Source: Minisyncoccota bacterium (GTDB lineage: Bacteria; Patescibacteriota; Minisyncoccia; Phycocordibacterales; UBA9973). From it: a DNA stretch of 64,000 nucleotides. Both the position numbers and the translations under genes were made by a program. The stretch covers positions 14,002 through 78,001 of the forward strand of contig JBAZOQ010000001.1 of the NCBI GenBank assembly GCA_041648595.1, read 5' to 3'. This document shows positions 1-64,000 of the stretch, piece by piece (position 1 is the stretch's first letter; every line of letters begins with the position of its first letter). Under the pieces are notes generated by a model. That model did no database searches and was not told where the DNA came from. It saw nothing but the letters and a program-made list of their open reading frames with translations.

Positions 1-1
1 G

Positions 2-3000
2 ACAGATAATGTAGGTGGTTCAGGAATTGGTTCTGTTAAAATTTCTATAAAAGATACAGATGTATCTGTCGCCAAATGGTATAGTGGGACATCTTTTACA
101 GATGTTACAGAAACATATATTACTACTACAGGTACAAATACTTGGAGTTTTAATTCTTCAACAGTACCATTAGTGATAGATCATACTTATTTAGTTCATA
201 TCAAATCTATAGATAGTGCATTAAATGAAGAGAGCCCTGTTCAAGCTCTTTCATTTAAATTTGTAAATTCTCCTCCAGTAGTTTCTAATGTGACAGCTTC
301 TATGGCTTTAAGTGGAGTAGTGACAGTTGGATATGATGTCACAGATGTTGAATCAACGCAGACTACAAATTCTTTATTTTATACAATTGGAGCTACGCTT
401 AATGGAACAATAACAAGTGGAGCAACATCACTTACAGTTTCTGATGCGACACTTTTTGGAGCTTCTGGAACTATTTTGATAGATGATGAGATGATATCTT
501 ATGCAAGTAAGTCGGGAAATATTTTACAGACTCTTACAAGAGGAGCAAATAGTACTACAGCATTTGCACATACTACAGGAGCTTTAATTTATTTAAATGC
601 AGCTTCTGCTACAGGTACTGGTATTGGATTGTCTAATAAAGGAACTGGAAAAGTAATAACTTGGACAGCTAGAACAGATGCAGATGGATATGAAAATGCA
701 ACTGAAACAATTAAGGTTGTTGCGAATGATGGATCTGCTGGATCTATGATAGGGTCACTCGCTTCTTCTGCATTTATTTTTGATGCAAAGAAACCTACTG
801 CGGTAGTCACATTTGATGCTGGAAGTGCAGGTGTGGTAGATAGTGCAACTATTACCATCCCAATGCCAACAGATATTTCAGCGGTAGAATATTTAATTAC
901 TGATGGTGCTTCAGAGGCAGATGGAACGACGAGTGGATGGACAAGTATTACGACTAGCACGACTATACCTTGGACATTTGATTCTGGTATTGAAATAAAG
1001 AATTTAAAATATCAATATAGAGATGCTTATGGAAACACGACAACAGAAACTATAACATCTACTTTGTCTCCAATTCTTGCAAGTTCATTTTTAGTGCAAG
1101 ATACTTCTAACATAACTATTCCATCTTATGATATGTATATCGGGTGGAAAGCATTAGTAGATACTACAGGTTTCTCTTCTTATAAATTAGAATATGCGAC
1201 ATCTACTAATAATGTGACTTATGGATCTTATTCACCAGTTGGTGATGGAATGTCTAATCCTGTCACAAATTATTATGTTCATAGAAATTTGGATTCTACA
1301 AAGTTTTATAGATATCGTCTTGGAGTAACAGGAACTGATGGAAATACTTCTATTCGTGCAGGATCATTTACTACAGCTAAACCAGATGGAGTTCAAAATT
1401 ATGGTGAAGGAGGAGGTGGAAGTGTGGCTACTGCATCAAAAGTAGAAAATGTTGTTCCAACGCAAAATGCTACAACTAAAGATGTCACTGTTACTTATAG
1501 ATTGACAGATACTTCTTTGGCTCAAAAAGTTAGTGTTTCTTATCAAGCTCGAGTATTTTATAATATAGGAATTACTTTACCATCTAATGCATATTCTGGA
1601 GGAAATCTTACAGTATCTGATGCGTCTAAGTTAAAAGATTCTGGATATATTCAAATAAATAATGAAGTAATACAGTATACAGGTAAGACTGGAAATATTT
1701 TGACTGGTCTTACTCGTGGTACATGGCCTACAGCACCTCGTGCAACAAGACAGAATCTTACATTCTTTGCTGGTACTCCGGTATGGGTGATGGCGACTAC
1801 GACGACACCTACAGCTATCACAAATACTACAATATCTACAGGACAAGATGGATCAATAACATGGTCTACATATGGTGAACCTTCTCTCGCGGGAAGTTCA
1901 TATACTAACGTTGGAATAAGAGTGTTAGTTCACGACAATCAAGATCCTGGAGTTGGTCCTATTTCAAGTCAAAATGACTATTCAGAAAATGGAATATTAA
2001 ATACTTTTGATTTAACTGTACCGACTATTACGTTTGATGCAACAAGTTCTACTGGAGCTGAAAGTGTAACCTCTGTAAACTTTGGATTAACTCTTGCTAG
2101 AGCGTATCCAGTTAATTCTACCGTCAACTATACAGTCACTGGTACAGCTACCGGAGGCGGAGTAGACTATACTCTTGCAAATGGAACTGCAACAATTACT
2201 GCTGGAAGTACAACTACTAATATCACAGCAACAATTGTTAATGATATTATTTATGAATCAAGTGAGACAATAATAGTTACAATTTCAAGTCCAACAAACG
2301 CAATATTGGGAGCTAATACAGTTCATACATATACAATCACAGACAATGACACTGTTTCAACAATTGCATTTAATACAACTTCATCTAACGGCCTAGAAAG
2401 TGTAACGGCAGTAACTATTCCAGTTACTATTTCAGCAGTTTCAGGAGCAGATACAACCGTTGATTATACAGTTACTGGTACAGCCACAGGAAGTGGAGCA
2501 GACTATACATTAGCAAATGGAACTGCAACAATTACAGCAGGAAGTACTACTACAAATATTTCTTTAGTTATTGTAGACGATGCTATTAATGAACTTAATG
2601 AAACAATTATTGTTACATTATCTAATCCAAGTGGTGCAACTCTCGGAACAAATACAGCTCATACTTATACAATCACAGACAACGATACTGCATCAACAAT
2701 TGCATTCACTGCAGCAACATTAAATGGTTTAGAAAGTGTAACAGCAGTAACTATTCCAGTTTCTCTTTCTCTTGCTTCATATCAAGATATTACTGTTAAC
2801 TATGCAGTCACAGGTGGAACAGCCACTGGAAGTGGAACAGACTATACTCTTGCATCAGGGGTAGCAACAATTACTGCAGGACAAACTACAACAAATATTT
2901 CAGTAACGGTTGTAAATGATTCTTTGCAAGAATCTAGCGAAACTATTATTGTAACTTTAGCTACTCCTTCAAATGCAACTTTGGGAACAAATACAGCTCA

Positions 3001-6000
3001 TACATATACAATTACCGATGATGATAGTACTCCAACAATTGCATTTACCACAACCTCAGGAATTGGAGCAGAAAGCGTAACTCCAGTAAGTATTGGAGTA
3101 ACTCTTTCAGCAGTTTCTGGATTAGATACAACTGTTGCCTATACTCTAACAGGTACAGCCACAGGAAGTGGAACAGACTATACATTAGCAAGTGGAACAG
3201 CAACAATTACAGCTGGACAAACCACTACAAGTATTTCTCTGGTTATTATAGACGATATACTTAGTGAAGTTAGCGAAACTGCTATCTTAACATTATCCAG
3301 TTCAACTAATTCAACTCTCGGAGTTAACACAACTTATACCTATACAATTACAGACAACGACACTGATCCTACAGTAGCATTCACGGCAGCTTCTTCAAAT
3401 GGATTAGAAAGTGTAACTCCAGTAAATCTTGAAGTTTCTATAGCAGCAGCTTCTTCTAAAAACATAACAGTTGGTTATGCAGTTACCGGAGGTACTGCAA
3501 CTTCAGGTGTTGACTATATTCTTGCTTCAGGAACAGCAACAATTACTGCAGGACAAACTACAACAAATATTTCACTCACTGTCATAAATGATACTCTTAA
3601 GGAATCAAATGAAACTGTAATTGTAACTTTATCTACTCCTTCAAATGCAACTTTGGGAACAAATACAGCTCATACTTATACCATTACAGATAATGACACT
3701 TTTCCAACATTAAGTTTCAACGCTACAACAAGTCAAAGTAATGAAGACGTTAACACTGTAGATATTCCTGTATCTATTACATCTATATATCCAGAAAATG
3801 TAACTTTCTCTTATGCTGTTACAAGTGGTACAGCTACAGGTGGATCAGTTGATTATTTACTAGAAAATGGAACAGGTACAATTACAGCAGGTCAAACATC
3901 TACAAATATTCATATAACTGTTTTTGATGATGAGATTTCTGAAAATACAGAAACAATCGTAATAACTATTTCAAATCCAACGAATGCTACTCTTGGAGCT
4001 AATACAATTCATGCTTACTCTATCTTAGATAATGAAATAGCTGTTACAGCAGCAAGTGGTAGTAATATTAAATCAACAAGTGCTCGTATTGTTTGGACGA
4101 CAGCTGATTACACTGATAGTACTATAGAATATGGTACAGTAGCTCCTCCTGGTACAGAAGGGTCTTTGCCATATACTTTGTCTAAGTCAAATTCAGAGAA
4201 AGTATTATCTCATAATATTTATTTAGGAAATTTAACTCCTTCTACAACTTATTATTATAAATTAACTTCAGTTAATTTAGCAGAAGAAACAACAATTTAC
4301 GAATCAGAATTTACAACTACTCCTGGACCTATTATTAGTAATGTTACATCAAGTGGTGCTACTGATATAGGAGTTGTTATCACTTGGACTTCAAATATTC
4401 CTACAACATCTTATGTTAGTTATTCTACTGATGTAGACTTAGCAAGTCCTACATTATCTTCTGTTTCAGAAGAATTAGTTACCGAACATACTGTTACTTT
4501 AACAGGATTAAATTCTGATAGCACTTATTATTATTTAGTGTATGGAGTAGATGCAGATACAAATGTAGGTGAAGATGCAAATGGTGGCAGTTATTATAAT
4601 TTTGCAACAGGGGCAGATCAAACAGCTCCCGTGATTACAGGAGAGATTACTACACCTATCATTACTGCGACTCAAGCTGCTATTTTATGGACAACTAATG
4701 AAGTTGCAAATGGTAAGGTTATGTATGGAACAAGTGCTGATACTTATGATGATGAAACAGATTTGATATCAACACCATTATTAAATCACATAGCGATCAT
4801 TAGTGATTTAACAGCTACGACAAAATATTATTATGTAGTTGTGTCAGCTGATGCAAACGGTAATACCGTAACATCTGATGAAAAAGAATTAACAACAGCT
4901 GAAGTTGAGCAAGTAATTGTAAGTAGCGGTGGAGGTGGTGGAGGTGGAATTATTGGTGTTGCTCAAGAAATTTATAATCTTTTGCTTGCTGAGAATCAAA
5001 AATATATAGCTAAATTTGGTAGTGATACTAATATCCCGGTTATTACAAATATTAAAGTTGATAGTATTACTGCTTTTGGTGCAATTATTTCGTATGAAAC
5101 AAGTGAAGATACAATATCATTTATTGAATATGGTAAAGATACAGATTACGGTTTTATAGCAGCAGATAAAAATTGGTCAAAAAATCATATAATAAAGGTG
5201 AAAGGATTAAATTTAGGTACAGAATATGATTTTAAAATTAGTGCAATGGATAGAACAAATGATTTTGGTTTTTCTGATAATCAGACCTTCACCACTAAAT
5301 TCTTAAGTGAAGATCTTGCTGAATTAAAAAAGATAGAAAACATAGAACAATTCCAAGCAGAAATAGAAGCAACGATAGAATCAATACTTCCATCTCTTGT
5401 TCCACCATTTATTGATAAACCAGTCGTATCTGATATTACAGAGAGTAGTGCAACAGTAACATTCCGTACAAACATTAAATCTTACCCAGTATTAAGTTAT
5501 ACAACTGATGCTAATTATGATAAAACAAAGACTAATCCATATGATGGAGAAATGTCAGATACTTCAGAAAAAAGTGTTTCTCATACAATGTCTCTTATTG
5601 GATTAAAATCTAATACAAAATATCACGTAATGGCAAAAGCATATTCCTTACCTCAAGTTATTGGTAAATCGGAAGACTTTACATTTATAACAGCTGCTTC
5701 AAAGATTCAGGGATCTATTGTTGATGTTAAGAAAGATATGTTTACAGTTATGTGGACTACAGATGAACCTACTTCTTCTATTATTGAATACAAAAATATG
5801 AAAACTGGAAGAATTTCTCGTACTATTGATGATGTTCAAAATAATTCTCATTCAGTAAGAATTGAAAATCTTTCTCCTGGAACTTCTTATCAGGTTAATA
5901 TTTCAGGTATTAACCAAAAAGGTAATACAGTAGAAAGTGGTTCTTCGTTAAATGTTAAGACATCTACCGACAATACTGCACCAGAAATTTTTAATTTGAA

Positions 6001-6355
6001 AGTAAATAGTACTCTTCTTTCTGGACGAACAGATAAAGTTCAAACAATAATTTCTTGGCAGACTGATGAACCTTCGACTTCTTCTGTTTATTATGAAGAA
6101 GGTTCTGGGTCTTTAGAAAAAGCACTTTCGAACAAACAAGAGGAAGTAGAATTTACAAAAAATCACGTTGTTATATTGGCTTCTCTTAAACCAGGAACTG
6201 TTTATAGATTTACAGTAGAATCGATGGATGATGCAAACAATGTATCTAAACCACCAATTCGTACAATAATTACTCCTAAAAAGATAGAATCAATCGTTGA
6301 TGTTATATTTAAAAACTTTAATGAAACATTTAATTTTATAAATAATGTTAGATAG
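2..6355 (+). CDS. Very large secreted or cell-surface repeat protein (5' partial; open from window start). N-terminal region has duplicated SGNIL.TLTRG modules. Six tandem Calx-beta-like repeats of about 110 aa ending in ..HTYTITDNDT. A poly-Gly linker is followed by multiple FN3 / purple-acid-phosphatase-N-like repeats (..TSYVSYSTD..TYYY..).
   Basis: Frame is open from nt 2 with no stop before 173 (the track start is a GTG at 173). Six roughly 330-bp DNA-level tandem repeats at 2021-4035 translate to Calx-beta-like units. Downstream beta-sandwich repeats have the W..TD and YYY motifs typical of FN3/PKD-like domains. Stop at 6355. Confidence 0.8.
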   Translation, partial: TDNVGGSGIGSVKISIKDTDVSVAKWYSGTSFTDVTETYITTTGTNTWSFNSSTVPLVIDHTYLVHIKSIDSALNEESPVQALSFKFVNSPPVVSNVTASMALSGVVTVGYDVTDVESTQTTNSLFYTIGATLNGTITSGATSLTVSDATLFGASGTILIDDEMISYASKSGNILQTLTRGANSTTAFAHTTGALIYLNAASATGTGIGLSNKGTGKVITWTARTDADGYENATETIKVVANDGSAGSMIGSLASSAFIFDAKKPTAVVTFDAGSAGVVDSATITIPMPTDISAVEYLITDGASEADGTTSGWTSITTSTTIPWTFDSGIEIKNLKYQYRDAYGNTTTETITSTLSPILASSFLVQDTSNITIPSYDMYIGWKALVDTTGFSSYKLEYATSTNNVTYGSYSPVGDGMSNPVTNYYVHRNLDSTKFYRYRLGVTGTDGNTSIRAGSFTTAKPDGVQNYGEGGGGSVATASKVENVVPTQNATTKDVTVTYRLTDTSLAQKVSVSYQARVFYNIGITLPSNAYSGGNLTVSDASKLKDSGYIQINNEVIQYTGKTGNILTGLTRGTWPTAPRATRQNLTFFAGTPVWVMATTTTPTAITNTTISTGQDGSITWSTYGEPSLAGSSYTNVGIRVLVHDNQDPGVGPISSQNDYSENGILNTFDLTVPTITFDATSSTGAESVTSVNFGLTLARAYPVNSTVNYTVTGTATGGGVDYTLANGTATITAGSTTTNITATIVNDIIYESSETIIVTISSPTNAILGANTVHTYTITDNDTVSTIAFNTTSSNGLESVTAVTIPVTISAVSGADTTVDYTVTGTATGSGADYTLANGTATITAGSTTTNISLVIVDDAINELNETIIVTLSNPSGATLGTNTAHTYTITDNDTASTIAFTAATLNGLESVTAVTIPVSLSLASYQDITVNYAVTGGTATGSGTDYTLASGVATITAGQTTTNISVTVVNDSLQESSETIIVTLATPSNATLGTNTAHTYTITDDDSTPTIAFTTTSGIGAESVTPVSIGVTLSAVSGLDTTVAYTLTGTATGSGTDYTLASGTATITAGQTTTSISLVIIDDILSEVSETAILTLSSSTNSTLGVNTTYTYTITDNDTDPTVAFTAASSNGLESVTPVNLEVSIAAASSKNITVGYAVTGGTATSGVDYILASGTATITAGQTTTNISLTVINDTLKESNETVIVTLSTPSNATLGTNTAHTYTITDNDTFPTLSFNATTSQSNEDVNTVDIPVSITSIYPENVTFSYAVTSGTATGGSVDYLLENGTGTITAGQTSTNIHITVFDDEISENTETIVITISNPTNATLGANTIHAYSILDNEIAVTAASGSNIKSTSARIVWTTADYTDSTIEYGTVAPPGTEGSLPYTLSKSNSEKVLSHNIYLGNLTPSTTYYYKLTSVNLAEETTIYESEFTTTPGPIISNVTSSGATDIGVVITWTSNIPTTSYVSYSTDVDLASPTLSSVSEELVTEHTVTLTGLNSDSTYYYLVYGVDADTNVGEDANGGSYYNFATGADQTAPVITGEITTPIITATQAAILWTTNEVANGKVMYGTSADTYDDETDLISTPLLNHIAIISDLTATTKYYYVVVSADANGNTVTSDEKELTTAEVEQVIVSSGGGGGGGIIGVAQEIYNLLLAENQKYIAKFGSDTNIPVITNIKVDSITAFGAIISYETSEDTISFIEYGKDTDYGFIAADKNWSKNHIIKVKGLNLGTEYDFKISAMDRTNDFGFSDNQTFTTKFLSEDLAELKKIENIEQFQAEIEATIESILPSLVPPFIDKPVVSDITESSATVTFRTNIKSYPVLSYTTDANYDKTKTNPYDGEMSDTSEKSVSHTMSLIGLKSNTKYHVMAKAYSLPQVIGKSEDFTFITAASKIQGSIVDVKKDMFTVMWTTDEPTSSIIEYKNMKTGRISRTIDDVQNNSHSVRIENLSPGTSYQVNISGINQKGNTVESGSSLNVKTSTDNTAPEIFNLKVNSTLLSGRTDKVQTIISWQTDEPSTSSVYYEEGSGSLEKALSNKQEEVEFTKNHVVILASLKPGTVYRFTVESMDDANNVSKPPIRTIITPKKIESIVDVIFKNFNETFNFINNVR
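2021..4035 (+). repeat. Six tandem coding repeats of about 330 bp (Calx-beta-like units) inside the giant surface protein gene.
   Basis: Each repeat translates to P(T/S)IAF..(S/T)..G.ESVT.V.I.V.....TTV.Y.VTG.ATG.G.DYTLA.GTATITAG.TTT.I.....DD.....E..I.TLS.P..ATLG.NT.HTYTITDNDT. High nucleotide identity between units is visible by eye. Confidence 0.85.
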
Positions 6356-6423
6356 AGTTAAATTATAAAAAATATTAATCTTTTAAAGATTATTACTTCA
6401 TATGTTATAATCAAATTATTGTT

Positions 6424-6858
6424 ATGAATGTTAAGCAAAATGTAAGAAAAATCTTATTAATTGATAGTAATGAAATATTACGTATCTATTTCCGTGATAT
6501 ATTTTGGATACACGGTAATAATAATCTCTATGAAGTTGAGGTTGTTTCTTCTTTCGAAGAAGCAGAAAAAAAATTAGAATATAAGGATTCTAAACCTGAT
6601 ATTATTTTTTTGGATGTAGTAATGTCAATTAAAGGAGCTAAAAATAGTATTGAAAATGAAATAAATCGATCTGTATCTTTTATTAAAAAAATAAAGAATG
6701 ATAAAACTTTATCAGATATAAAGATAATTATTTATTCTGACCAGAAAGAAAAAGCAATAAAGGATAAAGTTGCTGAATTAGGCATTGAAGGTTATTTGAT
6801 AAAAGGAGAATTAATGCCAAAAGAGATAATAAAATTTGTTGATAAAATTTATGAGTGA
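6424..6858 (+). CDS. Stand-alone CheY-like receiver domain protein. The phospho-acceptor Asp context FLDVVM and the conserved Lys (YLIKG) are present. The N-terminal acidic pocket is degenerate (LLIDSNE instead of DD). There is an insertion after the D loop.
   Basis: REC-domain motif pattern in the translation. Stop TGA at 6856-6858 overlaps the next ORF. Confidence 0.55.
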   Translation: MNVKQNVRKILLIDSNEILRIYFRDIFWIHGNNNLYEVEVVSSFEEAEKKLEYKDSKPDIIFLDVVMSIKGAKNSIENEINRSVSFIKKIKNDKTLSDIKIIIYSDQKEKAIKDKVAELGIEGYLIKGELMPKEIIKFVDKIYE

Positions 6859-8200
6859 AATAATAAAAACTGAAAATTTAAATTTATGGTATGACAAGGG
6901 GAAACCAACAGAGGTTCATTCTCTTAAGGATGTAAATATAAGCATAGACAAAGGTGACTATGTATCTTTTTTCGGACCATCTGGTTGTGGTAAAACCAGT
7001 ATACTTTATGCTATTTCTGGTATTGATCGTTTTCAAGAAGGAAAGGTTTTTATCAATAATCGTGATATATCAGGACTTACAAATCAAGAACTCGCAATTT
7101 TTAGACAGACTGGTATAGGTATTGTTTTTCAGCAGTTTAATCTAGTACCATCTCTGACTGTTTTAAAAAATGTTGCTTTGCCGATGCTTTTTGTGGGTAT
7201 CTCTTCTGAGAAAGCTGATATTGAAGCACGTAAACTTATTGAAAGATTAGATATTCTTGATTATATTGATCGTTATCCTTTTGAACTTTCTGGTGGACAA
7301 CAACAAAGAGTTGGTATTGCTCGCGCACTTGCGAATGACCCACCTATAATTATAGCCGACGAGCCATTAGGAAACCTTGATTCTGTTAATGCAAAAAAAG
7401 TATTAAATTTCTTGAAAGAATTAAATGAAAAAGATGGACGAACTGTGATAATGGTTACACACGAAGCTTGGAGTTTGCGTGACGTTAAAACTATTTTTCA
7501 TATGAAAGATAGTGCTGTTACTGATATTCAAAAAGTAAAAAATACTACTACAGCTGATTCAATATCTAAACATCTAAATGAACAACTTTCTTATATGTCC
7601 TCATCTGATGATAAAAAAGAAGAATATCCTGAAGAGAAAATATCAGCTCGTATTTTAGCCAACTTTTTACTCCGTGGATATTCTATGGATGAGATTAGAC
7701 GTTTTGAATCTTTTGTAAATCAAAGATTTGAAAATAAAATAGATAAAAAAGAATTTCATAAATTTGCTAATATGCCATTTAAAGATGGTGGTGTTGGTCT
7801 TTGGAAGAAAAAAGCTGAAAGAGTGACACAATATTTAGAAGAAATTTTGGAAGAAAAAAAGAACGTTGAACATATATATGGTGTTTTAGAGAAAAATCCA
7901 GAAATGTCTATTTTTGATGAAATCCTCAGCATACGTAATTGGGTATTGGAAGGTTATACTGGTAAAATAACACCAACTCAAGCGGCAGCACTTGATCAAG
8001 TTATTTCTGATAGAATTAGGAATTTTATTCCAGCAGATAAAGTTGTTGAATTATTAGATCTTTCAAAAAATAAATTTGGTGTTGGTCTATCTTTCCGTGC
8101 TGCTCAAACAATATCTGAAAAATTAGAATTATTGTTTAGTGAAGATAATACAGAAATTAATACTGAAACTGATAGCAAAGATTTTGAAAAAAAGTTATAA
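6851..8200 (+). CDS. ABC transporter ATP-binding protein (MacB/LolD/FtsE-like nucleotide-binding domain) with a roughly 220-aa C-terminal extension of unknown function.
   Basis: Walker A GPSGCGKTS, ABC signature LSGGQQQRV, Walker B IIIADEPLGNLD, H-loop VTHE. ATG at 6851 is preferred over the TTG at 6836 listed in the track. Confidence 0.8.
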   Translation: MSEIIKTENLNLWYDKGKPTEVHSLKDVNISIDKGDYVSFFGPSGCGKTSILYAISGIDRFQEGKVFINNRDISGLTNQELAIFRQTGIGIVFQQFNLVPSLTVLKNVALPMLFVGISSEKADIEARKLIERLDILDYIDRYPFELSGGQQQRVGIARALANDPPIIIADEPLGNLDSVNAKKVLNFLKELNEKDGRTVIMVTHEAWSLRDVKTIFHMKDSAVTDIQKVKNTTTADSISKHLNEQLSYMSSSDDKKEEYPEEKISARILANFLLRGYSMDEIRRFESFVNQRFENKIDKKEFHKFANMPFKDGGVGLWKKKAERVTQYLEEILEEKKNVEHIYGVLEKNPEMSIFDEILSIRNWVLEGYTGKITPTQAAALDQVISDRIRNFIPADKVVELLDLSKNKFGVGLSFRAAQTISEKLELLFSEDNTEINTETDSKDFEKKL

Positions 8201-8210
8201 TAGTTTAGTG

Positions 8211-9422
8211 ATGTCTGATAAGAAATTAAAAATAATTGAATTATTGTCTCTTTCTCTTAGAACTTTTCGTATAAAACCCCAAAGAGCTATTTTGACTATT
8301 TTAGGTATGTCTGTCGGTATAGCGACAGTTCTTTTGTTGGTTTCTCTTGGTTATGGTCTTCAATATATTTTGATTGGTAAGCTTATGACCACAGAAGATT
8401 CATTAATAACTATGGAGATTTCTTATCCATCAGAAAGTAATGCTTTAATTAAAAAGCCATTATTAGACGAAATAAGAACATATGGAGACGTTGCAGAAGT
8501 TAGCCCGGTTGCTGAATTTCCTGGTGAAATAAGTAGAGAGGGAGGTTCTGGGCTTTTAGTTAATACAAGTATTGTTGAACCAGCTTATTTTAGATTATCT
8601 GGGTTGCTTCCCAATATTGGTAGTTTGCCTGGAGATCAAGAACAAGGTTTTGTGATATCTAGTCAAACATTAATACCACTTAATCTTGTTGGTGATGCTA
8701 CTTCATTAGATAAACCTTTTAATTTTAAAGTTTTTTATCAGGATGATAAAAATAATACTTTTGAAGAAACAAATTCTTTAGCTCCGATAAAAATAAAAGG
8801 TATTATTAGTGATGAATCAATGCCACCAACCACTATAGTTTTTGCAAAATCTTTTTCTCAAGAACCACCTTTTTATAGGAAAGCTCTTGTGAAAGCAAAA
8901 AGTATTGATGTGCTGGAAGCGCTTCGTGATAAATTTTTAAGTGAAGGTTTTTTAGTTTCTGCTCGCATTGATCTTGTAACACAAGCTAGAAAAATCACAA
9001 ATATTATAACTATTATTTTAGGTATTTTTGGAGTGACTGCATTGGTTGTCTCTGCAATTGGTATGTTTAATACAATGCTTGTCGGTTTCTTGGAACGTAT
9101 TTACGAAGTTGGAATTTTAAAATCTATTGGAGCTACTGATTATGATGTACGTAACTTGTTTTTGGTTGAAGCATCACTAATGGGTATTTTAGGTGGTTTT
9201 GGGGGTATTATAATTGGTATTGGAGGGGGTAAAATTTTGAATTTTTTAGTTAGTGCTTTATCAATAAAATTTGGAGGTGGTTCGATTGATCTATTTCTTA
9301 CACCATGGTGGTTTGTTTTTTTGATTTTGGCTTTTTCGGCTGTAATTGGTTTTATTTCTGGTTGGTGGCCAGCCCACAGAGCTGCTGGCTTGTCTCCAAA
9401 GGAAGCATTTACTAAAAAATAA
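8211..9422 (+). CDS. ABC transporter permease, MacB/FtsX family (N-terminal TM, large extracytoplasmic domain, C-terminal 3-TM FtsX domain).
   Basis: N-terminus MSDKKLKIIELLSLSLRTFRIKPQRAILTILGMSVGIA and C-terminal ILKSIGATDYDVRNLFLVEASLMGILGG are typical of FtsX/MacB permeases. ATG 8211 lies just after the ATPase stop at 8200, whereas the track start 8139 would overlap it by 62 nt. Confidence 0.75.
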   Translation: MSDKKLKIIELLSLSLRTFRIKPQRAILTILGMSVGIATVLLLVSLGYGLQYILIGKLMTTEDSLITMEISYPSESNALIKKPLLDEIRTYGDVAEVSPVAEFPGEISREGGSGLLVNTSIVEPAYFRLSGLLPNIGSLPGDQEQGFVISSQTLIPLNLVGDATSLDKPFNFKVFYQDDKNNTFEETNSLAPIKIKGIISDESMPPTTIVFAKSFSQEPPFYRKALVKAKSIDVLEALRDKFLSEGFLVSARIDLVTQARKITNIITIILGIFGVTALVVSAIGMFNTMLVGFLERIYEVGILKSIGATDYDVRNLFLVEASLMGILGGFGGIIIGIGGGKILNFLVSALSIKFGGGSIDLFLTPWWFVFLILAFSAVIGFISGWWPAHRAAGLSPKEAFTKK

Positions 9423-9469
9423 TTTTTATAATATATTTTATATATTTGTGTTATATTAAAACGATGGAT

Positions 9470-9589
9470 CCCGTTAGAGATTAAATAGTTATTTTTTCGG
9501 GATTTATTTAAGTTAGCTCTTGTAACTAATTTTATTATTAAATATTAATTTAAGGTACGGAAATCTAAAGATTTCCTATCTCTAACGGG
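9470..9589 (+). mobile_element. MITE-like TIR element, family 1 copy a (120 bp). TIRs are CCCGTTAGAGATT / ATCTCTAACGGG. It is flanked by direct repeat ATGGAT (9464-9469 and 9590-9595), and the 3' copy is the lepA start codon.
   Basis: Inverted termini and flanking 6-bp direct repeat were read directly. The interior is AT-rich and non-coding (MDPVRD followed by a stop if read from the 5' ATG). Confidence 0.6.
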
Positions 9590-11509
9590 ATGGATTTAAA
9601 ACACATACGAAACTTTTCTATCATCGCACATATTGATCATGGTAAAAGTACTTTGGCGGATAGAATGTTAGAAATTACACATACTATTCCTGAGCGTAAA
9701 ATGCGTGATCAAGTACTTGATTCTATGGATCTTGAACGTGAACGTGGAATTACTATTAAAATGCAACCAGTTAGGATGGTCTATCGACCAAAATTTCCAA
9801 TTTCCAATTTCCAATTTCCAATCAATGATCCAATTTCTAATGAAAATTCTAAATTAAAAATTGAAAATTCAAATTCAGAATACATTCTGAATTTGATTGA
9901 CACCCCAGGGCATATAGACTTTTCTTATGAAGTTTCTCGAGCATTAAAAGCAGTAGAGGGCTCTATTTTATTAGTTGATGCGACACAGGGAGTACAAGCT
10001 CAAACTCTTACTACACTTAATATGGCACGTGAGGGAGCCAAAGAAGGGGGCAAACAAATTATTCCAGTACTTTCAAAGATTGATTCACCACTTGCTCGAG
10101 TAGAAGAAGTAAAAAGGGAGGTTATAGAACTCTTAGGTTGTAATTCTGACGAAATATTGATGGTTTCTGGACGTACGGGTGAAGGAGTAGAAAATCTTTT
10201 AAATGAAATAATAAAACGTATTCCACCACCAGTTGAAAGTTATCCACAAGGTGATAATATTTTACGTGCTCTTGTTTTTGATTTTAAATATTCTAATCAC
10301 AAAGGGGTTATAGTTTTTATTAGATTATTAGATGGAAAAGTAAAAAAGGGTGATAATTTACTTTTTTCAGTTTCAGGTGAAAAATTTTGTGCTCTGGAAG
10401 TTGGTACTTTTTCTCCAGAAGAAACACCAAGAGATTTTCTTTTTGCAGGAGATACGGGTTATATTGTTACAGGCATAAAAAGACCAGGTATTGCTTCTGT
10501 TGGAGATACTATTACAAAAGAAAAAAATCCATTACCTGCATTACCTGGATATATGCAACCAATGCCTGTTGTTTGGGCATCTGTTTTTCCAGAAGATGCT
10601 GATGATTTTTTAGAACTGAAATTATCTTTAGGAAAATTAAAATTATCTGATTCATCTTTTTCATACGAAGAAGAATCAAGTGGTTCACTAGGGCGAGGAT
10701 TTAGATGTGGTTTTCTTGGAATGCTGCATTTAGAGATTATCACAGAAAGATTAAGACGAGAATTTAATTTAGAGCTTGTTATAACTACTCCATCTATTAC
10801 TTATGAAGTATTATTGAGAAACCCTTCGACAGGCTCAGGGCAAGCTGGAAAAAGAGTAAAAATTTATTTTCCTTACTTTTTTCCTGAAGATGGAAATATA
10901 GATACAGTATTTGAACCTTGGGTAAAATTGAAAATAATTACTCCAATCAAATATATAGGCAATATTATGCAAATTCTTTTTGACCATGAAGCTGAAATTG
11001 GTGAGACAGATAATTTTGGCAATAATCGTTCTTCTGTATCTGTTAAAATGCCACTTCGTGAACTTATGCGTAATTTTTTCGATGAATTGAAAAGTGTTTC
11101 ATCTGGATATGGATCTATTTCTTATGAAATAGATGAAATGCGTAAAGCAAATGTTACTAGACTTGATGTGTTAGTCGCTGAAGAAGTGGTTCCTGCATTT
11201 TGTAGAGTTGTTTCAAAAAAAAGGGCAGAAGAAGAAGCAGAAAAAATAGTTGAAAAATTACATGATATTTTACCAAGACAAATGTTTGTTACTAAAATTC
11301 AGGGTAAAGTGTTAGGACGCATAGTATCATCTCGTACATTGCAGGCATTTAGTAAAGATGTGACTCAACATATGTATGGTGGAGACGTTACTCGTAAAAA
11401 TAAACTTCGAGATAAACAAAAGAAAGGAAAAAAGAAAATGAAAGAACGTGGAAAAGTGAATATTCCACATAGTGTATTTTTGAAAATGATGCGTGGAGGA
11501 AATGATTAA
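9590..11509 (+). CDS. lepA: Translation elongation factor 4 (LepA). It carries an in-frame (AATTTCC)n low-complexity insertion and an in-frame GC-rich REP-like insertion.
   Basis: N-terminus MDLKHIRNFSIIAHIDHGKSTLADR, NLIDTPGHIDF, and the LepA-specific C-terminal domain. Length 639 aa. Confidence 0.9.
   Translation: MDLKHIRNFSIIAHIDHGKSTLADRMLEITHTIPERKMRDQVLDSMDLERERGITIKMQPVRMVYRPKFPISNFQFPINDPISNENSKLKIENSNSEYILNLIDTPGHIDFSYEVSRALKAVEGSILLVDATQGVQAQTLTTLNMAREGAKEGGKQIIPVLSKIDSPLARVEEVKREVIELLGCNSDEILMVSGRTGEGVENLLNEIIKRIPPPVESYPQGDNILRALVFDFKYSNHKGVIVFIRLLDGKVKKGDNLLFSVSGEKFCALEVGTFSPEETPRDFLFAGDTGYIVTGIKRPGIASVGDTITKEKNPLPALPGYMQPMPVVWASVFPEDADDFLELKLSLGKLKLSDSSFSYEEESSGSLGRGFRCGFLGMLHLEIITERLRREFNLELVITTPSITYEVLLRNPSTGSGQAGKRVKIYFPYFFPEDGNIDTVFEPWVKLKIITPIKYIGNIMQILFDHEAEIGETDNFGNNRSSVSVKMPLRELMRNFFDELKSVSSGYGSISYEIDEMRKANVTRLDVLVAEEVVPAFCRVVSKKRAEEEAEKIVEKLHDILPRQMFVTKIQGKVLGRIVSSRTLQAFSKDVTQHMYGGDVTRKNKLRDKQKKGKKKMKERGKVNIPHSVFLKMMRGGND
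9792..9819 (+). repeat. Perfect heptanucleotide tandem repeat (AATTTCC)x4 inside the lepA coding sequence, followed by degenerate AAATTC-like repeats to about 9890. It is translated as PISNFQFPINDPISNENSKLKIENSNSE.
   Basis: Seen directly. The segment lies between the G1 and G3 (DTPGH) motifs, where canonical LepA has no such segment. Confidence 0.8.
10821..10848 (+). repeat. GC-rich REP-like element (family B: CCTTCGACAGGCTCAGGGCAAGC) inserted in frame in lepA. It is translated as NPSTGSGQAGK.
   Basis: A roughly 25-nt island of about 65% GC in an about 30% GC gene. The same motif occurs in eno (x2) and valS (x2). Confidence 0.7.
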
Positions 11510-11787
11510 TATTAATTTAAGCCCCTATTCAAAAGATTTCTGAGCCTTCGCCCTCGGGGACATAAGGACAGGGGACCAACACGACTCTTAAAATCTTTTA
11601 ATAGTGGCTTAAATTTTACTTTATACTAAATATTGGAGAATAAAGTAAAATCATACTGATTATTATCAATATAACAAGCACTGACCAAATCATCTGGATT
11701 TTCTTTTGATGTTTTTTATTGAAAAACATGAGATAATAATAGCATATAATGAGAAATTTTCAAAAAAATGGAGAAAAGAAACATTTT

Positions 11788-12126
11788 ATGCAATCAAAAA
11801 TATTTTTGATATTTTTGTGTATTGTTATACTTGTTTTCTTTTTTAGTATGTTTAGTTTTGTTGATAAAATGAGAGATACTCAAAAAAATAAAGATATAAT
11901 AAAAGATAAAATTGCAGAATTGGAAAAATCAAAACAAACATTTAATTCTGAAATTACTAAATTAAAAACAGAAGAAGGAATAGAAGAAAATATAAGAGAA
12001 AAATTTGGTGTAGTAAAAGAAGGTGAGAATTTAATGATGGTTGTAGATGATAAAAATCCACTAGTAGAAGAAAAAGAAGAAAATAATAAAGATTTTTGGT
12101 CTATTATAAAAAGTTGGCTTAAATAA
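11788..12126 (+). CDS. ftsB: Septum formation initiator FtsB/DivIC family protein (N-terminal TM, coiled coil).
   Basis: Single TM helix then coiled coil with REKFGVVKEGE, which resembles the FtsB ..R..LG.VKPGE motif. GGAG Shine-Dalgarno lies about 11 nt upstream of ATG 11788. The track start 11749 overlaps a TATAAT box. Confidence 0.55.
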   Translation: MQSKIFLIFLCIVILVFFFSMFSFVDKMRDTQKNKDIIKDKIAELEKSKQTFNSEITKLKTEEGIEENIREKFGVVKEGENLMMVVDDKNPLVEEKEENNKDFWSIIKSWLK

Positions 12127-12154
12127 TATGTAATGTTATAATTATCTATATGAA

Positions 12155-12221
12155 TCCCGTTAGAAATTCACTTAACGGGAGTCGAAAATATATTAAAAAT
12201 TAATTTTAAATTTCTAACGGG
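12155..12221 (+). mobile_element. MITE-like TIR element, family 1 copy b (67 bp). TIRs are TCCCGTTAGAAATT / AATTTCTAACGGG. It is flanked by direct repeat ATGAA (12150-12154 and 12222-12226), and the 3' copy is the start codon of the dehydrogenase gene.
   Basis: Read directly. Confidence 0.6.
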
Positions 12222-13175
12222 ATGAAAATAGCATTTTTTAGTGTTTTAAAAGAATATCAAGAATTTTTTAATAATTCATTTTCAAAAGATGAAGTTTTTT
12301 GTTTTGAAGAAAAATTAACTAAAGAAAAATTGAACCAAATAAAAGATTTTGAAGTTGTTTCTGTTTTCGTAGATTCGATAGTAGATAAAGATATTATTGA
12401 TAATTTATCTAATTTAAAATTTATTACTACTCGTTCGACTGGATTTGATCATGTTGATTATCAATATGCAAAAAGTAAGGGAATAGCATTTTCTAATGTT
12501 CCAGTGTATGGCTCTAGTACTGTAGCTGAATTTACTTTTGCTTTGATATTAAATCTTTCTAGAAAAATTAGTGAAGCTCTAAGACAATTGAAAGAAGGAG
12601 GTATTTTTGAAGCATTAAAAAACATACAAGGTTTTGATTTAGATGGTAAAATTATTGGAGTCATTGGTACTGGTAAAATAGGTAAGAATGTAATACGTAT
12701 TGCTAAAGCTTTTAATATGAAAGTTTTAGCTTATGATTTATATCCAGATTTAAATTTTGCGAAAGAAAATAATTTTGAATATAAAGATTTTAATGAAGTG
12801 ATATCTGTATCTGATATTATTACGTTGCATACTCCTTCTACAAAAGAAAATTATCATCTTATAAATAAAGAAAGTATTTCAAAAATGAAAAAAGGTGTTT
12901 ATATCATAAACACTGCCCGTGGTGAACTTATAAATACAGAAGACCTGATATTGGGAGTAAAAGAAGGTATTGTGGGTGGTGTAGGATTAGACGTATTGGA
13001 AGGTGAGCGTGATTTTAAAAAAGGAGACAAGATTGCTTTTTTTGAAATACCTAATGTTATAGTCACACCACATATAGCTTTTTATTCGAAAGAAGCGGTA
13101 GATAGAATAGCTGAAACCACGGTTGATAATATAAAAGGTTTTATGTCTGGTAATTTACAGAATTTAGTAAAATAA
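12222..13175 (+). CDS. D-isomer-specific 2-hydroxyacid dehydrogenase family protein (hydroxypyruvate/glycerate or D-lactate dehydrogenase-like).
   Basis: NAD-binding GVIGTGKIGKNVIRIAKAFNMKVLAYD. Catalytic region ARGELINTEDL..GVGLDV...HIAFYSKEA. Confidence 0.8.
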   Translation: MKIAFFSVLKEYQEFFNNSFSKDEVFCFEEKLTKEKLNQIKDFEVVSVFVDSIVDKDIIDNLSNLKFITTRSTGFDHVDYQYAKSKGIAFSNVPVYGSSTVAEFTFALILNLSRKISEALRQLKEGGIFEALKNIQGFDLDGKIIGVIGTGKIGKNVIRIAKAFNMKVLAYDLYPDLNFAKENNFEYKDFNEVISVSDIITLHTPSTKENYHLINKESISKMKKGVYIINTARGELINTEDLILGVKEGIVGGVGLDVLEGERDFKKGDKIAFFEIPNVIVTPHIAFYSKEAVDRIAETTVDNIKGFMSGNLQNLVK

Positions 13176-13178
13176 AAA

Positions 13179-14462
13179 ATGAGTGAAAGATTTATAAAAA
13201 ATTTTGATGAATTAGCTACGACTCCAAATCGTAAAATAACATTAGAGATAATGGAATCTGGGTTAAATGCTATTAATACAGCGAAAGTTATTGAATCTTC
13301 TATAAATCTCGTAGGAAAAAATTTATTTATAAAAGAAAAAAGTTTTAATTTATCTCAATATAAAAAAATAAAAGTAATTGGTTTTGGTAAATCTTCTTGT
13401 GACGGTGCACTGGCCTTAGAGAAAATTTTAGGACCTAAAATAAGTGAAGGTGCTGTTATAGGACTTTCGAAGGTTCCATGTAAATATATAGAAACATTTG
13501 CTGGTACACATCCAAAACCATCATTGGTGAATGTAGAAGCTAGTAAAAAAATATATGAAATAGTAAAGGGTTCAACAGAGGATGATCTTATAATTGTTAT
13601 CGTTTCAGGTGGTGGTTCTGCTCTTCTTTGTTATCCAGAAAGTGAATGTACACAAGGTATAAAACTTTATGATCAATTCTTGAAATGTGGGAAAACAATA
13701 TCTGAAATTAATACAGTTAGAAAACATATATCTTCCCTAAAGGGTGGTGGATTAGCTGAATTAGCATATGGAGCAACGGTTATTGGTCTTATTTTTTCAG
13801 ATGTACCAGGAGATGTATTTGAAGATGTCGCTTCTGGTCCAACATATAAAGATAGATCTACCATAAATGATGCTAAACAAATTATATTAAATAATAATTT
13901 AGGAGAGTTTGATTTAATTGAAACTACAAAAGAAGATAAATATTTTGAAAAAGTTTATAATTTTGTTCTTGTTTCAAACAGGACTGCCGTAAAAGCTATG
14001 GAAAAGAAGGCAAAAGAATTTGATTTAAATGTGAATGTTGCTTCAGTTAATCTATATGATGATATAGATAAAGTACTTGAAAAATTATTTGTAGTTCAAA
14101 AAGAAAATTTTATAGTTTTAGCTGCGGGAGAACCTCGTATAATAGTCACAAAAGATGGAGGAAAGGGAGGTAGGAATTTACATATGGCGCTTCGAGCAAT
14201 CAAAAAGAAGATTATTGAAAAAGATTCTGTATTTATATCTTTTGCTTCTGATGGTATGGATAATAGTATTGCCGCAGGAGCAATTGTAGATAAAAATACA
14301 ATAGAAAAAATAGAGAAATTAGGTTTAAATATTGGTGATTATTTAGATCGTTTTGATTCTTATAATATATTTGAAAAGTCAGGTGATTTAATAATGACAG
14401 GTCCTACAGGTGCAAACGTTTCAGATTTGATGATTCTTTTAACAAAAAAAGATGGAAAATAA
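13179..14462 (+). CDS. Glycerate kinase, MOFRL family (glycerate 2-kinase-like).
   Basis: Motifs GFGKSSCDGA, VSGGGSALLCYP, RKHISSLKGGGLAE, AAGEPRIIVTKDGGKGGRNLHMAL and FASDGMDNSIAAGAIVD match the MOFRL/DUF4147 glycerate kinase architecture. Confidence 0.75.
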   Translation: MSERFIKNFDELATTPNRKITLEIMESGLNAINTAKVIESSINLVGKNLFIKEKSFNLSQYKKIKVIGFGKSSCDGALALEKILGPKISEGAVIGLSKVPCKYIETFAGTHPKPSLVNVEASKKIYEIVKGSTEDDLIIVIVSGGGSALLCYPESECTQGIKLYDQFLKCGKTISEINTVRKHISSLKGGGLAELAYGATVIGLIFSDVPGDVFEDVASGPTYKDRSTINDAKQIILNNNLGEFDLIETTKEDKYFEKVYNFVLVSNRTAVKAMEKKAKEFDLNVNVASVNLYDDIDKVLEKLFVVQKENFIVLAAGEPRIIVTKDGGKGGRNLHMALRAIKKKIIEKDSVFISFASDGMDNSIAAGAIVDKNTIEKIEKLGLNIGDYLDRFDSYNIFEKSGDLIMTGPTGANVSDLMILLTKKDGK

Positions 14463-15807
14463 AATTACGAAAATTATTGCAGAAGAAATAAAAGATTCGC
14501 GTGGTAATCCGACTATTAAAGTTACAGTATTTGCTTGCCCGCCTTTGGAGGGTGCAGAATATGTATTTGATAGTTTTTCTGTACCTTCTGGTGCATCTAC
14601 TGGAGCCCATGAAGCACATGAGTTAAGAGACCCCGAACCAGAGCAAGCTCGGTACGGGGCAGGTGATAATGGAAAAGGTGGTATGAAGAAGGCTATTTGG
14701 AATGTAGAAAATATTATTGCACCAGCTTTAATTGGTAAAGATATTTTAAATCAAAAAGAAATTGATAGAATAATGATTGAATTAGATGGAACTGCCAATA
14801 AAGATAATTTAGGAGGTAACTCTATGATAGGTGTAAGTATTGCTTGTGCAAAGACAGCTGCGAAAGTGTCTAATGTGGAAATATTTGAACATTTACGTAC
14901 TTTAATGGAGATAAAACCATCCCTTCGACTAGGCTCAGGGCAAGCTAAGAGGATTCCACATCTTTATATGAATTTGATAAATGGAGGAAAGCATGTCCTT
15001 CGACAAGGCTCAGGGCAAGCAAAGAATGATTTAGTTTTTCAGGAATATCACGTTGTCCCAAATACAGAAGATGCAGTAGAAGCAGTTGAAATTGGAATTA
15101 AAATACAAAATTCTCTTAAAGAAATAATTTTAAAAGAACTAGGAGAAGAGTCTCTTGTATTAGGTGATGAAGGAGGTTTTGCTCCTAAGATAAGTGATAT
15201 TAGAAAACCACTTGAATATTTAAGTAAAGCAATAAAAGAAAATAATTTAGAAGATAAAGTTAGGCTCGCGCTCGATGTAGCTAGTTCTTCTTTTTATAAA
15301 GATGGAAAATATAAAGTTGATGGTAAAGACCCCAAAGGAAAGCAAGCTTCCTACGGGGCAGGAATTTCAAAAGAAGAATTAATGGATATTTATAATTCTT
15401 TAATTACAGAATTTAATTTACTTTCTATTGAAGATCCATTTGATGAAGAAGATTTTGAAAGCTTTAGAAAATTAAAAGAAAATCAAAATAATTTAATAGT
15501 GGTAGGAGATGATTTAACTGTGACAAATAAAGTTCTTTTAAAAGAAGCAATTGAGAAAAATAGTATAAATGCAATGATTATAAAACCAAACCAAATAGGC
15601 ACTTTGACAGAGACACTTGAAACGATGCAATTGGCTCGCTTAAATGGTGTAGAGCTCATAGTCAGCCACAGGAGTGGAGAAACTGAGGATAGTTTTATAG
15701 CTGATTTAGCATATGCTTTTGGATGTTTTGGTCTTAAATCAGGGGCTCCAGAAAAATCTGAAAGAAAAGTAAAATATGATAGGTTAATAAAAATTTCTAA
15801 AATATAG
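14452..15807 (+). CDS. eno: Enolase (phosphopyruvate hydratase) carrying four in-frame GC-rich repeat-element insertions.
   Basis: SGASTGAHEAHELRD, catalytic VGDDLTVTN, IKPNQIGTLTET, SHRSGETED. Inserted segments are PEPEQARYGAG, SLRLGSGQAKR, LRQGSGQAKN and GKQASYGAG. Confidence 0.9.
   Translation: MENKITKIIAEEIKDSRGNPTIKVTVFACPPLEGAEYVFDSFSVPSGASTGAHEAHELRDPEPEQARYGAGDNGKGGMKKAIWNVENIIAPALIGKDILNQKEIDRIMIELDGTANKDNLGGNSMIGVSIACAKTAAKVSNVEIFEHLRTLMEIKPSLRLGSGQAKRIPHLYMNLINGGKHVLRQGSGQAKNDLVFQEYHVVPNTEDAVEAVEIGIKIQNSLKEIILKELGEESLVLGDEGGFAPKISDIRKPLEYLSKAIKENNLEDKVRLALDVASSSFYKDGKYKVDGKDPKGKQASYGAGISKEELMDIYNSLITEFNLLSIEDPFDEEDFESFRKLKENQNNLIVVGDDLTVTNKVLLKEAIEKNSINAMIIKPNQIGTLTETLETMQLARLNGVELIVSHRSGETEDSFIADLAYAFGCFGLKSGAPEKSERKVKYDRLIKISKI
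14631..14663 (+). repeat. GC-rich element family C (CCCCGAACCAGAGCAAGCTCGGTACGGGGCAGG, near-palindromic CCCCG..CGGGG), in frame in eno. Second copy at 15330-15362.
   Basis: Two copies share CCCCRAA..AGCAAGCT..TACGGGGCAGG. Both translate to ..QA(R/S)YGAG. Confidence 0.65.
14925..14949 (+). repeat. GC-rich element family B copy in eno (CCTTCGACTAGGCTCAGGGCAAGC). Another copy at 15000-15024.
   Basis: Same motif as in lepA and valS. Translated as PSLRLGSGQAK and LRQGSGQAK. Confidence 0.7.
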
Positions 15808-15877
15808 ATTTTGTAAAATATGCTATAATATCTTTATATATACTAAAAAGTATTGATTATTAATAATATAAAATTTA

Positions 15878-18304
15878 GTGATTATGGTAGAAGAAAAAAA
15901 GGATGTTTTTGTTAAATGGTTTAATGAAGTAGGTATTGATGATGTTCCATCTGTGGGAGGTAAAAATGCTGCATTAGGAGAAATGTATTCTAATCTCGTA
16001 CCACTTGGGGTGAATGTACCAGATGGTTTTGCTTTAACAGCAGATGCATATCGTCATTTTTTTAAAAAAACAGGATTGGATGAAAAAATAAAAGAAATTC
16101 TTTCTGATTTAAATACTCGTGATCTTAGAAATCTTCAAGTTCGTGCAAAAAAAGTTCGTGAAGCTATTTTAAAAGCTAAATTGCCACAAGATTTACAAGA
16201 TGCAGTGACTAAATCTTATGCAGAACTTGGAAAAAAATATGGTAAAAATAGTGATGTCGCAGTGCGTTCTTCTGCAACAGCAGAAGATCTTCCGGGGGCT
16301 TCTTTTGCAGGCCAGCAAGAGACTTATTTAAACATACACGGTATTGAAAACATACTTATAGCAACAAAGAAATGTATCGCTTCTTTATTTACAGATAGAG
16401 CTGTTTCTTACAGAGCAGATAAAGGATTCTCACATTTTGATGCTGCTTTGTCTGTGGGGGTACAACGTATGGTGCGTTCTGACCTCTCTTCTTCTGGTGT
16501 AGCATTTACCATAGATACAGAGACAGGTTTTGATAAAGTTATTTTAATAAATGGTATTTATGGTTTAGGAGAATTTATTGTGCAGGGGAAAGTTATTCCA
16601 GATGAATTTATTGTTTTTAAACCAACATTGGAAAATGGAAGTAAAAATCCAATAATTGGTAAGAATATTGGTAAGAAAAATATTAAACTTGTCTATGCGA
16701 AAGATGGTACAAAAGAAGCGAAAGTTTCTGTAGAAGAACAACAAAAATTTTGTATTACAAACGAAGAAGCTGTAAAACTTGCAAAATGGTGTTTACAAAT
16801 AGAAAAATATTTTTCTAAAAAACACAATCGTTATCAACCGATGGATATAGAATGGGCTAAAGATGGAAAGACAGGTGAGCTTTTTATTGTGCAAGCACGT
16901 CCTGAGACAGTTGTATCTGGGCAAGACAGAAATGTATTAAGAGAATATAAATTGCAAAAAACGAGCAAAGTTTTGGTGAGTGGTATTGCTGTCGGTTCTA
17001 AAATAGGAAGTGGAAAAGTTCGTGTTTTATCTAGTGCAAAAAATATTTCTTTATTCAAAAAAGGAGAAGTTTTGGTTACAGAGATTACTGATCCAGACTG
17101 GGAGCCTATAATGAAGATAGCAAGTGCTATTATTACAGATAAAGGTGGACGTACATCCCATGCCGCAATAGTTTCTCGCGAACTTGGTATTCCTTGTATT
17201 GTTGGATCAAATAATGCTACAAAAGTATTAAAAAATGGACAAGATGTTACGGTAGACTCTTCAGGGGGACAAGTTGGTAATGTATATACTGGAATATTGC
17301 CATTTAAAATACTAGAACATAGACTAGATGCACTACCTAAAATAGATACAAAGATAATGGTAAATATTGGTTCTCCAGATGAAGCATTTAAGAGTTGTCA
17401 TCTTCCAGCGCAAGGAGTGGGCTTGGGAAGATTAGAATTTATTATTGCTTCTCATATTCGTATTCATCCAAATGCTTTAATTAATTATAAAAAATTAAAT
17501 AGAGGGGAGAAGACTCCTGCAATAGTAAAATTACTTAAAGAAATTGATAACATCACTTATGCATATAAAGATAAGACTCAGTTTTATGTTGACGAGCTTG
17601 CACTTGGAATAGCAAAGATTGGTGCTACTTTTTATCCAGAAAAAGTTATTATTCGTCTCTCAGATTTTAAAACGAATGAATATCGTACGCTTATCGGTGG
17701 AGATATGTATGAGCCACACGAAGAGAATCCAATGCTGGGATGGCGTGGTGCATCTCGATATTATGATCCTAAATTTAAAGATGCTTTCGGTCTTGAATGT
17801 AAGGCTATGAAAATGGTACGTGAAGATATGGGCCTCACGAATGTCATTCCGATGGTTCCATTTTGTAGAACTCCAGAAGAAGGAAAAAAGGTGATAGATG
17901 TGATGAAAGAATATGGTTTGGATCGTACAAAAGATAAGAATTTAAAAGTATATGTTATGTGTGAAATTCCTTCAAACATTCTTTTGGCAGATGAATTTCT
18001 TGAAATATTTGATGGTATGTCTATTGGTTCAAATGATTTGACCCAGCTTACTTTGGGGCTAGATAGAGATTCTGGAATAGTGACTCACATATCAAATGAA
18101 AATAATCCTGCTGTTAAAAAGCTAGTAGCAGAAATTATTCATAAATGTAAAGAAAAAGGGAAGTATATAGGTATTTGTGGGCAAGCTCCATCTGACTATC
18201 CAGAATTTGCTAAATTCCTTGTAGATGAAGGTATAGAGAGCATGTCACTTAATCCTGATACTGTCATTAAAATTATTATGGCTTTAGGTGAAAAAAAAGT
18301 ATAA
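15878..18304 (+). CDS. ppsA: Phosphoenolpyruvate synthase (pyruvate, water dikinase).
   Basis: N-terminal VGGKNAALGEMY, phospho-His domain GGRTSHAAIVSRELGIPCIVG, C-terminal PEP-utilizing TIM barrel. Length 808 aa. An extended -10 (TGcTATAAT) lies at about 15827-15836. Confidence 0.85.
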   Translation: MIMVEEKKDVFVKWFNEVGIDDVPSVGGKNAALGEMYSNLVPLGVNVPDGFALTADAYRHFFKKTGLDEKIKEILSDLNTRDLRNLQVRAKKVREAILKAKLPQDLQDAVTKSYAELGKKYGKNSDVAVRSSATAEDLPGASFAGQQETYLNIHGIENILIATKKCIASLFTDRAVSYRADKGFSHFDAALSVGVQRMVRSDLSSSGVAFTIDTETGFDKVILINGIYGLGEFIVQGKVIPDEFIVFKPTLENGSKNPIIGKNIGKKNIKLVYAKDGTKEAKVSVEEQQKFCITNEEAVKLAKWCLQIEKYFSKKHNRYQPMDIEWAKDGKTGELFIVQARPETVVSGQDRNVLREYKLQKTSKVLVSGIAVGSKIGSGKVRVLSSAKNISLFKKGEVLVTEITDPDWEPIMKIASAIITDKGGRTSHAAIVSRELGIPCIVGSNNATKVLKNGQDVTVDSSGGQVGNVYTGILPFKILEHRLDALPKIDTKIMVNIGSPDEAFKSCHLPAQGVGLGRLEFIIASHIRIHPNALINYKKLNRGEKTPAIVKLLKEIDNITYAYKDKTQFYVDELALGIAKIGATFYPEKVIIRLSDFKTNEYRTLIGGDMYEPHEENPMLGWRGASRYYDPKFKDAFGLECKAMKMVREDMGLTNVIPMVPFCRTPEEGKKVIDVMKEYGLDRTKDKNLKVYVMCEIPSNILLADEFLEIFDGMSIGSNDLTQLTLGLDRDSGIVTHISNENNPAVKKLVAEIIHKCKEKGKYIGICGQAPSDYPEFAKFLVDEGIESMSLNPDTVIKIIMALGEKKV

Positions 18305-18318
18305 TATAAATGTACTTG

Positions 18319-18383
18319 TCCTGTTAGAAATTCAACAGGTATGTTATAATGATAAAAATTATTAATTTAAAATTTCTAATAGG
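18319..18383 (+). mobile_element. MITE-like TIR element, family 1 copy c (subfamily c/e). 5' ACTTGTCCTGTTAGAAATTCAACAGG, 3' AAATTTCTAATAGG abutting ATG 18384. Internal TTATAAT box. A 5' ATG at 18310 opens a 5-codon uORF (MYLSC).
   Basis: Read directly. The 3' TIR is degenerate relative to copies a, b, d and f. Confidence 0.5.
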
Positions 18384-18581
18384 ATGCTTATAATATCTCA
18401 AACAATATTTTATATAGTAGCTTCAGTCGCAATGATCGTTGTTCTTGTGATGTTTGTTATTGTGATATATTATTTTATAGGTATTTTAAAAAATACCCGT
18501 AGTATTTCTGATGATATTGTAAATACTTATACAAAAACTAAAAAAAATATAAAGAAGATTATTAATTCAATAAAAATATGA
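18384..18581 (+). CDS. Small hydrophobic membrane protein (65 aa), hypothetical.
   Basis: ORF directly after a family-1 element. Its TGA stop lies inside the ATGAG repeat of the next element. Confidence 0.4.
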   Translation: MLIISQTIFYIVASVAMIVVLVMFVIVIYYFIGILKNTRSISDDIVNTYTKTKKNIKKIINSIKI

Positions 18582-18582
18582 G

Positions 18583-18688
18583 TCCCGTTAGAAATTTACA
18601 AAACGGGGATAAAATTATAAAAATAACATAAATCAACTATCTTTATATATAAATAATATATGTACGAATGGTATGATTTCTAAACGGG
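18583..18688 (+). mobile_element. MITE-like TIR element, family 1 copy d (106 bp). 5' TCCCGTTAGAAATTTAC with local hairpin CCCGTT..AACGGG, 3' GATTTCTAAACGGG. Flanked by ATGAG (18578-18582, containing the upstream TGA stop) and ATGAA (18689, the downstream start).
   Basis: Read directly. TGgTATGAT (extended -10-like) lies 11 nt before the ATG. Confidence 0.6.
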
Positions 18689-19021
18689 ATGAAAAAACAA
18701 ATAAAAAAAGAAGAAAAAAGTAGTAAGTTTTTGAGTGGAGCATTGATAGGTGCAGCACTTGGTGTAGCAGCAGGACTTTTTGCAACATCAAAAAAAGGAA
18801 AAGAAATTACAAAAGAAGTAAAAAATAAATCAGTAGAATTTTATAAATATATTGCTCCACAAATAAAGAAAGCAAAAGAGATGGGGGAGCAAGAATATAA
18901 AGCTTTTATAAATAAAGCATTAGTTAGTTATAATAAAAATAAGAAATTCAGTAAAGAAGACTTAGAAAATCTAAAAAAAGAAGTCCACGCATCTTGGAAA
19001 CATCTAAAAAAGAATTTTTAG
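18689..19021 (+). CDS. YtxH-like small membrane-anchored protein (DUF948-like).
   Basis: N-terminal LSGALIGAALGVAAGLFATSKKGKE followed by a charged helical tail. Confidence 0.5.
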   Translation: MKKQIKKEEKSSKFLSGALIGAALGVAAGLFATSKKGKEITKEVKNKSVEFYKYIAPQIKKAKEMGEQEYKAFINKALVSYNKNKKFSKEDLENLKKEVHASWKHLKKNF

Positions 19022-19036
19022 AAATCTAGCTTAGAC

Positions 19037-19059
19037 TTGCGGAAGCAAGACTTCCGCAA
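19037..19059 (+). repeat. REP-1 palindrome TTGCGGAAGCAAGACTTCCGCAA, immediately upstream of tRNA-Gly.
   Basis: Same palindrome family as the three copies around and inside the RAYT gene at 36.3-37.1 kb. Confidence 0.75.
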
Positions 19060-19064
19060 ATATT

Positions 19065-19135
19065 GCGGGATTAGTTTAGTGGCAGAATGAGTCCTTCCCA
19101 AGGATTAGACGGGGTTTCGATTACCCCATCCCGCA
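19065..19135 (+). tRNA. tRNA-Gly (anticodon CCC).
   Basis: Cloverleaf folded by hand. Acceptor GCGGGAT/ATCCCGC, anticodon loop TTCCCAA, T arm GGGGT-TTCGATT-ACCCC, discriminator A. No encoded CCA. Confidence 0.75.
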
Positions 19136-19222
19136 CAGAATTTAGAAATTTAGCAAAGAAAAACCACCGAGAAGAGCATGGCTTTTCTTGGTGGTAATTA
19201 TTTATATTACAAACCTTAACTT

Positions 19223-20575
19223 TTACTTCATTAAGATCATTTTTTTTGTCTGGCTGAAGTTGCCAGATTGAATTTTGTAGATGTACATTCCGCTAGCAAG
19301 CTGAGAAGCATCAAACTTGGTTTCATAACTTCCAGCAGGTTTTTCTTCATTAACTAACTCAACAACTTCTTTGCCGAGCATATCGTAAACTTTTAGAGTT
19401 ACGAAGCCGGATGCAGGAAGTGCATAACTAATTGTTGTAGAAGGATTAAACGGATTTGGATAATTCTGCGACAGATCAAATTTTGTTGGTACAGAAGTTA
19501 CTTCTTCGGTTACATCTGTAACTCCTGAAGGTTTAAGAATAATTGGTTTTCCATTATTCAAAGTTCCATTCACTTCTATTTCTGATAATTTTGCTCCATT
19601 AATAATAACATAAGAACCTTTATCAAGAGCATCATTTGTTGCAAAAGAGATTTTTGTAACGCCATCTTTTGTGTTTACAGAATTCAGTGTTTTGGATAGT
19701 GAACCTTTTTCAATCCAAGCTCCTTTTGGGAGCTTAAGATTAAGATCTCCATTAGTTAAGCTGTCAGAGAAGATTAGTTTAATAGTATTATTTGACAGTT
19801 GTTGTAGTGCGACTTCACCTTTAGTGGTATTAATACCAAGGCCACAACCTCCTTCATAGTAGTATCCATTTTCAACTGGATAGTAACTAATCACATTAAA
19901 ATGTTTCCAAGTTCTATACAAAGCATCTTGGCTAGATACTTGTAGGTCGCCGGTTACATCGTAATAGGCTAAACTTTTTTGATCAATTACCATGATTTTC
20001 CCTGTAGAAAAATCAAGAATTCTAAAAATATCCAGTGTTCCATTATCTCCACCCCACACTCCATCGTTAAATACGGTTATTTTTGCCGAACTTCCAGAAG
20101 CATAGTATTGAGTATGTTCTAGATTACTTTTTGTGAAAATAGTTTGTCCAAAAATAATATATTCTTCCGTTTTATTAGCCATATCTGGATATTGATTAGC
20201 GATTACACTAATTCTTACAGGAGTAAAATAGCTGTGAAAAATTCCATCACTGAATAATCCCCAATGAATAGTGTTGTGATTTGTTGTTGGGTCATAAGAT
20301 AATAATGGGTATGAATAATTATCATTCCAATACCATTCATTCAACGTAACTGTGTTTCGACTTTCAAAGTCAAAACTTAATCTGTCTGAAGAAAATATTG
20401 TCGATTCAACACCGACTATACTATCTCCAGAAAAAATGACAGGTACCTGATAATGACCACCGGCTACCATCAGTGCATTGTTAATTTGCAAATAACTATC
20501 AGATGATGGTAACGTTTGTGCAAAAATGCCCATAGAAAACAAAATGAACAATGAAAGAAAAAGTAACTTTTTCAT
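19223..20575 (-). CDS. Secreted protein with N-terminal signal peptide and C-terminal Por/T9SS-type sorting domain (secretion system C-terminal sorting domain).
   Basis: C-terminus NYPNPFNPSTTISYALPASGFVTLKVYDMLGKEVVELVNEEKPAGSYETKFDASQLASGMYIYKIQSGNFSQTKKMILMK matches the T9SS C-terminal-domain consensus. N-terminus is MKKLLFLSLFILFSMGIFAQ. Confidence 0.7.
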   Translation of the reverse strand: MKKLLFLSLFILFSMGIFAQTLPSSDSYLQINNALMVAGGHYQVPVIFSGDSIVGVESTIFSSDRLSFDFESRNTVTLNEWYWNDNYSYPLLSYDPTTNHNTIHWGLFSDGIFHSYFTPVRISVIANQYPDMANKTEEYIIFGQTIFTKSNLEHTQYYASGSSAKITVFNDGVWGGDNGTLDIFRILDFSTGKIMVIDQKSLAYYDVTGDLQVSSQDALYRTWKHFNVISYYPVENGYYYEGGCGLGINTTKGEVALQQLSNNTIKLIFSDSLTNGDLNLKLPKGAWIEKGSLSKTLNSVNTKDGVTKISFATNDALDKGSYVIINGAKLSEIEVNGTLNNGKPIILKPSGVTDVTEEVTSVPTKFDLSQNYPNPFNPSTTISYALPASGFVTLKVYDMLGKEVVELVNEEKPAGSYETKFDASQLASGMYIYKIQSGNFSQTKKMILMK

Positions 20576-20804
20576 TTTAGAACTCCTTGAAATAAATTTA
20601 TTTTTTACCCAACCTGTTTGGTATGGGTAGTGAGATATATTCCCACTAATTTAAGGGTGAAATGGGATAATACGCCATCAAATTAGTGAGAATATCTCTA
20701 ATATTGTCAAAGTACCTTATATTTGTATATATTAGCACTTTTAGTCTAAAATGTCAAGTAAATTTCGCTTAACGCATATGCTATAATATAAGTATTAAAA
20801 ATAA

Positions 20805-20839
20805 TCCCGATATTAATTGGGGCACCCGATTATCGGGAT
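20805..20839 (+). promoter_or_regulatory. Perfect 10-bp-stem hairpin TCCCGATATT..(loop)..TATCGGGA in the 5' leader 10 nt upstream of the glutaredoxin-like gene. A TATAAT box lies at 20782-20787.
   Basis: Inverted repeat AATCCCGATA / TATCGGGATT read directly. Its termini resemble the family-1 element termini (TCCCG...CGGGA). Confidence 0.4.
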
Positions 20840-20848
20840 TAAAAACAT

Positions 20849-21085
20849 ATGAAAAATGTAATAATTTATTCAACACCATCTTGTCATTATTGTCGTTTGG
20901 CTAAAGATTTTTTTACTGCAAATAGTATTGTCTATATAGAGCATAATGTTGCTAGTGATCTTGAAAAAAGAAAAGAAATGGTAGAAAAAAGTGGACAAAT
21001 GGGTGTGCCAGTAATTATCATAGATAATGAGATTGTTGTTGGTTTTGATAAACCAGAGCTAGCAAAGATGTTAGGACTTGTTTAG
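20849..21085 (+). CDS. Glutaredoxin-like / NrdH-like small redoxin (CxxC = CHYC).
   Basis: MKNVIIYSTPSCHYCRLAKDFF..., 78 aa, thioredoxin fold pattern. Confidence 0.7.
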   Translation: MKNVIIYSTPSCHYCRLAKDFFTANSIVYIEHNVASDLEKRKEMVEKSGQMGVPVIIIDNEIVVGFDKPELAKMLGLV

Positions 21086-21123
21086 GTTGTCTTAATAACC
21101 TTTTTGATAAGCTTGGTATCATC

Positions 21124-22074
21124 GTGGGAGCTATGAAAAAAATATTTAAAATAATCTTTTCTGTAATTATAATAAGTGTTACAGTTTTTTTATTTCGTAC
21201 AGAATTTGAACAAATTTTTTTTGATTTACAAAATAAATATTTTCCATGTAGTAAACCTATAACATATTCTTTAGGTTCTTTTGATGAAAAATTTGGTATA
21301 TCAAAAGAAGAATTTCTTAAGGTTGTAAATACTGCAGAAATAATATGGGAAAAGTCTATTGATAAGAAGCTTTTTATTTATGAATCAAACGGTGCTGGTG
21401 CTTTAAAAATAAATTTAATTTATGACACAAGACAAGAAGCTACACAGAAATTAAAAGATATAGGTATAACAGTAGATGACAATAGAGCATCTTTTAATAG
21501 CTTAAAGTTGAAATATGACGCTATGCAATCTGATTATTTGAAGTTTAAAAATGCATTTGAATCGGAAATTGTGTTATTTAAAAACCGTCAAAAAGCTTAC
21601 GAAGAAGAAGTTGCGTATTTAAATAAAAATGGTGGTGCATCTAAAGATATTTATAATCGTTTAAATAAAGAAAAAAAATATCTTGATCAAAAATTTTTAG
21701 AAATAAATAAATTGCAGGCAGAACTTAACTTAAAAGCAGATGATGTCAATGCGACAGTTATTGTCTTAAATCGTCTTGTTTCTTCTTTAAATATAGATGT
21801 AAAAAAATTTAATACAATTGGAGATGAACTTGGTGGAGAATTTGAAGAAGGTACTTATAAAGAAAATTCAACAGGCAAAGAAATTGACATATATCAATTT
21901 AACGATGAAGGGAAGTTGGCAAGAGTTTTAACACATGAATTTGGACATGCCCTGGGACTCCAGCATATAGAAAATCCTAAAGCTGTTATGTATCGTTTTA
22001 ATAATGGTATAAATGAAACATTAATGATAGAAGACATTCTTGCTCTAAAAGAGTATTGTGATTTACCTATATAA
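21124..22074 (+). CDS. Membrane-anchored zinc metalloprotease of the metzincin/matrixin type (HEFGHALGLQH plus Met-turn).
   Basis: HExxHxxGxxH motif followed by AVMY. N-terminal TM helix and central coiled coil. Confidence 0.6.
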   Translation: MGAMKKIFKIIFSVIIISVTVFLFRTEFEQIFFDLQNKYFPCSKPITYSLGSFDEKFGISKEEFLKVVNTAEIIWEKSIDKKLFIYESNGAGALKINLIYDTRQEATQKLKDIGITVDDNRASFNSLKLKYDAMQSDYLKFKNAFESEIVLFKNRQKAYEEEVAYLNKNGGASKDIYNRLNKEKKYLDQKFLEINKLQAELNLKADDVNATVIVLNRLVSSLNIDVKKFNTIGDELGGEFEEGTYKENSTGKEIDIYQFNDEGKLARVLTHEFGHALGLQHIENPKAVMYRFNNGINETLMIEDILALKEYCDLPI

Positions 22075-22087
22075 TAATATTTTTTGT

Positions 22088-22158
22088 GTCCTCGCCGGGA
22101 GTCGAACCTGGATCAGCTCGTTAGGAGTGAGCTATTCTATCCATTGAACTACGAGGAC
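22088..22158 (-). tRNA. tRNA-Arg (anticodon CCU), with mismatches in the anticodon and T stems.
   Basis: The reverse complement folds as GTCCTCG acceptor, D arm GTTC/GAAT, anticodon loop CTCCTAA, T loop TTCGACT. There is one A-C mismatch in each of the T stem and the anticodon stem. Confidence 0.55.
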
Positions 22159-22234
22159 TTCAGTTAAGAACTATTTTAATTTAACACAAAAAAAAGAAAT
22201 TTGGAAATTGGCTTTTTAAAAGAGCTATGCTAAA

Positions 22235-22522
22235 ATGTTATTTATGGATCCTGAATTAAAGCAAATGCTTCAGAAAACATTAGCACTTTCTGAAGAAAAC
22301 AATCTTATTTTGCATAAGATTAGAGGAGTTCAGAAGAGGGAATTTATTTGGAGAACATTAAAAATTATTGTAATAATAGGTATAACACTTGGATCTTTTT
22401 ATTATTTAGAACCATATTTAAATAAAATAATGGATTTATATAGTTCGATTTCGGGTGTAGAGCAAAAAGTAAATGGTGCTTCAAATGATTCTTTATTTCA
22501 AGGTTTATTAAAGAAATTTTAA
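22235..22522 (+). CDS. Hypothetical small membrane protein (95 aa).
   Basis: Single predicted TM helix. No recognisable motif. Confidence 0.35.
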   Translation: MLFMDPELKQMLQKTLALSEENNLILHKIRGVQKREFIWRTLKIIVIIGITLGSFYYLEPYLNKIMDLYSSISGVEQKVNGASNDSLFQGLLKKF

Positions 22523-22534
22523 AATATTAAATAT

Positions 22535-22606
22535 GCCTAGGTAGCTCAGTAGTAGAGCGTTCCCCTGAAGAGGGACAGGTCGGGTGTGCGATTCACCCCC
22601 TAGGCA
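22535..22606 (+). tRNA. tRNA-Phe (anticodon GAA).
   Basis: Acceptor GCCTAGG/CCTAGGC, D arm GCTC/GAGC, anticodon loop CTGAAGA, T arm GGGTG-TGCGATT-CACCC. Confidence 0.75.
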
Positions 22607-22625
22607 CAAAATAAAATTATCCAGA

Positions 22626-23096
22626 TTAAATAGATCTAACTTTAATAGTATTCCTTTTTTCTTTGTCTACTTTTTGTATTTTTATAGTTAACAAGCCATG
22701 TTTTTCTGTGGCTTCAACTTCTTCTGGTTCTACTTCTTGTGGTAACAGTACTGCACGAGAGAATTTTCCCCAGTAAAGTTCTTTAACAAAATAATTTTCA
22801 TCATCTATGTTTTTGTTTTCTTCTCTTTTACCTTTTATAGTAATCATATCTCTTGCAATAGTGATCTCTAGGTCTTCTGGTTTAACACCAGCAACCATAG
22901 TTTGCAAAATAATATCTGTTGGTGTTTGATAGACATCCACAGTTAATTCCATTTCTTCATTTTCTTCCTCCATCCAACTATTGCTGTTTTTTTTGTCTAT
23001 TTTATTAACAGATATATTTTTTACATTTTCATTCTCTTCTTCAACATGATTGCTTCCAGTTAATCTATCAAAAAAACTTCTTTTTTTATTTTCCAT
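22626..23096 (-). CDS. Hsp20/alpha-crystallin family small heat-shock protein.
   Basis: Alpha-crystallin domain pattern ..YWGKFSRAVLLPQEV.....GLLTIKIQKV. Confidence 0.7.
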   Translation of the reverse strand: MENKKRSFFDRLTGSNHVEEENENVKNISVNKIDKKNSNSWMEEENEEMELTVDVYQTPTDIILQTMVAGVKPEDLEITIARDMITIKGKREENKNIDDENYFVKELYWGKFSRAVLLPQEVEPEEVEATEKHGLLTIKIQKVDKEKRNTIKVRSI

Positions 23097-23140
23097 ATTT
23101 TTTTAATCCAGATATTAAATATATAATATCTATTTAATTT

Positions 23141-23851
23141 TTAATTTTCTACTTCCATTCTTCTTAGTTTTTCAAAAAGTAATATAATAATAATTGTAAC
23201 GACCCAAAGAAAACCTAGTACTCTTAAAAAATAGTTTCCATTATCTTCCATTATAAAAAAATTAAAGGTACTATGCAAGACTATAGCTAATATTATACCC
23301 CCTAAAAGATATAATTTTTTTACAAATTTACCCATAAAAAACGAAAGTCCTAAAGCTATTCCTATGGTACCTGTTGAAACAGCATGGAGTAGCGTAGATC
23401 CTAAAAACCTGAGTTGACCTGTGAGTAGGCCTACCGTAGTTTGGTTAAGTGAGAATGGTTCTATTAGAAACATTGTATTTTCAAGAGCTGCGAATCCTAA
23501 TGCCACAGTAATTAAAAAAATAGGCCAATCTATCGGTTCATCTATACGATTTGTTTTAGAAAGAAGAATTACTACACATAAATATTTTATTAATTCTTCT
23601 ACACTTGCCCAGCCAATAATTTGCCACTCATATGAACTTACAGTATTTTGTATAAATTTTTGGATTGGTATAACAAAAATAACAGAAATCATACCAACAA
23701 AAAACAAAGAAGCAATGAGTCCTTTTGGTTCAGGATTTAAATTGTCTTCTTTTAACCAAAACCAAAGCCAAAGAAGGGCAGGAATAACACCACCTAAAAG
23801 TGCTAAAAATAAAATTTTTGGATCAGTTGTCATTGGGTTTACCCTGAGCAA
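23141..23851 (-). CDS. Polytopic membrane protein, putative PrsW-family intramembrane protease.
   Basis: Multiple TM helices with EELIKY (E-E-x-x-K), FAALENTMF and LLHAVSTG / HSTFNF His motifs resembling PrsW signatures. Confidence 0.45.
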   Translation of the reverse strand: MLRVNPMTTDPKILFLALLGGVIPALLWLWFWLKEDNLNPEPKGLIASLFFVGMISVIFVIPIQKFIQNTVSSYEWQIIGWASVEELIKYLCVVILLSKTNRIDEPIDWPIFLITVALGFAALENTMFLIEPFSLNQTTVGLLTGQLRFLGSTLLHAVSTGTIGIALGLSFFMGKFVKKLYLLGGIILAIVLHSTFNFFIMEDNGNYFLRVLGFLWVVTIIIILLFEKLRRMEVEN

Positions 23852-26027
23852 AGTCGAAGGGCCATTTTTCTACTAATAAAAGTTTTTTGTCTTTTTGTAG
23901 TGGCATCATGGACCATATTTCTTCTGTGATGAATGGTATAAAAGGATGAAGAGCTTTAAGAAGTGTAGTGAGTTGTGAAAGTAATAATACTCGTGCTGAA
24001 ATAGTATTTTTGTTTTCGAGAATTTTTTTCTTTGAACGTTCAATTATTATATCAGCAAAAGTGTGCCAGAAATAATGATAAAGTTTCTCGGCTACAATGT
24101 AGAATTTATATTCGTCCATTTCCTTTGTAATTTCTGTTATTAAATTCTGTAATTCTTTTTCTGATTTTTTATCTTCTTCATCAAGTTCTGTTTCTTTTGT
24201 TGAATCAAAGTCTTTTGTGTTTTCTAATACGAAACGTGCAGCATTCCAGATTTTATTGGTAAATTTGCTGTATGCTTTAACTTTTTGAATATCAAATTTA
24301 CTATCTGCTCCAGGACCTATACCCACAATCATTGACATGCGGAGAGCGTCTGCCCCATATTCATTGATAACTTCTATTGGGTCAATACCATTACCTAGAG
24401 ATTTACTAAATTTTTGTCCTTTCGCATCTCTGAGTATTCCATGAAGATATACCACTTTAAAAGGAATTTCTCCTATTAAATATTGGGACATTAAAATCAT
24501 ACGTGCCACCCAGAAGAATAAAATTTCATAACCAGGATTAATGACACTCGTAGGATGATATGTTTCTAAGTCACTTCCTTTTTTTGGTTTACCATGAGCG
24601 TAGTCGAATGGCCATCCAAGTGTAGAAAAAGTCCAAAGTCCAGAAGAAAACCAAGTATCCAGAGTATCTTCATCTTGAATCCAACCTTCACCCTCTGGTG
24701 TTTCAATTCCACAATATACTTCTTTGTTTTTATACCAAACTGGGATTCTATGTCCATACCAAATTTGTCGTGATATACACCAATCGCGTAGATTTTCTAT
24801 CCAGTTGAAATAAACTTTTTCAAAGTGGTCTGGTAGAATATTTATTTTATTATCTCGTACCGGCTCGAGCATTAATTCTTTAAGTGTTTTATTTCCTCGA
24901 GAGGAGATTTTTTTATTTACATCAATGAACCACTGGAGCATTATTTGTGGTTCTATTATTCCACCAGTTCGTTCAGCCGTCGCAATTCTATTTATATAAT
25001 TTTCATCAATAGAAACAAGTAATCCTTTTGTTTTTAATTTTTCAACAATTTTTTCTCGAGCATCTAAGATTTTCATGCCGGCAAATTCTCCTGCGATGGG
25101 TAAAAGTTTGCTGTATTTATCAATAATTTGTTCTTTGTCTAATTTGTATTTTTCTGCCAATACGAAGTCTTCATGGGAGTGCCAAGGAGTAATGGTCATA
25201 ACCCCAGTGCCGAATTCCATATCGATTATCTCATCCTTGATTATAGTGGCTTCTATTGGGCCATTTATCCATTCTACGGTTAATTTATCGCCATGTTTCC
25301 ATTTACTGTATCTTTCATCTTTTGGATGCATTACGACGTATTTATCACCAAATTTTGTTTCTGGACGAGCGGTACCTATTTCGAAAGGCCCATATTTAAA
25401 AGTATAGAATTTACTCTTTTTTTCTTCATAAACTAACTCATCATCAGATATGACTGTTTGACCCTTTGGATCCCAGTTTACTATTCTATGACCTCTATAA
25501 ATTAAACCGTCGTCGTACATTTTTTTGAAAACAGTGCGAACCGCTAAATTCCTTTTTTCATCAAAAGTAAAAGCTTCTCGTGACCAATCAAGAGATGCAC
25601 CAACTTTACGCAATTGACTTACTATTGTTTTGCGACTATCTGCAACAAATGTGTTTACTCGTTCTAAGAATTTTTCTCGCCCAATATCTTTTTTCTTTAA
25701 TCCTTCTTTTTCTAGAATTTTTGTTATTTTAGAATCTGTTGCAATTGCTGCATGGTCGGTGCCAGGAAGCCAAAGAGTTTTTTCTCCGCGCATACGGTGG
25801 TAACGTATCATTGTATCTTGCATTGAATCTTCAAGCACATGACCTAAATGTAAGACACCAGTGGCATTTGGAGGGGGGAGAACGATAGAAAATTTTGGAG
25901 CATCTTTTTTAATTATGCCTTTCTCAATACATATGTCTGGATTAAAAAAACCGCTCTCTTCCCAGAGTTTATAAATTTTATCTTCTATTTCTTTTGGGTC
26001 GTAGGGTTTTAGCAATCTTTCATCCAT
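23823..26027 (-). CDS. valS: Valyl-tRNA synthetase (class I, HIGH = PPPNATGVLHLGH, KMSKS = KFSKSLGN). Two in-frame GC-rich element insertions (WPFDFAQGKP at the extreme C-terminus and WPFDYAHGKP internally).
   Basis: N-terminus YDPKEIEDKIYKLWEESGFF and catalytic motifs. Length 734 aa (C-terminal coiled-coil domain absent). Confidence 0.85.
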   Translation of the reverse strand: MDERLLKPYDPKEIEDKIYKLWEESGFFNPDICIEKGIIKKDAPKFSIVLPPPNATGVLHLGHVLEDSMQDTMIRYHRMRGEKTLWLPGTDHAAIATDSKITKILEKEGLKKKDIGREKFLERVNTFVADSRKTIVSQLRKVGASLDWSREAFTFDEKRNLAVRTVFKKMYDDGLIYRGHRIVNWDPKGQTVISDDELVYEEKKSKFYTFKYGPFEIGTARPETKFGDKYVVMHPKDERYSKWKHGDKLTVEWINGPIEATIIKDEIIDMEFGTGVMTITPWHSHEDFVLAEKYKLDKEQIIDKYSKLLPIAGEFAGMKILDAREKIVEKLKTKGLLVSIDENYINRIATAERTGGIIEPQIMLQWFIDVNKKISSRGNKTLKELMLEPVRDNKINILPDHFEKVYFNWIENLRDWCISRQIWYGHRIPVWYKNKEVYCGIETPEGEGWIQDEDTLDTWFSSGLWTFSTLGWPFDYAHGKPKKGSDLETYHPTSVINPGYEILFFWVARMILMSQYLIGEIPFKVVYLHGILRDAKGQKFSKSLGNGIDPIEVINEYGADALRMSMIVGIGPGADSKFDIQKVKAYSKFTNKIWNAARFVLENTKDFDSTKETELDEEDKKSEKELQNLITEITKEMDEYKFYIVAEKLYHYFWHTFADIIIERSKKKILENKNTISARVLLLSQLTTLLKALHPFIPFITEEIWSMMPLQKDKKLLLVEKWPFDFAQGKPNDN
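23836..23864 (-). repeat. GC-rich element family B variant (TGGCCCTTCGACTTTGCTCAGGGTAAACC on the minus strand) at the valS 3' end. Second copy at 24587-24615.
   Basis: Both translate to WPFD(F/Y)A(Q/H)GKP. Same CCTTCGAC..GCTCAGGG core as the lepA and eno copies, but read in a different frame. Confidence 0.65.
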
Positions 26028-26067
26028 ATTTAAATAATATCATAAAATAAAAGGGTTTTCTACCTAC

Positions 26068-26176
26068 AAAAAAGACAAAACATCTTTTAAAAAGCATTGC
26101 GCAGGCTGACGAGCCGAGCATAGCAAATTTTCAGCAGAAAATTATGTGCGGTTTTTAAAAGATGTTTTGTCTTTTT
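26068..26176. mobile_element. Hairpin / MITE-like element. Perfect 24-25-bp inverted repeat AAAAGACAAAACATCTTTTAAAAAG ... CTTTTTAAAAGATGTTTTGTCTTTT flanking a 58-nt core containing the GC-rich motif CGCAGGCTGACGAGCCGAG. Located in the valS-tsaD intergenic region.
   Basis: Read directly. The core motif recurs inside tsaD at 26683-26702 and in degenerate form upstream of tRNA-Ser (about 28990-29015). Confidence 0.65.
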
Positions 26177-26179
26177 TTG

Positions 26180-27382
26180 TTAGAGGCTAAGGTTTCCTTT
26201 GGCCTTTATGCTCGAGATTTTTGGTACTTTTTTCTTATTTTTTATAAATTGTAGATATCCAGCTACACCTATCATTATTGAATTATCTCCTGTTAATTTT
26301 TTTTCTGGGAAAAGTAATATAGTATTTTTTTCTACAATTTTTTTCATTTGTCTTTGTAAATGTTCATTACAAGATACACCACCAGCTACTATGATTGTTT
26401 TTGCTTTATATTTTTCTTTTGCTTTAATTGTTTTATAAATAAGAGTTTCTACTACAGCATTTTCAAATTCTAGTGCAATAGCTTGTTTTATTTTTTCATT
26501 TTGCCCGCCTGCCTCGTTATGCGAAGCATTTCGGGCAGGTAATATATTAGGATTTTCTTTTTTAAGGTCACGTATTAAATAAAGTACTGCAGTTTTTAAT
26601 CCTGAAAATGAAAAATCAAAATTTTTACTGTAGAGCATAGGGCGGGGAAGAGCGAAGGAAAAACAATCTTTGTGGGGTGTCTCGCAGGCTGACGAGCCGA
26701 GAGGCAGCGCTCCGCGAGCACGCGGAGACAGCGACCCCAGAAAGATTGGTTTTTCTGTAGCTCTTTTTTTTTCAGCTAATTTTGAAATTTCTGGTCCTCC
26801 TGGATAAGGCAGATCCATCATTCTAGCTACTTTGTCATATGCTTCTCCTGCAGCATCATCTAATGTTTGACCAATGATTTTGTATTGTAGCCAATTTTTT
26901 GAGAGTACAAGCTCTGTGTGCCCACCAGAAACGAGAAGAGATAAAATAGGGAATTCTATTTTAGGAATTGTAAAACTACCCTTGCTTTTAGCAAATACAG
27001 ATACTATATGTCCTTCCATGTGATTAACTGGTATAAGTGGTACATCCCATTTTTCTGCAAGTTCTTTTGCAAAAACTATTCCACTCCAAAGTGAAGGTTC
27101 TAGCCCTGGTCCATAAGTGACTGCTATTAGATCAACTGGTTTTTCTTTTTTAGCTAATTTGGATTTTTTAAGAGCTTTTTCTAATAGTATTGGTAAATTT
27201 TTTATATGTTCACGTTTTGCGAGCATAGGGAATACTCCACCATAAGGAGTATGAATTGCTATTTGTGAATTTGAAAAATTAGATAAAATATTAAATGAAG
27301 CAAAACCATTTTTATTGAGATTTGCATCCATTATTGTTATGGCTGTATCGTCACAGCTAGTTTCTATACTTAATATTTTCAT
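26180..27382 (-). CDS. tsaD: tRNA N6-adenosine threonylcarbamoyltransferase TsaD (Kae1/Gcp family) with a roughly 35-aa in-frame GC-rich insertion.
   Basis: MKILSIETSCDDTAITI, NHMEGHI, SGGHTELV, VAGGVSCN. The inserted segment is GSLSPRARGALPLGSSACETPHKDCFSFALPRP. Confidence 0.85.
   Translation of the reverse strand: MKILSIETSCDDTAITIMDANLNKNGFASFNILSNFSNSQIAIHTPYGGVFPMLAKREHIKNLPILLEKALKKSKLAKKEKPVDLIAVTYGPGLEPSLWSGIVFAKELAEKWDVPLIPVNHMEGHIVSVFAKSKGSFTIPKIEFPILSLLVSGGHTELVLSKNWLQYKIIGQTLDDAAGEAYDKVARMMDLPYPGGPEISKLAEKKRATEKPIFLGSLSPRARGALPLGSSACETPHKDCFSFALPRPMLYSKNFDFSFSGLKTAVLYLIRDLKKENPNILPARNASHNEAGGQNEKIKQAIALEFENAVVETLIYKTIKAKEKYKAKTIIVAGGVSCNEHLQRQMKKIVEKNTILLFPEKKLTGDNSIMIGVAGYLQFIKNKKKVPKISSIKAKGNLSL
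26638..26750 (-). repeat. GC-rich palindromic element of about 110 bp (family D core CGCAGGCTGACGAGCCGAG flanked by imperfect inverted repeats CAATCTTTGTGGGGTGTC / GACAGCGACCCCAGAAAGATTG) inserted in frame in tsaD.
   Basis: GC content far above the surrounding coding sequence. Shares its core with the intergenic element at 26097-26116. Confidence 0.65.
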
Positions 27383-27383
27383 G

Positions 27384-27457
27384 TGGGCGGTACAAGACTC
27401 GAACTTGTTGCCTCGTCGACGTCAACGACGCGCTCTAACCAAATGAGCTAACCGCCC
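27384..27457 (-). tRNA. tRNA-Val (anticodon GAC).
   Basis: The reverse complement folds as GGGCGGT acceptor, GCTC/GAGC D stem, anticodon loop TTGACGT, T arm ACAAG-TTCGAGT-CTTGT. Confidence 0.75.
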
Positions 27458-27466
27458 AAACTGTAA

Positions 27467-28213
27467 TTATACAGCGAACTTTTCTAATATTTCAAGTTCT
27501 TCTTTTGTGTTTGCTCCTAATGCTTCATGAGATTCTATTTGTATGGCTTCCACTTTTTTTCCTTCTTTTGAGGCTAAGTGAAGGAGATCTGTTAAATAAT
27601 ATTCATTCTGTATATTATTATTTTTTACTTTTTCTAAATTTTTCCAAAGCCATTTTGCATCAAAAGCATAACTTCCAGCATTTACTTCTTTTATTAATTT
27701 TTCTTTTTCATTAGCATCTTTGTATTCACGAATGCCTGTAATTTTCCCATCTTTTCTTAAAATTCTTCCAAAAGCAAGAAATCCTTTTCTCCAGTCTTTA
27801 AAATCTGACACTTCCGTCGTTGTAAATGTTATTTTAGTTTTTGCTTTTAGGTGTTTTTTTAATAAATTTTTTAATGTTTCTGAAGATATTAAAGGTTGGT
27901 CTCCAGATAAGACGATTATATGTTTTGCGTCATTACAATATTCTCTTGCACAAAATACAGCATGTCCAGTACCTAGTTGTTCTTCTTGTATTGCATAAAA
28001 ACAAGAATCTTTAAGTTCGGATTCCACTAATTCTTTATTATGTCCTATTATTGCTATCGGTTTTTGGTTGAATGCTTTTTTTGCTGATTTTAAAATGTAT
28101 TTTATCATTGGTTTACCGTTTAGTTTCAATAAAATTTTTGGCAAATCACTCTGCATTCTTTTACCTTTTCCTGCTGCTAATATTATTATTTTTATATCTT
28201 TTAAATTTTCCAT
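27467..28213 (-). CDS. Sugar-phosphate nucleotidyltransferase (GlmU N-terminal-domain-like, UDP-GlcNAc pyrophosphorylase-type).
   Basis: IIILAAGKGKRMQSDLPKILLKLNGKPMIKYIL matches the LAAGKGTRM nucleotidyltransferase signature. At 248 aa it lacks the acetyltransferase hexapeptide-repeat domain. Confidence 0.65.
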   Translation of the reverse strand: MENLKDIKIIILAAGKGKRMQSDLPKILLKLNGKPMIKYILKSAKKAFNQKPIAIIGHNKELVESELKDSCFYAIQEEQLGTGHAVFCAREYCNDAKHIIVLSGDQPLISSETLKNLLKKHLKAKTKITFTTTEVSDFKDWRKGFLAFGRILRKDGKITGIREYKDANEKEKLIKEVNAGSYAFDAKWLWKNLEKVKNNNIQNEYYLTDLLHLASKEGKKVEAIQIESHEALGANTKEELEILEKFAV

Positions 28214-28407
28214 AAAAATAAGCCCGAAGGCTTTATATTGAATATATTAGCATTTTATTTAAAATTTGACGAGTTTTTTGTAAAACAAACAAAAGGTAAA
28301 TAAGTTGATTAAATATGAAGAATTTATGAAGGATATTTGGTGATATTAGTAAAATATGTTATGGTATTTTTAGAAACGTTATTTATTAATTTTTTTGGGA
28401 GAAAACA

Positions 28408-28671
28408 ATGGAGTTTAACTTATTACGAAAAATTTCAGCTTATACAGTTGGGATTTTTATTTTTATAAAAATATTTTTTGATTCTTATTTTTGGAGTATC
28501 TGGATATATTTTAAATATATCCAAAAGGATTATAAAAAATTACAAGACAGAAAAATAAAAAAATTAGAGAATATATCTAATAAGTCACATATTTTTGCTT
28601 TTATATTATTTATTTTAGCAATAATTCTTTGGTGGGAAGTTTTGGTTTATTATGCGACACCAGCTTCCTGA
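28408..28671 (+). CDS. Hypothetical small membrane protein (87 aa).
   Basis: Two predicted TM helices. No recognisable motif. Confidence 0.3.
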   Translation: MEFNLLRKISAYTVGIFIFIKIFFDSYFWSIWIYFKYIQKDYKKLQDRKIKKLENISNKSHIFAFILFILAIILWWEVLVYYATPAS

Positions 28672-28712
28672 TATCGATTTTAAGTCTCGTCATTGCGACG
28701 GGGCTTTTTTAT

Positions 28713-28787
28713 TGGTGACCCTACCGGGAGTCGGACCCGGATTTAGTGCTTGAAAAGCACTCGTCCTAACCGTTAGACGATAGGGCC
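28713..28787 (-). tRNA. tRNA-Glu (anticodon UUC), CCA encoded.
   Basis: Reverse complement GGCCCTATCGTCTAACGGTTAGGACGAGTGCTTTTCAAGCACTAAATCCGGGTCCGACTCCCGGTAGGGTCACCA. Confidence 0.8.
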
Positions 28788-29018
28788 TATATAGTACATG
28801 TTATATTATTTTTGAAAAAACTGCAAAAAATGTTAGATTACATATTAGATAGGGTATAAGATAATGATGACGAACGTAGTATGGAGACGTGGGTATTAAG
28901 TATGAACTGCTTCATATTTAATCTGATTCTGCTTTTGCAGAAATGTCTAATATGCTTTAGCATGAAGACATAGGGAAGGGTCCGAGAGGGCACGAAGCCA
29001 TGGCGACGAGCATAGCGA

Positions 29019-29103
29019 GGAGACGTGGGTGAGTGGTTGAAACCACCGCTCTCGAAAAGCGGCATACCGCAAGGTATCGGAGGTTCAAATCCTCCCGTCT
29101 CCG
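29019..29103 (+). tRNA. tRNA-Ser (anticodon CGA) with a long variable arm.
   Basis: Acceptor GGAGACG/CGTCTCC, anticodon loop CTCGAAA, variable arm ATACC-GCAA-GGTAT, T arm GGAGG-TTCAAAT-CCTCC, discriminator G. Confidence 0.75.
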
Positions 29104-29107
29104 CAAA

Positions 29108-29150
29108 AGAAAAACCCGATGCACGTTTGTTTGTGTAAAGGGTTTTTTTT
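29108..29150 (+). terminator. Possible rho-independent terminator after tRNA-Ser (AAAAACCC ... GGGTTTTTTTT).
   Basis: Stem AAAACCC/GGGTTTT with a large loop, followed by a T run. Confidence 0.35.
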
Positions 29151-29460
29151 AAATCTGTTTTTTCTTTAAAGGTTTTTTATTTAAAAACCAATAAAGAAAA
29201 ATAAAAAACAAGATACTAACTCCAACGCCCAATATTTCTAAAATTGGTAGTAAATTAGAAATTATTATTTCTAGATAACTTCCAATTAAGATAGTCATTA
29301 TAGTATAAAAGATAATATGATCTTTTCTGTAAAAAATAATTTTTGTTTTAAGGTAAACAATAATTATTTTTATAAAAGAATAATCACCTTTACAGCTAAC
29401 ATTTTTATCTTCTATCCTAACAAAAGGGCTTGGAAGACTGTCATACTCTTCTTTTGTCAT
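29149..29460 (-). CDS. Hypothetical membrane protein (103 aa).
   Basis: ORF with predicted TM helices. No motif. Confidence 0.3.
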   Translation of the reverse strand: MTKEEYDSLPSPFVRIEDKNVSCKGDYSFIKIIIVYLKTKIIFYRKDHIIFYTIMTILIGSYLEIIISNLLPILEILGVGVSILFFIFLYWFLNKKPLKKKQI

Positions 29461-29699
29461 TTTTTACTCCTTTCAGAAAAATATTTTTTTAAAAATATTT
29501 AATATATTTAAGGTAATTGATGTTATTAAAACCTTAAAAAGAAATATTTGAAAATTGGAACTTTTTTTATTAATTCCAAGAATCTCAGAAAAAAAATTTT
29601 TCATTTTTTGACTCCTTTTCTATTGTTTAATTTACTTTTTCCACATAAAATATAACAATTTTTGGGTAAATTGTCAAGTTTTTTATGTGGAAAAGATAT

Positions 29700-30632
29700 T
29701 TATTTAGTATGTAAATATAGATAAATATCCTCAATAGCTTTTACAGCATCGCCGGCGGCTATGTTATTTTGATGATATAAGATATTTGTACAATCTCCCG
29801 CAGCCCAAATGCCAGATGTTTCTGTTTTTTGATTTGATTGATTTATTTTTATACGATTTCCTTCATCTAATGGAATTATGTCTTTAACAAAATTAGTATT
29901 TGGAATTTGTCCGATTTCTACAAAAATACCTGAAACTTTTAGTTCTGTCTCTGTATTATTTATTTTGTTCTTATAAATTATTCCTTCTACAAATTTTTCA
30001 CCTTTTATTTCTAAAATTTCTACATTTTTAATTGCTTTTACATTTTCTTTCTTTAATACTTTTTCAACTGTTATTTCGTCAGCACGAAAATTTTCACTTC
30101 TGTGTAATATTGTAACTGTTTTGCAATATGCAGAAAGTTGAGCAGCAGATTCAAAAGCTGCATTTCCTCCACCAACCACTACGACATCTTGATCTGCAAA
30201 AAGGGGACCATCACAAGTAGCACAATAGGTGAGTCCTTTATGCTCTAATTTATTTGCATTTTTTGCTTCTAATTTTCTGCGTCCGCTACCTGTGGCTATT
30301 AGAATAGTTTTAGTTAAAAATTCTTCTTCAGATTCTGTTTTAATTAAAAAGTTAGTATCAGATTTTGTTATTGTATTTACTTTCTCTCCATCTTTCACTT
30401 CTAATGTTTGTCCGACTCCAGCATTAGCGAGTACGTGTTTTTTAAAATTTAGAGCTAGATCAGAGCCAGAGATAGAAGGAGAACCAATCCAATTATAAAT
30501 CTGTAGAGACACGATAGATTGCCCACCCCATTCGGATGTTATAAATAAGGTATTAAGTCTTTTACGAGAAGCATATACAGCCGCTGCTGAGCCAGCTGGA
30601 CCACCCCCTACAATTATTAAATCATATACCAT
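29700..30632 (-). CDS. trxB: Thioredoxin-disulfide reductase.
   Basis: FAD motif IIVGGGPAGSAAAVY, redox-active CATCDG, NAD(P)-binding VVVGGGNAAFESAAQL. Confidence 0.85.
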   Translation of the reverse strand: MVYDLIIVGGGPAGSAAAVYASRKRLNTLFITSEWGGQSIVSLQIYNWIGSPSISGSDLALNFKKHVLANAGVGQTLEVKDGEKVNTITKSDTNFLIKTESEEEFLTKTILIATGSGRRKLEAKNANKLEHKGLTYCATCDGPLFADQDVVVVGGGNAAFESAAQLSAYCKTVTILHRSENFRADEITVEKVLKKENVKAIKNVEILEIKGEKFVEGIIYKNKINNTETELKVSGIFVEIGQIPNTNFVKDIIPLDEGNRIKINQSNQKTETSGIWAAGDCTNILYHQNNIAAGDAVKAIEDIYLYLHTK

Positions 30633-30662
30633 TTAGGTATTATAGCACACCTGTCAAATTTT

Positions 30663-31880
30663 TTAATTCTTTTTGCGTCTTAGAAATGCTGGAACAGCGC
30701 TCCAGTCTTCTCCCTCATCTTCTATAATTATTTCTTCTACAACTTCAGGTTTCTTATCTACTTTTTTTAGGAAATCATTATTAACATTAATATTTGTATT
30801 ATTATTTTTATTTGAGTTTTGAATAGTATTATGTATTTCTTTTACAACTTTTTCTGCATTTTCTTCTTTTACTAATGTTTGACCTAAAATATTAGTTCCG
30901 CTAAAAAGATTTTTACGAGGAACATCATTGGTGAAGCTTGTAGCTATGACAGTGACTTTTAATTCACCTTTTTTTAATTTTTCATCTTTAATAGTACCAA
31001 AGATTACTTTAGCATCTTTATCTATAGATTCTGTAATTATTTTAGCTGCTTCTTGTATTTCATGTATTGTTATGTCATCTCCACCAGAGATAGCAAATAA
31101 TACTCCCTTTGCACCATTGATTGAAACTTCTAATAGGGGAGAATTGATAGCTTGAAGTGCTGCTTTTGAAGCACGGCCATCTCCTGATGCGAGTCCTATT
31201 CCCATAAGAGCACTTCCTGCGTCTGACATGATAGCTCTAATATCTGCAAAATCTACATTTATAATACCAGGTGTAGTAATTAAATCTGAGATACCTTCCA
31301 CTGCTTGACGTAGAACATTATCACAATTAGCAAAAGCATCTTTGAAGTTTGTAGTTTTGTCGGCTAGTTGTATTAATTTATCATTTGGAATAATTATAAT
31401 AGCATCAACTTCTTTTGCTAATTCTTCAATACCTTTTTCTGCGATTTTCATTCGGTGATTTCCTTCAAAGAAAAATGGTTTAGTGACGACAGCGACGGTG
31501 AGTATGCCTTGCTCTTTAGCAGCACGAGCGACGATAGGTGCAGCTCCTGTACCTGTACCTCCTCCCATACCACAAGCAACAAAAATCATGTCAGCACCTT
31601 TGATGACGTCTTGAATTTCAGATTTTGTTTCTTCAGCAGCTTTTCTTCCAATTTCTGGATTCATTCCAGCACCTAGGCCTTTAGTAAGATTTTTACCAAT
31701 GTGGATTTTTTTATCTGCGAGAGAATGATGCAAGTCTTGAGTGTCTGTATTCATACAAATAAAAGACACACCTTTGACTTTGGAGTTGATCATATGATTT
31801 ATGGCATTTTTACCGGATCCTCCTATTCCGATGACCATAATGCGAGCAAAACTTTGTATTTCAGGGTTTAATTTAGGCAT
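30663..31880 (-). CDS. ftsZ: Cell division protein FtsZ.
   Basis: Tubulin signature [13 protein letters not shown] and [13 protein letters not shown]. Confidence 0.9.
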
Positions 31881-31885
31881 ATTTA

Positions 31886-32040
31886 TAAAGGCTTTAGGCT
31901 TTAGGCTCTAGGCTTTAGCTTTTATACTAATACTCAGAATCTAACTACTAAGAGCAAAATTTAATTAATAAAGTTATATGTTCATATAATAGCAGAAAAT
32001 TATATTTTGGCTAGTAGCCTAAAGCCTAGTGCCTAAAGCC
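31886..32040. repeat. Inverted pair of CCTAAAG/CCTAGTG heptad-repeat blocks (GGCTTTAGGCTTTAGGCTCTAGGCTTTAGC ... TAGCCTAAAGCCTAGTGCCTAAAGCC) bracketing the ftsA-ftsZ intergenic region. A third block lies at 48911-48941 upstream of obg.
   Basis: Read directly. The two blocks are reverse complements of each other. Confidence 0.7.
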
Positions 32041-32045
32041 TGTGT

Positions 32046-33209
32046 TTAGGGCATTAATTGCTTAATGTTTGATTTTAATATTATCATTATTTTTTTGAAG
32101 AAAACTTTTAGTGAACTTTCAGAATAAGAATCATCGTCGTCGGGGTACATTATAAGTCCAAGAACCGTAAACCAAGATGGATCACGAAGTTTTGTTTTTA
32201 TATTACCAAAAATTTCTGTTGCAGCTATTTTTGAAGGAAGTTTTAAATTAAATTTAGAAAAATCTTCAAGTGTTGGAATGTTTGCACCTCCACCGACGAA
32301 TACAATACCTGCTGGCAATAATTCGTTCCTTTTTATTTTTTTAAGATAATTTTCTAATAATTCAAAAATATCAGAAAGACGAGCCTCGATTATTTCGTCT
32401 AATTTTTTCTTTGAGTAGTCTTCAGTTATGTTACCAAGTTTGAAACGCTCAGCATCTTCAAGTGATATTTTCATTCCTAATGCTATATCATTTGTAATAT
32501 CTGCACCACCTATAGAAAAGGTATGAAGAGCTACAAGTGTTTTATTTTCAAACACAGACAAAGAAACTGTTTCAGATCCAATATTAACTATTGCTCCGCC
32601 GACTATTTTTTGTTTTTCAGATAGTGCTATACGACTTTCGGCTTCTCCTGCCGCTACTATGTCTATTGGTTCTATTCCAGCTAGTGTTACAACTTCTAAT
32701 AAATCTTCAAAATGTGAGTTAGAACAAGTTACAAAAAGTGTTTTAGTTTCAAGCTTTGTTCCTATCATGCCTTCTGGTCTTCCAAGGATTTCTTTACCAT
32801 CAAGTTTAAAAGAAATAGGGAATATTTTTATTGTTTTTCTATTATTTAAATTTATGTTATTTTCACAATCTTCTATTGTTTTATTTACATCTAATTTTGT
32901 TACTTCACCATCAGCCTTAGAAATGATACACATTCCATTTGTCATATCACCACGTAATGTTACGCCACCGATTGAAATAACAGCACGCCTTATTTTTAGG
33001 CCTGAATTTTTTTCAGCTACTCCCAATGCATTTTTTAGAGAAATTACAGCAGAAGAAATATCGACAACATATCCATGTCTTATGCCTTTTGTTTCACTTT
33101 CTCCAATACCAATAATTTTAGGATTTTTTTCTCCTTTTAGAAATTCTGCTACGACAACTCTTGTCGTTGTAGACCCCATGTCTATTCCTATAGAAATATT
33201 TCTGATCAT
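32046..33209 (-). CDS. ftsA: Cell division protein FtsA (actin-like ATPase).
   Basis: N-terminal ISIGIDMGSTTTRVVVAEF and actin-fold phosphate motifs. Located upstream of ftsZ in the same orientation. Confidence 0.8.
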   Translation of the reverse strand: MIRNISIGIDMGSTTTRVVVAEFLKGEKNPKIIGIGESETKGIRHGYVVDISSAVISLKNALGVAEKNSGLKIRRAVISIGGVTLRGDMTNGMCIISKADGEVTKLDVNKTIEDCENNINLNNRKTIKIFPISFKLDGKEILGRPEGMIGTKLETKTLFVTCSNSHFEDLLEVVTLAGIEPIDIVAAGEAESRIALSEKQKIVGGAIVNIGSETVSLSVFENKTLVALHTFSIGGADITNDIALGMKISLEDAERFKLGNITEDYSKKKLDEIIEARLSDIFELLENYLKKIKRNELLPAGIVFVGGGANIPTLEDFSKFNLKLPSKIAATEIFGNIKTKLRDPSWFTVLGLIMYPDDDDSYSESSLKVFFKKIMIILKSNIKQLMP

Positions 33210-33519
33210 ATTTTTTTTCAGCTTCTTCCATTATACTCCCATGTTCCATTCCTTTCAAATGTAACATTCCGTGGATAACTAAAAAACCCACTAATTGAGG
33301 TAATGTTCTGCCAAACTTTTTTAGTTCTTTTTTAATCACACTTTTACACAAAACTATTTCTCCTACATCTTTATGTAAGGCGAAAGAAAGAACATTAGTT
33401 GGTTTATCTATCTTTCTATATTTCTTATTTATTTCCCTAGATTTTTTTTCACTCACAAAAGCAATAGACAAAGAGTATTCTTTACCCAATATATCCTGCT
33501 TTATTTTCTCAAATTTCAT
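33118..33519 (-). CDS. ybeY: rRNA maturation endoribonuclease YbeY.
   Basis: HGMLHLKGMEH matches the H-x-x-x-H-x-x-G-x-x-H zinc motif. Its 3' end overlaps the ftsA 5' end by about 90 nt in another frame. Confidence 0.7.
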   Translation of the reverse strand: MKFEKIKQDILGKEYSLSIAFVSEKKSREINKKYRKIDKPTNVLSFALHKDVGEIVLCKSVIKKELKKFGRTLPQLVGFLVIHGMLHLKGMEHGSIMEEAEKKYDQKYFYRNRHGVYNDKSCRSRISKRRKKS

Positions 33520-33520
33520 T

Positions 33521-33748
33521 TTATTTTATTTTTCCAAGTTTTCGAAGTTTTTCTATTTCCTTTCTTCTTCCTAAGCGTTTTAGAGTTCCTTTTTTGACTG
33601 TTAGTTTTGATTCTTTTCTTTTGTTATAACGAGAACCTTTTACTTTTTGAATTATGTTTGATTCTTGAATTCTACGAGAAAAACGACGCAATACGCTTGC
33701 ATTATTCTCATTTCCATTTTTATTTATTTCTATTACTGTTTTTGCCAT
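33521..33748 (-). CDS. rpsU: 30S ribosomal protein S21.
   Basis: Small basic protein with LRRFSRR, characteristic of bS21. Confidence 0.6.
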   Translation of the reverse strand: MAKTVIEINKNGNENNASVLRRFSRRIQESNIIQKVKGSRYNKRKESKLTVKKGTLKRLGRRKEIEKLRKLGKIK

Positions 33749-33838
33749 ATTTGTAGATTATCATAGTTTTTTGAAAAATGCAAAATATGGGTATTAAAAA
33801 ATGTAAATTAGTTGCTTTCTTAGGCAAGTTCTTGTTTT

Positions 33839-33945
33839 GCAAAAAATGAGAGCTAGTGCTTTTTTATGGCTCGCACTCTAACCTGAATGTGGTAACTCTA
33901 TCTAATATTGCGTATGCCAAAAAAAGCACTAGCTCTCATTTTTTG
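33839..33945. mobile_element. Hairpin / MITE-like element. Perfect 27-bp inverted repeat GCAAAAAATGAGAGCTAGTGCTTTTTT ... AAAAAAGCACTAGCTCTCATTTTTTGC flanking a 52-nt core, in the divergent rpsU/greA promoter region (greA leader).
   Basis: Read directly. Confidence 0.6.
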
Positions 33946-33982
33946 CTAGACTTTTTTATAAAAAAAAGTTAAGATTCAAAAT

Positions 33983-34450
33983 ATGCAACAATCAGGTAAT
34001 TATATAACAGAAGAAAAAAGAAAAGCTTTAGAAATTGAATTGAAGGAGCTCAAAGGCCCTAAAAGGAAAGAACTTCTAGAAGGCTTAGCTTATGCAAAAT
34101 CATTAGGTGATTTATCTGAGAACGCAGAATATCATCAAGCACGTGAAGATCAAGGTAAACTCGAAGAACGTATTTCGAGAATAGAACAAATTTTGCAATC
34201 TTCTCAAGTTGTATCTGGTGGTGGTGGAGATATAATTGAAATTGGATCAAAAGTTGTTGTTCTTAAAGAAGGAGAGAAAGAAGAAAAAATTTATCAAATT
34301 GTAGGTTCTGAAGAGGCTGATATGTTACAAGGAAAAATTTCTAATAGGTCTCCTTTTGGTGAAGTACTTTTTGGAAAGAAAAAAGGAGAAAATGTATCAT
34401 TTAAAACTCCTGGTGGTAAAGTTAATTATAAAATCGTGGATGTATCTTAG
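33983..34450 (+). CDS. greA: Transcription elongation factor GreA.
   Basis: GDLSENAEYHQAREDQ signature and C-terminal FKBP-like domain. Confidence 0.85.
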   Translation: MQQSGNYITEEKRKALEIELKELKGPKRKELLEGLAYAKSLGDLSENAEYHQAREDQGKLEERISRIEQILQSSQVVSGGGGDIIEIGSKVVVLKEGEKEEKIYQIVGSEEADMLQGKISNRSPFGEVLFGKKKGENVSFKTPGGKVNYKIVDVS

Positions 34451-34477
34451 TTTCCGTTTTTAAACGGAAGAATTAAA

Positions 34478-35941
34478 ATGTCTTCAATTGATGAAATTAG
34501 GGACACAAAAATAAAAAAACTTGAACTTTTAAAAAAGAAGGGTATTAATCCTTATCCAGCTGTTTCAAAAAGAGAATTTTCTTTAAAAGAGGCTATTGAT
34601 GGTTTTGATAATTTAGAAAAGGAGGGTGTCTCTAAATGGATTGGAGGTAGAATAATGTCCATAAGAGGACAAGGTGCTATCATTTTTGTTACATTGTATG
34701 ATGGTACAGCTTTTTTTCAAGGCTTATTGAAAAAAGATATTATTGGGGATGAAAAGTTTGATTTTTTTACTGAAGTAATTGATATTGGAGATTTTATTGA
34801 AATTCTTGGTACTTTTTTTACTACAAAGAGAGGAGAAAAAACGGTTGAGGTGAAAAATTGGAATATTTTATCAAAAAGCTTGCGTCCGTTGCCAGAAAAG
34901 TGGCATGGACTTCAAGACGTTGAAGAAAGATTTAGAAAAAGATATTTAGATATATTAATGGATCCTGAAGTAAAAGAACTTCTTTTTAAAAAAACAAAAT
35001 TCTGGGACACTTCTCGTACTTTTATGAAAGAGCATGGATTTTTGGAAGTGGAGACCCCAAGTCTTGAGGTGACGACAGGTGGTGCTGAAGCGACTCCTTT
35101 TAAAACATATAATGAAGATTTTAAATTGCCTTTGTATTTGAGAATTTCTATTGGTGAGCTTTGGCAGAAACGTTTAATGGCTGCAGGATTTCCAAAAACT
35201 TTTGAAATAGGTAGAGCATATAGGAATGAAGGTTCTGATGCAAATCATTTGCAGGAATTTACTAATTTAGAATTTTACTGGGCTTATGCAAATTATGAAG
35301 ATGGTATGATTCTCGCAGAAGAACTTTATAAAAAAATAGCGATAGATGTCTTTGGAAAAACTGATTTTGAAACAAGAGGACATAAGTTTGATTTAGGGGG
35401 AAAATGGGGACGTATTGATTATAGAGAGACAGTAAAAAAAGAAACAGGTATAGATGTACTTCTAACTACATATGATGAAGTAAAAAAGAAATTAGAAGAT
35501 TTAAAAATTGTTTATGATGGGAATACAATGGAACGTTTAGTAGATACTCTTTGGAAACATTGTAGAAAACAAATTTCTGGGCCTGTTTTTTTGATTGGGC
35601 ACCCAAAACTCGTTTCTCCACTTTCAAAATCAATGGAGAAGAATTCTCTATTAACAGAAAGATTCCAAATAATTATCGCAGGAAATGAAGTTGGTAATGG
35701 CTTTTCAGAATTGAATGATCCGATAGATCAAGCAGAAAGATTCGAAGCTCAACAAGAACTTTTGAAATCAGGGGATAAAGAGGCAATGATGCCTGATATG
35801 GAATTCGTTGAAATGCTTGAATACGGCATGCCTCCTACTTGTGGTTTTGGTTTTGGAGAAATGTTGTTTGCCTTTTTAGCAGATAAACCTATTCGTGAAG
35901 TTCAATTTTTTCCATTAATGCGTCCTAAAAAAGAAGAATAA
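34478..35941 (+). CDS. lysS: Lysyl-tRNA synthetase (class II).
   Basis: Anticodon-binding OB fold WIGGRIMSIRGQGAIIFVTL, motif 2 FEIGRAYRNEG, motif 3 region GFGFGEMLFAF. Confidence 0.85.
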   Translation: MSSIDEIRDTKIKKLELLKKKGINPYPAVSKREFSLKEAIDGFDNLEKEGVSKWIGGRIMSIRGQGAIIFVTLYDGTAFFQGLLKKDIIGDEKFDFFTEVIDIGDFIEILGTFFTTKRGEKTVEVKNWNILSKSLRPLPEKWHGLQDVEERFRKRYLDILMDPEVKELLFKKTKFWDTSRTFMKEHGFLEVETPSLEVTTGGAEATPFKTYNEDFKLPLYLRISIGELWQKRLMAAGFPKTFEIGRAYRNEGSDANHLQEFTNLEFYWAYANYEDGMILAEELYKKIAIDVFGKTDFETRGHKFDLGGKWGRIDYRETVKKETGIDVLLTTYDEVKKKLEDLKIVYDGNTMERLVDTLWKHCRKQISGPVFLIGHPKLVSPLSKSMEKNSLLTERFQIIIAGNEVGNGFSELNDPIDQAERFEAQQELLKSGDKEAMMPDMEFVEMLEYGMPPTCGFGFGEMLFAFLADKPIREVQFFPLMRPKKEE

Positions 35942-35980
35942 AAAAACTCTCTACTATTTAATACGCATATAAAGCATATT

Positions 35981-36220
35981 TTATAATAAAGAGTAAAATG
36001 GACATTTTTTTTCTAGTAAAATTTTTTTTATTCTTTCGTCGCAATCCGCAGTAGAAAGAACAGATGTTAAAGGGTAATCTTTATCTATGTTTTTTTCACA
36101 TTTTTTACATAGAGAAATTTGACCATTTTTTTTATCATAATACCACTGTCTTGGGTATTTATAATAAACAACTAACAGGTTGTCTTTTTTTTGACAAATT
36201 TCTTCTTTTTTCTTTTTCAT
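35981..36220 (-). CDS. Hypothetical small Cys-containing protein (79 aa).
   Basis: ORF with CKKCEKN...CPFY. Weak evidence. Confidence 0.25.
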   Translation of the reverse strand: MKKKKEEICQKKDNLLVVYYKYPRQWYYDKKNGQISLCKKCEKNIDKDYPLTSVLSTADCDERIKKILLEKKCPFYSLL

Positions 36221-36325
36221 TTTTTATCTCAGTTTTTAAAAAATTAAAAAATATTTTTACAAATTTTTATATCTAATATACATGATACTCTTTTTACTTT
36301 TTAAAATCTAAAAGTTATCCACAAT

Positions 36326-36347
36326 TTGCGGAAGCAAGGCTTCCGCA
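36326..36347 (+). repeat. REP-1 palindrome TTGCGGAAGCAAGGCTTCCGCA, immediately upstream of the RAYT gene.
   Basis: Perfect 9-bp arms GCGGAAGC/GCTTCCGC around CAAGG. Confidence 0.75.
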
Positions 36348-36361
36348 GTACTATAGTTAGT

Positions 36362-37063
36362 ATGGCGTATAGAAAAGCATCTTTTGTAGAAGGAGAATTT
36401 TATCATATTTATAATAGAGGAAATAGTAAACAAAAAATATTTTTAGATAATCATGATTATGATCGTTTTATAAAATTATTATATCTTTGTAATTCAGAAT
36501 ATAGTATTGATTTTCGTGAAGATATAGTAAGACAGGGAATTAATGCTTGGGATTTTGATCGTGGTGAATCTATAGTTTCAATAGGTGCATGGGTATTAAT
36601 GCCAAATCATTTTCATTTATATTTAAATATAAATCCGCGGAAGCAAGGCTTCCGCAAAGTTCGTATTAATGAAATTACAGAATTTATGCACAAACTTTTG
36701 ACATCTTATTCGAAGTATTTTAATACAAAATATAAACGTACAGGAGGATTATTTGAAGGTAAATTTAAATCAGTTCATATAGAGGATGATAATCAAGCAA
36801 AATATCTTTTTTCTTATATTCATTTGAATCCAGTCAAACTTATAGATAGTAAATGGAAAGAAAATGGAATAAAAAATAAAAAACAAACAAAAGATTTTTT
36901 GAATAAATATATATGGTCAAGTTATTTAGATTATAAAGGAATTACTCGTTCCCCAAATAAAATTTTAAATAAAAAGGCATTTCCAGAATACTTTCGTAAT
37001 ATGAAAGATTTTGATTTTGAAATAGGGGAGTGGCTTAATTTTTCGGATTCTGACTTAAATTAA
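36362..37063 (+). CDS. IS200/IS605-family HUH Y1 transposase, REP-associated tyrosine transposase (RAYT)-like. It contains an in-frame REP-1 copy (PRKQGFRK).
   Basis: N-terminal FVEGEFYHIYNRGN, HUH motif MPNHFHLYL, catalytic Tyr region KYLFSYIHLNPVK. Flanked on both sides by REP-1 palindromes. ATG 36362 is preferred over the track's TTG start at 36326, which lies inside the REP. Confidence 0.75.
   Translation: MAYRKASFVEGEFYHIYNRGNSKQKIFLDNHDYDRFIKLLYLCNSEYSIDFREDIVRQGINAWDFDRGESIVSIGAWVLMPNHFHLYLNINPRKQGFRKVRINEITEFMHKLLTSYSKYFNTKYKRTGGLFEGKFKSVHIEDDNQAKYLFSYIHLNPVKLIDSKWKENGIKNKKQTKDFLNKYIWSSYLDYKGITRSPNKILNKKAFPEYFRNMKDFDFEIGEWLNFSDSDLN
36635..36657 (+). repeat. REP-1 palindrome CCGCGGAAGCAAGGCTTCCGCAA inserted in frame within the RAYT gene.
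   Basis: Translated as NPRKQGFRKV directly after the HUH motif. Confidence 0.7.
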
Positions 37064-37096
37064 AATCCAAAAGACCGTCTTTTGGGTAAAAAAAAA

Positions 37097-37119
37097 TTGC
37101 GGAAGCCAGGCTTCCGCAA
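37097..37119 (+). repeat. REP-1 palindrome TTGCGGAAGCCAGGCTTCCGCAA, immediately downstream of the RAYT gene.
   Basis: Read directly. Confidence 0.75.
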
Positions 37120-37444
37120 AATTTAACTTTTGTTGAAATAGAAATACACGTAGTAGAGTGCCAAAAATATGGCGAACAACAAAAAAGAAACTCCGGTACC
37201 TACCCACTGTAGGTTCCAGGCAAATATTATTCCTAAAAAGAACAGGAATAACTCAACAAAAATAAGGAGAATTGTTATCTCCTCTTTGAGGAGAATGTCT
37301 ATCTTCTCTTTTAATGTTTTCATTTTTTCTCCATTTTAATTTTTAATTCCATCAATAGTTTAACACAAAATTGACATAAAAGTCAATGTTTTTCAGTTTC
37401 GAGTTATCCACAGGTAGGGCTTGGCTTCTTTTTTGCTTGTGGTT

Positions 37445-37484
37445 TATAATGTTAATCAAGTGGGAAAAGGTGGGAAAAGTGTTA
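37445..37484 (+). promoter_or_regulatory. Putative Pmra region. TATAAT -10 box (37445-37450) followed by three direct repeats GTGGG / GTGGG / GTGTT spaced exactly 10 bp apart (37460, 37470, 37480), a candidate MraZ operator.
   Basis: AAGTGGGAAAAGGTGGGAAAAGTGTT read directly. MraZ is known to bind arrays of short direct repeats in its own promoter. Confidence 0.5.
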
Positions 37485-37505
37485 ATAACTTTTTTATATA
37501 AATTT

Positions 37506-37952
37506 ATGTTAATCGGCGAATACATACACACTATAGATGAAAAGAATAGAATTTCATTGCCTGTAAAATTCCGTAAGGAACTTGGCAAAAAAATTATTAT
37601 TACACCTGGGCTTGATCAATGTTTATTTATATTTACAGCAGTTGAATGGAAAAAGGTTTCAAAAAGACTTTCTGATTCAGATTCTGATTTATCTTTTTTG
37701 AAAGCTGACAAGAGAAGTTTTAATAGATTTATGTTTGGACGAGCAGCAGAAGTGGAAGTGGATACTATTGGAAGAATTTTAATTCCTGATTTTTTGAAAG
37801 AAAGAATTGGCCTTGCTGGTAAAGCAGCGATAATAGGAGTAGAAGACAGAGTTGAAATTTGGAATGATAAAACATGGATGCAATACAGAGATGTTGTGGA
37901 AAAACAAGCAGATCAATTAGCAGAGAAGTTGGGACAAAAAGATGATGATTAA
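37506..37952 (+). CDS. mraZ: Transcriptional regulator MraZ.
   Basis: MLIGEYIHTIDEKNRISLPVKFRKEL and a second SpoVT/AbrB-like repeat GRAAEVEVDTIGRILIPDFL. The track's extended N-terminus from 37386 is probably untranslated leader. Confidence 0.85.
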   Translation: MLIGEYIHTIDEKNRISLPVKFRKELGKKIIITPGLDQCLFIFTAVEWKKVSKRLSDSDSDLSFLKADKRSFNRFMFGRAAEVEVDTIGRILIPDFLKERIGLAGKAAIIGVEDRVEIWNDKTWMQYRDVVEKQADQLAEKLGQKDDD

Positions 37953-38874
37953 TGAGGCAGGGGAGAGTATACACAAGACAGTTCTTTTAAATGAAACAAT
38001 AGAAGGTTTAGGGCTCTCCAGAAGCCAGGCTTTGGGGATTTCTAAAAGCATGGCTTCAGAAAAGATTATTCTTGATGCGACATTTGGTGGTGGTGGACAT
38101 TCTAGAGAAATTTTAGAAAGATATCCTGAAATAAAAATAGTTGCACTAGATCAAGATAAAGATACTTGGAAAAAAGCAGAAAATAAATTTAAAGGTTTAG
38201 AAAAAAGAATATCATTTTTAAATATTAATTTTAGAGATATTAAAGAAGATGATAAATTTGATGGAATTATTTTTGATTTAGGTTTGAGTTCTGATCAGTT
38301 AGAAAATTCTGGACGAGGATTTTCTTTTATAAAAGATGAGCCATTGCTCATGACTATGAAAGAAAATCCTCTGCCAGAAGATCTTACAGCCATAGACATA
38401 GTAAATGGTTGGAGTGAAAAAAGTTTGGCAGATATTATTTATGGTTATGGTGAAGAAAGATTTTCTAGGAGAATAGCGAAGGGTATAGTAGAAGCAAGAA
38501 AAAAAAATAGAATTGAGAGGACGACAGATTTGGTAAAAATAATTAGTGAAAGTGTTCCATCGACATACAGAAAACAAAGGTTACATTTTGCCACAAGAAC
38601 ATTTCAAGCATTACGTATAGCAGTAAATGATGAATTAGGTGCTCTTCAAATAGGACTGGAAAAAGGATTGAAAATTTTAAATAAAGGAGGAAGGATGGCA
38701 GTAATTTCTTTTCATAGTTTAGAAGATAGAATTGTTAAAAGATTTTTTAAAGAAAAAGAAAGAAACGGAGAAGTATTTTTAATAAACAAGAGACCAATAA
38801 TAGCAGGAGAAAAAGAAATAAAAAATAATGCGAGATCAAGAAGTGCAAAATTACGAATTTTAGAAAAAATTTAA
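37942..38874 (+). CDS. rsmH: 16S rRNA (cytosine1402-N4)-methyltransferase RsmH (MraW).
   Basis: HKTVLLNE...DATFGGGGHS SAM-binding N-terminus and conserved C-terminal region. Confidence 0.85.
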   Translation: MMINEAGESIHKTVLLNETIEGLGLSRSQALGISKSMASEKIILDATFGGGGHSREILERYPEIKIVALDQDKDTWKKAENKFKGLEKRISFLNINFRDIKEDDKFDGIIFDLGLSSDQLENSGRGFSFIKDEPLLMTMKENPLPEDLTAIDIVNGWSEKSLADIIYGYGEERFSRRIAKGIVEARKKNRIERTTDLVKIISESVPSTYRKQRLHFATRTFQALRIAVNDELGALQIGLEKGLKILNKGGRMAVISFHSLEDRIVKRFFKEKERNGEVFLINKRPIIAGEKEIKNNARSRSAKLRILEKI

Positions 38875-38941
38875 TCCGCCAAAATTTTTCACAAGATTAA
38901 GGCGAGACATTTAAAAATATAATATTAAAAATTTAGGTGGA
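38875..38941 (+). mobile_element. MITE-like TIR element, family 2 copy 1 (67 bp). TIRs are TCCGCCAAAATTTTT / AAAAATTTAGGTGGA. Flanked by TAA direct repeat (the 5' copy is the rsmH stop). The 3' TIR provides the AGGTGGA Shine-Dalgarno about 6 nt upstream of ftsL ATG 38947.
   Basis: Read directly. Confidence 0.55.
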
Positions 38942-38946
38942 TAAAT

Positions 38947-39300
38947 ATGAAAGAAGTAAGTTTAAAATTAAAGAGTTTTGCAGGTAATGTAAATATCATT
39001 GATAATGGTAATTTACAAAGGAGGATTTTATATACGATGCTTTATGTGCTTGCAGGACTTGCTTTTTTCTATGTTTTTCTTTTAGGAAATATGATTTTTA
39101 ATATTGTAGAACGAAAAACACTTGAAAGTCATGCTTTAACATTACAGAACGAAGTTGGTAATCTAGAATTAGAATACCTTTCTTTGTCTCAAAAAGTAGA
39201 TCTTAATCTTGCATATTCTTTAGGTTTTAAAGAAACAAAAACGAAATTTGCAACACGAAAAGCTCTTGGTAGTATAAGTATCGCTAAAAATGAAATCTAG
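38947..39300 (+). CDS. ftsL: Cell division protein FtsL-like (single TM plus coiled coil).
   Basis: Position between rsmH and ftsI. TM helix LYVLAGLAFFYVFLLG followed by a coiled coil. Confidence 0.55.
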   Translation: MKEVSLKLKSFAGNVNIIDNGNLQRRILYTMLYVLAGLAFFYVFLLGNMIFNIVERKTLESHALTLQNEVGNLELEYLSLSQKVDLNLAYSLGFKETKTKFATRKALGSISIAKNEI

Positions 39301-40999
39301 TTTTATTTTAAGGAATAGAATTATATTTTTTTGTATCTTTATTTTTGCTCTTATATTGATAGGAAAGCTTTTTTTAGTACAAGTTGTTCATAGTAACGAT
39401 TATTCTCTACGTGCTGATAGACAATATTCTACGCCATCTTCAAATATTTTTGAACGTGGAACTATTTATTTTTCACGCAAAGATGATCAACTTGTTTCTG
39501 CTGCTATGCAGACTACAGGATTTAAAGTAGCAATTAACCCAATAAAAGTACTCGATAAAGAATTAACTTATCAAGAATTATCAAAAGTTATAAAAATAGA
39601 CCACGATGAGTATTTAATAAAGGCTAATAAAGAAAATGATCCTTATGAAGAGATAGCGACCCATCTTTCAAAAGAGCAAGCTGATGCTATATCTCTTTTG
39701 AAAATTCCTGGTTTATCTATTTATAAAGAGAAATGGCGTTTTTATCCTGGAAGTAATTTAGCAGCACAGTCATTGGGTTTCGTAGCTTATAATAATAATG
39801 ATCTTGCTGGACGTTATGGGCTTGAAAGACAATATAATGATTTACTTTCTAGAAATAAAAATAATCCATATGTAAATTTTTTTGCTGAAGTTTTTTCTAA
39901 TATTAATAAAACATTATTTAGTGATGATACAAAAGAAGGAGATATTGTAACGACGATAGAACCGAATGTTCAAAGTTTCTTGGAAGACACACTAGAGAGT
40001 GTTAAAGAAAAATATCAAATTGACTCTATTGGTGGAATAATAATGAATCCTACTGATGGTTCTATTTATGCACTTTCCAGTAAGCCGGATTTTGATTTAA
40101 ATGATTTTTCGGAAGTTAAAACTTCTACTTTTTCTAATCCATTAGTAGAAAATGTTTTTGAATTTGGATCTGTAGTAAAACCTTTAGTAGTAGCAGGAGC
40201 ATTAGATGCAGGTGTAATTAAGGCAGATACGACATATAATGATAACGGATCAGTAGTCGTTGAGAAACATACAATATCTAACTTTGATAAACAAGCTAGA
40301 GGACCTGGTACAACAATGCAAGATGTTTTAACACAATCATTGAATACTGGAATGGTTTTTATAGAGCAAAAATTAGGTAAAGAAAAATTACGTGATTATT
40401 TATTATCTTTTGGTATAAAAGATAAGACAGGTATTGATTTGCCAAATGAAACGAGTGGTTTAGTTTCTAATATAATGACTAGTCCTCGTGAGATTGAATA
40501 TGCGAATGCTGCTTTTGGACAAGGTATAGCTATGACTCCAATAGAATTAGTGCGAGCGTTGGCATCATTATCAAATGGTGGAAAATTGGTTACACCACAT
40601 CTTGTTAAAACTATAAAATATGATGATGGTACAGAGAAAAATATTGTATATGAAACAAAACCTGTAAAAATATCTGAAGCGACTAGTACGGAGATTACGC
40701 GTATGCTTGTAAATGTTATGGATCAAGACAAGATAGGAAATGGAGAACTGGAACATTATAGTGTTGCAATAAAAACTGGTACTGCACAAGTTGCAGATAA
40801 AGAAACAGGCGGGTATTATGATGATAGGCATATGCATTCTTTTTTTGGATATTTTCCAGCTTATGAGCCTAAGTTTATTGTTTTTCTTTATGCAATAAAT
40901 CCTAAAGGTGTGCTTTATTCAATTCAGACATGGGCAGATCCTTTTGTTAGTGTTGCAAAATTTTTAGTTAATTATTATGAAGTTCCACCTGACAGATAA
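39290..40999 (+). CDS. ftsI: Penicillin-binding protein transpeptidase (FtsI/PBP2-type).
   Basis: SxxK (GSVVKP), SxN (SLNTG), KTG (KTGTA). N-terminal TM anchor. Confidence 0.85.
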   Translation: MKSSFILRNRIIFFCIFIFALILIGKLFLVQVVHSNDYSLRADRQYSTPSSNIFERGTIYFSRKDDQLVSAAMQTTGFKVAINPIKVLDKELTYQELSKVIKIDHDEYLIKANKENDPYEEIATHLSKEQADAISLLKIPGLSIYKEKWRFYPGSNLAAQSLGFVAYNNNDLAGRYGLERQYNDLLSRNKNNPYVNFFAEVFSNINKTLFSDDTKEGDIVTTIEPNVQSFLEDTLESVKEKYQIDSIGGIIMNPTDGSIYALSSKPDFDLNDFSEVKTSTFSNPLVENVFEFGSVVKPLVVAGALDAGVIKADTTYNDNGSVVVEKHTISNFDKQARGPGTTMQDVLTQSLNTGMVFIEQKLGKEKLRDYLLSFGIKDKTGIDLPNETSGLVSNIMTSPREIEYANAAFGQGIAMTPIELVRALASLSNGGKLVTPHLVKTIKYDDGTEKNIVYETKPVKISEATSTEITRMLVNVMDQDKIGNGELEHYSVAIKTGTAQVADKETGGYYDDRHMHSFFGYFPAYEPKFIVFLYAINPKGVLYSIQTWADPFVSVAKFLVNYYEVPPDR

Positions 41000-41007
41000 A
41001 AGATGAA

Positions 41008-41113
41008 TCCACCAAAATTTTTTAACAGAGAAATATTATAAATTAATTTATTTTTTTATATCAATCATATAATCTTTTAATAGATAAGTAGGTTAGGTAT
41101 AAAATTTAGGCGG
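41008..41113 (+). mobile_element. MITE-like TIR element, family 2 copy 2 (106 bp). TIRs are TCCACCAAAATTTTTT / AAAATTTAGGCGG. Flanked by direct repeat ATGAA (41003-41007 and 41114-41118, the latter being the murF start).
   Basis: Read directly. Confidence 0.55.
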
Positions 41114-42409
41114 ATGAAAACAATTTTTAAAAAAATAATAGTATACATATTACAAATAGAATCACGATTGGTTCTTTGGAAATATAAACCCAAAATTGTA
41201 TCTATTACTGGATCAGTGGGTAAAACTTCTACAAAAGATGCAGTTTTTGCTGTTATTTCTCTCATTTCTTATGTTCGTAAAAGTGAAAAAAGTTATAACA
41301 GTGAAATAGGATTACCTCTAACGATATTGGGGTGTCCTAATGGATGGAATAATCCTTTTATGTGGTTTTTAAATATATTAAAGGGGTTTTGGCTTTTTGT
41401 TTGGCCACATAAATATCCTAAATGGTTAGTGCTTGAGGTTGGTATTGGTAAACCAGGTGATATGCATCGTACTGCTTCTTGGCTTCAAAGTGATGTAGTG
41501 ATAATTACAGCAATAGGAGATACTCCATCACACATTGAATTTTTTGAATCACGTAAACATTTAATAGAAGAAAAGAGTAGGCTTATAAAAACTTTGAAAA
41601 AAGATGGACTTTTAATATTGAATAATGATGATGAGACAGTATCTGAAATGAGAGAAAAAATAAAGAACATTGTTGTGACTTTTGGTTTTAAAGAAGGTTC
41701 TAATATAAGAGCATCAGAAGATAGTATTTTATATACAGAAGATGAGATACCAGAAGGTTTGATTTTTAGAATAGACGAAGATGGTAATAGTTTGCCGGTG
41801 ACTATAGAAGGAGTATTTGGTAGAAATCACATATATGCTTCACTTGGTGCTCTTGCTCTTTCTTCCGGTTTGAAATTTAATATGCTTGATTCTATTAATA
41901 GACTTAAAAATTATAGTGTCCCACCTGGACGTATGCGTCTTTTGGATGGTATAAATGATTCTCTTATAATAGATGATACTTATAATTCTTCTCCTTATGC
42001 TTGTGAATTTGCCCTTAAAACTTTGAAAGAGGTGAAATTAATAGGTAGAAAGATTGCTATTTTAGGAGATATGTTAGAGCTTGGTCGTCACACAGAAGAA
42101 GCGCATAAAAATATTGGTAAAATTGCAAAAGAAAATTCTGACATACTTATTGTAGTAGGACTTAGAGCTAAAAAAATAAAAGAAGGTGCGAAAGAAGCTG
42201 GAATGAACGATATGAATATTTTTGAATTTTTGAATTCACACGAAGTAGGAAAGTTTCTAAAAACATTTGTACAAAAAAATGATCTTGTTCTTATTAAAGG
42301 TTCACAAGGAATGAGAATGGAGAGGGTAGTAGAATCTATATTGAAAGATAAAAAAAATAAGTATCAACTTCTTGTTCGTCAAGACGAAGAGTGGAAAAAG
42401 AAGAAATAA
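41114..42409 (+). CDS. murF: UDP-N-acetylmuramoyl-tripeptide--D-alanyl-D-alanine ligase.
   Basis: ITGSVGKTSTKD P-loop and Mur ligase central and C-terminal domains. Confidence 0.8.
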   Translation: MKTIFKKIIVYILQIESRLVLWKYKPKIVSITGSVGKTSTKDAVFAVISLISYVRKSEKSYNSEIGLPLTILGCPNGWNNPFMWFLNILKGFWLFVWPHKYPKWLVLEVGIGKPGDMHRTASWLQSDVVIITAIGDTPSHIEFFESRKHLIEEKSRLIKTLKKDGLLILNNDDETVSEMREKIKNIVVTFGFKEGSNIRASEDSILYTEDEIPEGLIFRIDEDGNSLPVTIEGVFGRNHIYASLGALALSSGLKFNMLDSINRLKNYSVPPGRMRLLDGINDSLIIDDTYNSSPYACEFALKTLKEVKLIGRKIAILGDMLELGRHTEEAHKNIGKIAKENSDILIVVGLRAKKIKEGAKEAGMNDMNIFEFLNSHEVGKFLKTFVQKNDLVLIKGSQGMRMERVVESILKDKKNKYQLLVRQDEEWKKKK

Positions 42410-42414
42410 AAATT

Positions 42415-42441
42415 GGCGGAACACAATGTCCGCCTTTTTTA
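42415..42441 (+). terminator. Rho-independent terminator after murF (GGCGGA-acacaatg-TCCGCC-TTTTTT).
   Basis: Perfect 6-bp GC stem plus T run. Confidence 0.75.
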
Positions 42442-42721
42442 AAATTCTTCAAATTTATCTAAAATTTTTTTATAGAAATTTGTTTTAAAAACAAATTTTT
42501 CTGTCAGGAATGCAATTCCTAAAAAAATTATTAAAGCACTAAAAATATAAATAGCAAGAACAAAATCTCCGTAACTCATCTTGAACTCCTTTTTGTTGAT
42601 AAATCTTATACAAGTATAGCATATTGTTATCTATTTGTCAAGTATTCTAAGTTTGTAAAAAAATAACTCTTGTGTTATAATTAAAACAGAAATAAAGTAA
42701 TTTTTTTAAAAAGGAGAAAAA

Positions 42722-43153
42722 ATGAAAAATGTTCTTTATGTGATTAATCACGTAGAAATTATTTTTTGTTTCAATTTAGTTTTTTCCTTTTTGGGAATAA
42801 TTATTTTGAAGAAAAGACGAATTTATAAAAATTATGCCTCTTATATAATCCTTACTAGATTAATAATAATATTGATTTTTATTAATTTTATAATAATTTT
42901 TACACACATTGAAGTTTCAAATCAAATAGGAGAAAAGATGCATCTTTTGAATTCAATTCTTGGATCTATTAAAATTGAATTTTTTGGTTTTTTGATGTCT
43001 TTTATATTATTAATTTCTTTTATAGAGATTTTTTACAAACCAGAAGATTCATTTTATATAAAATTTCTTGTAATTATGTTCGCTGTTTTTTTTGTAAGTA
43101 CAGCAATAATAACCATAGTGTTGTATGTTTTAAATATACTAGTACCAACATAA
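42722..43153 (+). CDS. Hypothetical polytopic membrane protein (143 aa, Phe/Ile-rich).
   Basis: ORF of hydrophobic stretches only. No recognisable motif. Confidence 0.35.
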   Translation: MKNVLYVINHVEIIFCFNLVFSFLGIIILKKRRIYKNYASYIILTRLIIILIFINFIIIFTHIEVSNQIGEKMHLLNSILGSIKIEFFGFLMSFILLISFIEIFYKPEDSFYIKFLVIMFAVFFVSTAIITIVLYVLNILVPT

Positions 43154-43168
43154 TATGTTGGTACTTTT

Positions 43169-43633
43169 TTATAAACTAGGATTAATTAAGTTTGCTATTA
43201 TTAACACTATTCCAGCACCCAGGAGACATCCTGCCATTTTTCCTATAGATGAGCCAAGCATTGTACGTTCTTCTGATATTTTGCTTTCCCTTAATCTTTC
43301 TGCCATATGACCCTCAAAAACACCTGCTATGCCATCTGTAATAGCATTTCCGACGACTCCACCAATGATTGCACCAGCTATACCAGCTATTGATCCTCCA
43401 ATGATTGCCAAAATAGCTAAAATACCATTATCAATTATACCAAATATAATGTCTGGCCAGACATTTTTTATTGTAATTTTAAAAAACTCTAAAGAAACAA
43501 GACATAAAAATCCTAAGGTTAATATAACCCAACCAATAATCTTTACATCATAAATAAAAAAAGCACTTATTAAAAATATAATAATACACAAAGTAGCAAC
43601 TTTTATCATTGCTATAATAAATTTTTTATTCAT
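43169..43633 (-). CDS. Hypothetical membrane protein with glycine-zipper segment (GGSIAGIAGAIIGGVVGNAITDGIAGV).
   Basis: ORF with two N-terminal TM helices and a Gly-zipper. Confidence 0.4.
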   Translation of the reverse strand: MNKKFIIAMIKVATLCIIIFLISAFFIYDVKIIGWVILTLGFLCLVSLEFFKITIKNVWPDIIFGIIDNGILAILAIIGGSIAGIAGAIIGGVVGNAITDGIAGVFEGHMAERLRESKISEERTMLGSSIGKMAGCLLGAGIVLIIANLINPSL

Positions 43634-43697
43634 TCATATATTATACTTTAAAATAAAAAAATAGCCCCATAAGGACTATTTTAAGTGTCTATTCAGC

Positions 43698-43799
43698 TGG
43701 TGTTGCTTCAGGAGTTGGAGTTTCTGGAGTTGTAGGACAAGTACATGGTTCATTTCCACATACAGGACATTTTGTTTTTACTTCGTCCATAATTTGCGT
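43698..43799 (-). CDS. Possible 33-aa Cys-rich small peptide MDEVKTKCPVCGNEPCTCPTTPETPTPEATPAE.
   Basis: Short ORF not in the track. CPVC...CTC metal-binding-like spacing plus a Pro/Thr-rich tail. It lies between two membrane-protein genes. Confidence 0.25.
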
Positions 43800-44008
43800 A
43801 AGTTAAATGATAATTGCATCGACAAATACGTAGACTACTACGCATCTACCCTACATATCTATTATATTATAAAAAAAAATATAAATCAAATAAATTTATA
43901 AATAATCAATGCTGAAATTGTTTCAATATTAAGAGATGCAATAAGTAAAGTTTAATTAAATAATTAAAAGTGGTTAATTTTTATAGTTTTTAGTATAATA
44001 TATTATAT

Positions 44009-44542
44009 ATGAATGAATCATTAAAAAATAAAAATGATATAAAAGATAATGAAAAAGGAAGTTTTGAGATAAAAAAACATGGTGGAATTGTTTTAAGAAA
44101 TATTCCTTTTTGCGAAATACTTGAAAACGAAAAAGAATATAAAGAAAGTAAAGAAAGAAAAAAGGCAATTAGTGATCTTTTAAAGATATGGGATCATTTT
44201 TTTATAGCAGAAGTATCAAATAATGTAAAAGGAGCATTGAAAAGCCCCAAAGGTTTTGAAAGATTTATTGATAGTCTTTTAGACGTAAAAGATGATAATT
44301 TTGATTTAAGAAATTTCCTTGAAGGTAGTTTGTCAGAGTTTGAATCGTTGAAGGATTCTTTTGAAACTATAAAAGAAAAATTTTTAGAGGACAGATTAGA
44401 TTTTAAAGATACAGATGATATGGATTTAAATGATGAATTGAAATCTAAATTAGAAACACAACTTAAATGGATAGATGAAAAATTTAAAACAGTAGAAGAT
44501 CTAATTGAATATATCAAATTAAAAATAACAGAATTATTATAA
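44009..44542 (+). CDS. Hypothetical acidic helical protein (177 aa).
   Basis: ORF only. No recognisable motif. Confidence 0.35.
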   Translation: MNESLKNKNDIKDNEKGSFEIKKHGGIVLRNIPFCEILENEKEYKESKERKKAISDLLKIWDHFFIAEVSNNVKGALKSPKGFERFIDSLLDVKDDNFDLRNFLEGSLSEFESLKDSFETIKEKFLEDRLDFKDTDDMDLNDELKSKLETQLKWIDEKFKTVEDLIEYIKLKITELL

Positions 44543-44544
44543 AT

Positions 44545-44619
44545 TGGTGACCCTACAGAGAATCGGACTCTGATTTTATCCTTGAGAAGGATACGTCCTG
44601 ACCGTTAGACGATAGGGCC
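44545..44619 (-). tRNA. tRNA-Glu (anticodon CUC), CCA encoded.
   Basis: Reverse complement GGCCCTATCGTCTAACGGTCAGGACGTATCCTTCTCAAGGATAAAATCAGAGTCCGATTCTCTGTAGGGTCACCA. Confidence 0.8.
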
Positions 44620-44722
44620 ATGTAAAAAATATAGCATTTTTTAGCAAAAAAGAAAAAACGCATAACCAATTGTGTGGAAATACGTTTTTTAGTACGATTG
44701 TGGGTGTACTTATTAAAAATTT

Positions 44723-44902
44723 CTAATTTAGAAGCATATTTTGAGAATAGAGTTCAGAAGATTTTCTGTTTTCTCTTTCTCTTTCTTCTCTTGACCTTCT
44801 TAAGAGGATTACAATTTCCTCTTTTTTCTCTCTTTTGATATTCCTGTGACAGAACATCTTTTTAATCTTGTTCGGTAAATTAACCTTTTTTGATTTGGGC
44901 AT
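44723..44902 (-). CDS. Possible small basic protein (59 aa, MPKSKKVNLPNKIKKMFCHRNIKREKK...) with a good GGAG Shine-Dalgarno.
   Basis: GGAGATACGTTATG context on the minus strand. Not in the track (under 60 aa). Confidence 0.3.
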   Translation of the reverse strand: MPKSKKVNLPNKIKKMFCHRNIKREKKEEIVILLRRSREERERENRKSSELYSQNMLLN

Positions 44903-45068
44903 AACGTATCTCCTTAAAAAATAAAAAATTAGTTAATTTGACTCAATATAAAAGAACATAGAATATTGAATCTGTAAAGATTATACATTACTTTAATATA
45001 AATAGCAATAAAAACTGTGGAAAAGTCTTTTTTTTGTTAGTCTTTCAGTTTTGCTTGCCCGCCCTAAA

Positions 45069-46127
45069 TTAATCTTCATTTTGGTGGGGTTTTTCTATTG
45101 AAAGAGTAGAAAGTTCTGGTGAAGTGCCTGCTATACGAAGCACGTCTTTGTCTATTTTTTTTAATTCTTTATTTGAAGCATTATAGTGATTTACTACAGT
45201 ACCTAAAGCATTACCAAGTTTGTCGTGATATTCATCAAAAGATTTTAAGTGTTTTCCGAGATCTTCCACCTTCTTTATTATTTCTTTTGCCGACTCTTCT
45301 ATTTTGAGAGCTTTGAGTCCTTGTAATACAGTTTGTAAATATGCAAGGAAAGAAGTTGGAGATGTGATGATGACTTTATATTTTCCAGCTGCTCGTTGAA
45401 TCAAATTTTCATTTTCATTGTCGTTTATATTTGCTGCACCAACTTTATTTGTAAGGAGATCATAGTAGATAGCTTCATGTGGAATAAACATAAAAGCGAA
45501 GTCTGTAGTACCTTTTCCAGGTTGTATATATTTTGCAGTTTCTGTAATTCTATTTTTTAGATCATTTATAAAAATTGTTTCTAATTTTTTCTTTTCAGCT
45601 ACATTTTGCTCTTCAGCCATTTTATTATAATTTTCAAGAGAAAATTTTGAATCTATAGGAATTATTTTATCTTTTACAAATACTACAGCATCGACAATAG
45701 TGCCATCTGGAAATGGGTATTGCATTTGATAAGACCCAGGCGGAAGGACATTTTTTAAAACTGTCTCTAGGTAGTATTCACCAAGTATACCTCGTTGTTT
45801 TGGATTTTTTAGTATATCTTGCAGGCTTTGTAGTTGATCAGCAAAAGAAATGACTTGTTTATTCGTCTCATCGAGCCTTGTGAGTCTTTCTGTAACATCA
45901 CGGATTATTTCATTTGATTGAGATGAATGAAATTTTAAACTTTCTTGGACTTGTTTGTGTGATTCTCCAAGTTTATTATCTACTGTGCGAGATAATTCAT
46001 TTAATTGAGTTAGAATAAGGTTTAAACCAGTGTCATTTTCAGGTTTATTATTTTTCTTTTCAAGTAAAAAATATAGAATAATTCCTATTATTAAAACTAT
46101 TATTATAATTATTAAAATGTTTTCCAT
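45069..46127 (-). CDS. rmuC: DNA recombination protein RmuC homolog.
   Basis: N-terminal TM, long coiled coil, C-terminal RmuC nuclease-like region FMFIPHEAIYYDLL. Confidence 0.7.
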   Translation of the reverse strand: MENILIIIIIVLIIGIILYFLLEKKNNKPENDTGLNLILTQLNELSRTVDNKLGESHKQVQESLKFHSSQSNEIIRDVTERLTRLDETNKQVISFADQLQSLQDILKNPKQRGILGEYYLETVLKNVLPPGSYQMQYPFPDGTIVDAVVFVKDKIIPIDSKFSLENYNKMAEEQNVAEKKKLETIFINDLKNRITETAKYIQPGKGTTDFAFMFIPHEAIYYDLLTNKVGAANINDNENENLIQRAAGKYKVIITSPTSFLAYLQTVLQGLKALKIEESAKEIIKKVEDLGKHLKSFDEYHDKLGNALGTVVNHYNASNKELKKIDKDVLRIAGTSPELSTLSIEKPHQNED

Positions 46128-46150
46128 AAATTCTTTTCAAATAAACTATA

Positions 46151-46876
46151 CTATTTTCTCAGATAATATTTTAGTGTATAAATCCAATCTTCATCTTCTC
46201 CATTTTCTTTTTCTTTTGTTTCTAAGAACCATTGTAAATAACCACGATCAATCTTTGAGACATTTTCTACTGTTTTACCCATATGTTTGCCGAAAGAAAA
46301 CGAGTACATAAGTGAAGGTTTAGAAGATATATCAATCATATTTTTTAATACTTCTTTATCACTAATTTGCCCATTGGTGGATTCCTTTTTTATTTTATCA
46401 AAAAGTCTTTCAAATAATTTTTCTAAGACCAATACATCACCTAATGCATCATGTGCCATAGCATCTATTTCTATATCTAAAAAGTATCTGAGGAATTGTA
46501 GTTTATGTTGAGGAAGTTTATTTTCTTTGTCTAGTGCACGAGCTACACGTAATGTGCAAATAATATTTTTAGGATTAATTTTTTCTTTTTTTATTATTGC
46601 TAAATCGAATTTTGCATTATGAGCTACTAGTATAGAATCTTTATCTTCAAAAAGATTTTTTATTTTTTTGTAATCATTACTTTCTTGAAAAGATACTTTG
46701 TTTTCTACCATTTTATTTGTTATGTGATGTACAGCAGAAGCTTCTGCAGGAATTTTTATTTCTGGTTTATATAACTCACAAAATGTTTCATTGTTGGTTT
46801 TATAAGCTAGTTGGCACAAAAAATCTGTATTATTTACACCTGTAGTTTCTGTATCAAAAAATATAATCTTTTGCAT
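46151..46876 (-). CDS. DnaQ-like 3'-5' exonuclease (DEDDh) with ExoX-type C-terminal domain.
   Basis: Exo I FFDTETTG, Exo II VAHNAKFDLAII, Exo III HDALGDVLVL. C-terminal FGKHMGKTVENVSKIDRGYLQWFL. Confidence 0.75.
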   Translation of the reverse strand: MQKIIFFDTETTGVNNTDFLCQLAYKTNNETFCELYKPEIKIPAEASAVHHITNKMVENKVSFQESNDYKKIKNLFEDKDSILVAHNAKFDLAIIKKEKINPKNIICTLRVARALDKENKLPQHKLQFLRYFLDIEIDAMAHDALGDVLVLEKLFERLFDKIKKESTNGQISDKEVLKNMIDISSKPSLMYSFSFGKHMGKTVENVSKIDRGYLQWFLETKEKENGEDEDWIYTLKYYLRK

Positions 46877-46896
46877 AGTGTTATTTTAGCATATTT

Positions 46897-46905
46897 TTGG
46901 TATAA
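46897..46905 (+). promoter_or_regulatory. Extended -10 promoter TGGTATAAT ending 7 nt before the yqeY ATG (46913). Predicted leaderless transcript.
   Basis: Perfect TGnTATAAT. Spacing to ATG equals the usual -10-to-TSS distance. No Shine-Dalgarno. Confidence 0.5.
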
Positions 46906-46912
46906 TGTAATA

Positions 46913-47368
46913 ATGTTACACGAGCAAATAAAAAATAATATAAAAGACGCTATGTTGGCAAAAAATATTGTTTTGCTTGAGACTTTACGTTCTATGATAG
47001 CTTCATTTACGAATGAACTTATTTCAAAGTCGAGGAAACCTAATGAATTTTTGTCTAATGAAGAAGTGATAGCAGTGATAACTCGTCTGGCAAAGCAAAG
47101 AAAAGATTCTATAGAACAATATTCAAAAGGTAATCGCCAAGATTTAGTTGATGAGGAATCAGCGCAGTTGGTTATTTTAGAGACTTATTTACCTAAATTG
47201 ATGGAAAAAAGTGAGATAGAAAAAATTGCGAAAGATAAAAAAGAAGAGCTTGGTATTAATGACGGAATAAAAAAGGGAATGTTGATGCAAGCTTTAATGA
47301 AAGAATTGAAAGGTAAAGCGGATGGAGCAGTTGTGAAAGAAGTCGTAGATAATCTTTTTAAAATTTAA
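46913..47368 (+). CDS. yqeY: GatB/YqeY domain-containing protein.
   Basis: MLHEQIKNNIKDAMLAKN....ETYLPK...QALMKELKGKADGAVVKEVV. The track start 46811 (antisense overlap with the exonuclease gene) is rejected. Confidence 0.7.
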   Translation: MLHEQIKNNIKDAMLAKNIVLLETLRSMIASFTNELISKSRKPNEFLSNEEVIAVITRLAKQRKDSIEQYSKGNRQDLVDEESAQLVILETYLPKLMEKSEIEKIAKDKKEELGINDGIKKGMLMQALMKELKGKADGAVVKEVVDNLFKI

Positions 47369-47371
47369 AGT

Positions 47372-47995
47372 ATGTATACAGTTAATTTTTTAACTACTTT
47401 AGTAGAAAACCATCAGATATTAGCTTATCTTGTTATTTTTCTTGGGCTCATATTTGAAGGAGAGGTAGTTGTCATTAGCACTGGAGTTTTAGCTTATCTT
47501 GGAGCTTTGGATTTTACATTATCACTTATTTTTATTTTTGCCGGTAGTTTCGTAAAAACTTTTGCTTTGTATTATATAGGGGAAGTAATGAATTCTAAAT
47601 TTAGTCACAGTAAATTTTTTCAATATATAGAAAGGAGAGTATTTTATTTTATGCCGAGATTTAAACAAAAACCTTTTTGGTCTATTTTTCTTTCAAAATT
47701 TATTATGGGGACGAATTATTTGGTTATTTTATTTTCTGGATATAACAGAATCAGCATGAAGACTTTTATAAAAGCAGAAATTATTTCTACCATTATTTGG
47801 GCGCCAGCGCTTTTATCATTGGGATATTTTTTCAGTCAGACAGCTCTTGCTTTCAGTAAGGAAATAAGTAAGTTCTCTTTTATTATTCTTGTTTTATTGA
47901 TAGTATTTTTACTTTTTGATAAATTAATGGCTGCTTTTTATAGAGTTTTTGAGTTTTTAAAGAATACTACTAGTAATAACAATGGAAATGAATAA
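47372..47995 (+). CDS. DedA/SNARE-associated family membrane protein (putative).
   Basis: VIFLGLIFEGEVVVISTGVLAYLG and overall topology. Confidence 0.45.
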   Translation: MYTVNFLTTLVENHQILAYLVIFLGLIFEGEVVVISTGVLAYLGALDFTLSLIFIFAGSFVKTFALYYIGEVMNSKFSHSKFFQYIERRVFYFMPRFKQKPFWSIFLSKFIMGTNYLVILFSGYNRISMKTFIKAEIISTIIWAPALLSLGYFFSQTALAFSKEISKFSFIILVLLIVFLLFDKLMAAFYRVFEFLKNTTSNNNGNE

Positions 47996-48902
47996 AATAC
48001 ATTCGAATACCTCAGTATTAAAAAAATTAATTACACACAATGGATCTTTTCATACGGATGATGTTTTTGCTGCAGCGACACTTTCCTTAGTGTTAGAAAA
48101 AATGGGAGAAGATTTTGAAATAATTCGTACGCGTGATGAGGAAATTATAAAAAATGGTGATTATGTTTTTGATGTAGGTGGAATTTATGATGAAGAGAAA
48201 AATAGATTTGATCATCATCAAAAAGGTGGAGCTGGTAAAAGATACGAAATAGAATATTCTTCATTTGGTTTGGTTTGGAAGAAATATGGTATAGAACTAA
48301 CAGAATCAGAAAAGATAGTTGAAATAGTAGATAGACATCTCGTGGCTCCTATAGATGCATCAGATAATGGTATTGATTTAGTAGAAAGTAAACATAAAAT
48401 TTTTCCATACTTAATTCAAGATTTTTTTAGAATAATGCGACCTACTTGGAGAGAAACTAATTCTAATATTAATGAAATGTTTTTTAAAAGTGTAGAAATT
48501 GCGAAAGAAATTTTATTACGGGAAATAATTTATGCAAAAGATGCTATCTTAGCTGATGAAGCAATTTTATCAATATACAATAATACAAAAGATAAAAGAT
48601 TTATTGTTTTAGATAAAAATTATGCAAAAAAAGAAATTTTAGAAAAGCTTACTGGAACTCTTTTTGTAGTTTATCCTAGAGAAACTAGTAATACTTGGGG
48701 TGTTGAAGCAATAAGAAAGGATTTTAAAAGTTTTGAAAATAAAAAAAATTTACCAACAAAATGGGGAGGATTTAGAGATGAAGAATTACAAAATATTACA
48801 GGTGTAAAAGATGCAGTATTTTGTCATAAAGCATTATTTATTGCAGTGGCAAAAACAAAAGAAGGAGCGATTAAATTAGCAGAATTAGCAATTTTAAGGT
48901 AA
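47982..48902 (+). CDS. MYG1/UPF0160-family metal-dependent hydrolase.
   Basis: THNGSFHTDDVFAAATL and DHHQKGG motifs. Confidence 0.65.
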   Translation: MEMNKIHSNTSVLKKLITHNGSFHTDDVFAAATLSLVLEKMGEDFEIIRTRDEEIIKNGDYVFDVGGIYDEEKNRFDHHQKGGAGKRYEIEYSSFGLVWKKYGIELTESEKIVEIVDRHLVAPIDASDNGIDLVESKHKIFPYLIQDFFRIMRPTWRETNSNINEMFFKSVEIAKEILLREIIYAKDAILADEAILSIYNNTKDKRFIVLDKNYAKKEILEKLTGTLFVVYPRETSNTWGVEAIRKDFKSFENKKNLPTKWGGFRDEELQNITGVKDAVFCHKALFIAVAKTKEGAIKLAELAILR

Positions 48903-48945
48903 ATTATATCTAGTGCCTAGTGCCTAAAGCCTAGTGCCTATTAAC

Positions 48946-49977
48946 ATGGCATTTATAGATGAAATAAAAATATATGGAGAAGCTGGAACTGGTGGGAACG
49001 GTGTTGTTAGATGGCGTCAAGAGAAATTTATACCGAAAGGTGGACCTGCAGGAGGCGATGGTGGACGTGGTGGAGATTTTTATGCGCAGGCTGTTCGCGA
49101 TGTACACATACTTTCAAAATATAAAGCAAAAAAAAGTTTTTACGCAGAAAAAGGTGAGGATGGTGGTAATAAAAGTTTACATGGCAAAAAAGGAGAAGAT
49201 TTCTTTTTGGAATTACCAATAGGATCTATCATTACAAATTTAGATACAGATGAGAGATGGCAGTTACTAAAAGAAGGAGAGAAAATTTTATTATTAAAAG
49301 GTGGGTATGGTGGATTTGGAAATGAACATTTTAAAAGTTCTACTAATACGACTCCAAAAGAATGGCGTCCTGGAGAAGAAGGTGAACATGCTAATTTTCA
49401 TATAGAATTAGAACTTTTTGCTGACATAGGGTTAGTTGGGCTTCCTAATGCCGGTAAATCATCTCTACTTAACTCCATAACGAATGCAGATGCAAAAGTG
49501 GGTGATTATGCCTTTACAACCCTAGATCCTAACCTAGGAGACTTTTATGACTATACCATTGCTGATATCCCAGGACTTATAGAAGGTGCAAATACAGGAA
49601 AAGGATTAGGTGTTAAATTTTTGAGACATATAAAACGTACAAAAATGATTGCGCACCTTGTTTCTTTTGAGAATTTATCTAAGGGTTCTACGGGAATGAT
49701 GAAAGTTTATAAAGAAATTCGTAAAGAATTAGAAAAATATGATAAGAATTTGAAACTCGGAGAGGATGGGTTATCTTTAAAAGATGAAATCATTATTTTG
49801 ACTAAATCTGATATTGTAGAAGATAAAAAAATAATAGAAAGAGAAAAAGATAAATTTAAAAAAATACTTGCCCGTTCTTCTGGTGGAAGTAAAAAAGTTT
49901 TTGTGCTTTCTTTATTTGATGATGATAGTGTAAAAAATTTACGAGATGAACTAGTGAAAATTCTACAAAAGAAATAA
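48946..49977 (+). CDS. obg: GTPase Obg/CgtA.
   Basis: Obg fold N-terminus MAFIDEIKIYGEAGTGGNGVVRWRQEKFIPKGGPAGGDGGRGGDFY. G1 GLPNAGKSSLL, G3 DIPG. The track GTG start 48934 lies inside the CCTAGTG repeat block. Confidence 0.85.
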   Translation: MAFIDEIKIYGEAGTGGNGVVRWRQEKFIPKGGPAGGDGGRGGDFYAQAVRDVHILSKYKAKKSFYAEKGEDGGNKSLHGKKGEDFFLELPIGSIITNLDTDERWQLLKEGEKILLLKGGYGGFGNEHFKSSTNTTPKEWRPGEEGEHANFHIELELFADIGLVGLPNAGKSSLLNSITNADAKVGDYAFTTLDPNLGDFYDYTIADIPGLIEGANTGKGLGVKFLRHIKRTKMIAHLVSFENLSKGSTGMMKVYKEIRKELEKYDKNLKLGEDGLSLKDEIIILTKSDIVEDKKIIEREKDKFKKILARSSGGSKKVFVLSLFDDDSVKNLRDELVKILQKK

Positions 49978-49988
49978 AATCCACAGAG

Positions 49989-50030
49989 GCGTTGCCTCTG
50001 TGGATTATGGATATTTTTATTTAAAAACAT
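49989..50030 (+). terminator. Terminator-like perfect 12-bp hairpin ATCCACAGAGGC-gtt-GCCTCTGTGGAT followed by an A/T-rich tract after obg.
   Basis: Read directly. May also terminate a convergent minus-strand small ORF. Confidence 0.6.
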
Positions 50031-50218
50031 AATATAGCATAAAAAATACCACTGGTGCTACAAAAAAGACGATAAAGAAAAATAAATTCATTTTTTTCTT
50101 TTTCTTTTCGTATTTTTCTTGTTTCTCTCTTTCCGAAAAATATATCATTTTTAGCTCCTTTTAAGTAAGTTTACTATGAATTTCTAATTTAGAGGTTAAC
50201 ATAAATATTAATTTAATC

Positions 50219-50260
50219 AACTGTCTACCAACCTTACATATGAAAAGATAGTAGACAGTT
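50219..50260. promoter_or_regulatory. 42-bp palindrome AACTGTCTAC-caaccTTACATATGAAAAgata-GTAGACAGTT upstream of the PaaX-like regulator gene. Candidate operator.
   Basis: Perfect 10-bp arms. A related palindrome lies downstream of the gene at 50900-50933. Confidence 0.5.
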
Positions 50261-50287
50261 AGGAATAGTTTCTATATAATGAATATT

Positions 50288-50857
50288 ATGAAAGGAGAAA
50301 TTATTTATAAAATTTTGTCTGTTTTACAAGAAAAAACTTTTTCTGTTATAGACTTAGTTGATGTTTTTGTTAGTTCAGGATATGGAGCAAATATTAACAA
50401 AATAGAATATGAATTTAATAAGAAAAATAAAAAAAGAATTAATAATCAAATAGATAAAGAAAAAATAAGAAAAATAAAAAGATATTTATATAAACTTGAA
50501 AAAGAAGGACTTATATTGAAAAATTTATCAATGAAAATAAATCTGACTCAAAAAGGTAAAAATAAATTAAGTGTATTTAAAAAATCTTTCTTATTAAATA
50601 AAACTAAATATAAAAGAGAAAAAAGTGAAAATATAATTGTAATTAGTTATGATATACCAATAGCATTTAATAAAGAGAGAAATATATTAAGAGATATGTT
50701 GAGATATTTAGATTTTAATTTAATTCATAAGAGTGTTTGGGTTGGGAAAACAAAATTACCAAAAGAGCTGATTGTTGATTTAGAGAATCTTGGAATTTTA
50801 GATTATTTAGAAATTTTAGAAGTTACAAAAAATGGGAGTTTAAAATCAAAAAATTAA
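50288..50857 (+). CDS. Winged-helix transcriptional regulator, PaaX-like (N-terminal wHTH plus C-terminal W..V.SYDIP...R..LR..L..LGF..L..SVWV domain).
   Basis: LYKLEKEGLILKN wHTH recognition region. IIVISYDIPIAFNKERNILRDMLRYLDFNLIHKSVWVGK resembles the PaaX middle domain. TATATAAT at 50273-50280 lies 7 nt before ATG 50288, so a leaderless start is preferred over the track's 50279. Confidence 0.5.
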   Translation: MKGEIIYKILSVLQEKTFSVIDLVDVFVSSGYGANINKIEYEFNKKNKKRINNQIDKEKIRKIKRYLYKLEKEGLILKNLSMKINLTQKGKNKLSVFKKSFLLNKTKYKREKSENIIVISYDIPIAFNKERNILRDMLRYLDFNLIHKSVWVGKTKLPKELIVDLENLGILDYLEILEVTKNGSLKSKN

Positions 50858-50899
50858 TTTTTTGATTAAGATTAATTAATATTAGAATTTTTAAAATTT

Positions 50900-50933
50900 G
50901 TCTACTATCTTTACATATGTAAACTTAGTAGAC
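50900..50933. promoter_or_regulatory. 34-bp palindrome GTCTACTA-TCTTTACATATGTAAAC-TTAGTAGAC downstream of the PaaX-like gene, related to the upstream palindrome.
   Basis: Shares GTCTAC..TTACATATG(T/A)AAA..GTAGAC with 50219-50260. Confidence 0.5.
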
Positions 50934-51010
50934 AAAAATGAGATTTATTTAAAATATATATTTTTTGATTTATATTAGCCAATTTAATTTTTATTTTATA
51001 TAATGGAACT

Positions 51011-52546
51011 ATGGAGAAAAAATATTATCCTACAATTGGATTAGAAATTCATGCAGAACTTAAAACAAATACAAAAATGTTTTGTAGTTGTAAGAATAAT
51101 CCTGATGAAGAAAAACCAAACATAAACATTTGTCCAGTCTGTATGGCTCATCCTGGTACTTTGCCTGTAATAAATAAAAAGGCTATAGAAAATGTTATAA
51201 AAGTTGGTTTAGCTATTGGTGGAGATATTGCAGATTTTACTGAGTTTGATCGTAAAAATTATTTTTACCCAGATATTCCAAAAGGGTATCAAATTTCTCA
51301 ATATAAATATCCAATAATTTCTGGAGGACATCTTGCAGATTTTGATGTGACGCGTGTGCATCTAGAAGAAGATACAGCAAATAATAAACATAGAGATGAA
51401 AAATTTACAGACGTTGGACGTCTGTTACAGACGTCCAACGTCTGTAAAGAAGGATATTCTCTTGTTGATTTTAATCGCGCAGGCGTGCCTTTAATGGAGC
51501 TTGTCACGGAACCACATACTTTTAAAACTGATACTGATGCAGCAAAAGCAGCATCTTTATTTGCGAAAGAACTTCAGCTTATACTTTGGTATTTAGGTGT
51601 TTCTGAAGCAAATATGGAAAAAGGTGAAATGCGAGTAGAAGCGAATATTTCTGTTTCTGATAACATAAAAGCTTTTGAGCTTAATCAGCCAGTCGGATTG
51701 TCAGGAAGAATGGAAGCCATTGCTTCTTTAGGTACAAAGGTAGAAGTAAAAAATTTAAATTCATTTAAAAGTGTCGAGAAAGCTATCAAATTTGAATTAG
51801 ACAGAATGATTGCTCTTTATGAAGAAGGAAAAGCAGATGAAATAGTGCAAGAGACTAGAGGTTGGGATGAGAGTAAACAGAAAACATTCTCACAAAGAAA
51901 AAAGGAATCTAGTCATGATTATAGATATTTTCCAGAACCAGATTTACCAAAAATGAAATTGCATGAAGTTTTTAATTTAAAAGCAATGGAAAAAGTATTA
52001 CCAGAATTACCTCAAGCAAAAAGACTAAGATATAAAAATGATTTTGGAGTAAAAAAGGAAGATATTGAAAGTTATATTAATGATAAAGAATTAGGAGGAT
52101 GGTTTGAAGAAATAGCAAAATCATTAAATGATTCTGAAAAAATAAAAATTGCTTCAAATTATATTACCTCTGATTATTTGGGTTTAAAGAAAGCCAACTT
52201 GGAGGCAAGGCCTCCAAGTGCTGCAAATTTTGCTGAATTAATAAACTTAGTTACTGAAAGTAAAATTTCTTCTCGTTCAGCAAAAGACATTTTAGCGATG
52301 ATTGTATTGAAAGATGAATCTTCACTCAAAATTGCAACAGAAAAAGGTTTACTTCAAAAAAATGATGAGGGAGAAATAAGAAATTTAGTTCAAAAGATAA
52401 TTTCTGAAAATCCTGAAGTAGTGGCTATTTATAAAGGTGGAAAAGAAAATGCAATTATGTCTCTTGTTGGAAAAATTATAAAAGAAAGTAATGGCAGTGC
52501 CAATCCACAAATAGTTATCAAAATGTTGAAAGAAATGTTAAAATAA
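51011..52546 (+). CDS. gatB: Asp-tRNA(Asn)/Glu-tRNA(Gln) amidotransferase subunit B, with two in-frame palindromic insertions.
   Basis: N-terminus YYPTIGLEIHAELKTNTKMFCSC..NINICPVCMAHPGTLP and C-terminal YqeY-like domain. No gatA or gatC in the window. Confidence 0.85.
   Translation: MEKKYYPTIGLEIHAELKTNTKMFCSCKNNPDEEKPNINICPVCMAHPGTLPVINKKAIENVIKVGLAIGGDIADFTEFDRKNYFYPDIPKGYQISQYKYPIISGGHLADFDVTRVHLEEDTANNKHRDEKFTDVGRLLQTSNVCKEGYSLVDFNRAGVPLMELVTEPHTFKTDTDAAKAASLFAKELQLILWYLGVSEANMEKGEMRVEANISVSDNIKAFELNQPVGLSGRMEAIASLGTKVEVKNLNSFKSVEKAIKFELDRMIALYEEGKADEIVQETRGWDESKQKTFSQRKKESSHDYRYFPEPDLPKMKLHEVFNLKAMEKVLPELPQAKRLRYKNDFGVKKEDIESYINDKELGGWFEEIAKSLNDSEKIKIASNYITSDYLGLKKANLEARPPSAANFAELINLVTESKISSRSAKDILAMIVLKDESSLKIATEKGLLQKNDEGEIRNLVQKIISENPEVVAIYKGGKENAIMSLVGKIIKESNGSANPQIVIKMLKEMLK
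51405..51447 (+). repeat. Perfect 43-bp palindrome TTACAGACGTTGGACGTCTGT-t-ACAGACGTCCAACGTCTGTAA (21-bp arms) inside gatB. Translated as FTDVGRLLQTSNVCKEG.
   Basis: Read directly. GC-rich relative to its surroundings. Confidence 0.8.
52198..52218 (+). repeat. REP-1-variant palindrome CTTGGAGGCAAGGCCTCCAAG in frame in gatB (ANLEARPPSAA).
   Basis: Same stem-CAAGG-stem architecture as REP-1, with compensatory stem changes. Confidence 0.6.
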
Positions 52547-52555
52547 AGAGACTTG

Positions 52556-52619
52556 TCCCGTTAGAAATTCAGCGGACATGTTATAATGATAATGTTATTA
52601 ATTTAAAATTTCTAATGAG
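52556..52619 (+). mobile_element. MITE-like TIR element, family 1 copy e (subfamily c/e). 5' (ACTTG)TCCCGTTAGAAATTCAGCGGACATG, internal TTATAAT, 3' AAATTTCTAATGAG abutting the fba ATG 52620.
   Basis: About 85% identical to copy c over its length. Confidence 0.5.
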
Positions 52620-53492
52620 ATGAAAACCTTACGTGAATATGTAAAAGAAGCGGAAGAGAAGAAGGTAGCAATAGGTCATTTTAATATTTCAAATTTAGAA
52701 GCCTTGCATGGTATTTATAATGCAGCTAAGAAGTTAAATGTGCCTATAATAATTGGTCTTTCAGAAGGGGAAGAAAATTTTATAGGTAAAGAAGAAGCAG
52801 TAGCTTTAATAAAGGCTATTCGTGAGAGGGATGATTTTCCTATTTTTTTAAATGCAGATCATCATTATAGTTTTGAAAAAGTTAAAGAAGCGTTAGATGC
52901 TGGTTATGATGCAGCTATTATTGATTTAGTAAAATTACCACTTGAAGAAAATATTTTACTTACAAAAAAATGTGTTGATTATGCTAAAGAACTTTCTCAA
53001 AAAGAAAATAGAGATATTTTAGTTGAAGCAGAGCTTGGTTTCATTGGAACTTCTTCAAAAATTTTAGAGGAAATTCCAGAAGGGGTAAGTGAAGCGACTA
53101 TGACAAAAGCAGAAGATGCAAAATATTTTGTAGAAAAAACTGGTATTGATTTGTTGGCACCTTCTGTAGGAAATGTTCATGGAATGGTAAAAGGAGGAAA
53201 CCCTAGACTTAATATAGAAAGAATAAAAAAAATCCGTGCTACTTGTGGTGTACCTCTAGTATTACATGGAGGTTCAGGAATTTCGGATGAAGATTTTACG
53301 AATGCTATAAAAGCAGGTATTTCTATAGTTCATATTAATACTGAGATTCGTGTTGCTTATAAAGAAGCAATAGAAAAATATTTGAAAGAGAATCCAAATG
53401 AAGTTGCACCATATAAAATATTACAACATGCAGTAGAGGCTGTAGAAAAAGTAGTAGAAGCGCGATTGAAGCTTTTTAATAATTTAAAATAG
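52620..53492 (+). CDS. fba: Class II fructose-bisphosphate aldolase.
   Basis: MKTLREYVKEAEEKKVAIGHFNISNLE, metal-binding His region NADHHYSFE, LHGGSGISDEDF. Confidence 0.8.
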   Translation: MKTLREYVKEAEEKKVAIGHFNISNLEALHGIYNAAKKLNVPIIIGLSEGEENFIGKEEAVALIKAIRERDDFPIFLNADHHYSFEKVKEALDAGYDAAIIDLVKLPLEENILLTKKCVDYAKELSQKENRDILVEAELGFIGTSSKILEEIPEGVSEATMTKAEDAKYFVEKTGIDLLAPSVGNVHGMVKGGNPRLNIERIKKIRATCGVPLVLHGGSGISDEDFTNAIKAGISIVHINTEIRVAYKEAIEKYLKENPNEVAPYKILQHAVEAVEKVVEARLKLFNNLK

Positions 53493-53500
53493 AAAAAATT

Positions 53501-54091
53501 ATGGAGATAGAAAAACCTTCTTTTGAATTCAGAAAAGAAAAGATAAAATATCAAGGAGAAATCATTGAAGTAGTTCAAGAAACTTTTTTTTCTAATGATA
53601 AAGAGATTAATTTAGAGAAAGGAAGAAGATCTCCAGGTGTTAGATTAATAATAGAAGCACCTGACGGAAAATTTTTAATAAGTAAAGAAGAAAGGCCAAG
53701 ATTTGGTTTAGATTATAGATTGCCAGGTGGTAAGGTTTTTAATTCGCTTTCTGAATTTAATGAATTTTTAAAATCAAAAAAAGATTTAAAGGAAATTTTA
53801 GAAAAAGCGAAAGAAGCAGCAATAAATGAAGCAAAAGAAGAAGTAGGAATTAATCCAACAGAAATGGAAGAATTTTATATCTCTCATTGCGGTGGAAGTT
53901 TTGAATGGGATTTACATTATTTTATTGTTAAAAAATATGAAGAAGTTGGACAAAGTCTTGAAGAACATGAAAAGATAGAACCAACAGTATTATCGAAAGA
54001 AGAATTATTAGAAATAATTTTTTCTGGACAAATGAAAGAAGATAGAAGTGTCGCTGTATTATTAAAATATTTACATAGTAAAGAAAAATAA
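53501..54091 (+). CDS. NUDIX hydrolase (Nudix box interrupted by an insertion).
   Basis: GGKV......E.AAINEAKEEVGI with a roughly 20-aa insertion between GG and the REx2EE part. Confidence 0.5.
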   Translation: MEIEKPSFEFRKEKIKYQGEIIEVVQETFFSNDKEINLEKGRRSPGVRLIIEAPDGKFLISKEERPRFGLDYRLPGGKVFNSLSEFNEFLKSKKDLKEILEKAKEAAINEAKEEVGINPTEMEEFYISHCGGSFEWDLHYFIVKKYEEVGQSLEEHEKIEPTVLSKEELLEIIFSGQMKEDRSVAVLLKYLHSKEK

Positions 54092-54167
54092 AAATGTTTT
54101 CACAGATTTTTAACACAATTAAAAGTTTTTTACACATAATTCAAATATTTTTTGATTAAAAAAATGC

Positions 54168-54956
54168 ATGAAAGAAAAGATAGAAATTCAAAATAGAAAA
54201 AATAAAAAAATAGTTGTTGAAATTAATACGCCAGAAAATGTGAAAGGTTTATCTTTTACGTTACATGGTCTTGGTGGTTTTAAAGAACAAATACATATAA
54301 TGGCTCTTTTAGATACACTTTTAAAAAATAATTATATTGTAGTTAATTTTGATGCAACTAATTCTATTGGTGAAAGTGATGGCAAATATGAAGAAGCAAC
54401 AATGCAAAATCACTATGAAGATTTAGTTGATGTTATTAACTGGGCAAAAACTCAGAATTGGTACAAAGAGCCATTTATTTTAGCAGGGCATAGTTTAGGA
54501 GGATTTGCTGTTGCAAAGTACGCAGAAGAATTTCCAAAAGAAGTTAAGGGGGTGTTTCCTTATGCCGCCGTCTATTCTGGTAAAAATAGCTTTGAAGCAT
54601 CAGAAAAATTCAAATCTGAAGAAATTAAAGCATGGAAAGAAACAGGTTGGACACACAGGACTAGTACTTCAAAGCCAGGTACAAAAATGAAACTCCCATG
54701 GTCTCATATGGAAGAAAGACTTAAACATGACTTAAAACCTATGGTTAATAAAATTACAATGCCTGTACTTTTTGTTGTTGGAGAAAATGATACTAGTTGT
54801 CCACCAGAGCATCAAAAAAATTTCTTTGATTTACTGCCAAAAGGAATAGAGAGAGAGTTTCATATTATTAAAGGTGCACCACATACTTTCCATGATTTAG
54901 AACACTTGAATCAATTAAAAGAAATTTTTGATAATTGGTTAAAGAAATTAAAATAA
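54168..54956 (+). CDS. Alpha/beta hydrolase fold protein.
   Basis: Nucleophile elbow GHSLGG. Asp and His candidates present. Confidence 0.6.
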   Translation: MKEKIEIQNRKNKKIVVEINTPENVKGLSFTLHGLGGFKEQIHIMALLDTLLKNNYIVVNFDATNSIGESDGKYEEATMQNHYEDLVDVINWAKTQNWYKEPFILAGHSLGGFAVAKYAEEFPKEVKGVFPYAAVYSGKNSFEASEKFKSEEIKAWKETGWTHRTSTSKPGTKMKLPWSHMEERLKHDLKPMVNKITMPVLFVVGENDTSCPPEHQKNFFDLLPKGIEREFHIIKGAPHTFHDLEHLNQLKEIFDNWLKKLK

Positions 54957-56762
54957 GTGAAAGAAGAAATACTAAAATTTTTTAATGGGGAAGTAGAAGA
55001 TAGCGAAGAAACACTTTTAAAATATTCGCGTGATGCGAGTATTTTTGAATTACGACCAAAGCTTGTTCTTTTCCCTTTGGACTCAAAAGATGTTCAGAAT
55101 TTAGTGAAATGGGTAAGTGAAAATAAAGATAAATATGCCGATCCTGAAAAAAATAAAGATTATAAAAATCTTTCCATTACTTGCAGATGCGCAGGAACAG
55201 ATATGTCAGGTGGTGCTATAGGTGAATCTTTGATTTTGGATTTCACTCGGCATATGAATAAGTTGATACGACCACCTCGCCCTTTGGGCACTCCTCCTTC
55301 AAAAGGAGGAGAAGATTTTTCTCCCCTCCTTGGTGAGGAGGGGGCTGGGGGTGGTGATTATTCCATCACTGTGCAGCCCGGTATGTTTTATCGAGATTTT
55401 GAAAAAATAACTTTAGAAAAAGGACTTATTTTGCCTTGTTACACTGCATCAAAGAGTTTGAATGCTATGGGTGGAATGTTTGGTAATAATTCGGCTGGAG
55501 AGCGAACTCTTAAATATGGGAAAACAGAAGATTATATTTTAGAAACAAAGATAGTTTTTTCTGATGGTAATGAATATATTATAAAACCATTAACTCAAAA
55601 TGAATTAACTAAAAAAATAATGCAGTCAAATTTTGAGAGTGAAATTTATAAAAATATTTATAATTTAATAAATGAAAATAAAGAAGAAATAAAAAATGCC
55701 AAACCAGCGGTCAGTAAAAATTCTGCAGGATATTATATTTGGAATGTAATTGGAGATTTTTTTGATTTAAACAAACTTTTAGTTGGTTCTCAAGGCACAT
55801 TGGGTATAGCTACCGAAATTACTTTTAAACTTGTTAAAAATCCTAAACATTCTAAACTTGTAGTTATTTTTGTTAATGGATTAGAACCATTGGGTCGTCT
55901 TGTGGATGAAATTTTACAATTTAAACCAGAAACACTTGAGACATATGATGATAAAACTATAAAATTAGCAGTTAGATTTTTTCCAGATTTTCTTAAAAAT
56001 AAAGGTCTTCTTGGTATGATAAAATTTATGTGGAGTTTTTTACCTGAATTGAAAATGATGTTCAATAGTCTTTTTGGGGGTGGTTTCCCAAAATTAATTA
56101 TTCTTGCAGAGTTTGCTGGTGAAGATGAATCTATGATAGACAGGCAATGTATTTCTTTAAAAGAAAAGATTTCCGCCAAAGGCGGACCAGCCTCAGGCTG
56201 GAAAAATATAAATGTTCATATTACAAAGTCAGAGATAGAAGCAAATAAATATTGGGATATTAGAAGAGAAAGTTTTTCTTTACTACGTAAACATGTCAAA
56301 GGTCTTCATACTGCTCCATTTATAGATGATATTATAGTTCGTCCAGAATTTTTGCCAAAATTTATTCCTGAGCTTAATCAAATTTTTTCAAAATATGATT
56401 TGAATTATACAATAGCAGGACATATAGGAGATGGTAATCTTCACGTCATTCCTCTTATGGATTTTAAACATCCTGATACACCTAAAATAATAATAGAACT
56501 TGGAGAGAAAGTGTATGATCTTATTATAAAATATCATGGTTCTATTACAGCAGAACACAATGATGGTATAGTTCGTACTTTATATTTAGAAAAAATGTAC
56601 GGGAAAAAGATGGTTGCAATTTTTGGAGAAATAAAAAAAATATTTGATTTGAAAAATATTTTTAATCCAGGTAAAAAAACATTTTCAGAAGATGGTGGTG
56701 GAACAAAAGAATATATGATTTCACATATTGCACTGGAACATAGCGTAATACATAAAGTTTAA
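54957..56762 (+). CDS. FAD-linked oxidase (PCMH-type FAD-binding domain plus FAD-oxidase C-terminal domain; glycolate oxidase GlcD / D-lactate dehydrogenase-like) with a roughly 30-aa GC-rich insertion.
   Basis: FAD-binding N-terminus and C-terminal GHIGDGNLHV. The insertion is RPPRPLGTPPSKGGEDFSPLLGEEGAGGGD. Confidence 0.7.
   Translation: MKEEILKFFNGEVEDSEETLLKYSRDASIFELRPKLVLFPLDSKDVQNLVKWVSENKDKYADPEKNKDYKNLSITCRCAGTDMSGGAIGESLILDFTRHMNKLIRPPRPLGTPPSKGGEDFSPLLGEEGAGGGDYSITVQPGMFYRDFEKITLEKGLILPCYTASKSLNAMGGMFGNNSAGERTLKYGKTEDYILETKIVFSDGNEYIIKPLTQNELTKKIMQSNFESEIYKNIYNLINENKEEIKNAKPAVSKNSAGYYIWNVIGDFFDLNKLLVGSQGTLGIATEITFKLVKNPKHSKLVVIFVNGLEPLGRLVDEILQFKPETLETYDDKTIKLAVRFFPDFLKNKGLLGMIKFMWSFLPELKMMFNSLFGGGFPKLIILAEFAGEDESMIDRQCISLKEKISAKGGPASGWKNINVHITKSEIEANKYWDIRRESFSLLRKHVKGLHTAPFIDDIIVRPEFLPKFIPELNQIFSKYDLNYTIAGHIGDGNLHVIPLMDFKHPDTPKIIIELGEKVYDLIIKYHGSITAEHNDGIVRTLYLEKMYGKKMVAIFGEIKKIFDLKNIFNPGKKTFSEDGGGTKEYMISHIALEHSVIHKV
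55271..55368 (+). repeat. GC-rich insertion of about 100 bp in the FAD oxidase gene, containing nested palindromes CTCCTCCTT-caa-AAGGAGGAG and CCCCTCC-ttggtga-GGAGGGG.
   Basis: Read directly. More than 60% GC against about 30% in the gene. Confidence 0.65.
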
Positions 56763-56810
56763 AAATCAATTTATATTTGCTTTTTTTATATTTTTATATA
56801 TAATGTTTTT

Positions 56811-57476
56811 ATGTTTGTAATTAAAGCTAAAAAAAGAAACGAAGGTATTAATTTAGATACATTAAGAAATGAAGGAGAGATTCCAGCTGTTTTTTATGGT
56901 ATGGGAAAAGCTACTACTTCTATTTCTATACCGACAGTTGAATTTAAAAAAATTTGGAGAGAAGCAGGAGAATCTTCTACTATAAAAGTATCAATCGGTG
57001 ATAATAACATTGATGTTTTAATTCATGATGTACAAGTACATCCAGTTACAGATGAGCCTATTCATGTAGATTTTCTTGTTGTAGATATGAATAAAAAGAT
57101 TAAAGTTAATGTACCACTAGAATATATTGGAATATCTAATGTTGTAAAGAATGGTTTAGGAAATCTTGTAAAAGTACTTCATGAAGTAGAAATTGAAGCA
57201 TTACCAAAAGATCTTCCACATAATCTTATTATTGATATATCTAAACTAGAAACAATAGATGACCAAGTTTTTGTCTCTGATATAAAATTACCTATTGGTG
57301 TTGTTTTAATTACTGATCTAAACGAAGTTGTTGCTTCTGTTGTTCTTCAAGTAGAAGAAAAAGAAGAAGTCATTGCTCCAATTGATTTATCTGCAATTGA
57401 AGTTGAAAAGAAAGGTAAGAAAGAAGAGGAAGGAGGAGAAGCAGTAGAATCTGAAGTAGAAGCAGAAAAGAAATAA
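56811..57476 (+). CDS. rplY: 50S ribosomal protein L25 / general stress protein Ctc.
   Basis: N-terminus KAKKRNEGINLDTLRNEGEIPAVFYG and acidic C-terminal tail. Confidence 0.8.
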   Translation: MFVIKAKKRNEGINLDTLRNEGEIPAVFYGMGKATTSISIPTVEFKKIWREAGESSTIKVSIGDNNIDVLIHDVQVHPVTDEPIHVDFLVVDMNKKIKVNVPLEYIGISNVVKNGLGNLVKVLHEVEIEALPKDLPHNLIIDISKLETIDDQVFVSDIKLPIGVVLITDLNEVVASVVLQVEEKEEVIAPIDLSAIEVEKKGKKEEEGGEAVESEVEAEKK

Positions 57477-57523
57477 TCTTCCAAAGGCGGACAGGTTTTC
57501 TAAAATATGTTAAAATAAAGACT

Positions 57524-58879
57524 ATGGTCAAGAAGATTGCCATAGTTTTTATTTTTGTATTACTTTTAACTTTTGGAACACCAAAGGCATCTTTGTCTTT
57601 TGATTGCGAAAAAGATTTAAATAGTAGCTCTTCAGCTAGTCAAAGGCGATCTTGTCAAAATGAACTTGATAAATTATTACAAGAACAAGCTGACTTAGAA
57701 GCTAAATTAAAAGAACAAAATAAACAAACAGGTACTCTTAAGGGAGATGTGATAGCGCTTACTACTCAAATCAATGCTTTAAAAACTAAAGTAAAAGCAA
57801 GAGCGTTAATAATAGCAGAATTAAAAGTTGATATAAATGACAAGGTTTCAAAAATAGAAACACTGTCTGGAAAAATAGAACGTGAACACGTATCTCTTGC
57901 TCAATTATTAAGAAATACAAATGATTTTGATAATCAGGATTTTATTTATTTAATATTTTCTGACGAAAGTCTTTCTACTTTTTATAGTGATCTTGAATCT
58001 TATGCTTCTATTAAACAAGCTATAAAAATGTCAGTGGATCAAATTAGGGGTATAAAAACTGAAACAGAAATAGAAAAAAAGGGTCTTGAAAAAAAACAGA
58101 ATGCAGAAACAGATGCTAAAGCTGAACTTGAAAGTGCACAAAAAAAGGTTGTACAAAGTGAAGCTGAAAAGAAAAAACTTTTAGTAATAAGTACACAAAC
58201 AGCAAGTGCTTATCAACTGTTGGCTGCAGACAGAAAAGCAAGAGCAGCAAAAATTCGTAGTGCTTTATTTAACTTAGCTGGTATTTCACAAAAAATTGAA
58301 TTTGGAACAGCATTGGAATATGCAAATGAAGCAAAAAATAAAACCGGTATTGATCCTGCATTTTTACTCGCTATTCTTACACAAGAAAGTAATTTGGGAG
58401 CAAATGTTGGCCAGTGTTATTTGACTAATGTTGATACAGGAGAAGGTGCTGGTAAAAATACAGGAACTTATTTTAAAAATGTAATGAAGCCAACCCGTGA
58501 TGTAGGACCATTTTTGGAGATAACTAACAATCTTGGTTTTGATGCATTTAAGACTGCTGTATCTTGTCCTATTGCTGGAGTAGCTGGATGGGGAGGTGCA
58601 ATGGGGCCAGCTCAATTTATTCCTTCGACATGGAAATTATTTGAAAATCGTTTAAAAAATCTTTTAGGATATTTTGCTAGTCCTTGGGCTCCTAAAGATT
58701 CTTTTATGGCTTCATCTTTATATCTCACAGATCTTGGAGCGGTGGGTACTAGTGCTAGTGCTCAAAATAGAGCTGCTTGTAAATATTATGGTTCTGGAGG
58801 AGCAACATGTTCATATAGTAATAGTGTTATGAAATTAAAATCTACAATACAAGATAATATAGATTTGCTTTCGAGTTAA
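57524..58879 (+). CDS. Secreted coiled-coil protein with C-terminal lysozyme/transglycosylase-like domain (putative peptidoglycan hydrolase).
   Basis: Signal peptide, long coiled coil, C-terminal AFLLAILTQESNLGANVGQCY resembling the catalytic E-S region of lytic transglycosylases. Confidence 0.45.
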   Translation: MVKKIAIVFIFVLLLTFGTPKASLSFDCEKDLNSSSSASQRRSCQNELDKLLQEQADLEAKLKEQNKQTGTLKGDVIALTTQINALKTKVKARALIIAELKVDINDKVSKIETLSGKIEREHVSLAQLLRNTNDFDNQDFIYLIFSDESLSTFYSDLESYASIKQAIKMSVDQIRGIKTETEIEKKGLEKKQNAETDAKAELESAQKKVVQSEAEKKKLLVISTQTASAYQLLAADRKARAAKIRSALFNLAGISQKIEFGTALEYANEAKNKTGIDPAFLLAILTQESNLGANVGQCYLTNVDTGEGAGKNTGTYFKNVMKPTRDVGPFLEITNNLGFDAFKTAVSCPIAGVAGWGGAMGPAQFIPSTWKLFENRLKNLLGYFASPWAPKDSFMASSLYLTDLGAVGTSASAQNRAACKYYGSGGATCSYSNSVMKLKSTIQDNIDLLSS

Positions 58880-58902
58880 ATTTGTGATACTCTCTCCTAG
58901 TA

Positions 58903-59127
58903 ATGAAAAAAGAAATACATCCAAAATATGATATTAAAGCTAAAGCTACTTGCGCATGTGGAGCTATTTTTGAAGTAGGTTCAACAATGCCTGAAATTAA
59001 AATGGAAATTTGTAGTCATTGCCATCCTTTTTATACTGGCAATGATAAAGTTATGGATACTGCTGGACGTGTAGAACGTTTCAATAAGCGTCGTGCTTTG
59101 GTTGCTAAAGTTAAAGCCAAGAAGTAA
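58903..59127 (+). CDS. rpmE: 50S ribosomal protein L31.
   Basis: MKKEIHPKY..CxC....CSHCHPFYTG zinc-ribbon L31 pattern. Confidence 0.8.
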   Translation: MKKEIHPKYDIKAKATCACGAIFEVGSTMPEIKMEICSHCHPFYTGNDKVMDTAGRVERFNKRRALVAKVKAKK

Positions 59128-60090
59128 ATGAATTTAGACGAATTAAAAAAAAATCATAATACAAGCTATTTGGCTAGTATTTTAGAGCGTCTTTTGCGTG
59201 AAGAAGAACAAGTTCGTGAAATGATGGGTGGTGATGATGATTTGCATGAGATGGCAGCGATTGAACTTAAGTCTATTCAAGAACAAAAAGAAGTTACAGA
59301 AAAACAGATTCAAGACATATTAGACAAGGATATCGAAGAAGAAGAAATGGCTAATGAAATAGTATTAGAAGTACGTGCTGGAGCTGGAGGAGACGAAGCT
59401 TCTCTTTTTGCTTGGGAGCTTGCACATATGTATGAATTATTTTCTGTGATGAAAGGTTGGCAATGGAAGACAAATTATGAATCAAAAAGTGAATTGGGTG
59501 GTTATAAAGAAGCGAGTTTTGAAATAAAGGGTAGAGATATTTATAAAATGATGCGTTATGAAACTGGAGTGCACAGGGTACAAAGAACACCTGCAACAGA
59601 AAAAAATGGACGAGTACATACTTCTACTGCATCTGTCGCTGTGCTTCCTATCAGAAGAAAAGTTTTATTTGAAATTAATCCAGCAGATTTAGATATGGAA
59701 TATTCTCGTTCAGGAGGAAAAGGAGGACAGAATGTAAATAAGGTTGAAACAGCAGTACGTCTCATTCATAAACCAACAGGCATAGACGTGCGTTCAACAA
59801 ATGAAAGAAGTCAACTTGCAAATCGTGAAAAAGCGATGATGATTTTAACTGCAAAACTTCAACAGTTAAAAGAAGAAGAAGAGGCTAAAAAATATGCTGG
59901 TGTAAGGAAAGATCAAATAGGTACTGGAGATAGATCAGAAAAAATTCGTACTTATAATTTTTCTCAAGATAGAGTAACAGATCATCGTATCAAAAAATCT
60001 TGGCATAACTTACCTAAAATAATGGGAGGATATATTGAAGAAATTGTTGATGCTTTACAGTCTGGTGAGACAGGGGATGAAGAAGAATAA
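59128..60090 (+). CDS. prfA: Peptide chain release factor 1.
   Basis: PAT tripeptide context [18 protein letters not shown] in [18 protein letters not shown]. No frameshift site. Confidence 0.8.
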
Positions 60091-60298
60091 AAAAGATTTT
60101 GCTTTTTATTTATGTATATGTAATACTTATTGTGTAGTTTCTCGAAAGAGCTTTTAAAGTTTTCGTTGTGAGTTTAGTGATATGTTTTTGCATCAAAGAG
60201 ATCATTGAGCGACAAGAGTATCTACGTTTTGGCATAAAGTCAAAACATTATAATTAGTTTTTGCTCATTTTTTTAAAAAACGAGAGAAGTAAAATAAT

Positions 60299-60640
60299 AT
60301 GGCTACAAAGCTATATGTAGGGGGACTCCCTTACAGTGTTCAAGAGGATGCTCTTAAAGAGCTCTTTGCACAAGCAGGTTTAGTAACATCTGCTGTGATT
60401 ATTATGGATAAGATGTCTGGTCGTTCAAAAGGTTTTGGATTTGTAGAAATGGCAACAGCAGAGGAAGCACAAGCTGCTATATCTATGTTCAATGATCAAG
60501 AATATGAAGGACGCAAACTTACAGTAAATGAGGCTCGTCCAATGGAAGCTCGTCCACCAAGACAAAGTGGTGGTGGATATGGTGGAAATAGTAATGGAGG
60601 ATACGGTGGAGGTAACCGTGGTGGACGCCGAGAATATTAA
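60299..60640 (+). CDS. RRM-type RNA-binding protein with glycine-rich C-terminus.
   Basis: RNP2 LYVGGL and RNP1 KGFGFVEM. C-terminal GGYGGNSNGGYGGGNRGGRR. Confidence 0.85.
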   Translation: MATKLYVGGLPYSVQEDALKELFAQAGLVTSAVIIMDKMSGRSKGFGFVEMATAEEAQAAISMFNDQEYEGRKLTVNEARPMEARPPRQSGGGYGGNSNGGYGGGNRGGRREY

Positions 60641-60656
60641 TCTGATTTATTTGTAC

Positions 60657-60683
60657 AAAAACCGCTTTTTAAGCGGTTTTTGT
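60657..60683 (+). terminator. Rho-independent terminator after the RRM gene (AAAAACCGCTT-ttt-AAGCGGTTTTT).
   Basis: Perfect 11-bp stem including the U tract. Confidence 0.7.
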
Positions 60684-60720
60684 TTGCAGATAGAAGGTAT
60701 ATTTGATATAGTCTTTTTAA

Positions 60721-60792
60721 GGGCGTGTAGTTCAGTGGTAGAACGCTGTCCTGATAAGACAGAGGCCGTAGGTCCGATTCCTACCACGCCCA
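60721..60792 (+). tRNA. tRNA-Ile (anticodon GAU).
   Basis: Acceptor GGGCGTG/CACGCCC, D arm GTTC/GAAC, anticodon loop CTGATAA, T arm GTAGG-TCCGATT-CCTAC. Confidence 0.75.
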
Positions 60793-60793
60793 C

Positions 60794-61075
60794 ATGGAGA
60801 CAGAAGGAAATAAAAATAAAAACAATAATTTGTCTCGCCAGAATGGAATTTGGTGGAAACCAGCAGTTGAAATATTTAGTGAAATATCAACTTGGATTGC
60901 AGTGCCAATAATTTTGGCAGTGATAGGAGGTAAAGCCCTAGATGAACGTTATGGTACAAAGCCATATTTACTTCTAGTATTGTCTGGTGTAGCTTTTTTA
61001 TTTTCAGCTTATGGTATTGTAAAAGCTGTAAAAAAATATGCAGCTAAAATAAAAAAAGAAGAAGAGAAAAAATAA
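60794..61075 (+). CDS. AtpZ/AtpI-like small membrane protein preceding the F-type ATPase genes.
   Basis: Two TM helices. Position immediately upstream of atpB. Its ATG starts 1 nt after the tRNA-Ile 3' end. Confidence 0.5.
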   Translation: METEGNKNKNNNLSRQNGIWWKPAVEIFSEISTWIAVPIILAVIGGKALDERYGTKPYLLLVLSGVAFLFSAYGIVKAVKKYAAKIKKEEEKK

Positions 61076-61078
61076 TTT

Positions 61079-61981
61079 ATGGAACAAGAAAAAAATTTAG
61101 TAACACAAACAACAGCAACAGAAGAAATATCTCACGACTCTACGCTTTTTGCTGAACCTATTTATCATTTCAATAATTTTACAATTACAAATGCTCTTTT
61201 CACGAGCTGGATAGTTGTGATTTTTATTATTGTTATGTCTTTCATACTTCGTTCTAAGCTTCGAGAAGTTCCTGGAAAAATTCAAAATCTTTTTGAAATT
61301 GTTATAGATGGAGCACTTTCTTTATGTGATCAAGTTACAAACGATAGAGCTCTTTCTTTGAAAATTTTTCCAATTGCTATTTCTGTATTTATTTTTATTC
61401 TTATTAATAATTGGATTGGATTGATTCCACTAGGAGGTTTGGGATTAATAGAAAAAGGAGAAGAGGGTCTTGCTTTTATACCATTTCTTCGTGGTGGTAC
61501 AGCTGATATTAATACAACTATTGCATTGGCTTTGATGGCTGTTTTAGGTGCAAATATGTTTGGTGTTTTTTCTATAGGAATATGGAAAACTTTTAATAAA
61601 TATGTTAATCTGAAAGTAATTGGACAAATGGGGAAAAAACTACGTAAAGACCCAACAATTATAATTGTTGCTCCAATTACGTTCTTTGTAGGATTAATTG
61701 AAATTGTTGGTGAATTTGCAAAAGTTGCATCATTATCTTTTCGTCTTTTTGGTAATGTCTTTGCAGGAGAAGTCTTGCTCGTTTCTATGGCGGCATTAGT
61801 TGGATATGTTGTACCAATACCATTTCTTTTTTTAGAAATACTTGTTGGAGTCATTCAAGCGCTTATTTTTTCAATTTTATTGGTTGTTTATTTTACAATT
61901 GCATCTACAGATCACGATGAACACGAAGAAACACATCACAAAGAAGAGTCGATTATTATTAATAATAGTATTCCGATCTAG
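61079..61981 (+). CDS. atpB: F0F1 ATP synthase subunit a.
   Basis: Conserved Arg region LSFRLFGNVFAGEVLL and multiple TM helices. Confidence 0.85.
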   Translation: MEQEKNLVTQTTATEEISHDSTLFAEPIYHFNNFTITNALFTSWIVVIFIIVMSFILRSKLREVPGKIQNLFEIVIDGALSLCDQVTNDRALSLKIFPIAISVFIFILINNWIGLIPLGGLGLIEKGEEGLAFIPFLRGGTADINTTIALALMAVLGANMFGVFSIGIWKTFNKYVNLKVIGQMGKKLRKDPTIIIVAPITFFVGLIEIVGEFAKVASLSFRLFGNVFAGEVLLVSMAALVGYVVPIPFLFLEILVGVIQALIFSILLVVYFTIASTDHDEHEETHHKEESIIINNSIPI

Positions 61982-62209
<228 letters not shown>

Positions 62210-62212
62210 AAT

Positions 62213-62300
62213 TCCCCTCTTGAGGGGTGCCCCTCGGGCGGGGTGGATGAATATTTCCACCTCCCCCTAAAGGGTACTCCTCAAGAGGAGAATAAACCCA
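62213..62300 (+). promoter_or_regulatory. GC-rich structured intergenic element between atpE and atpF, with palindromes CCCCTCTTGAGGGG and CTCCTCAAGAGGAG and a GGTGGA..TCCACC stem.
   Basis: Read directly. More than 55% GC in a roughly 90-nt stretch. Confidence 0.45.
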
Positions 62301-62792
62301 ATGGATTCAATCATTAACACATTTCACATAGATTTTAAAATTATTATTGCTCAAATTTTTAATTTTGTGATAGTTTTTGTTGTTTTATACATATATGCTC
62401 TTAAGCCATTAAATAAATTAATGAAGGAGCGTTCTGAAAAAATATCAAAAGGTATTGATGATGCTAAAATAAATGCAGAAATTTTAAATAATACAAAAGC
62501 AGAATATGAAGAAGTTTTAGTAAAAGCTCGTAATGAAGCATATAAGATATGGGAAGTTGGAAAAAAAGAATCAGAAGCAAAAAAAATTTTAATGTTAGAA
62601 AAAGCAAAAGAAGAAGTTGATATTATGATAGATAATGGAAAAAAGAATCTTGAAAATGAAAAAATAAAAATGGTAGCCGAAGCCAGAGAAGAAATCACTA
62701 CTCTTTCCATAAAAATAGCAGAAAAAATACTTGGTAAAAATTTAGATAAAAATTTTGATGAGAAAACAATGAAAGAATTAAATAATATATAA
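62301..62792 (+). CDS. atpF: F0F1 ATP synthase subunit b.
   Basis: N-terminal TM helix then a long charged helix. Position in the operon. Confidence 0.75.
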   Translation: MDSIINTFHIDFKIIIAQIFNFVIVFVVLYIYALKPLNKLMKERSEKISKGIDDAKINAEILNNTKAEYEEVLVKARNEAYKIWEVGKKESEAKKILMLEKAKEEVDIMIDNGKKNLENEKIKMVAEAREEITTLSIKIAEKILGKNLDKNFDEKTMKELNNI

Positions 62793-62793
62793 A

Positions 62794-62870
62794 TCCACCA
62801 AAATTTTTCACGAAAATAAAATTATGTTAACAAATATTAAAATTATATATATTAAAAAAATTTAGGCGGA
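62794..62870 (+). mobile_element. MITE-like TIR element, family 2 copy 3 (77 bp). TIRs are TCCACCAAAATTTTTCAC / AAAAAATTTAGGCGGA. Flanked by TAAA direct repeat (the 5' copy contains the atpF TAA stop). AGGCGGA lies 8 nt upstream of atpH ATG 62879.
   Basis: Read directly. Confidence 0.55.
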
Positions 62871-62878
62871 TAAAAAAT

Positions 62879-63289
62879 ATGGCAACTATTTCAAACAATG
62901 ATATAGCCCGTGCAATTTATCTAATTTTGAAAGATAAAACAAAAATAGAATTACATGATGTATTTGATAAAGTAATAAAATTTTTAGTACAGAAAAGATT
63001 ATTAACAAAGACTGCAGATATTTTAGAACGTTTAGATAAAATAATTAATAAAGAGGAAGGGAAAATTATTGTAAAGATATTAAGTGCTAAAAAACTAAAA
63101 GAAGAATTAAAAAAAGAATTAATAATTTTTCTGAAAGAACGTTATAAAGCTAAAGAGATTGTCTTTATAGAAGTGTTAGAAGAAAAATTGTTAGGTGGTA
63201 TGAGAATAGAGGTGAATGATGAAATTATCGATTTAACAGTAAAAAACAAAATTAAAAAATTACAAGAACATTTAACAAGAAGAATATGA
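62879..63289 (+). CDS. atpH: F0F1 ATP synthase subunit delta.
   Basis: Position between atpF and atpA. OSCP-like helical protein of 136 aa. Confidence 0.65.
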   Translation: MATISNNDIARAIYLILKDKTKIELHDVFDKVIKFLVQKRLLTKTADILERLDKIINKEEGKIIVKILSAKKLKEELKKELIIFLKERYKAKEIVFIEVLEEKLLGGMRIEVNDEIIDLTVKNKIKKLQEHLTRRI

Positions 63290-63290
63290 G

Positions 63291-63389
63291 TCCCGTTAGA
63301 AGTTAACTTTCGGGAATAAATTATAAAAATTAATTAAGTTTATCTAATATATTAAAAAAGTTAAGTAAATTAGTATAACTTCTAACGGG
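63291..63389 (+). mobile_element. MITE-like TIR element, family 1 copy f (99 bp). TIRs are TCCCGTTAGAAGTTAAC / ATAACTTCTAACGGG. Flanked by direct repeat ATGAGT (63285-63290, containing the atpH TGA stop, and 63390-63395, the atpA start).
   Basis: Read directly. TAGTATAAC lies 10 nt before the ATG. Confidence 0.6.
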
Positions 63390-64000
63390 ATGAGTAACAA
63401 TATTGTAGAAAATTTAAAAAAAGAAATAGATAATTTTTCATCACAAATAAAAGCTGAAAAAGTTGGACATGTTTTAGAAGTTTTTGATGGTATAGCCAAA
63501 GTTTCTGGTCTTTCAGAGATAAAATCATCAGAGATGGTTACTTTTAGCAATGGAGAAATTGGTGTAGCACTTAACCTAGAAGAGGATACTGTTGGTATTA
63601 TCATTCTTGATGATTTTTCTAAGATAAGAGAAGGGGATGAAGTCAAAGCTACTGGAAAAATTTTAGAAGTACCAGTTTCGGATAATATTATTGGACGAGT
63701 TGTAAATGCCTTAGGTGTAGAAATTGATGGCAAAGGTGTTATTAGAACAGATAAAACTTATCCAATAGAAAAAGTTGCACCGGGTGTTATTACTCGTCTT
63801 TCTGTCTCTCAACCTGTTTCCACTGGTATTAAAGTTATCGATGCTATCATTCCTATCGGTCGTGGTCAACGTGAGCTTATTATTGGTGATCGCCAGACTG
63901 GTAAAACTGCAATTGCTATTGATGCTATTTTAAATCAAAAAGGTCAAAATATGATTTGTGTTTATGTTTCTATTGGTCAAAAAGATTCTAAACTTCGCAA
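63390..64000 (+). CDS. atpA: F0F1 ATP synthase subunit alpha (3' partial, runs off the window).
   Basis: [41 protein letters not shown] ... Walker [14 protein letters not shown]. Not in the ORF track because there is no stop within the window. Confidence 0.85.

Follow-up and report, generated by a model that had tools for sequence, protein, structure and literature searches.

Short GC-rich interspersed repeats probably tolerated as surface loops in the enolase of a Ca. Paceibacterota genome

The 64-kb stretch of DNA analysed here (the window) belongs to an AT-rich genome of Ca. Paceibacterota (CPR / Patescibacteria), and its enolase gene, eno, raises the question of what the several GC-rich segments lying in frame within it are and how they came to be there. 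The best protein matches of the window are to Ca. Paceibacterota/Nomurabacteria, its tRNAs are ordinary, and its ORFs are housekeeping genes with the exception of one RAYT-like gene. The eno product is 100% identical to a protein of a Ca. Paceibacterota MAG; in the NCBI annotation, the window enolase appears as 'C-terminal domain-like protein'. According to the ORF translation and the alignment with solved enolases, the catalytic motifs (SGASTG, GGKH, QEY, GDEGG, LDVA, SIEDP, GDDL, IKPNQ, SHRSGET and LKSG) are all kept in frame, as had been predicted from the sequence.

A DNA alignment with an empty-site ortholog (L001/P0011, 88% amino acid identity to the window enolase) resolved five gap-clean, in-frame insertions of 21, 33, 24, 24 and 33 nt in eno, with a GC content of 58-67% vs 31% for the genome (Table 1). 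The original prediction had recognized four in-frame repeat insertions, which are real, and had missed the one at 14531-14551. Its coordinates for the two family C copies (14631-14663 and 15330-15362) coincide exactly with 33-nt gaps in the ortholog, and its translations of the inserts stand as given; the two family B copies in eno, placed at 14925-14949 and 15000-15024, had to be moved to 14921-14944 and 14996-15019 (±1). At the insertion positions, the closest orthologs and the enolases of unrelated lineages have gaps and not native residues, and the solved enolases 2pa6 and 9x4f have gaps at all five places. The flanks are free of duplication at each of six resolved insertion sites, so that a target-site duplication is absent. 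The motif GGCTCAGGGCAAGC occurs in three copies in the window and the motif TACGGGGCAGG in two, vs 0.10 expected for each, and none of 100 shuffles reached these numbers in either case.

Table 1. Positions of the insertions in eno, of related elements and of their host genes in the 64-kb window.
Feature	Position	Strand	Sequence or peptide	Evidence or context
eno (enolase), 451 aa	14452..15807	+		ORF; PDB enolase matches E=1e-94; Pfam Enolase_N/Enolase_C on identical protein P0001
Insertion 1 (family A), 21 nt	14531..14551	+	TTGCTTGCCCGCCTTTGGAGG; ACPPLEG	gap in L001/P0011; in a turn joining two N-domain strands
Insertion 2 (family C copy 1), 33-nt hairpin	14631..14663	+	CCCCGAACCAGAGCAAGCTCGGTACGGGGCAGG; PEPEQARYGAG	clean 33-nt gap
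Insertion 3 (family B), 24 nt, boundary ±1	14921..14944	+	CCCTTCGACTAGGCTCAGGGCAAG; (S)LRLGSGQA	clean 24-nt gap
Insertion 4 (family B), 24 nt, boundary ±1	14996..15019	+	TCCTTCGACAAGGCTCAGGGCAAG; VLRQGSGQ	clean 24-nt gap
Insertion 5 (family C copy 2), 33-nt hairpin	15330..15362	+	CCCCAAAGGAAAGCAAGCTTCCTACGGGGCAGG; PKGKQASYGAG	clean 33-nt gap
Family B copy in lepA, 24 nt, other frame	10822..10845	+	PSTGSGQA	empty site GAGAAA/TGG in L002 and L003
Family B copy, 20 nt, 3' end of class-I aminoacyl-tRNA synthetase gene	23842..23861	-	PFDFAQGKP...	TGG/TAA in L002 vs TGG-CCCTTCGACTTTGCTCAGGG-TAA in window
Decayed family B-like insertion, 24 nt, same synthetase gene	24588..24611	-	PFDYAHGK	column filled in just 6% of 17 orthologs
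Dispersed family D hairpin	19039..19057	+		intergenic, before tRNA-Gly
Family G hairpin in tsaD	26504..26539	-	LPARNASHNEAGGQ	sequence comparison
Family D hairpin upstream of RAYT gene	36328..36346	+	GCGGAAGCAAGGCTTCCGC	fold -10.6 kcal/mol, z -6.9
RAYT-like HUH/Y1 transposase gene	36362..37063	+	motifs NHFHLY + YIHLNP	NCBIfam REP_Tyr_transpos; Pfam Y1_Tnp E=4e-4
Family D hairpin in frame inside RAYT ORF, just after HUH motif	36637..36655	+	RKQGFRK	co-varies with flanking hairpins between loci
Family D hairpin downstream of RAYT gene	37099..37117	+	GCGGAAGCCAGGCTTCCGC	fold -11.8 kcal/mol, z -5.7

The expectation that the inserts lie in loops agrees with the AlphaFold model, in which all five map to low-confidence loops between secondary-structure elements and two adjoin catalytic loops. 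Insertion 2 directly follows the SGASTG...ELRD active-site loop (pLDDT <50), insertion 3 lies between helix 144-152 and strand 170-177, insertion 4 comes immediately after the GGKH catalytic-loop motif (pLDDT <50 for residues 183-191), and insertion 5 is located in a loop of variable length among enolases. Judging from the reading frame, the inserts would be translated with the rest of the enolase, and the model suggests that the five elements are probably read as extra surface loops.

The comparison with Rickettsia had suggested palindromic elements, which is correct for family C and incorrect for family B. Family C is a true hairpin, and covariation supports its stem: 94.8% of cells pair vs 81.6% in shuffles, a value that 0/500 shuffles reach, and double changes are seen in five of 11 stem pairs, while slid registers pair at 24-46%. 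Compensatory stem changes distinguish copy 2 from copy 1, and the DNA of the two copies folds with -6.1 kcal/mol (z -1.8) and -9.4 kcal/mol (z -3.5), respectively. Family B is not palindromic, its fold z of +0.96 (insertion 3) and -0.53 giving no hairpin. The window copy of family A folds weakly (z -0.96), and the L006 copy of this family is a perfect hairpin, CCCGCCTCTGGCGGG.

Neither motif is unique to eno. Family B is present twice in eno, once in lepA and twice in the aminoacyl-tRNA synthetase gene, which amounts to about one copy per 13 kb of the window, and a decayed copy is found in the lepA of L015 at the same site as in the window. In 1.28 Mb of related loci there are ~20 family B copies, which occupy all three frames and are always sense to the host gene. 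The frame in which this DNA is read varies from gene to gene, which identifies a DNA-level element and not a protein motif. In the synthetase gene, the copy at the 3' end measures 20 nt and just moves the stop; family B is hence not intrinsically a multiple of three, and it is selection, and not a property of the element, that keeps the frame. Family C also occurs in other genes and in intergenic clusters of related genomes, for example in three copies within 350 nt of L168; a strict family C pattern had zero matches in viral contigs. In these counts, the coding context was called from ORFs, and the sampled DNA comprised ±6-10 kb around eno or RAYT genes. A clustering of all GC-rich islands returned mostly orthologous conserved coding segments and not repeats, so that ortholog-gap analysis was used in its place. 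Family B resembles the 5' end of 16S rRNA and the tail of family C the 341F region; an origin from rRNA fragments was set aside, as we estimate that ~0.1-0.8 such matches of 9-10 nt per element are expected by chance.

A comparison of 120 Paceibacteria enolases gave ten insertion sites; 70 of the 120 proteins carry at least one insert and 50, including the nearest relatives, carry none. The site of insertion 1 is occupied in only 15 of the 120 homologues, and the exact site of insertion 4 is filled in 22, in diverged forms. Presence and absence are not tree-like, the minimum number of changes being close to the number of carriers (e.g., 19 changes for 22 carriers), and two enolase proteins are 98.5% identical yet differ by one 21-nt GC hairpin. 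The insertion load of enolase is far above that of neighbouring genes. The background is roughly ~0.2-0.6 insertions per 1000 aa, a genome-by-genome load into which shadow ORFs are mixed and in which the enolase family is poorly scored. Decayed, AT-drifted copies exist as well, for example in the lepA of L015 and the eno of L018 and L031.

A candidate for the mobilizing enzyme is encoded in the window itself. The RAYT-like gene is single copy and the sole transposase-like gene within the window; the best match of its product is NCBIfam REP_Tyr_transpos (E=2.3e-12, 47 bits, under the equivalog cutoff of 80), and 21 homologues share its HUH and Tyr motifs. In JGI, homologues carry the name RayT. 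The best 30 fold matches of its model are all IS200/IS605 TnpA or RAYT 4er8, which we regard as supporting evidence only, because the model is of low confidence (pLDDT 50). In most of the 83 RAYT loci compared (L136-L138 and 80 metagenome loci), the homologous gene is flanked by hairpins that are alike at one locus but not from one locus to another. These cognate hairpins are rare elsewhere, with four extra copies in ~0.3 Mb, and family D has one to two dispersed copies in the 64 kb. Neither family B nor family C served as a RAYT-flanking hairpin in any of the 83 loci. In family C copy 2, the inner hairpin (GGAAAGCAAGCTTCC) is almost the same as the family D core (GGAAGCAAGGCTTCC), and this partial similarity suggests a link between the transposase and the enolase elements by resemblance only.

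We posit that the five segments are probably short (~20-36 nt) GC-rich interspersed repeats of the REP/RPE type, which are selfish and are tolerated as enolase loops. Such elements would have inserted into the eno of this AT-rich genome, and in an essential gene only those insertions would persist that preserve the frame, are free of stop codons and fall in a loop. The survivors would accordingly be translated as short surface loops rich in Gly/Ser/Pro/Gln. The families would be active or homogenised within genomes, now or until recently, and decay towards AT elsewhere. Hairpin families such as C and D would most likely be moved as single-stranded DNA by a RAYT/IS200-type HUH/Y1 tyrosine transposase like the product of 36362-37063, a chemistry that would leave no target-site duplication and could permit precise excision. 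Short-tract homologous recombination would then spread filled and empty alleles between lineages. The same family at the same nucleotide position in non-sister lineages counts against this proposal, since it is not predicted by simple random transposition, and the lack of a hairpin makes family B an atypical HUH substrate, which counts against the HUH step. A MITE with terminal inverted repeats and target-site duplication was rejected as well, as the elements measure 20-36 nt and no flank is duplicated at the six resolved sites.

Enolase could also be a preferred target of a site-directed process, in which elements of 21-39 nt are repeatedly inserted and precisely removed at about ten fixed codon positions across lineages. 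A HUH transposase would act here on the single-stranded DNA of a highly transcribed gene, and family B, with its unstructured 24 nt, would be a pan-bacterial mobile unit that moves among phyla and phages and is suited to reading in each of the three sense frames. The result would be a targeted exchange of 'loop cassettes' and not random selfish insertion followed by purifying selection. We regard this bolder scenario as rather unlikely.

It is unlikely, too, that the elements are imported DNA. On this account, CPR cells take up foreign GC-rich repeat fragments, family B above all, which enter by microhomology-mediated short-patch illegitimate recombination and then pass between lineages by homologous recombination. 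The core of family B does recur in Alphaproteobacteria, Cyanobacteria and viral contigs: megaplasmids of Sphingobium have it as inverted pairs, and it is present in plasmids of cyanobacteria and in 50 stretches of IMG/VR contigs with 36-70% GC. Import would further agree with the missing target-site duplication and with a family B that offers no hairpin to a HUH enzyme. The genes of the P0057/P0093 pair are mosaic, with 155 nt identical and then diverged and with substitutions clustered beside the indel, and the insertion at site 2 is tied to a distinct downstream flank, GGMKKAIWNVE; both are in favour of recombination with imported DNA. Against it stand the constant boundaries of the 24-nt element in four independent genes and the sense orientation of all of the ~20 CPR copies. 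Moreover, three window copies of family B are 23/24 nt identical to one another, whereas those at the same sites in other genomes are 19-22/24 identical to the window copies, which fits an internal source better. A tblastn search of plasmids for RAYT-like genes was positive in 11 records, none of them a Sphingobium record with family B.

Less probable still is that the loops are adaptive, having been selected for a changed enolase surface or for catalytic-loop dynamics, for example in moonlighting or host attachment of an episymbiont, with their repeat nature being incidental. For the peptide PEPEQARYGAG and its DNA, conservation exceeds that of the flanking gene: at site 2, lineages share 30-33/33 nt (91-100%) of the family C copy vs 71-80% of its flanks, and this loop could have acquired a function. 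Selection would also be in line with the two insertions beside catalytic loops, with the strong enrichment of insertions in enolase over its neighbours and with some vertical signal at site 2, where in 0.63 of cases a carrier has another carrier as its nearest neighbour, vs 0.24 expected. However, unrelated genes read the same DNA in other frames, and family C lies in intergenic clusters as well; the 50 insert-free homologues include the nearest relatives, copies decay towards AT in some lineages, and the loops are disordered in the prediction.

The question whether the inserts reach the mature protein at all was considered in view of the mitochondria of yeasts, whose GC clusters or 'byp' elements are short, mobile, GC-rich hairpins that invade coding regions in AT-rich genomes. 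The ribosome skips byps, for which no frame has to be kept, whereas the eno elements keep both the frame and freedom from stops, which indicates that they are read through. Hairpin-dependent translational bypassing, as of byp or T4 gene 60, or RNA excision would yield an enolase without the inserts, and we consider this very improbable, even though GC-rich hairpins within the coding sequence of an AT-rich genome recall byps and one insert comes right after a catalytic histidine, where added residues might harm. All internal copies are multiples of three and stop-free in the host frame while the gene-end copy has 20 nt, a signature of read-through and not of skipping. In addition, the element flanks have no matched take-off and landing codons, family B is unstructured, and the GGKH-site insert occurs in diverged forms in its 22 homologues. 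An Rfam search of the window at gathering thresholds returned tRNAs only and no intron or ribozyme family, and lax thresholds around two other GC-rich elements gave nothing relevant. Ordinary tRNAs, bacterial best matches and the lack of a relevant Rfam match led us to reject archaeal-type or other RNA splicing and ribozymes; a hammerhead-like motif, CTGACGAG, at 26100 and 26700 was rejected for its incomplete core and lack of an Rfam match. An assembly or sequencing artefact, such as chimeric reads or adapters, has next to no probability: family B is found in very different genomes, as an artefactual universal sequence might be, but the reading frame is kept, family B is present in finished plasmid sequences of cultured bacteria, and the same enolase insertions recur with lineage-specific substitutions and decay in many independent assemblies (NCBI, JGI, ENA, Logan), which had already refuted it.

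Interspersed repeats of the REP/RPE type remain our preferred reading, and they have counterparts in several known systems. A close parallel is with the Rickettsia palindromic elements (RPE) reportedly described by Ogata and colleagues in 2000 and 2002, in-frame interspersed repeats of several families that fall in surface segments of housekeeping gene products in a small AT-rich genome and are polymorphic among relatives. RPE-1 measures ~100-150 nt vs 21-36 nt here, RPE are reported to be palindromic whereas family B is not, and the CPR lineage is unrelated; five copies in one 1.3-kb gene, the reuse of sites across lineages and the RAYT-like gene likewise set the present case apart. The analogy with RPE drawn at the outset holds, because native residues were not found at the insertion positions, the motifs are not restricted to eno, several frames are used and loops are hit; it needs correction as to the number of insertions, the palindromy of family B, the independence of the case and the existence of earlier in-frame REPs outside Rickettsia (PMC3733652). 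REPs of the GTAG/CGTC super-families are hairpins of 20-40 nt that are mostly intergenic, although some lie within ORFs and code for short peptides there; two or more can be present in one gene, and a connection with RAYT transposases has been put forward (Di Nocera et al. 2013, PMC3733652). The same study places Rickettsia RPE-4 and RPE-6 in this class and reports no Patescibacteria (PMC3733652). In our data, the copies in the vicinity of eno are mostly intragenic. Many family C copies (CCCCAGTAGC...) contain a GTAG or GTAC tetranucleotide, which window copy 2 has on its antisense strand; neither GTAG nor CGTC is present in families B and D.

With the REP/REPIN-RAYT systems, said to have been described by Nunvar in 2010 and by Bertels and Rainey in 2011 (RAYT-hairpin structure 4er8), the window shares a single-copy Y1/HUH gene with its own flanking hairpins and a joint variation of hairpin and enzyme between genomes. 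Here, the cognate hairpins are low-copy in the sampled DNA, a third hairpin lies inside the ORF, and none of the loci examined has B or C, the elements of the enolase, as its cognate hairpin. The RAYT genes with their three co-varying hairpins represent many natural enzyme-substrate pairs for studying HUH specificity. DNA uptake sequences (DUS/USS) have cores of 9-12 nt at about one per kb in both orientations and arise by substitution. Like family B, they are short conserved motifs that are tolerated in several frames inside genes and, in competent bacteria, are spread by recombination; family B differs as a 24-nt insertion that is far sparser in the window, sense-only and distributed across phyla.

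Literature searches for the DNA motif and its peptides gave nothing relevant, and those joining CPR with palindromic or RAYT terms found no prior description. The instance had been proposed to be independent and previously uncharacterised. The novelty lies in the lineage and the families and not in the phenomenon, intragenic REPs having been reported in 2013 (PMC3733652), and the case is not wholly independent, given the family B core common to other phyla, the REP-hairpin build of family C and the RAYT-like gene in the window. In-frame colonisation of essential genes by REP/RPE-type elements is hereby extended to the Candidate Phyla Radiation, where it seems common, as judged from the 70 of 120 enolases. 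The inserts distort automatic annotation and inflate the apparent protein novelty of CPR bacteria, and the filled and empty alleles provide natural experiments on the tolerance of loop insertions, even beside catalytic loops. Complete CPR genomes could explain why family B is common to several phyla and why enolase is a hotspot. The hairpin in tsaD is of the same family, G, as a 39-nt insertion ('PARNASGIADAGG') in the enolase of other Paceibacteria.

The enolase gene of the window (protein P0001) carries five short, GC-rich insertions (58-67% GC in a window of ~31% GC; Table), which belong in coordinate order to families A, C, B, B and C. Alignment with solved enolases showed extra residues at five places, and a nucleotide alignment with a syntenic ortholog serving as the empty-site reference (L001/P0011, 405 aa, 88% amino acid identity) yielded five gap-clean insertions plus one extra codon. 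Flanks were not duplicated at any of the five sites in this alignment. The original prediction of four in-frame insertions from families B and C is confirmed for all four elements, with the family B coordinates displaced by a few bases and the fifth insertion overlooked. Its two motifs recur in the window at counts that none of 100 shuffles reached, and all catalytic motifs of the enolase are intact, as had been proposed.

Enolase lies among housekeeping genes (lepA, PEP synthase, ftsZ/ftsA, an mraZ-rsmH-PBP cluster, gatB, ATP synthase and others). The protein is 100% identical to one from a Candidatus Paceibacterota MAG (146-kb contig) and its nearest relatives are enolases of Nomurabacteria/Paceibacterota, which identifies the organism as a member of the CPR/Patescibacteria. 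Enolases related to it at 70-89% identity range from 403 to 451 aa, most commonly near 405. NCBI lists P0001 (14452-15807) as 'enolase C-terminal domain-like protein' and not as phosphopyruvate hydratase, probably because the inserts push its score below the enolase family cutoff.

Table. Coordinates of the enolase insertions and of further elements and genes in the window.
Feature	Position	Length	Remark
Giant ORF	173-6355	2060 aa	Calx-beta and fibronectin-III repeats
lepA AT-rich low-complexity insertion PKFPISNFQFPINDPISNENSKLKIE	9788-9865	78 nt	in under half of orthologs
lepA family B copy	10822-10845		empty site GAGAAA/TGG in two orthologs; decayed copy at same site in locus L015
GC-rich intergenic element	11533-11589		downstream of lepA; conserved in six related loci
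eno	14452..15807	451 aa	ORF
eno insertion 1	14531-14551	21 nt	gap in L001/P0011
eno insertion 2	14631-14663	33 nt	gap in L001/P0011
eno insertion 3	14921-14944	24 nt	gap in L001/P0011
eno insertion 4	14996-15019	24 nt	gap in L001/P0011
eno insertion 5	15330-15362	33 nt	gap in L001/P0011
tsaD family G hairpin LPARNASHNEAGGQ	26504-26539 (-)		sequence comparison
tsaD GC-rich in-frame block	26628-26745 (-)	~120 nt	
RAYT-like gene	36362-37063		sole transposase-like ORF in window
rsmH in-frame hairpin	38010-38037		diverged family D-like copy
RmuC-family gene	45069-46127 (-)		
gatB in-frame hairpin CTTGGAGGCAAGGCCTCCAAG	52192-52225		folds at -12 kcal/mol
Composite GC-rich insertion	55265-55364	~100 nt	splits FAD_binding_4 domain of FAD-linked oxidase gene (54957..56762)

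In an AlphaFold model of the enolase (mean pLDDT 77.7) the inserts fall in loops between secondary-structure elements, three of them within the three stretches of pLDDT <50 (residues 48-75, 183-191 and 292-302). Insertion 2 is placed after the SGASTG...ELRD active-site loop, insertion 4 is immediately C-terminal to GGKH, and insertion 5 occupies a loop that also varies in length among reference enolases. We infer that the inserts are translated and neutral and that the enzyme tolerates the added loops; this tolerance is made more credible by the presence of an insert at the GGKH site in 22 of 120 enolase homologues.

Across these 120 homologues we found ten insertion sites; 50, 45, 17, 6, 1 and 1 enolases carried 0, 1, 2, 3, 4 and 5 inserts, respectively, the window enolase being the extreme. 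On a neighbour-joining tree of core columns, the fewest changes needed were almost as many as the carriers (19 changes for 22 carriers, 10 for 10 and 14 for 30), and beyond site 2 and a handful of rare sites a nearest-neighbour test gave no clear vertical signal. The inserts are polymorphic for presence and absence: P0057 and P0093, two enolases with 98.5% identity, differ among other things by a 21-nt GC hairpin, ACCTGCCTGCCGGCAAGGCAG. Their substitutions cluster at the hairpin junctions, and the genes are 100% identical for the initial 155 nt and visibly diverged thereafter, which suggests that recombination contributes; precise excision may play a role as well. Such inserts are absent from the neighbouring PEP synthase, glycerate kinase and 2-hydroxyacid dehydrogenase genes of the window. 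Enolase is an insertion hotspot.

Family B has the core CCCTTCGAC-N1-4-GCTCAGGRCAAGC and showed no fold in DNA folding. Besides the copies in eno and lepA, there are two in a class-I aminoacyl-tRNA synthetase gene, and the element reads as LRxGSGQA, PSTGSGQA and PFDxAQGK in the three genes, respectively. As the frame varies from gene to gene, these inserts are DNA elements rather than protein motifs. The copy at the 3' end of the synthetase gene is 20 nt long and only shifts the stop codon, so that the multiple-of-three lengths within genes reflect a filter of selection and not a property of the element. About 20 convincing copies, found across 1.28 Mb from related loci of the CPR, all lie in long ORFs in sense orientation, and all three frames are used. 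The three best window copies are identical to one another at 23/24 nt and to copies at identical sites in other genomes at only 19-22/24 nt, which suggests recent amplification or homogenisation inside the genome. Beyond the CPR, the pattern CCTTCGACN{2,4}YTCAGGRCAAGC matched 50 stretches of IMG/VR contigs with 36-70% GC; these copies use all frames, antisense ones included, and have half-sites that are sometimes tandemly repeated. The first 22 nt further occur 6-14 times in Sphingobium megaplasmids, as inverted pairs between convergent genes, and also in cyanobacterial plasmids; family B is therefore not specific to the CPR lineage. One such inverted pair lies at 1440-1530 of the Sphingobium plasmid locus L134, and in the IMG/VR loci L128, L132 and L116 the halves CCTTCGACNC and GCTCAGGGCAAGCC can be iterated in tandem within ORFs.

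Family C is a genuine hairpin. Its two eno copies fold at -9.4 and -6.1 kcal/mol, and 14 distinct copies from nine loci share an 11-bp stem with a bulge, in which 94.8% of cells pair compared with 81.6% in shuffles and 24-46% in slid registers; five stem pairs show compensatory double changes. The family occurs in other genes, sense and antisense, and between genes (three copies within 350 nt in L168). It has the anatomy of REP elements. GTAG or GTAC stands in the stem of many copies. The site-2 copy is identical across lineages at 30-33/33 nt, with the flanking 40 codons 71-80% identical, and in some other lineages element copies have drifted towards AT.

In NCBIfam, the RAYT-like gene matched 'REP-associated tyrosine transposase' best, at E=2.3e-12 but with a score below the curated cutoff. 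Its protein has HUH (NHFHLY) and Tyr (YIHLNP) motifs, and the best 30 structure matches of its low-confidence model comprised only IS200/IS605 TnpA and the E. coli RAYT-hairpin complex 4er8. The gene is flanked by 19-nt hairpins, GCGGAAGC(A/C)AGGCTTCCGC, and a third copy lies in frame directly after the HUH motif (whole locus 36328-37117). The window holds a RAYT-type gene with its cognate hairpins. This three-hairpin layout (upstream, internal with the peptide RKxxFRK, downstream) recurs in most of 83 homologous RAYT loci (L136-L218), where hairpins have the same sequence within a locus and different ones between loci, a pattern of strong enzyme-substrate co-variation. The internal hairpin might serve in autoregulation or mimic the substrate. 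Patescibacteria have a very large number of such transposases (E <= 0.001 in 7,891 of 8,000 candidates scored). An HUH enzyme would mobilise the elements, and its putative link to those in enolase is one of resemblance: family C copy 2 has an inner stem-loop close in sequence to the core of family D, the hairpins at the RAYT gene, and the gatB and rsmH hairpins are of the same style. Neither family B nor C was found beside the RAYT gene in the 83 loci, and cognate RAYT hairpins are rare outside such loci. The gatB and rsmH hairpins are also similar to those cognate to other subgroups of the RAYT (L181, L190-L218).

The classic case of in-frame repeats is that of the Rickettsia RPEs. As Di Nocera et al. 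(PMC3733652) showed, REPs tagged with GTAG or CGTC lie within ORFs in several phyla, with two or more in some genes, and the CGTC REPs include RPE-4 and RPE-6. The phenomenon is thus known already; new here are the lineage and the families, as the literature searched contained no report of such in-frame elements in the CPR. Unusual about the present elements are their very small size, the unstructured family B that is shared across phyla, and the recurrent targeting of a single gene, enolase.

The window contains further elements. The tsaD hairpin belongs to the same family as a 39-nt enolase insertion, 'PARNASGIADAGG', of other Paceibacteria (L008, P0025, P0082). An 85-nt structured core of the tsaD GC-rich block was found again in L011, L014, L015 and L031, and a partial copy (26094-26124) sits in a perfect ~110-nt palindrome (26067-26178) between the synthetase gene and tsaD. 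Neither this block nor the intergenic element downstream of lepA matched Rfam; the latter may represent a small RNA or leader of unknown type. The composite insertion repeats, in its first half and in reverse complement, an intergenic element that lies upstream of atpF (62210-62280). The AT-rich lepA insertion is another kind of indel than the GC-rich elements. A part in limiting recombination at short inverted repeats is attributed to the RmuC family, and the RmuC gene may be relevant in a genome so rich in hairpin repeats. GC-rich stretches in the giant ORF, probably a surface protein, look like native Gly/Thr-rich repeats and not like inserted elements.

What the first reader, a model, noticed from the sequence alone, without database searches (positions are those of the whole stretch)
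26068..26750. A palindromic GC-rich core (CGCAGGCTGACGAGCCGAG) exists both as an intergenic perfect-IR element and as an in-frame roughly 35-aa insertion in tsaD
At 26068-26176 a perfect 24-25-bp inverted repeat (AAAAGACAAAACATCTTTTAAAAAG) flanks a 58-nt core containing the motif. Inside tsaD (26638-26750) the same core, flanked by imperfect inverted repeats (CAATCTTTGTGGGGTGTC / GACAGCGACCCCAGAAAGATTG), is translated as GSLSPRARGALPLGSSACETPHKDCFSFALPRP in an otherwise conserved Kae1/TsaD. A degenerate copy (GACGAGCATAGCGAGG) lies upstream of tRNA-Ser. This shows that the same element family colonises both spacers and coding sequence.
Basis: seen in the sequence. Interest (0 to 1): 0.65.

Follow-up and report, generated by a model that had tools for sequence, protein, structure and literature searches.

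The report
T-shaped palindromic repeat inside genes
A roughly 80-100-base hairpin element with a conserved three-armed core is scattered through the genomes of many tiny Patescibacteria, between genes and in-frame inside essential genes such as tsaD, where it is read as protein in either orientation; it resembles the "protein-coding palindromes" otherwise known mainly from Rickettsia.

Summary
The 19-mer CGCAGGCTGACGAGCCGAG occurs exactly twice (26100, 26683; none expected). Copy A lies between a perfect 26-bp inverted repeat in the tsaD-valS spacer. Copy B is a 99-nt (33-codon) hairpin in-frame in tsaD, absent from six aligned orthologues and from solved TsaD structures.

The claimed third copy upstream of tRNA-Ser is not detected.

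The two copies belong to a large family. The 19-mer has at least 120 exact hits in one-genome-per-species contigs, 118 of them in Patescibacteria. Every family copy folds as a three-way junction:
- a site-specific outer stem;
- hairpin P2, with G(C)A/GA flanks and a GACG loop;
- a 7-bp hairpin P3, with an AGCA loop and an invariant A after it.

P2 and P3 covary fully and show almost no G-U pairs.

About 40% of copies lie in long ORFs of housekeeping genes (UvrD, Tgt, TsaD, Fmt, Dus, UvrB, RecG and others). They use only stop-free frames, and both orientations occur at the same site. Filled and empty sites exist for both window positions.

My best reading is a DNA-level selfish palindromic repeat, analogous to Rickettsia palindromic elements but unrelated in sequence. 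It is tolerated in protein loops and probably acts as a terminator-like hairpin in spacers. I cannot explain why the core stays conserved in place. No Rfam family matches and I found no published report.

The parts
26068..26177 (+). Element A, the whole hairpin in the tsaD-valS spacer. It has perfect 26-bp arms (26068-26093 and 26152-26177) around a 58-nt core. Pairing continues imperfectly out to about 26061-26185 and covers the tsaD stop codon.
   Evidence: The RNA fold has z = -7.0. The covariance model scores 87.7 bits. The site is empty in L121, L122 and L104.
26084..26161 (+). Probable transposed unit of element A (subfamily T1). It runs from CTTTT to AAAAG and contains the inner P1 stem, P2 and P3.
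   Evidence: Family-wide conservation begins and ends at these runs. Copies from a single MAG share the unit but not the outer stems.
26098..26120 (+). P2 of element A. P2a pairs 26098-26100 with 26118-26120. The internal loop is GCA/GA. P2b is GGCT (26104-26107) with AGCC (26112-26115). The loop is GACG (26108-26111).
   Evidence: RNAalifold and pair counts. P2b covaries in copies with variant cores.
26126..26144 (+). P3 of element A. The stem is AATTTTC (26126-26132) with GAAAATT (26137-26143). The loop is AGCA (26133-26136). The invariant A is at 26144.
26657..26755 (+). Element B, the whole hairpin inserted in-frame in tsaD (subfamily T2). It is 99 nt, or 33 codons. The core points along the + strand, antisense to the tsaD mRNA.
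   Evidence: The covariance model scores 86.7 bits. The site is empty in L122, L123 and L124. The element is flipped in L121.
26681..26703 (+). P2 of element B. The 19-mer is at 26683-26701. P2b is GGCT (26687-26690) with AGCC (26695-26698). The loop is GACG.
26710..26728 (+). P3 of element B. The stem is CTCCGCG (26710-26716) with CGCGGAG (26721-26727). The loop is AGCA (26717-26720). The invariant A is at 26728. All seven pairs differ from those of element A, and all are compensated.
26180..27382 (-). Host gene tsaD (400 aa). The insertion occupies residues 210-242.
   Evidence: The AF2 model gives pLDDT 25-30 with no secondary structure across the insert.
26034..26062 (-). Promoter-like site for valS (TAGAAA-17-TATTAT with an upstream TG). 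It sits directly beside the left end of element A. The same TAGAAAACCC...TATGATATTAT block follows the tsaD stop codon in relatives with an empty site.

Best explanation
The two copies are members of a widespread, non-autonomous palindromic repeat family of Patescibacteria, mainly the Paceibacteria/Parcubacteria group. The repeated unit is about 75-80 nt. It is bounded by CTTTT...AAAAG and folds into a T- or Y-shaped three-way junction. I think it propagates and is maintained at the DNA level.

Shown:
- Copies with an identical unit sit at different loci, each with its own outer stem.
- Orthologous sites can be filled, empty, or filled by other hairpin elements.
- The element occurs in both orientations at the same site.
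- Helices are kept strictly Watson-Crick.

Inferred:
- The unit lands in, or creates, a local inverted repeat. This can be a terminator hairpin after a stop codon, or a short A-run/T-run quasi-palindrome in a coding loop.
- Replication template switching (quasi-palindrome correction) then perfects and extends the site-specific outer stem. The same process keeps the arms complementary.
- Recombination or template switching between the arms flips the element.

In genes, only copies that preserve the reading frame, avoid stop codons and sit in permissive surface loops survive. These are translated as a disordered 30-45-aa loop. That explains the GC-rich, stop-free 'coding' subfamily seen in tsaD.

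In spacers, as with element A between the tsaD stop codon and the valS promoter, the A-run/hairpin/T-run probably also works as a bidirectional terminator-like structure.
For: Family size and range:
- At least 120 exact 19-mer hits, 118 of them in Patescibacteria and each with the full architecture.
- No hits in viral contigs.

Structure:
- 93.2% of cells are paired, against 60.5% in shuffles and at most 54% in slid controls.
- P2a, P2b and P3 change only by double compensatory substitutions.
- G-T plus A-C pairs make up under 1% of P3.

Mobility and turnover:
- L031, L052 and L061 come from one MAG. They share an identical unit but have different outer stems.
- The tsaD loop is empty in L122, L123 and L124, filled in 10 species, and filled by an unrelated palindrome in L125.
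- The tsaD-valS spacer is empty in L121, L122 and L104. It holds element A in the window and different hairpins in L078 and L125, although the flanks are nearly identical.

Flipping:
- The same 97-nt hairpin lies in the opposite orientation in L121/P0019, and in P0044 and P0117.
- Both orientations also occur at one site in UvrD, Tgt and Fmt.

Translation:
- 53 of 123 copies are spanned by long ORFs.
- Only the five stop-free frames of the core are used. LGSSAC (20 copies) and QADEP (17 copies) are the dominant, flip-related pair.
- The GC-rich subfamily T2 lies in ORFs in 35 of 42 copies. For T1 the figure is 8 of 39.

Inverted copy of the flank:
- The empty site reads GAAAAACAATCGCCTTTTTC.
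- The filled site reads GAAAAACAATC[unit]GATTAGTTTTTC.

Published support for the template-switching step:
- Template switching that creates perfect hairpins in a single event is documented (PMC10710096).
Against: - No transposase, target-site duplication or autonomous parent element was found. Terminal conservation covers only about 5 nt.
- At orthologous tsaD sites the core is far better conserved than the surrounding codons. P2b changes by compensatory pairs that alter the peptide. A dead selfish insert should decay instead. Explaining this needs gene conversion from other copies, repeated re-insertion, or a host-level function.
- The conserved purine-purine flanks (G(C)A/GA), the GACG and AGCA loops and the invariant A look like the signature of a folded single strand recognised by a protein. 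They could also mark a catalytic RNA.
- G-T exceeds A-C among mismatches in the outer stem: 25 against 4 by one count, 63 against 35 by another. This hints at a strand-specific single-stranded form.
- Spacer copies are oriented against transcription more often than with it, 22 against 8.
Confidence: 0.55

Rival explanations
1. It is a functional structured RNA. It could be a protein-binding or processing module, or a small ribozyme. The host keeps it, and it is embedded in spacers and even in coding regions.
For: - The three-way junction has very strong covariation.
- Unpaired nucleotides are conserved: the G(C)A/GA flanks, the GACG and AGCA loops, and the invariant A.
- In tsaD orthologues the core is conserved while the peptide changes.
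- The sense strand folds more stably than the antisense strand: -57.3 against -46.2 kcal/mol for element B.
- G-T outnumbers A-C in the outer stem.
Against: - Both orientations occur at the same site in four host genes. In the window, both copies are antisense to the mRNA.
- Spacer copies lie mostly antisense to the flanking genes.
- G-U pairs are almost absent from P2 and P3, which is atypical of functional RNAs.
- No Rfam family matches, including the ribozyme models, even at E<=10.
- The hammerhead-like CUGACGA has no matching GAAA/helix III arrangement.
Confidence: 0.2
2. It is an intron-like or bypassed element. The hairpin would be removed from the mRNA or skipped by the ribosome, so that TsaD is made without the extra loop.
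For: - The insert is a very stable hairpin within an essential gene.
- Structure, rather than peptide, is conserved among orthologues.
- From my own knowledge: GC-rich bypass elements exist in AT-rich yeast mitochondrial genes.
Against: - Every coding copy keeps the reading frame and lacks stop codons.
- The one core frame that contains TGA is never used.
- A stop-free GC-rich subfamily is enriched in ORFs.
- Both orientations are found in intact ORFs. Removal that depends on sequence or structure could not work on both.
Confidence: 0.05
3. It is a peptide module under protein-level selection. The inserted loop would itself be the functional unit in nucleic-acid enzymes.
For: - The hosts are mostly tRNA-modifying, aminoacylation and DNA-repair enzymes.
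- The peptide LPLGSSACETP recurs.
Against: - The same nucleotides occur in non-coding spacers.
- Flipping produces an unrelated peptide at the same site.
- P2b covariation changes the peptide.
- The insert is predicted to be disordered, with pLDDT 25-30.
- Orthologues without the insert exist.
Confidence: 0.04
4. It is a purely local event. Copy A and copy B, 583 nt apart, would share the 19-mer through a local duplication or gene conversion, or by chance, and there would be no family.
For: The two copies lie close together, and exact sequence identity between them covers only the 19-mer and a few flanking bases.
Against: - Chance is excluded.
- More than 100 copies lie at unrelated loci in more than 80 other assemblies.
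- The tsaD copy is orthologous across species that lack the spacer copy.
Confidence: 0.01
5. It is a DNA-level signal used by the host rather than a selfish element. It could be a DNA-uptake sequence, or a binding site for a nucleoid, replication or recombination protein, kept conserved by its receptor.
For: - An exact short core is conserved across many genera, in coding and non-coding DNA, and often within terminator-like inverted repeats.
- From my own knowledge, this pattern resembles the uptake sequences of Neisseria and Haemophilus.
- In-place conservation would be explained.
Against: - Density is low, at 2 copies in 64 kb.
- Uptake sequences do not require a covarying three-way junction.
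- Presence/absence varies between close relatives.
Confidence: 0.08

Closest known systems
Rickettsia palindromic elements (RPEs; Ogata et al. 2000 and 2002, as summarised in PMC10969869)
   Same: - Both are palindromic repeats of about 100-150 bp.
- Both are found between genes and in-frame inside unrelated housekeeping genes, where they are read as an extra peptide.
- Orthologous insertions are shared by related species.
- Both are regarded as selfish DNA that protein loops can tolerate.
   Different: - The host phylum is different.
- I neither tested nor expect sequence relatedness.
- Here the conserved part is a central three-way junction and the outer stems are site-specific, rather than the whole element being conserved.
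- The core is conserved across a class-level clade.
- The same site carries the element in both orientations.
Bacterial MITEs and terminator-like repeats (Correia, ERIC, BOX, RUP, SPRITE; PMC10969869, PMC3184786)
   Same: - They are short, non-autonomous, hairpin-forming repeats.
- They are often transcribed with neighbouring genes.
- Some resemble or act as terminators.
- Some make in-frame fusions.
   Different: - MITEs have conserved terminal inverted repeats and target-site duplications, and share their ends with a parent IS.
- Here only about 5 terminal nt are conserved.
- Two filled/empty comparisons show no direct duplication.
- No parent element was found.
REP/REPIN elements mobilised by RAYT transposases (PMC3733652)
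   Same: - They are GC-rich imperfect palindromes in many copies.
- They are thought to act as single-stranded hairpins.
- The CGTC tetranucleotide that tags one REP superfamily is the complement of the conserved GACG loop.
   Different: - REPs are extragenic, 20-40 bp simple hairpins with the tag at one end, and are conserved within a species.
- This element is a 75-100-nt three-way junction with the tag in a loop.
- It is frequent inside ORFs.
- It is conserved across many genera.
GC clusters and translational-bypass elements of AT-rich yeast mitochondrial genomes; coding palindromes in Nematomorpha mitochondrial genes (PMC6649704)
   Same: - They are GC-rich or perfectly palindromic inserts that invade both spacers and protein-coding genes of AT-rich compact genomes.
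- In the Nematomorpha case both arms are translated.
   Different: - They occur in organelles and have no conserved three-way-junction core.
- Bypass elements are not translated, whereas these copies keep an open frame.
T-shaped terminal hairpins of parvoviruses (AAV ITR, with flip and flop forms)
   Same: - From my own knowledge: a long stem carries two small internal hairpins.
- It exists in two inverted configurations.
   Different: - Those hairpins are the ends of linear viral DNA, processed by a Rep nickase.
- These elements are internal chromosomal repeats.
- No Rep-like gene is known to accompany them.
- The resemblance is one of shape only.

Membership tests
Rickettsia palindromic elements (RPE) | Palindromic repeat present in many copies, both between genes and in-frame in protein-coding genes | tested here: met
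Rickettsia palindromic elements (RPE) | Sequence homology to one of the RPE consensus families, and occurrence in Rickettsia | not tested
   No RPE consensus sequences were available in the tools. All hits here are in Patescibacteria. I therefore file this as an analogue, not a member.
MITE | Conserved terminal inverted repeats shared by all copies | tested here: inconclusive
   Only CTTTT/AAAAG (about 5 nt) plus subfamily-specific inner stems are conserved. The outer stems differ at every locus.
MITE | Direct target-site duplication | tested here: not met
   The two filled/empty comparisons (tsaD loop, tsaD-valS spacer) show no direct duplication. The tsaD site shows an inverted copy of the left flank instead.
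MITE | A parent autonomous IS with the same ends | not tested
   None was seen in the 8-kb loci. L094 is a truncated copy and L101 carries a 57-nt nested insert. No systematic search was possible.
REP / REPIN-RAYT | Extragenic 20-40-bp palindrome with a GTAG or CGTC head | tested here: not met
   The element is a 75-100-nt three-way junction. 53 of 123 copies lie in ORFs. CGTC occurs only as the complement of the P2b loop.
REP / REPIN-RAYT | A RAYT (Y1 transposase) gene in the genome | not tested
   Only 64 kb of the source genome was available.
Any Rfam RNA family, including hammerhead, twister, pistol and hatchet ribozymes | A match to the family's covariance model | tested here: not met
   There is no match at gathering score over the window. 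At E<=10 over 25900-29200 there are only chance miRNA-hairpin hits.
Hammerhead ribozyme | CUGANGA ... helix II ... GAAA ... helix III ... cleavage-site core | tested here: not met
   CUGACGA is present, but it lies inside P2b. No GAAA/helix III arrangement follows (read directly from the sequence).
Intrinsic (rho-independent) terminator | A stable hairpin directly followed by a U-run downstream of a gene | tested here: inconclusive
   Element A starts 2 nt after the tsaD stop codon and is flanked by A7 and T7. The simple scan calls no terminator because the 'loop' is 58 nt.
Intron / intein / bypass element | Removal of the insert from the mRNA or the protein | not testable with these tools
   The only indirect evidence argues against removal: frames stay open and both orientations occur.

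The most novel reading that the evidence does not exclude
The conserved three-way-junction core could be the recognition module of an undescribed mobility or maintenance system specific to Patescibacteria.

- It may work through a single-stranded DNA or RNA intermediate.
- It may target hairpin loops or short quasi-palindromes, build a site-specific stem by copying the flank in inverted orientation, and flip in place inside essential genes.
- Alternatively, the core could be a new functional RNA or ribozyme class that the cell cannot afford to lose.

Either reading would explain why the core stays invariant at orthologous sites while the surrounding codons, and even the encoded peptide, change.
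Probability: 0.3. Interest if true: 0.8.

Novelty: new variant of a known kind. Interest (0 to 1): 0.66.

Why it matters
- Protein-coding palindromic repeats have been treated as a peculiarity of Rickettsia. A second, unrelated and much more widely distributed case in the Candidate Phyla Radiation would show that reduced, AT-rich genomes repeatedly tolerate hairpin elements inside essential genes.
- It gives a concrete explanation for many odd GC-rich, low-complexity loops in Patescibacteria proteins. It also warns against reading those loops as lineage-specific protein features.
- The filled, empty and flipped alleles at tsaD, uvrD and tgt are natural experiments on how palindromes are born, perfected and inverted in bacterial genomes.
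- The covariance model built here would let the family be masked or annotated in MAGs.
- If the conserved core turns out to have a partner protein or catalytic activity, it would be a new RNA or DNA element class in a group of organisms with very few characterised non-coding elements.

Tried and rejected
- **Rfam.** Scans at gathering score and at E<=10 gave nothing beyond tRNAs and chance miRNA-like hairpin hits.
- **Hammerhead reading of CUGACGAG.** Rejected by inspection, because there is no GAAA/helix III arrangement.
- **K-turn reading of the GA/GA flanks.** Rejected, because there is no 3-nt bulge.
- **Third copy at tRNA-Ser.** Rejected by the covariance-model search with filters off.
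- **Peptide searches for host range.** A 46-aa query joining both orientations found only 3 weak hits. A full HMMER scan of 1.84 billion representatives with the 33-aa insert found only 5 hits. Short, variable peptides are a poor handle, so I took host range from the DNA loci instead.
- **Viral contigs.** The 19-mer has no hit, so there is no sign of a phage vector.
- **A conserved neighbouring gene for the 'extended' subfamily** (GTCGCAGGCGTAC...GTATGCCAAGAAAG). Its flanking genes differ between loci, so the extension belongs to the element and not to a host RNA or gene.
- **An autonomous parent.** L094 is a truncated copy. L101 carries a 57-nt nested insert in the P3 loop.
- **Strand asymmetry of mismatches.** G-T against A-C gave 25:4 with a greedy stem tracer and 63:35 on model-aligned columns. 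That is too unstable to build on.
- **AF2 model of TsaD.** Quality is only moderate (mean pLDDT 63, 24-sequence alignment). It supports 'disordered loop' only weakly.
- **Literature.** Seven searches found no description of this element in Patescibacteria/CPR. The primary RPE paper (PMC186582) is not held.
Full report
**1. What is in the window**

The window is 30.8% G+C. The 19-mer CGCAGGCTGACGAGCCGAG is exact at 26100-26118 and 26683-26701, both on the + strand. No further match appears with up to 3 mismatches, and none is expected in shuffles.

Copy A lies in the 152-nt spacer between the stop codon of tsaD (26180-27382, minus) and the start of valS (23823-26027, minus).
- Its arms are a perfect 26-bp inverted repeat, 26068-26093 and 26152-26177, around a 58-nt core.
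- The hairpin begins 2 nt from the tsaD stop codon.
- It ends next to a promoter-like site for valS, TAGAAA-17-TATTAT with an upstream TG.

Copy B is a 99-nt hairpin at 26657-26755 inside tsaD.
- It is read as EKPIFLGSLSPRARGALPLGSSACETPHKDCFS.

**2. The tsaD segment is an insertion**

- Solved TsaD structures align to residues 1-205 and 243-380, leaving about 33 residues without a counterpart.
- Among 23 close orthologues, six lack the segment (P0041, P0052, P0078, P0081, P0091, P0100). Most others carry it. Some carry other inserts at the same place.
- At the DNA level, empty sites read, for example, GAAAAACAATCGCCTTTTTC (L123).
- An AF2 model of moderate quality gives the insert pLDDT 25-30 and no secondary structure. 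This fits a tolerated, disordered loop, but the evidence is weak.

**3. The two copies share an architecture as well as the 19-mer**

Both fold as a three-way junction with z-scores of -5 to -7. Each has:
- a long outer stem (P1);
- a hairpin P2 that contains the 19-mer;
- a 7-bp hairpin P3 with an AGCA loop.

The P3 stems are AATTTTC/GAAAATT in A and CTCCGCG/CGCGGAG in B. All seven pairs differ and all are compensated.

**4. It is a large family**

- 118 loci are from Patescibacteria: Nomurabacteria, Zambryskibacteria, Kaiserbacteria, Paceibacterota, Minisyncoccia, and MAGs labelled Saccharibacteria.
- The two hits in GC-rich genomes lack the structure.
- There are no hits in viral contigs.

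An alignment of 118 copies and RNAalifold give this consensus:
- P1 is variable, apart from a CTTTT...AAAAG base and subfamily-specific inner pairs.
- P2a is 3 bp with perfect covariation.
- An internal loop, G(C)A on one strand and GA on the other, follows.
- P2b is 4 bp with a GACG loop.
- P3 is 7 bp with an AGCA loop.
- An invariant A follows P3.

On a model-based alignment of 116 copies, 93.2% of cells pair. Shuffles give 60.5% and slid controls at most 54%.

About 20 further copies have non-canonical cores. In these, P2b covaries while the GACG loop and the GA flanks stay fixed. The observed pairs are GGCU/AGCC, GCGC/GCGC, GGGC/GCCC, GAGC/GCUC, GCAC/GUGC and GGCG/CGCC.

P2 and P3 change only by double substitutions. 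Wobble and A-C pairs are under 1% in P3. That is unusual for a functional RNA. It is expected for a DNA palindrome whose arms are copied from each other.

In the window itself, the covariance model finds only copies A and B. The proposed degenerate copy upstream of tRNA-Ser is not detected.

**5. Coding and non-coding copies**

53 of 123 copies are crossed by a stop-free frame of at least 450 nt.

| Host gene (clustering and Pfam) | Loci |
|---|---|
| UvrD/PcrA helicase | 10 |
| Tgt | 8 |
| TsaD | 6 |
| Fmt | 3 |
| Class-V aminotransferase | 2 |
| Dus | 2 |
| Isoleucyl-type tRNA synthetase | 2 |
| CCA-adding enzyme | 1 |
| UvrB | 1 |
| RecG | 1 |

Five of the six frames of the core are open, and only those five are used. 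The dominant pair is LGSSAC on the antisense strand (20 copies) and QADEP on the sense strand (17 copies). This is the pair expected if an element whose length is a multiple of three is inverted in place.

| Subfamily | Example | Copies in ORFs |
|---|---|---|
| T2, GC-rich | copy B | 35 of 42 |
| T1, AT-rich | copy A | 8 of 39 |
| T3 | - | 4 of 17 |

So the window holds one 'intergenic-type' and one 'coding-type' member.

**6. Flipping**

In P0019, P0044 and P0117 the tsaD loop reads GVSQADGPRGSAP...GDSDPKK. This is the translation of the opposite strand of the window's insert.

The DNA of L121 (P0019) confirms it. It reads GAAAAACAATCTTTGCGGGGTGTCTCGCAGGACGACGGTCCGAG...GACAGCGACCCCGAAAAGATTAGTTTTTC in the tsaD sense strand. 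The whole hairpin is therefore inverted within the same boundaries. It also carries a compensated P2b, GGAC/GUCC.

Both orientations also occur at single sites in UvrD, Tgt and Fmt.

**7. Turnover**

The tsaD-valS spacer:
- It is empty in L121, L122 and L104. In L121 and L122 the stop codon TAG overlaps the conserved TAGAAAACCC block.
- It carries element A in the window.
- It carries different long AT-stemmed hairpins with unrelated GC-rich cores in L078 and L125.
- L078 is the closest relative, and its downstream flank is identical to the window's over 47 nt.
- The outermost 14 bp of the stems of the window and L078 look homologous and differ by compensated changes. This suggests an older terminator hairpin whose interior was replaced.

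The tsaD loop:
- L125 carries yet another palindrome at the same position.

Copies within one genome:
- Three copies from one MAG (L031, L052, L061) share an identical unit of about 75 nt, CTTTTAAATACG...TATTTAAAAG, but have different outer stems.
- L048 (UvrD) and L049 (Tgt), also from one MAG, share the same P3 variant.

These observations indicate a mobile or convertible unit of about 75-80 nt whose outermost stem is made or found at each site.

At tsaD, the left arm GAAAAACAATC is native sequence that is also present in the empty site. The right arm GATT(A/G)GTTTTTC is an inverted copy of it, partly overlapping a native TTTTTC.

**8. In-place conservation**

Across ten tsaD orthologues the core is invariant except in P2b and the loops. 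Five of these orthologues were retrieved without reference to the 19-mer.
- P2b changes by compensating pairs: GGCC/GGCC, GGUC/GGCC and GGAC/GUCC.
- One loop base changes.
- The encoded peptide changes as a result, from LGSSAC to LGPSAC or LGPSTC.
- Meanwhile the flanking tsaD codons diverge freely.
- L078 has a wholesale P3 replacement.

A passively decaying insert does not predict this. It is the main unexplained point.

**9. Interpretation**

I favour a DNA-level selfish palindromic repeat, with confidence about 0.55. It is an analogue of the Rickettsia palindromic elements described in PMC10969869.

Supporting this reading:
- multi-copy units with different flanks;
- filled, empty and replaced sites;
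- both orientations in the same gene;
- strictly Watson-Crick helices;
- a stop-free subfamily enriched in ORFs.

The following steps are inferred, not shown:
- Replication template switching perfects and extends the outer stem. This process is documented to create perfect hairpins in one step (PMC10710096).
- Exchange between the arms inverts the element.
- Selection leaves only frame-preserving copies in permissive loops.
- Element A probably also serves as a terminator-like hairpin between tsaD and the valS promoter.

The main rival is a functional structured RNA or a single-strand recognition module, with confidence about 0.2. The conserved non-paired nucleotides and the in-place conservation keep it alive. 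Orientation data weaken it: both window copies are antisense to the mRNA, and spacer copies run 22 antisense to 8 sense. The near absence of G-U pairs also weakens it.

Removal from the mRNA, or ribosomal bypass, is unlikely because frames are always open in both orientations.

**10. Novelty**

No Rfam family matches. Seven full-text searches found no description of such an element in Patescibacteria/CPR.

The kind of element, a protein-coding palindromic repeat, is known. Four features appear to be new:
- the three-way-junction core with site-specific stems;
- the class-wide conservation of the core;
- the documented flip alleles inside essential genes;
- the coexistence of several hairpin families competing for the same sites.

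Noticed in passing
window 26505-26540 (minus-strand coding): There is a second, unrelated in-frame insertion in tsaD. It is a 36-nt GC-rich hairpin, CCCGCCTGCCTCGTTATGCGAAGCATTTCGGGCAGG, encoding PARNASHNEAGG. Only P0005/L125 shares it. It is absent from L123, L121 and most orthologues, which read ATTTTA|CAAAATGAA at that point. Similar CCTGCC...GGCAGG hairpins sit in the tsaD-valS spacer of L035, L063 and L124.
   Followed up: partly
L078:5925-6105 and L125:1440-1620 (tsaD-valS spacer); L125 tsaD loop: Close relatives carry different long AT-stemmed hairpins with unrelated GC-rich, two-hairpin cores at exactly the spot where the window has element A. L125 also has another palindrome (CCGGTCC...GGGCCGG) in the same tsaD loop. 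Several hairpin-element families therefore seem to compete for the same sites.
   Followed up: partly
window 28883-28894 and 29019-29030: The first 12 nt of tRNA-Ser (GGAGACGTGGGT) are repeated 136 nt upstream. A GC-rich block (28964-29018) lies between the repeats. This may be a remnant of an integration or duplication at the tRNA gene. It is not a member of the element family.
   Followed up: partly
window 19039-19057, 36328-36346, 36637-36655, 37099-37117: A four-copy family of small GC-rich hairpins, GCGGAAGC(A/C)AG(G/A)CTTCCGC.
   Followed up: no
window 10832-10845, 14932-14945, 15007-15020; inverted at 23839-23883: A repeat family containing GGCTCAGGGCAAGC. The inverted copy lies at the 3' end of valS, where it encodes ...WPFDFAQGKP. 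This is another candidate repeat that enters coding sequence.
   Followed up: no
loci L013, L018, L033, L034, L055, L068, L102, L109, L116, L119: In this composite subfamily the three-way-junction unit is nested inside a second conserved shell, GTCGCAGGCGTAC...GTATGCCAAGAAAG. The shell resembles a core whose P2b loop was invaded. It has a further site-specific stem outside it. Flanking genes differ between loci, so the composite is itself dispersed.
   Followed up: partly
L101 (core at 1724, minus) and L094 (core at 6447, minus): L101 has a 57-nt foreign insert in the AGCA loop of P3. L094 is a copy truncated after the 5' strand of P3.
   Followed up: partly
window 2053-3786: Five tandem copies of a unit of about 336 nt (65-76% identity) lie inside a large ORF. 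This is probably a repetitive surface protein.
   Followed up: no
window 27383-27457 / 27382: tRNA-Val (minus strand) ends one base before the tsaD start codon, so tRNA-Val, tsaD and possibly valS are probably co-transcribed.
   Followed up: no

Follow-up and report, generated by a model that had tools for sequence, protein, structure and literature searches.

Several described systems pair a Y1 HUH enzyme with its own short palindromes. Those of E. coli (REP/BIME) and Pseudomonas (RAYT/REPIN) comprise hundreds of palindrome copies, which carry a GTAG foot and have bulged stems or are arranged as REPIN doublets. The enzyme, TnpA_REP, acts on single-stranded REP hairpins, which it cuts and joins again, and enzyme and REPs co-evolve (PMC8266576; PMC3479197); the characterised TnpA_REP proteins tell the two strands apart by bulges and other irregularities of the hairpin. 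The TnpA_Y1 proteins were classified by Quentin, Siguier, Chandler and Fichant (2018; PMC6006769), and a tyrosine motif of the form Y---NP marks class 2, against Y---Q in IS200 (PMC6006769, Table 1). In subclass 2.4, which corresponds to the group 4 RAYTs of Bertels and occurs in Cyanobacteria and Bacteroidetes, REPs are also found within the gene itself, with the frame kept, in a peripheral loop between the HuH and Tyr motifs, an arrangement unique to this subclass; its signature is NH[IFV]H / WQ / YIxNNP, with a length of ~194 aa and no SS tail (PMC6006769). Subclass 2.1 (Bertels group 1, the TIRYT "TIRtrons") is reported to have no REPs (PMC6006769; PMC5581495; PMC3733652) and is recognised by NH[YF]H / W[EQ] or FQ / Y[IV]HLNP, an SS tail and a median length of 238 aa (PMC6006769). 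The repeats of TIRYT are terminal inverted repeats with the consensus GGGGWSAS (Di Nocera, 2013, PMC3733652; Quentin et al., 2018, PMC6006769).

In the literature searched, no paper was found that ties Patescibacteria to RAYT or REP. Rickettsia palindromic elements (RPE) reportedly lie in frame within protein-coding genes; they are 100–150 bp long and have no tie to a neighbouring cognate enzyme gene. Unlike RPE, the insert described here is ~20–27 bp long and lies within the gene of its own presumed enzyme. This gene and its palindromes were analysed in a 64-kb stretch of DNA, termed the window throughout, where the following features were located:

36362..37063, plus strand: coding sequence of 233 aa, RAYT-like (class 2 TnpA_Y1) HUH single-strand DNA endonuclease, by motifs, HMMs and fold
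36608..36616, plus strand: HUH motif codons (H83-F84-H85), invariant in the alignment of 29
36815..36817, plus strand: catalytic tyrosine codon (Y152 of YIHLNP); Y152-I-H-L-N156 invariant
36326..36348, no strand assigned: upstream palindrome (U), TGCGGAAGC-AAG-GCTTCCGCA, ending 13 nt 5′ of the start codon
36635..36657, no strand assigned: internal palindrome (I), GCGGAAGC-AAG-GCTTCCGC, in frame and coding for PRKQGFRK
37097..37119, no strand assigned: downstream palindrome (D), TTGCGGAAGC-CAG-GCTTCCGCAA, 33 nt 3′ of the stop codon
19037..19059, no strand assigned: dispersed copy with one stem mismatch (C:A)
36349..36354, plus strand: putative −10 box TACTAT, 7 nt ahead of the ATG

An earlier, sequence-only reading of this DNA had placed one palindrome on each side of the gene (at 36326 and 37097), a third copy in frame inside it, directly after the HUH motif (36635), and a fourth in front of tRNA-Gly (19037), and all four copies are indeed present at these positions. 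Each of them shows one or two mismatches to the 23-mer quoted in that reading, and no match to the 23-mer palindrome appeared in 100 dinucleotide-preserving shuffles of the window. Perfect stems of 9, 8 and 10 bp are formed at U, I and D, with the loops AAG, AAG and CAG, respectively. The I copy lies 20 nt 3′ of the HUH codons and is placed in a loop, with the HUH strand on one side and the next helix on the other, and the dispersed copy lies 15 nt past the stop codon of a YtxH-like gene and 5 nt ahead of tRNA-Gly(CCC).

The gene encodes a RAYT-like Y1 HUH enzyme, as had been proposed, despite scores that fall below curated cut-offs. The score of the Pfam family Y1_Tnp (PF01797) is 21.1 bits, under the gathering cut-off of 23 (E = 3.7e-4), and that of the NCBIfam model REP_Tyr_transpos (NF047646) is 47.3 bits, under the cut-off of 80 (E = 1.9e-12); Y1_Tnp is nonetheless matched by 29 of 29 aligned relatives, with a best E of 1.5e-5. 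The conservation of catalytic residues, suggested at the time as a check, was found to be complete, the HUH and Tyr motifs being invariant in the alignment of 29. In the AlphaFold2 model (mean pLDDT 77.6), H83-F84-H85 lie on the strand of residues 83–90 and Y152, within the invariant SYIHLN motif, on the helix of residues 144–160. A family profile search of PDB sequences gave nothing at E ≤ 1 and matches came from the fold search alone, in which the best PDB match by Foldseek was 4ER8, i.e., E. coli TnpA_REP (YafM) with its REP hairpin (E = 1.7e-5), followed by the TnpA proteins of ISDra2 and IS608 (top matches with probability 1.00 and E from 1.7e-5 to 2e-3). Residues ~91–103, for which the I copy codes, have a pLDDT of 58, against 88–94 in the adjoining segments. 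The family is large: more than 7,800 relatives were found at E < 1e-5, all named ones from Patescibacteria, and at 50% clustering the relatives form 11,871 clusters (E ≤ 1e-3). The 233-aa product itself is identical to the NCBI MAG protein WC839_00190 (Candidatus Paceibacterota).

The tyrosine motif, YIHLNP, is of the class 2 form Y---NP and not the IS200 form Y---Q. Within class 2, NHFH, YIHLNP, WSSY and the length of 233 aa agree with the subclass 2.1 signature and the W-motif position, FE, falls between the listed variants, so that, as judged from motif inspection, the protein appears to fit subclass 2.1 better than 2.4. It also shares with 2.1/TIRYT the presence of low-copy, gene-specific flanking repeats (some of which are self-complementary in TIRYT) in few copies per genome. 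In contrast to that subclass, each flank here is a perfect palindrome and a further copy lies inside the gene. TIRYT also differ in their C-terminal HTH (Bac_DnaA_C, HTH_23, HTH_28) and, when compared by eye, in the GGGGWSAS consensus. A C-terminal DnaA-like HTH had been considered in the light of the subclass 2.1 literature and of DnaA-box-like motifs near the hairpins, and was rejected, as no HTH family of Pfam was matched at E ≤ 1 by the 29 members. The likeness to subclass 2.4 REPtrons lies in the architecture, namely the cognate REP flanks and the in-frame REP between HuH and Tyr (β3-αC region). The signature, by inspection, differs (NHFH / FE / YIHLNP / WSSY tail, 233 aa), and the palindromes are short and perfect, without the GT[AG]G foot, unlike the long or "double-foot" REPs of 2.4; moreover, the system is found in Patescibacteria, the I copy is fixed at one position across a clade, and its evolution at orthologous loci is concerted with that of the two flanks. 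The arrangement is a further lineage and variant of the REP/RAYT (REPtron) system, in which REPs inside the gene have been known since 2018 (PMC6006769). What is new is the phylum Patescibacteria, the association with a subclass-2.1-like protein, the palindromes without GTAG, their density of ~1 per 43 kb and the overlap of U with a putative promoter.

That the gene is flanked and interrupted by its own palindrome had been claimed from the window alone, and the three-hairpin layout recurs across the family, with sequences specific to each locus. For this comparison 80 genomic loci of relatives, 59–82% identical, were collected and 71 of them analysed. A strong GC-rich perfect hairpin lies 18–60 nt past the NHFH codons in 55 of the 71 loci, and among these 55 the same palindrome is found just 5′ of the start codon in 52 and just 3′ of the stop codon in 48. 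In an unbiased test the best hairpin was found separately in the U, I and D regions and its loop-proximal 7-nt arm was compared: the arm is identical between U and I in 43/71 loci, between I and D in 45/70 and between U and D in 41/70, as against ~5% between loci (U-D control 4.5%). Strong hairpins are present in 83% of the U, 77% of the I and 84% of the D regions, and in 4.9% of random 215-nt regions. The number of distinct arms (stem types) across the 71 loci is 31. The palindromes are nearly symmetric, the loop being the sole source of orientation. U is inverted relative to I in 37/52 loci, D and I point the same way in 32/48, and U and D are mutually opposite in 25/44. A GT[AG]G foot was seen on 4 of 155 hairpins, and at 4.3% of random positions.

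The internal hairpin is kept at the DNA level in 55–63 of the 71 loci, while the peptide encoded by it varies. The I-encoded peptides are unrelated between loci (RKQGFRK, EARLP, HMSDMW, PEEGLRG and others) and one DNA palindrome is read in two reading frames in different loci; it follows that the conserved object is the DNA palindrome and not the peptide. Mismatches within stems are rare: the 193 hairpins have 22, of which 3 are GT, 10 AC and 9 other. A long-range U-I pairing in the mRNA, or another structure at the RNA level, was dropped as a candidate, because there is no G:T excess among these mismatches and U seems to lie 5′ of a leaderless start.

The origin of the internal copy can be traced in more distant relatives. 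In representatives less than ~50% identical, the loop that follows the HUH motif is short, at 10 aa (NHFHLLVREKxEGGISxFM), and 79 metagenomic loci of this branch were examined. The best U and D hairpins share a 9-mer in 44 of 74 short-loop loci (control 3.8%), often as inverted doublets, and a strong internal hairpin occurs in just two loci of the branch, both with longer loops, in one of which (L137) I equals D. Likewise, a paralogue of 51% identity in locus L068 has the flanking palindromes and no internal one. As the short-loop relatives are flanked and lack the I copy, flanking cognate palindromes are the general state, and the presence of a copy inside the gene is derived, by insertion in frame. 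Within the RAYT-like family such a copy arose at least three separate times, and in the large clade it is fixed at one loop.

The gene order at the window locus is greA-lysS-gene-mraZ-rsmH. Ten other loci have lysS upstream, as in the window, and eight of these also mraZ-rsmH downstream, with LysS proteins 49–84% identical. The palindromes of this lysS group differ from locus to locus (GCGGAAGC-aag, GCGGAAGAC-c, GCGGAAGTC-c, GCCAAAGC-aag, CCCCGAAGA-agg), and within a single locus they usually match one another. Orthologous loci L061 and L046, whose flanking sequence is conserved down to the codons that adjoin I on both sides, illustrate this most directly. All five hairpin sites of L061 (two intergenic upstream, U, I and D) read CCGGACACC-n-GGTGTCCGG, and four sites of L046 (one intergenic, U, I and D) read exactly CCCTAAGTC-n-GACTTAGGG, with a further intergenic copy that has one mismatch. 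Different stems even at syntenic orthologues mean that the evolution of the copies is concerted, and three to five identical copies per locus together with free divergence between orthologues require repeated copying between sites; selection acting on each hairpin singly would not hold the copies identical.

Overall, the loci sort into a few synteny groups of 8–9 members, within which palindromes differ as well, and smaller groups; they are ancient paralogues that have kept their positions. Where a genome has two to four of them, each has a different palindrome, these same-genome paralogues sit in different clades of the protein tree with no near-identical copies among them, and the hairpin class tracks the protein tree. 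In these respects the system resembles the RAYT systems of E. coli and Pseudomonas, with a housekeeping-like, vertically inherited gene, flanking cognate palindromes that are usually inverted, a separate palindrome family for each paralogue and co-evolution of enzyme and repeat. The same observations bear on the possibility that the 794-bp unit is an autonomous, still mobile IS200-like insertion sequence, U being the hairpin of its left end and D that of its right end. Its size and the single tnpA-like gene between subterminal hairpins would be in keeping with this, as would the 2–4 copies in several genomes and the ~13 of 80 loci that lie ≤300 bp from a contig end. However, the gene occupies few, deeply conserved syntenic positions, such as the greA-lysS-gene-mraZ-rsmH order with LysS down to 49% identical, and the paralogues of one genome have different hairpins and are never near-identical; the Tyr motif Y---NP and the 233 aa contrast with Y---Q and ~150 aa (PMC6006769, Table 1), and the contig breaks can be explained by repeated palindromes that tangle short-read assembly graphs. 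Synteny and paralogue divergence speak against an active insertion sequence, which was rejected on these grounds, and the IS200-like explanation as a whole is very unlikely.

The position of U relative to transcription signals depends on the start codon. The ORF finder had used TTG 36326, but the start is ATG 36362, M1 being invariant in the alignment of the protein and 28 homologues, and with this start the U copy is outside the coding sequence. The putative promoter layout in the window is TTGCGG, 17 nt, TACTAT, 7 nt, ATG, and this promoter was not called in a strict consensus promoter scan. Nearly every related locus has a TATAAT-like box 5–9 nt 5′ of the ATG, implying an mRNA without a leader, and across the loci U abuts this box or lies just upstream of it. 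In the window U covers the putative −35 and spacer region, and the transcript is probably leaderless. On the minus strand both I and D resemble intrinsic terminators, D being followed by T8.

Could the hairpins therefore be mainly cis-regulatory? U might occlude or tune the promoter, D and the minus-strand form of I might stop convergent or antisense transcription, the protein might bind all three and repress itself, and I would then be kept for its function. Such a role would agree with the position of U, at nearly every locus, next to or over the −10/−35 of a gene that is probably leaderless, with the terminator-like form of I and D and with the persistence of the internal hairpin as a perfect palindrome in ~80–90% of the large clade, and the E. 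coli TnpA_REP is strongly down-regulated and auto-inhibited (PMC3479197). Nevertheless, regulatory hairpins need no mutual identity, yet the copies are identical and present also at unrelated sites, and the short-loop relatives manage without an I copy. We regard regulation as unlikely to be the main explanation; it is compatible with the REPtron-type reading set out below, and the two are not mutually exclusive.

With moderate confidence we favour a REPtron-type unit, in which a domesticated gene for a RAYT-like Y1 HUH endonuclease, passed on vertically, is accompanied by cognate palindromes of its own. The palindromes, folded as hairpins on single-stranded DNA, would be the substrates of the enzyme, and they occupy three sites, one in the putative promoter region, one just 3′ of the stop codon and one inserted in frame in a loop of low model confidence. 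The copies of a locus would be repeatedly re-copied from each other as the stem drifts between species, most likely through the cleave-and-rejoin activity of the enzyme, acting preferentially near its own gene, or alternatively through hairpin-templated conversion. A few copies would land elsewhere, either in intergenic DNA or in frame in linkers of other proteins, and selection would remove insertions everywhere save in the HUH-adjacent loop, where the insertion is seemingly tolerated, given that the inserted peptide varies freely between relatives. Binding and cleavage by the RAYT-like protein, like the mechanism of copying, we infer. Several observations count against the REPtron-type reading. 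The protein scores under the curated cut-offs of both HMM libraries, and the near-symmetric palindromes have no GT[AG]G foot and none of the bulges or irregularities by which characterised TnpA_REP proteins distinguish strands. Outside the locus, copies are very few. Homogenisation could also be enzyme-free, by replication template switching between nearby palindromes, and the long-kept perfect internal hairpin could reflect a function that lies outside this explanation.

A more speculative and rather doubtful extension is that the gene serves as its own substrate. The enzyme might bind or cut its own single-stranded gene, which would give a self-limiting circuit or a reversible U-I excision or conversion that involves the promoter and the HUH half; the several deeply conserved paralogues kept by these very small genomes might then serve the host, e.g., in processing of hairpin DNA at replication forks or gene boundaries, and would not be transposon relics.

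Dispersal outside the gene was counted with ≤1 mismatch in 780 kb of the relatives' flanks (±10 kb per locus). There are 18 extra-genic copies, i.e., 1 per 43 kb, half of them no more than 1.5 kb from the gene, so that, at this low copy number, "dissemination" is weak. With ~3–5 copies per locus, ~1 per 43 kb in the ±10-kb flanks, perfect stems and no GTAG, the system is unlike the REP/BIME and RAYT/REPIN systems of E. coli and Pseudomonas. At one of the loci (L016) an ABC exporter encoded 1.1 kb downstream of the gene carries a cognate inverted doublet, inserted in frame, in its TMD-NBD linker; this doublet and the I copy share with RPE and intragenic REPs (PMC3733652) the placement of in-frame palindromes at tolerant loops or linkers.

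Within the window itself (GC 30.8%), the sequence-only reading had gone further than the data allow. It had likened the locus to a REP-BIME arrangement, and no REP doublet (BIME) is present in the 64 kb. It had described GC-rich palindromes as littering the genome, of which the window holds just ~8 perfect hairpin sites, three of these at the RAYT-like gene, and it had offered the enzyme as a mobiliser of such palindromes, but the remaining ones differ in sequence from the palindrome of the gene, of which one copy exists in the window beyond the RAYT-like locus. As for gatB, in which a "compensatory variant" had been reported, a palindrome, ACTTGGAGGC-AAG-GCCTCCAAGT, does exist at 52197–52219; it adds no length relative to the solved GatB proteins of T. 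maritima and A. aeolicus and was rejected as an insertion, and its kinship to the repeat of the RAYT-like gene is at most putative. Might the palindromes at the gene, too, be unrelated to the enzyme, as generic GC-rich terminator or punctuation hairpins of AT-rich genomes that surround it by chance? Other GC-rich palindromes of the window do lie at gene ends and inside gatB, and T-runs follow several D and U copies. Against this, the sequence at each locus is specific and identical at three sites, including one within the coding sequence, it differs between same-genome paralogues and tracks the protein tree, and hairpins of this kind are held by just 4.9% of random regions, which makes a chance association extremely improbable.

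The findings extend REPtron-type systems to Patescibacteria and to the TnpA_Y1 lineage nearest to the REP-less subclass 2.1. A clean natural experiment is offered by the many orthologous loci in which the stems at three fixed palindrome sites change jointly, and RAYT-hairpin co-evolution and the re-copying of repeats, both questions of REP/RAYT biology, can be tested in it. Streamlined genomes have retained conserved paralogues, up to four or more, each in a fixed place, which speaks for a possible host benefit. The palindromes also have practical consequences, as they give rise to false N- or C-terminal extensions in annotated proteins, add variable peptides to a loop and probably break short-read assemblies. 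Two minus-strand ORFs next to the locus (35981–36220 and 37123–37323) had no tblastn match in related loci and no Pfam match; the minus-strand side of D, with the T8 that follows it, is terminator-like for the ORF at 37123–37323.

Two palindromes lie within gatB and, together with further GC-rich hairpins and two small open reading frames that flank the RAYT-like gene, they constitute the following set of features in the window:

51404-51448, perfect palindrome of 45 nt with 22-nt arms, TTTACAGACGTTGGACGTCTGT / ACAGACGTCCAACGTCTGTAAA, within the gatB ORF
52197-52219, palindrome ACTTGGAGGC-AAG-GCCTCCAAGT, within gatB, coding for NLEARPPS
26710-26727, hairpin CTCCGCG-agca-CGCGGAG
49967-50017, hairpin CCACAGAGGC...GCCTCTGTGG, where ORF 48934-49977 ends
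55291-55343, two hairpins, CTCCTCC/CCCCTCC
35981-36220, minus strand, 79-aa Cys-rich ORF, flanking the RAYT-like gene
37123-37323, minus strand, 66-aa hydrophobic ORF, flanking the RAYT-like gene

The longer gatB palindrome codes for FTDVGRLLQTSNVCK, and the stretch covered by its first arm includes the conserved D-x-G-K/R-L motif; the GatB encoded here exceeds that of T. maritima by 3 aa. The second palindrome is situated in the linker preceding the tail domain, where the comparison with solved GatB proteins revealed no length insertion. At one locus of a relative of the RAYT-like gene (L046), the RAYT-type hairpins are adjoined by GACGTnnnACGTC palindromes that are similar to the longer palindrome of gatB. 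The hairpins outside gatB (26710-26727, 49967-50017 and 55291-55343) are also GC-rich and have sequences other than the palindrome of the RAYT-like gene, the one at 49967-50017 resembling the palindrome class of another related locus, L021 (AGCCAGAGGC-ctt-GCCTCTGGCT).

Inverted doublets of the cognate palindrome were found at related loci. At L016 (positions 1834-1877) the doublet GCGGAAGCCTTGCTTCCGC-taatta-GCGGAAGCAAGGCTTCCGC is placed 1.1 kb away from the RAYT-like gene, where an ABC exporter of 602 aa carries it in its TMD-NBD linker as an in-frame insertion. At L034 and L042 the hairpin internal to the gene was lost, while the upstream (U) and downstream (D) palindromes were kept, and D, located 3′ of the gene, is an inverted doublet with a 4-nt spacer (CCCACATGTCGGACATGTGGGA-acgc-TCCCACATGTCCGACATGTGGG), which is REPIN-like.

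The repeats also bear on annotation and probably on assembly. In approximately 13 of 80 related loci, as counted by eye, a contig ends less than 300 bp from the gene (L001, L012, L013, L015, L016, L022, L023, L024, L028, L033, L044, L071 and L080), and these ends probably reflect assembly breaks at repeated palindromes rather than mobility. In the homologous database proteins P0009, P0019 and P0121 the annotated N- or C-terminal extensions are translated flanking palindromes, with the derived peptides FAEARLPQ, RKSDFRK and NPKGNLLG, the last of which recurs both at the C-terminus and within the loop; the extensions are gene-calling artefacts due to the repeats.

As for the two small ORFs, neither has a Pfam match, and tblastn against the syntenic loci of the relatives gave no match for either. 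The D palindrome followed by T8 would constitute a terminator for the 66-aa minus-strand ORF.

The DnaA-box-like motif TT[AT]TCCACA occurs seven times in the window, where 2.3 copies are expected (36315-36323, 37404-37412, 29637, 29686, 10240, 37895 and 45016); one copy adjoins U and another precedes mraZ. The Pfam search found no DnaA-like HTH in the RAYT-like protein. Among the related loci, 13 of 48 downstream hairpins have T[TG][ATG]TCCAC within 40 nt (about 1.6 expected), mostly directly 3′ of the hairpin and on the gene strand.
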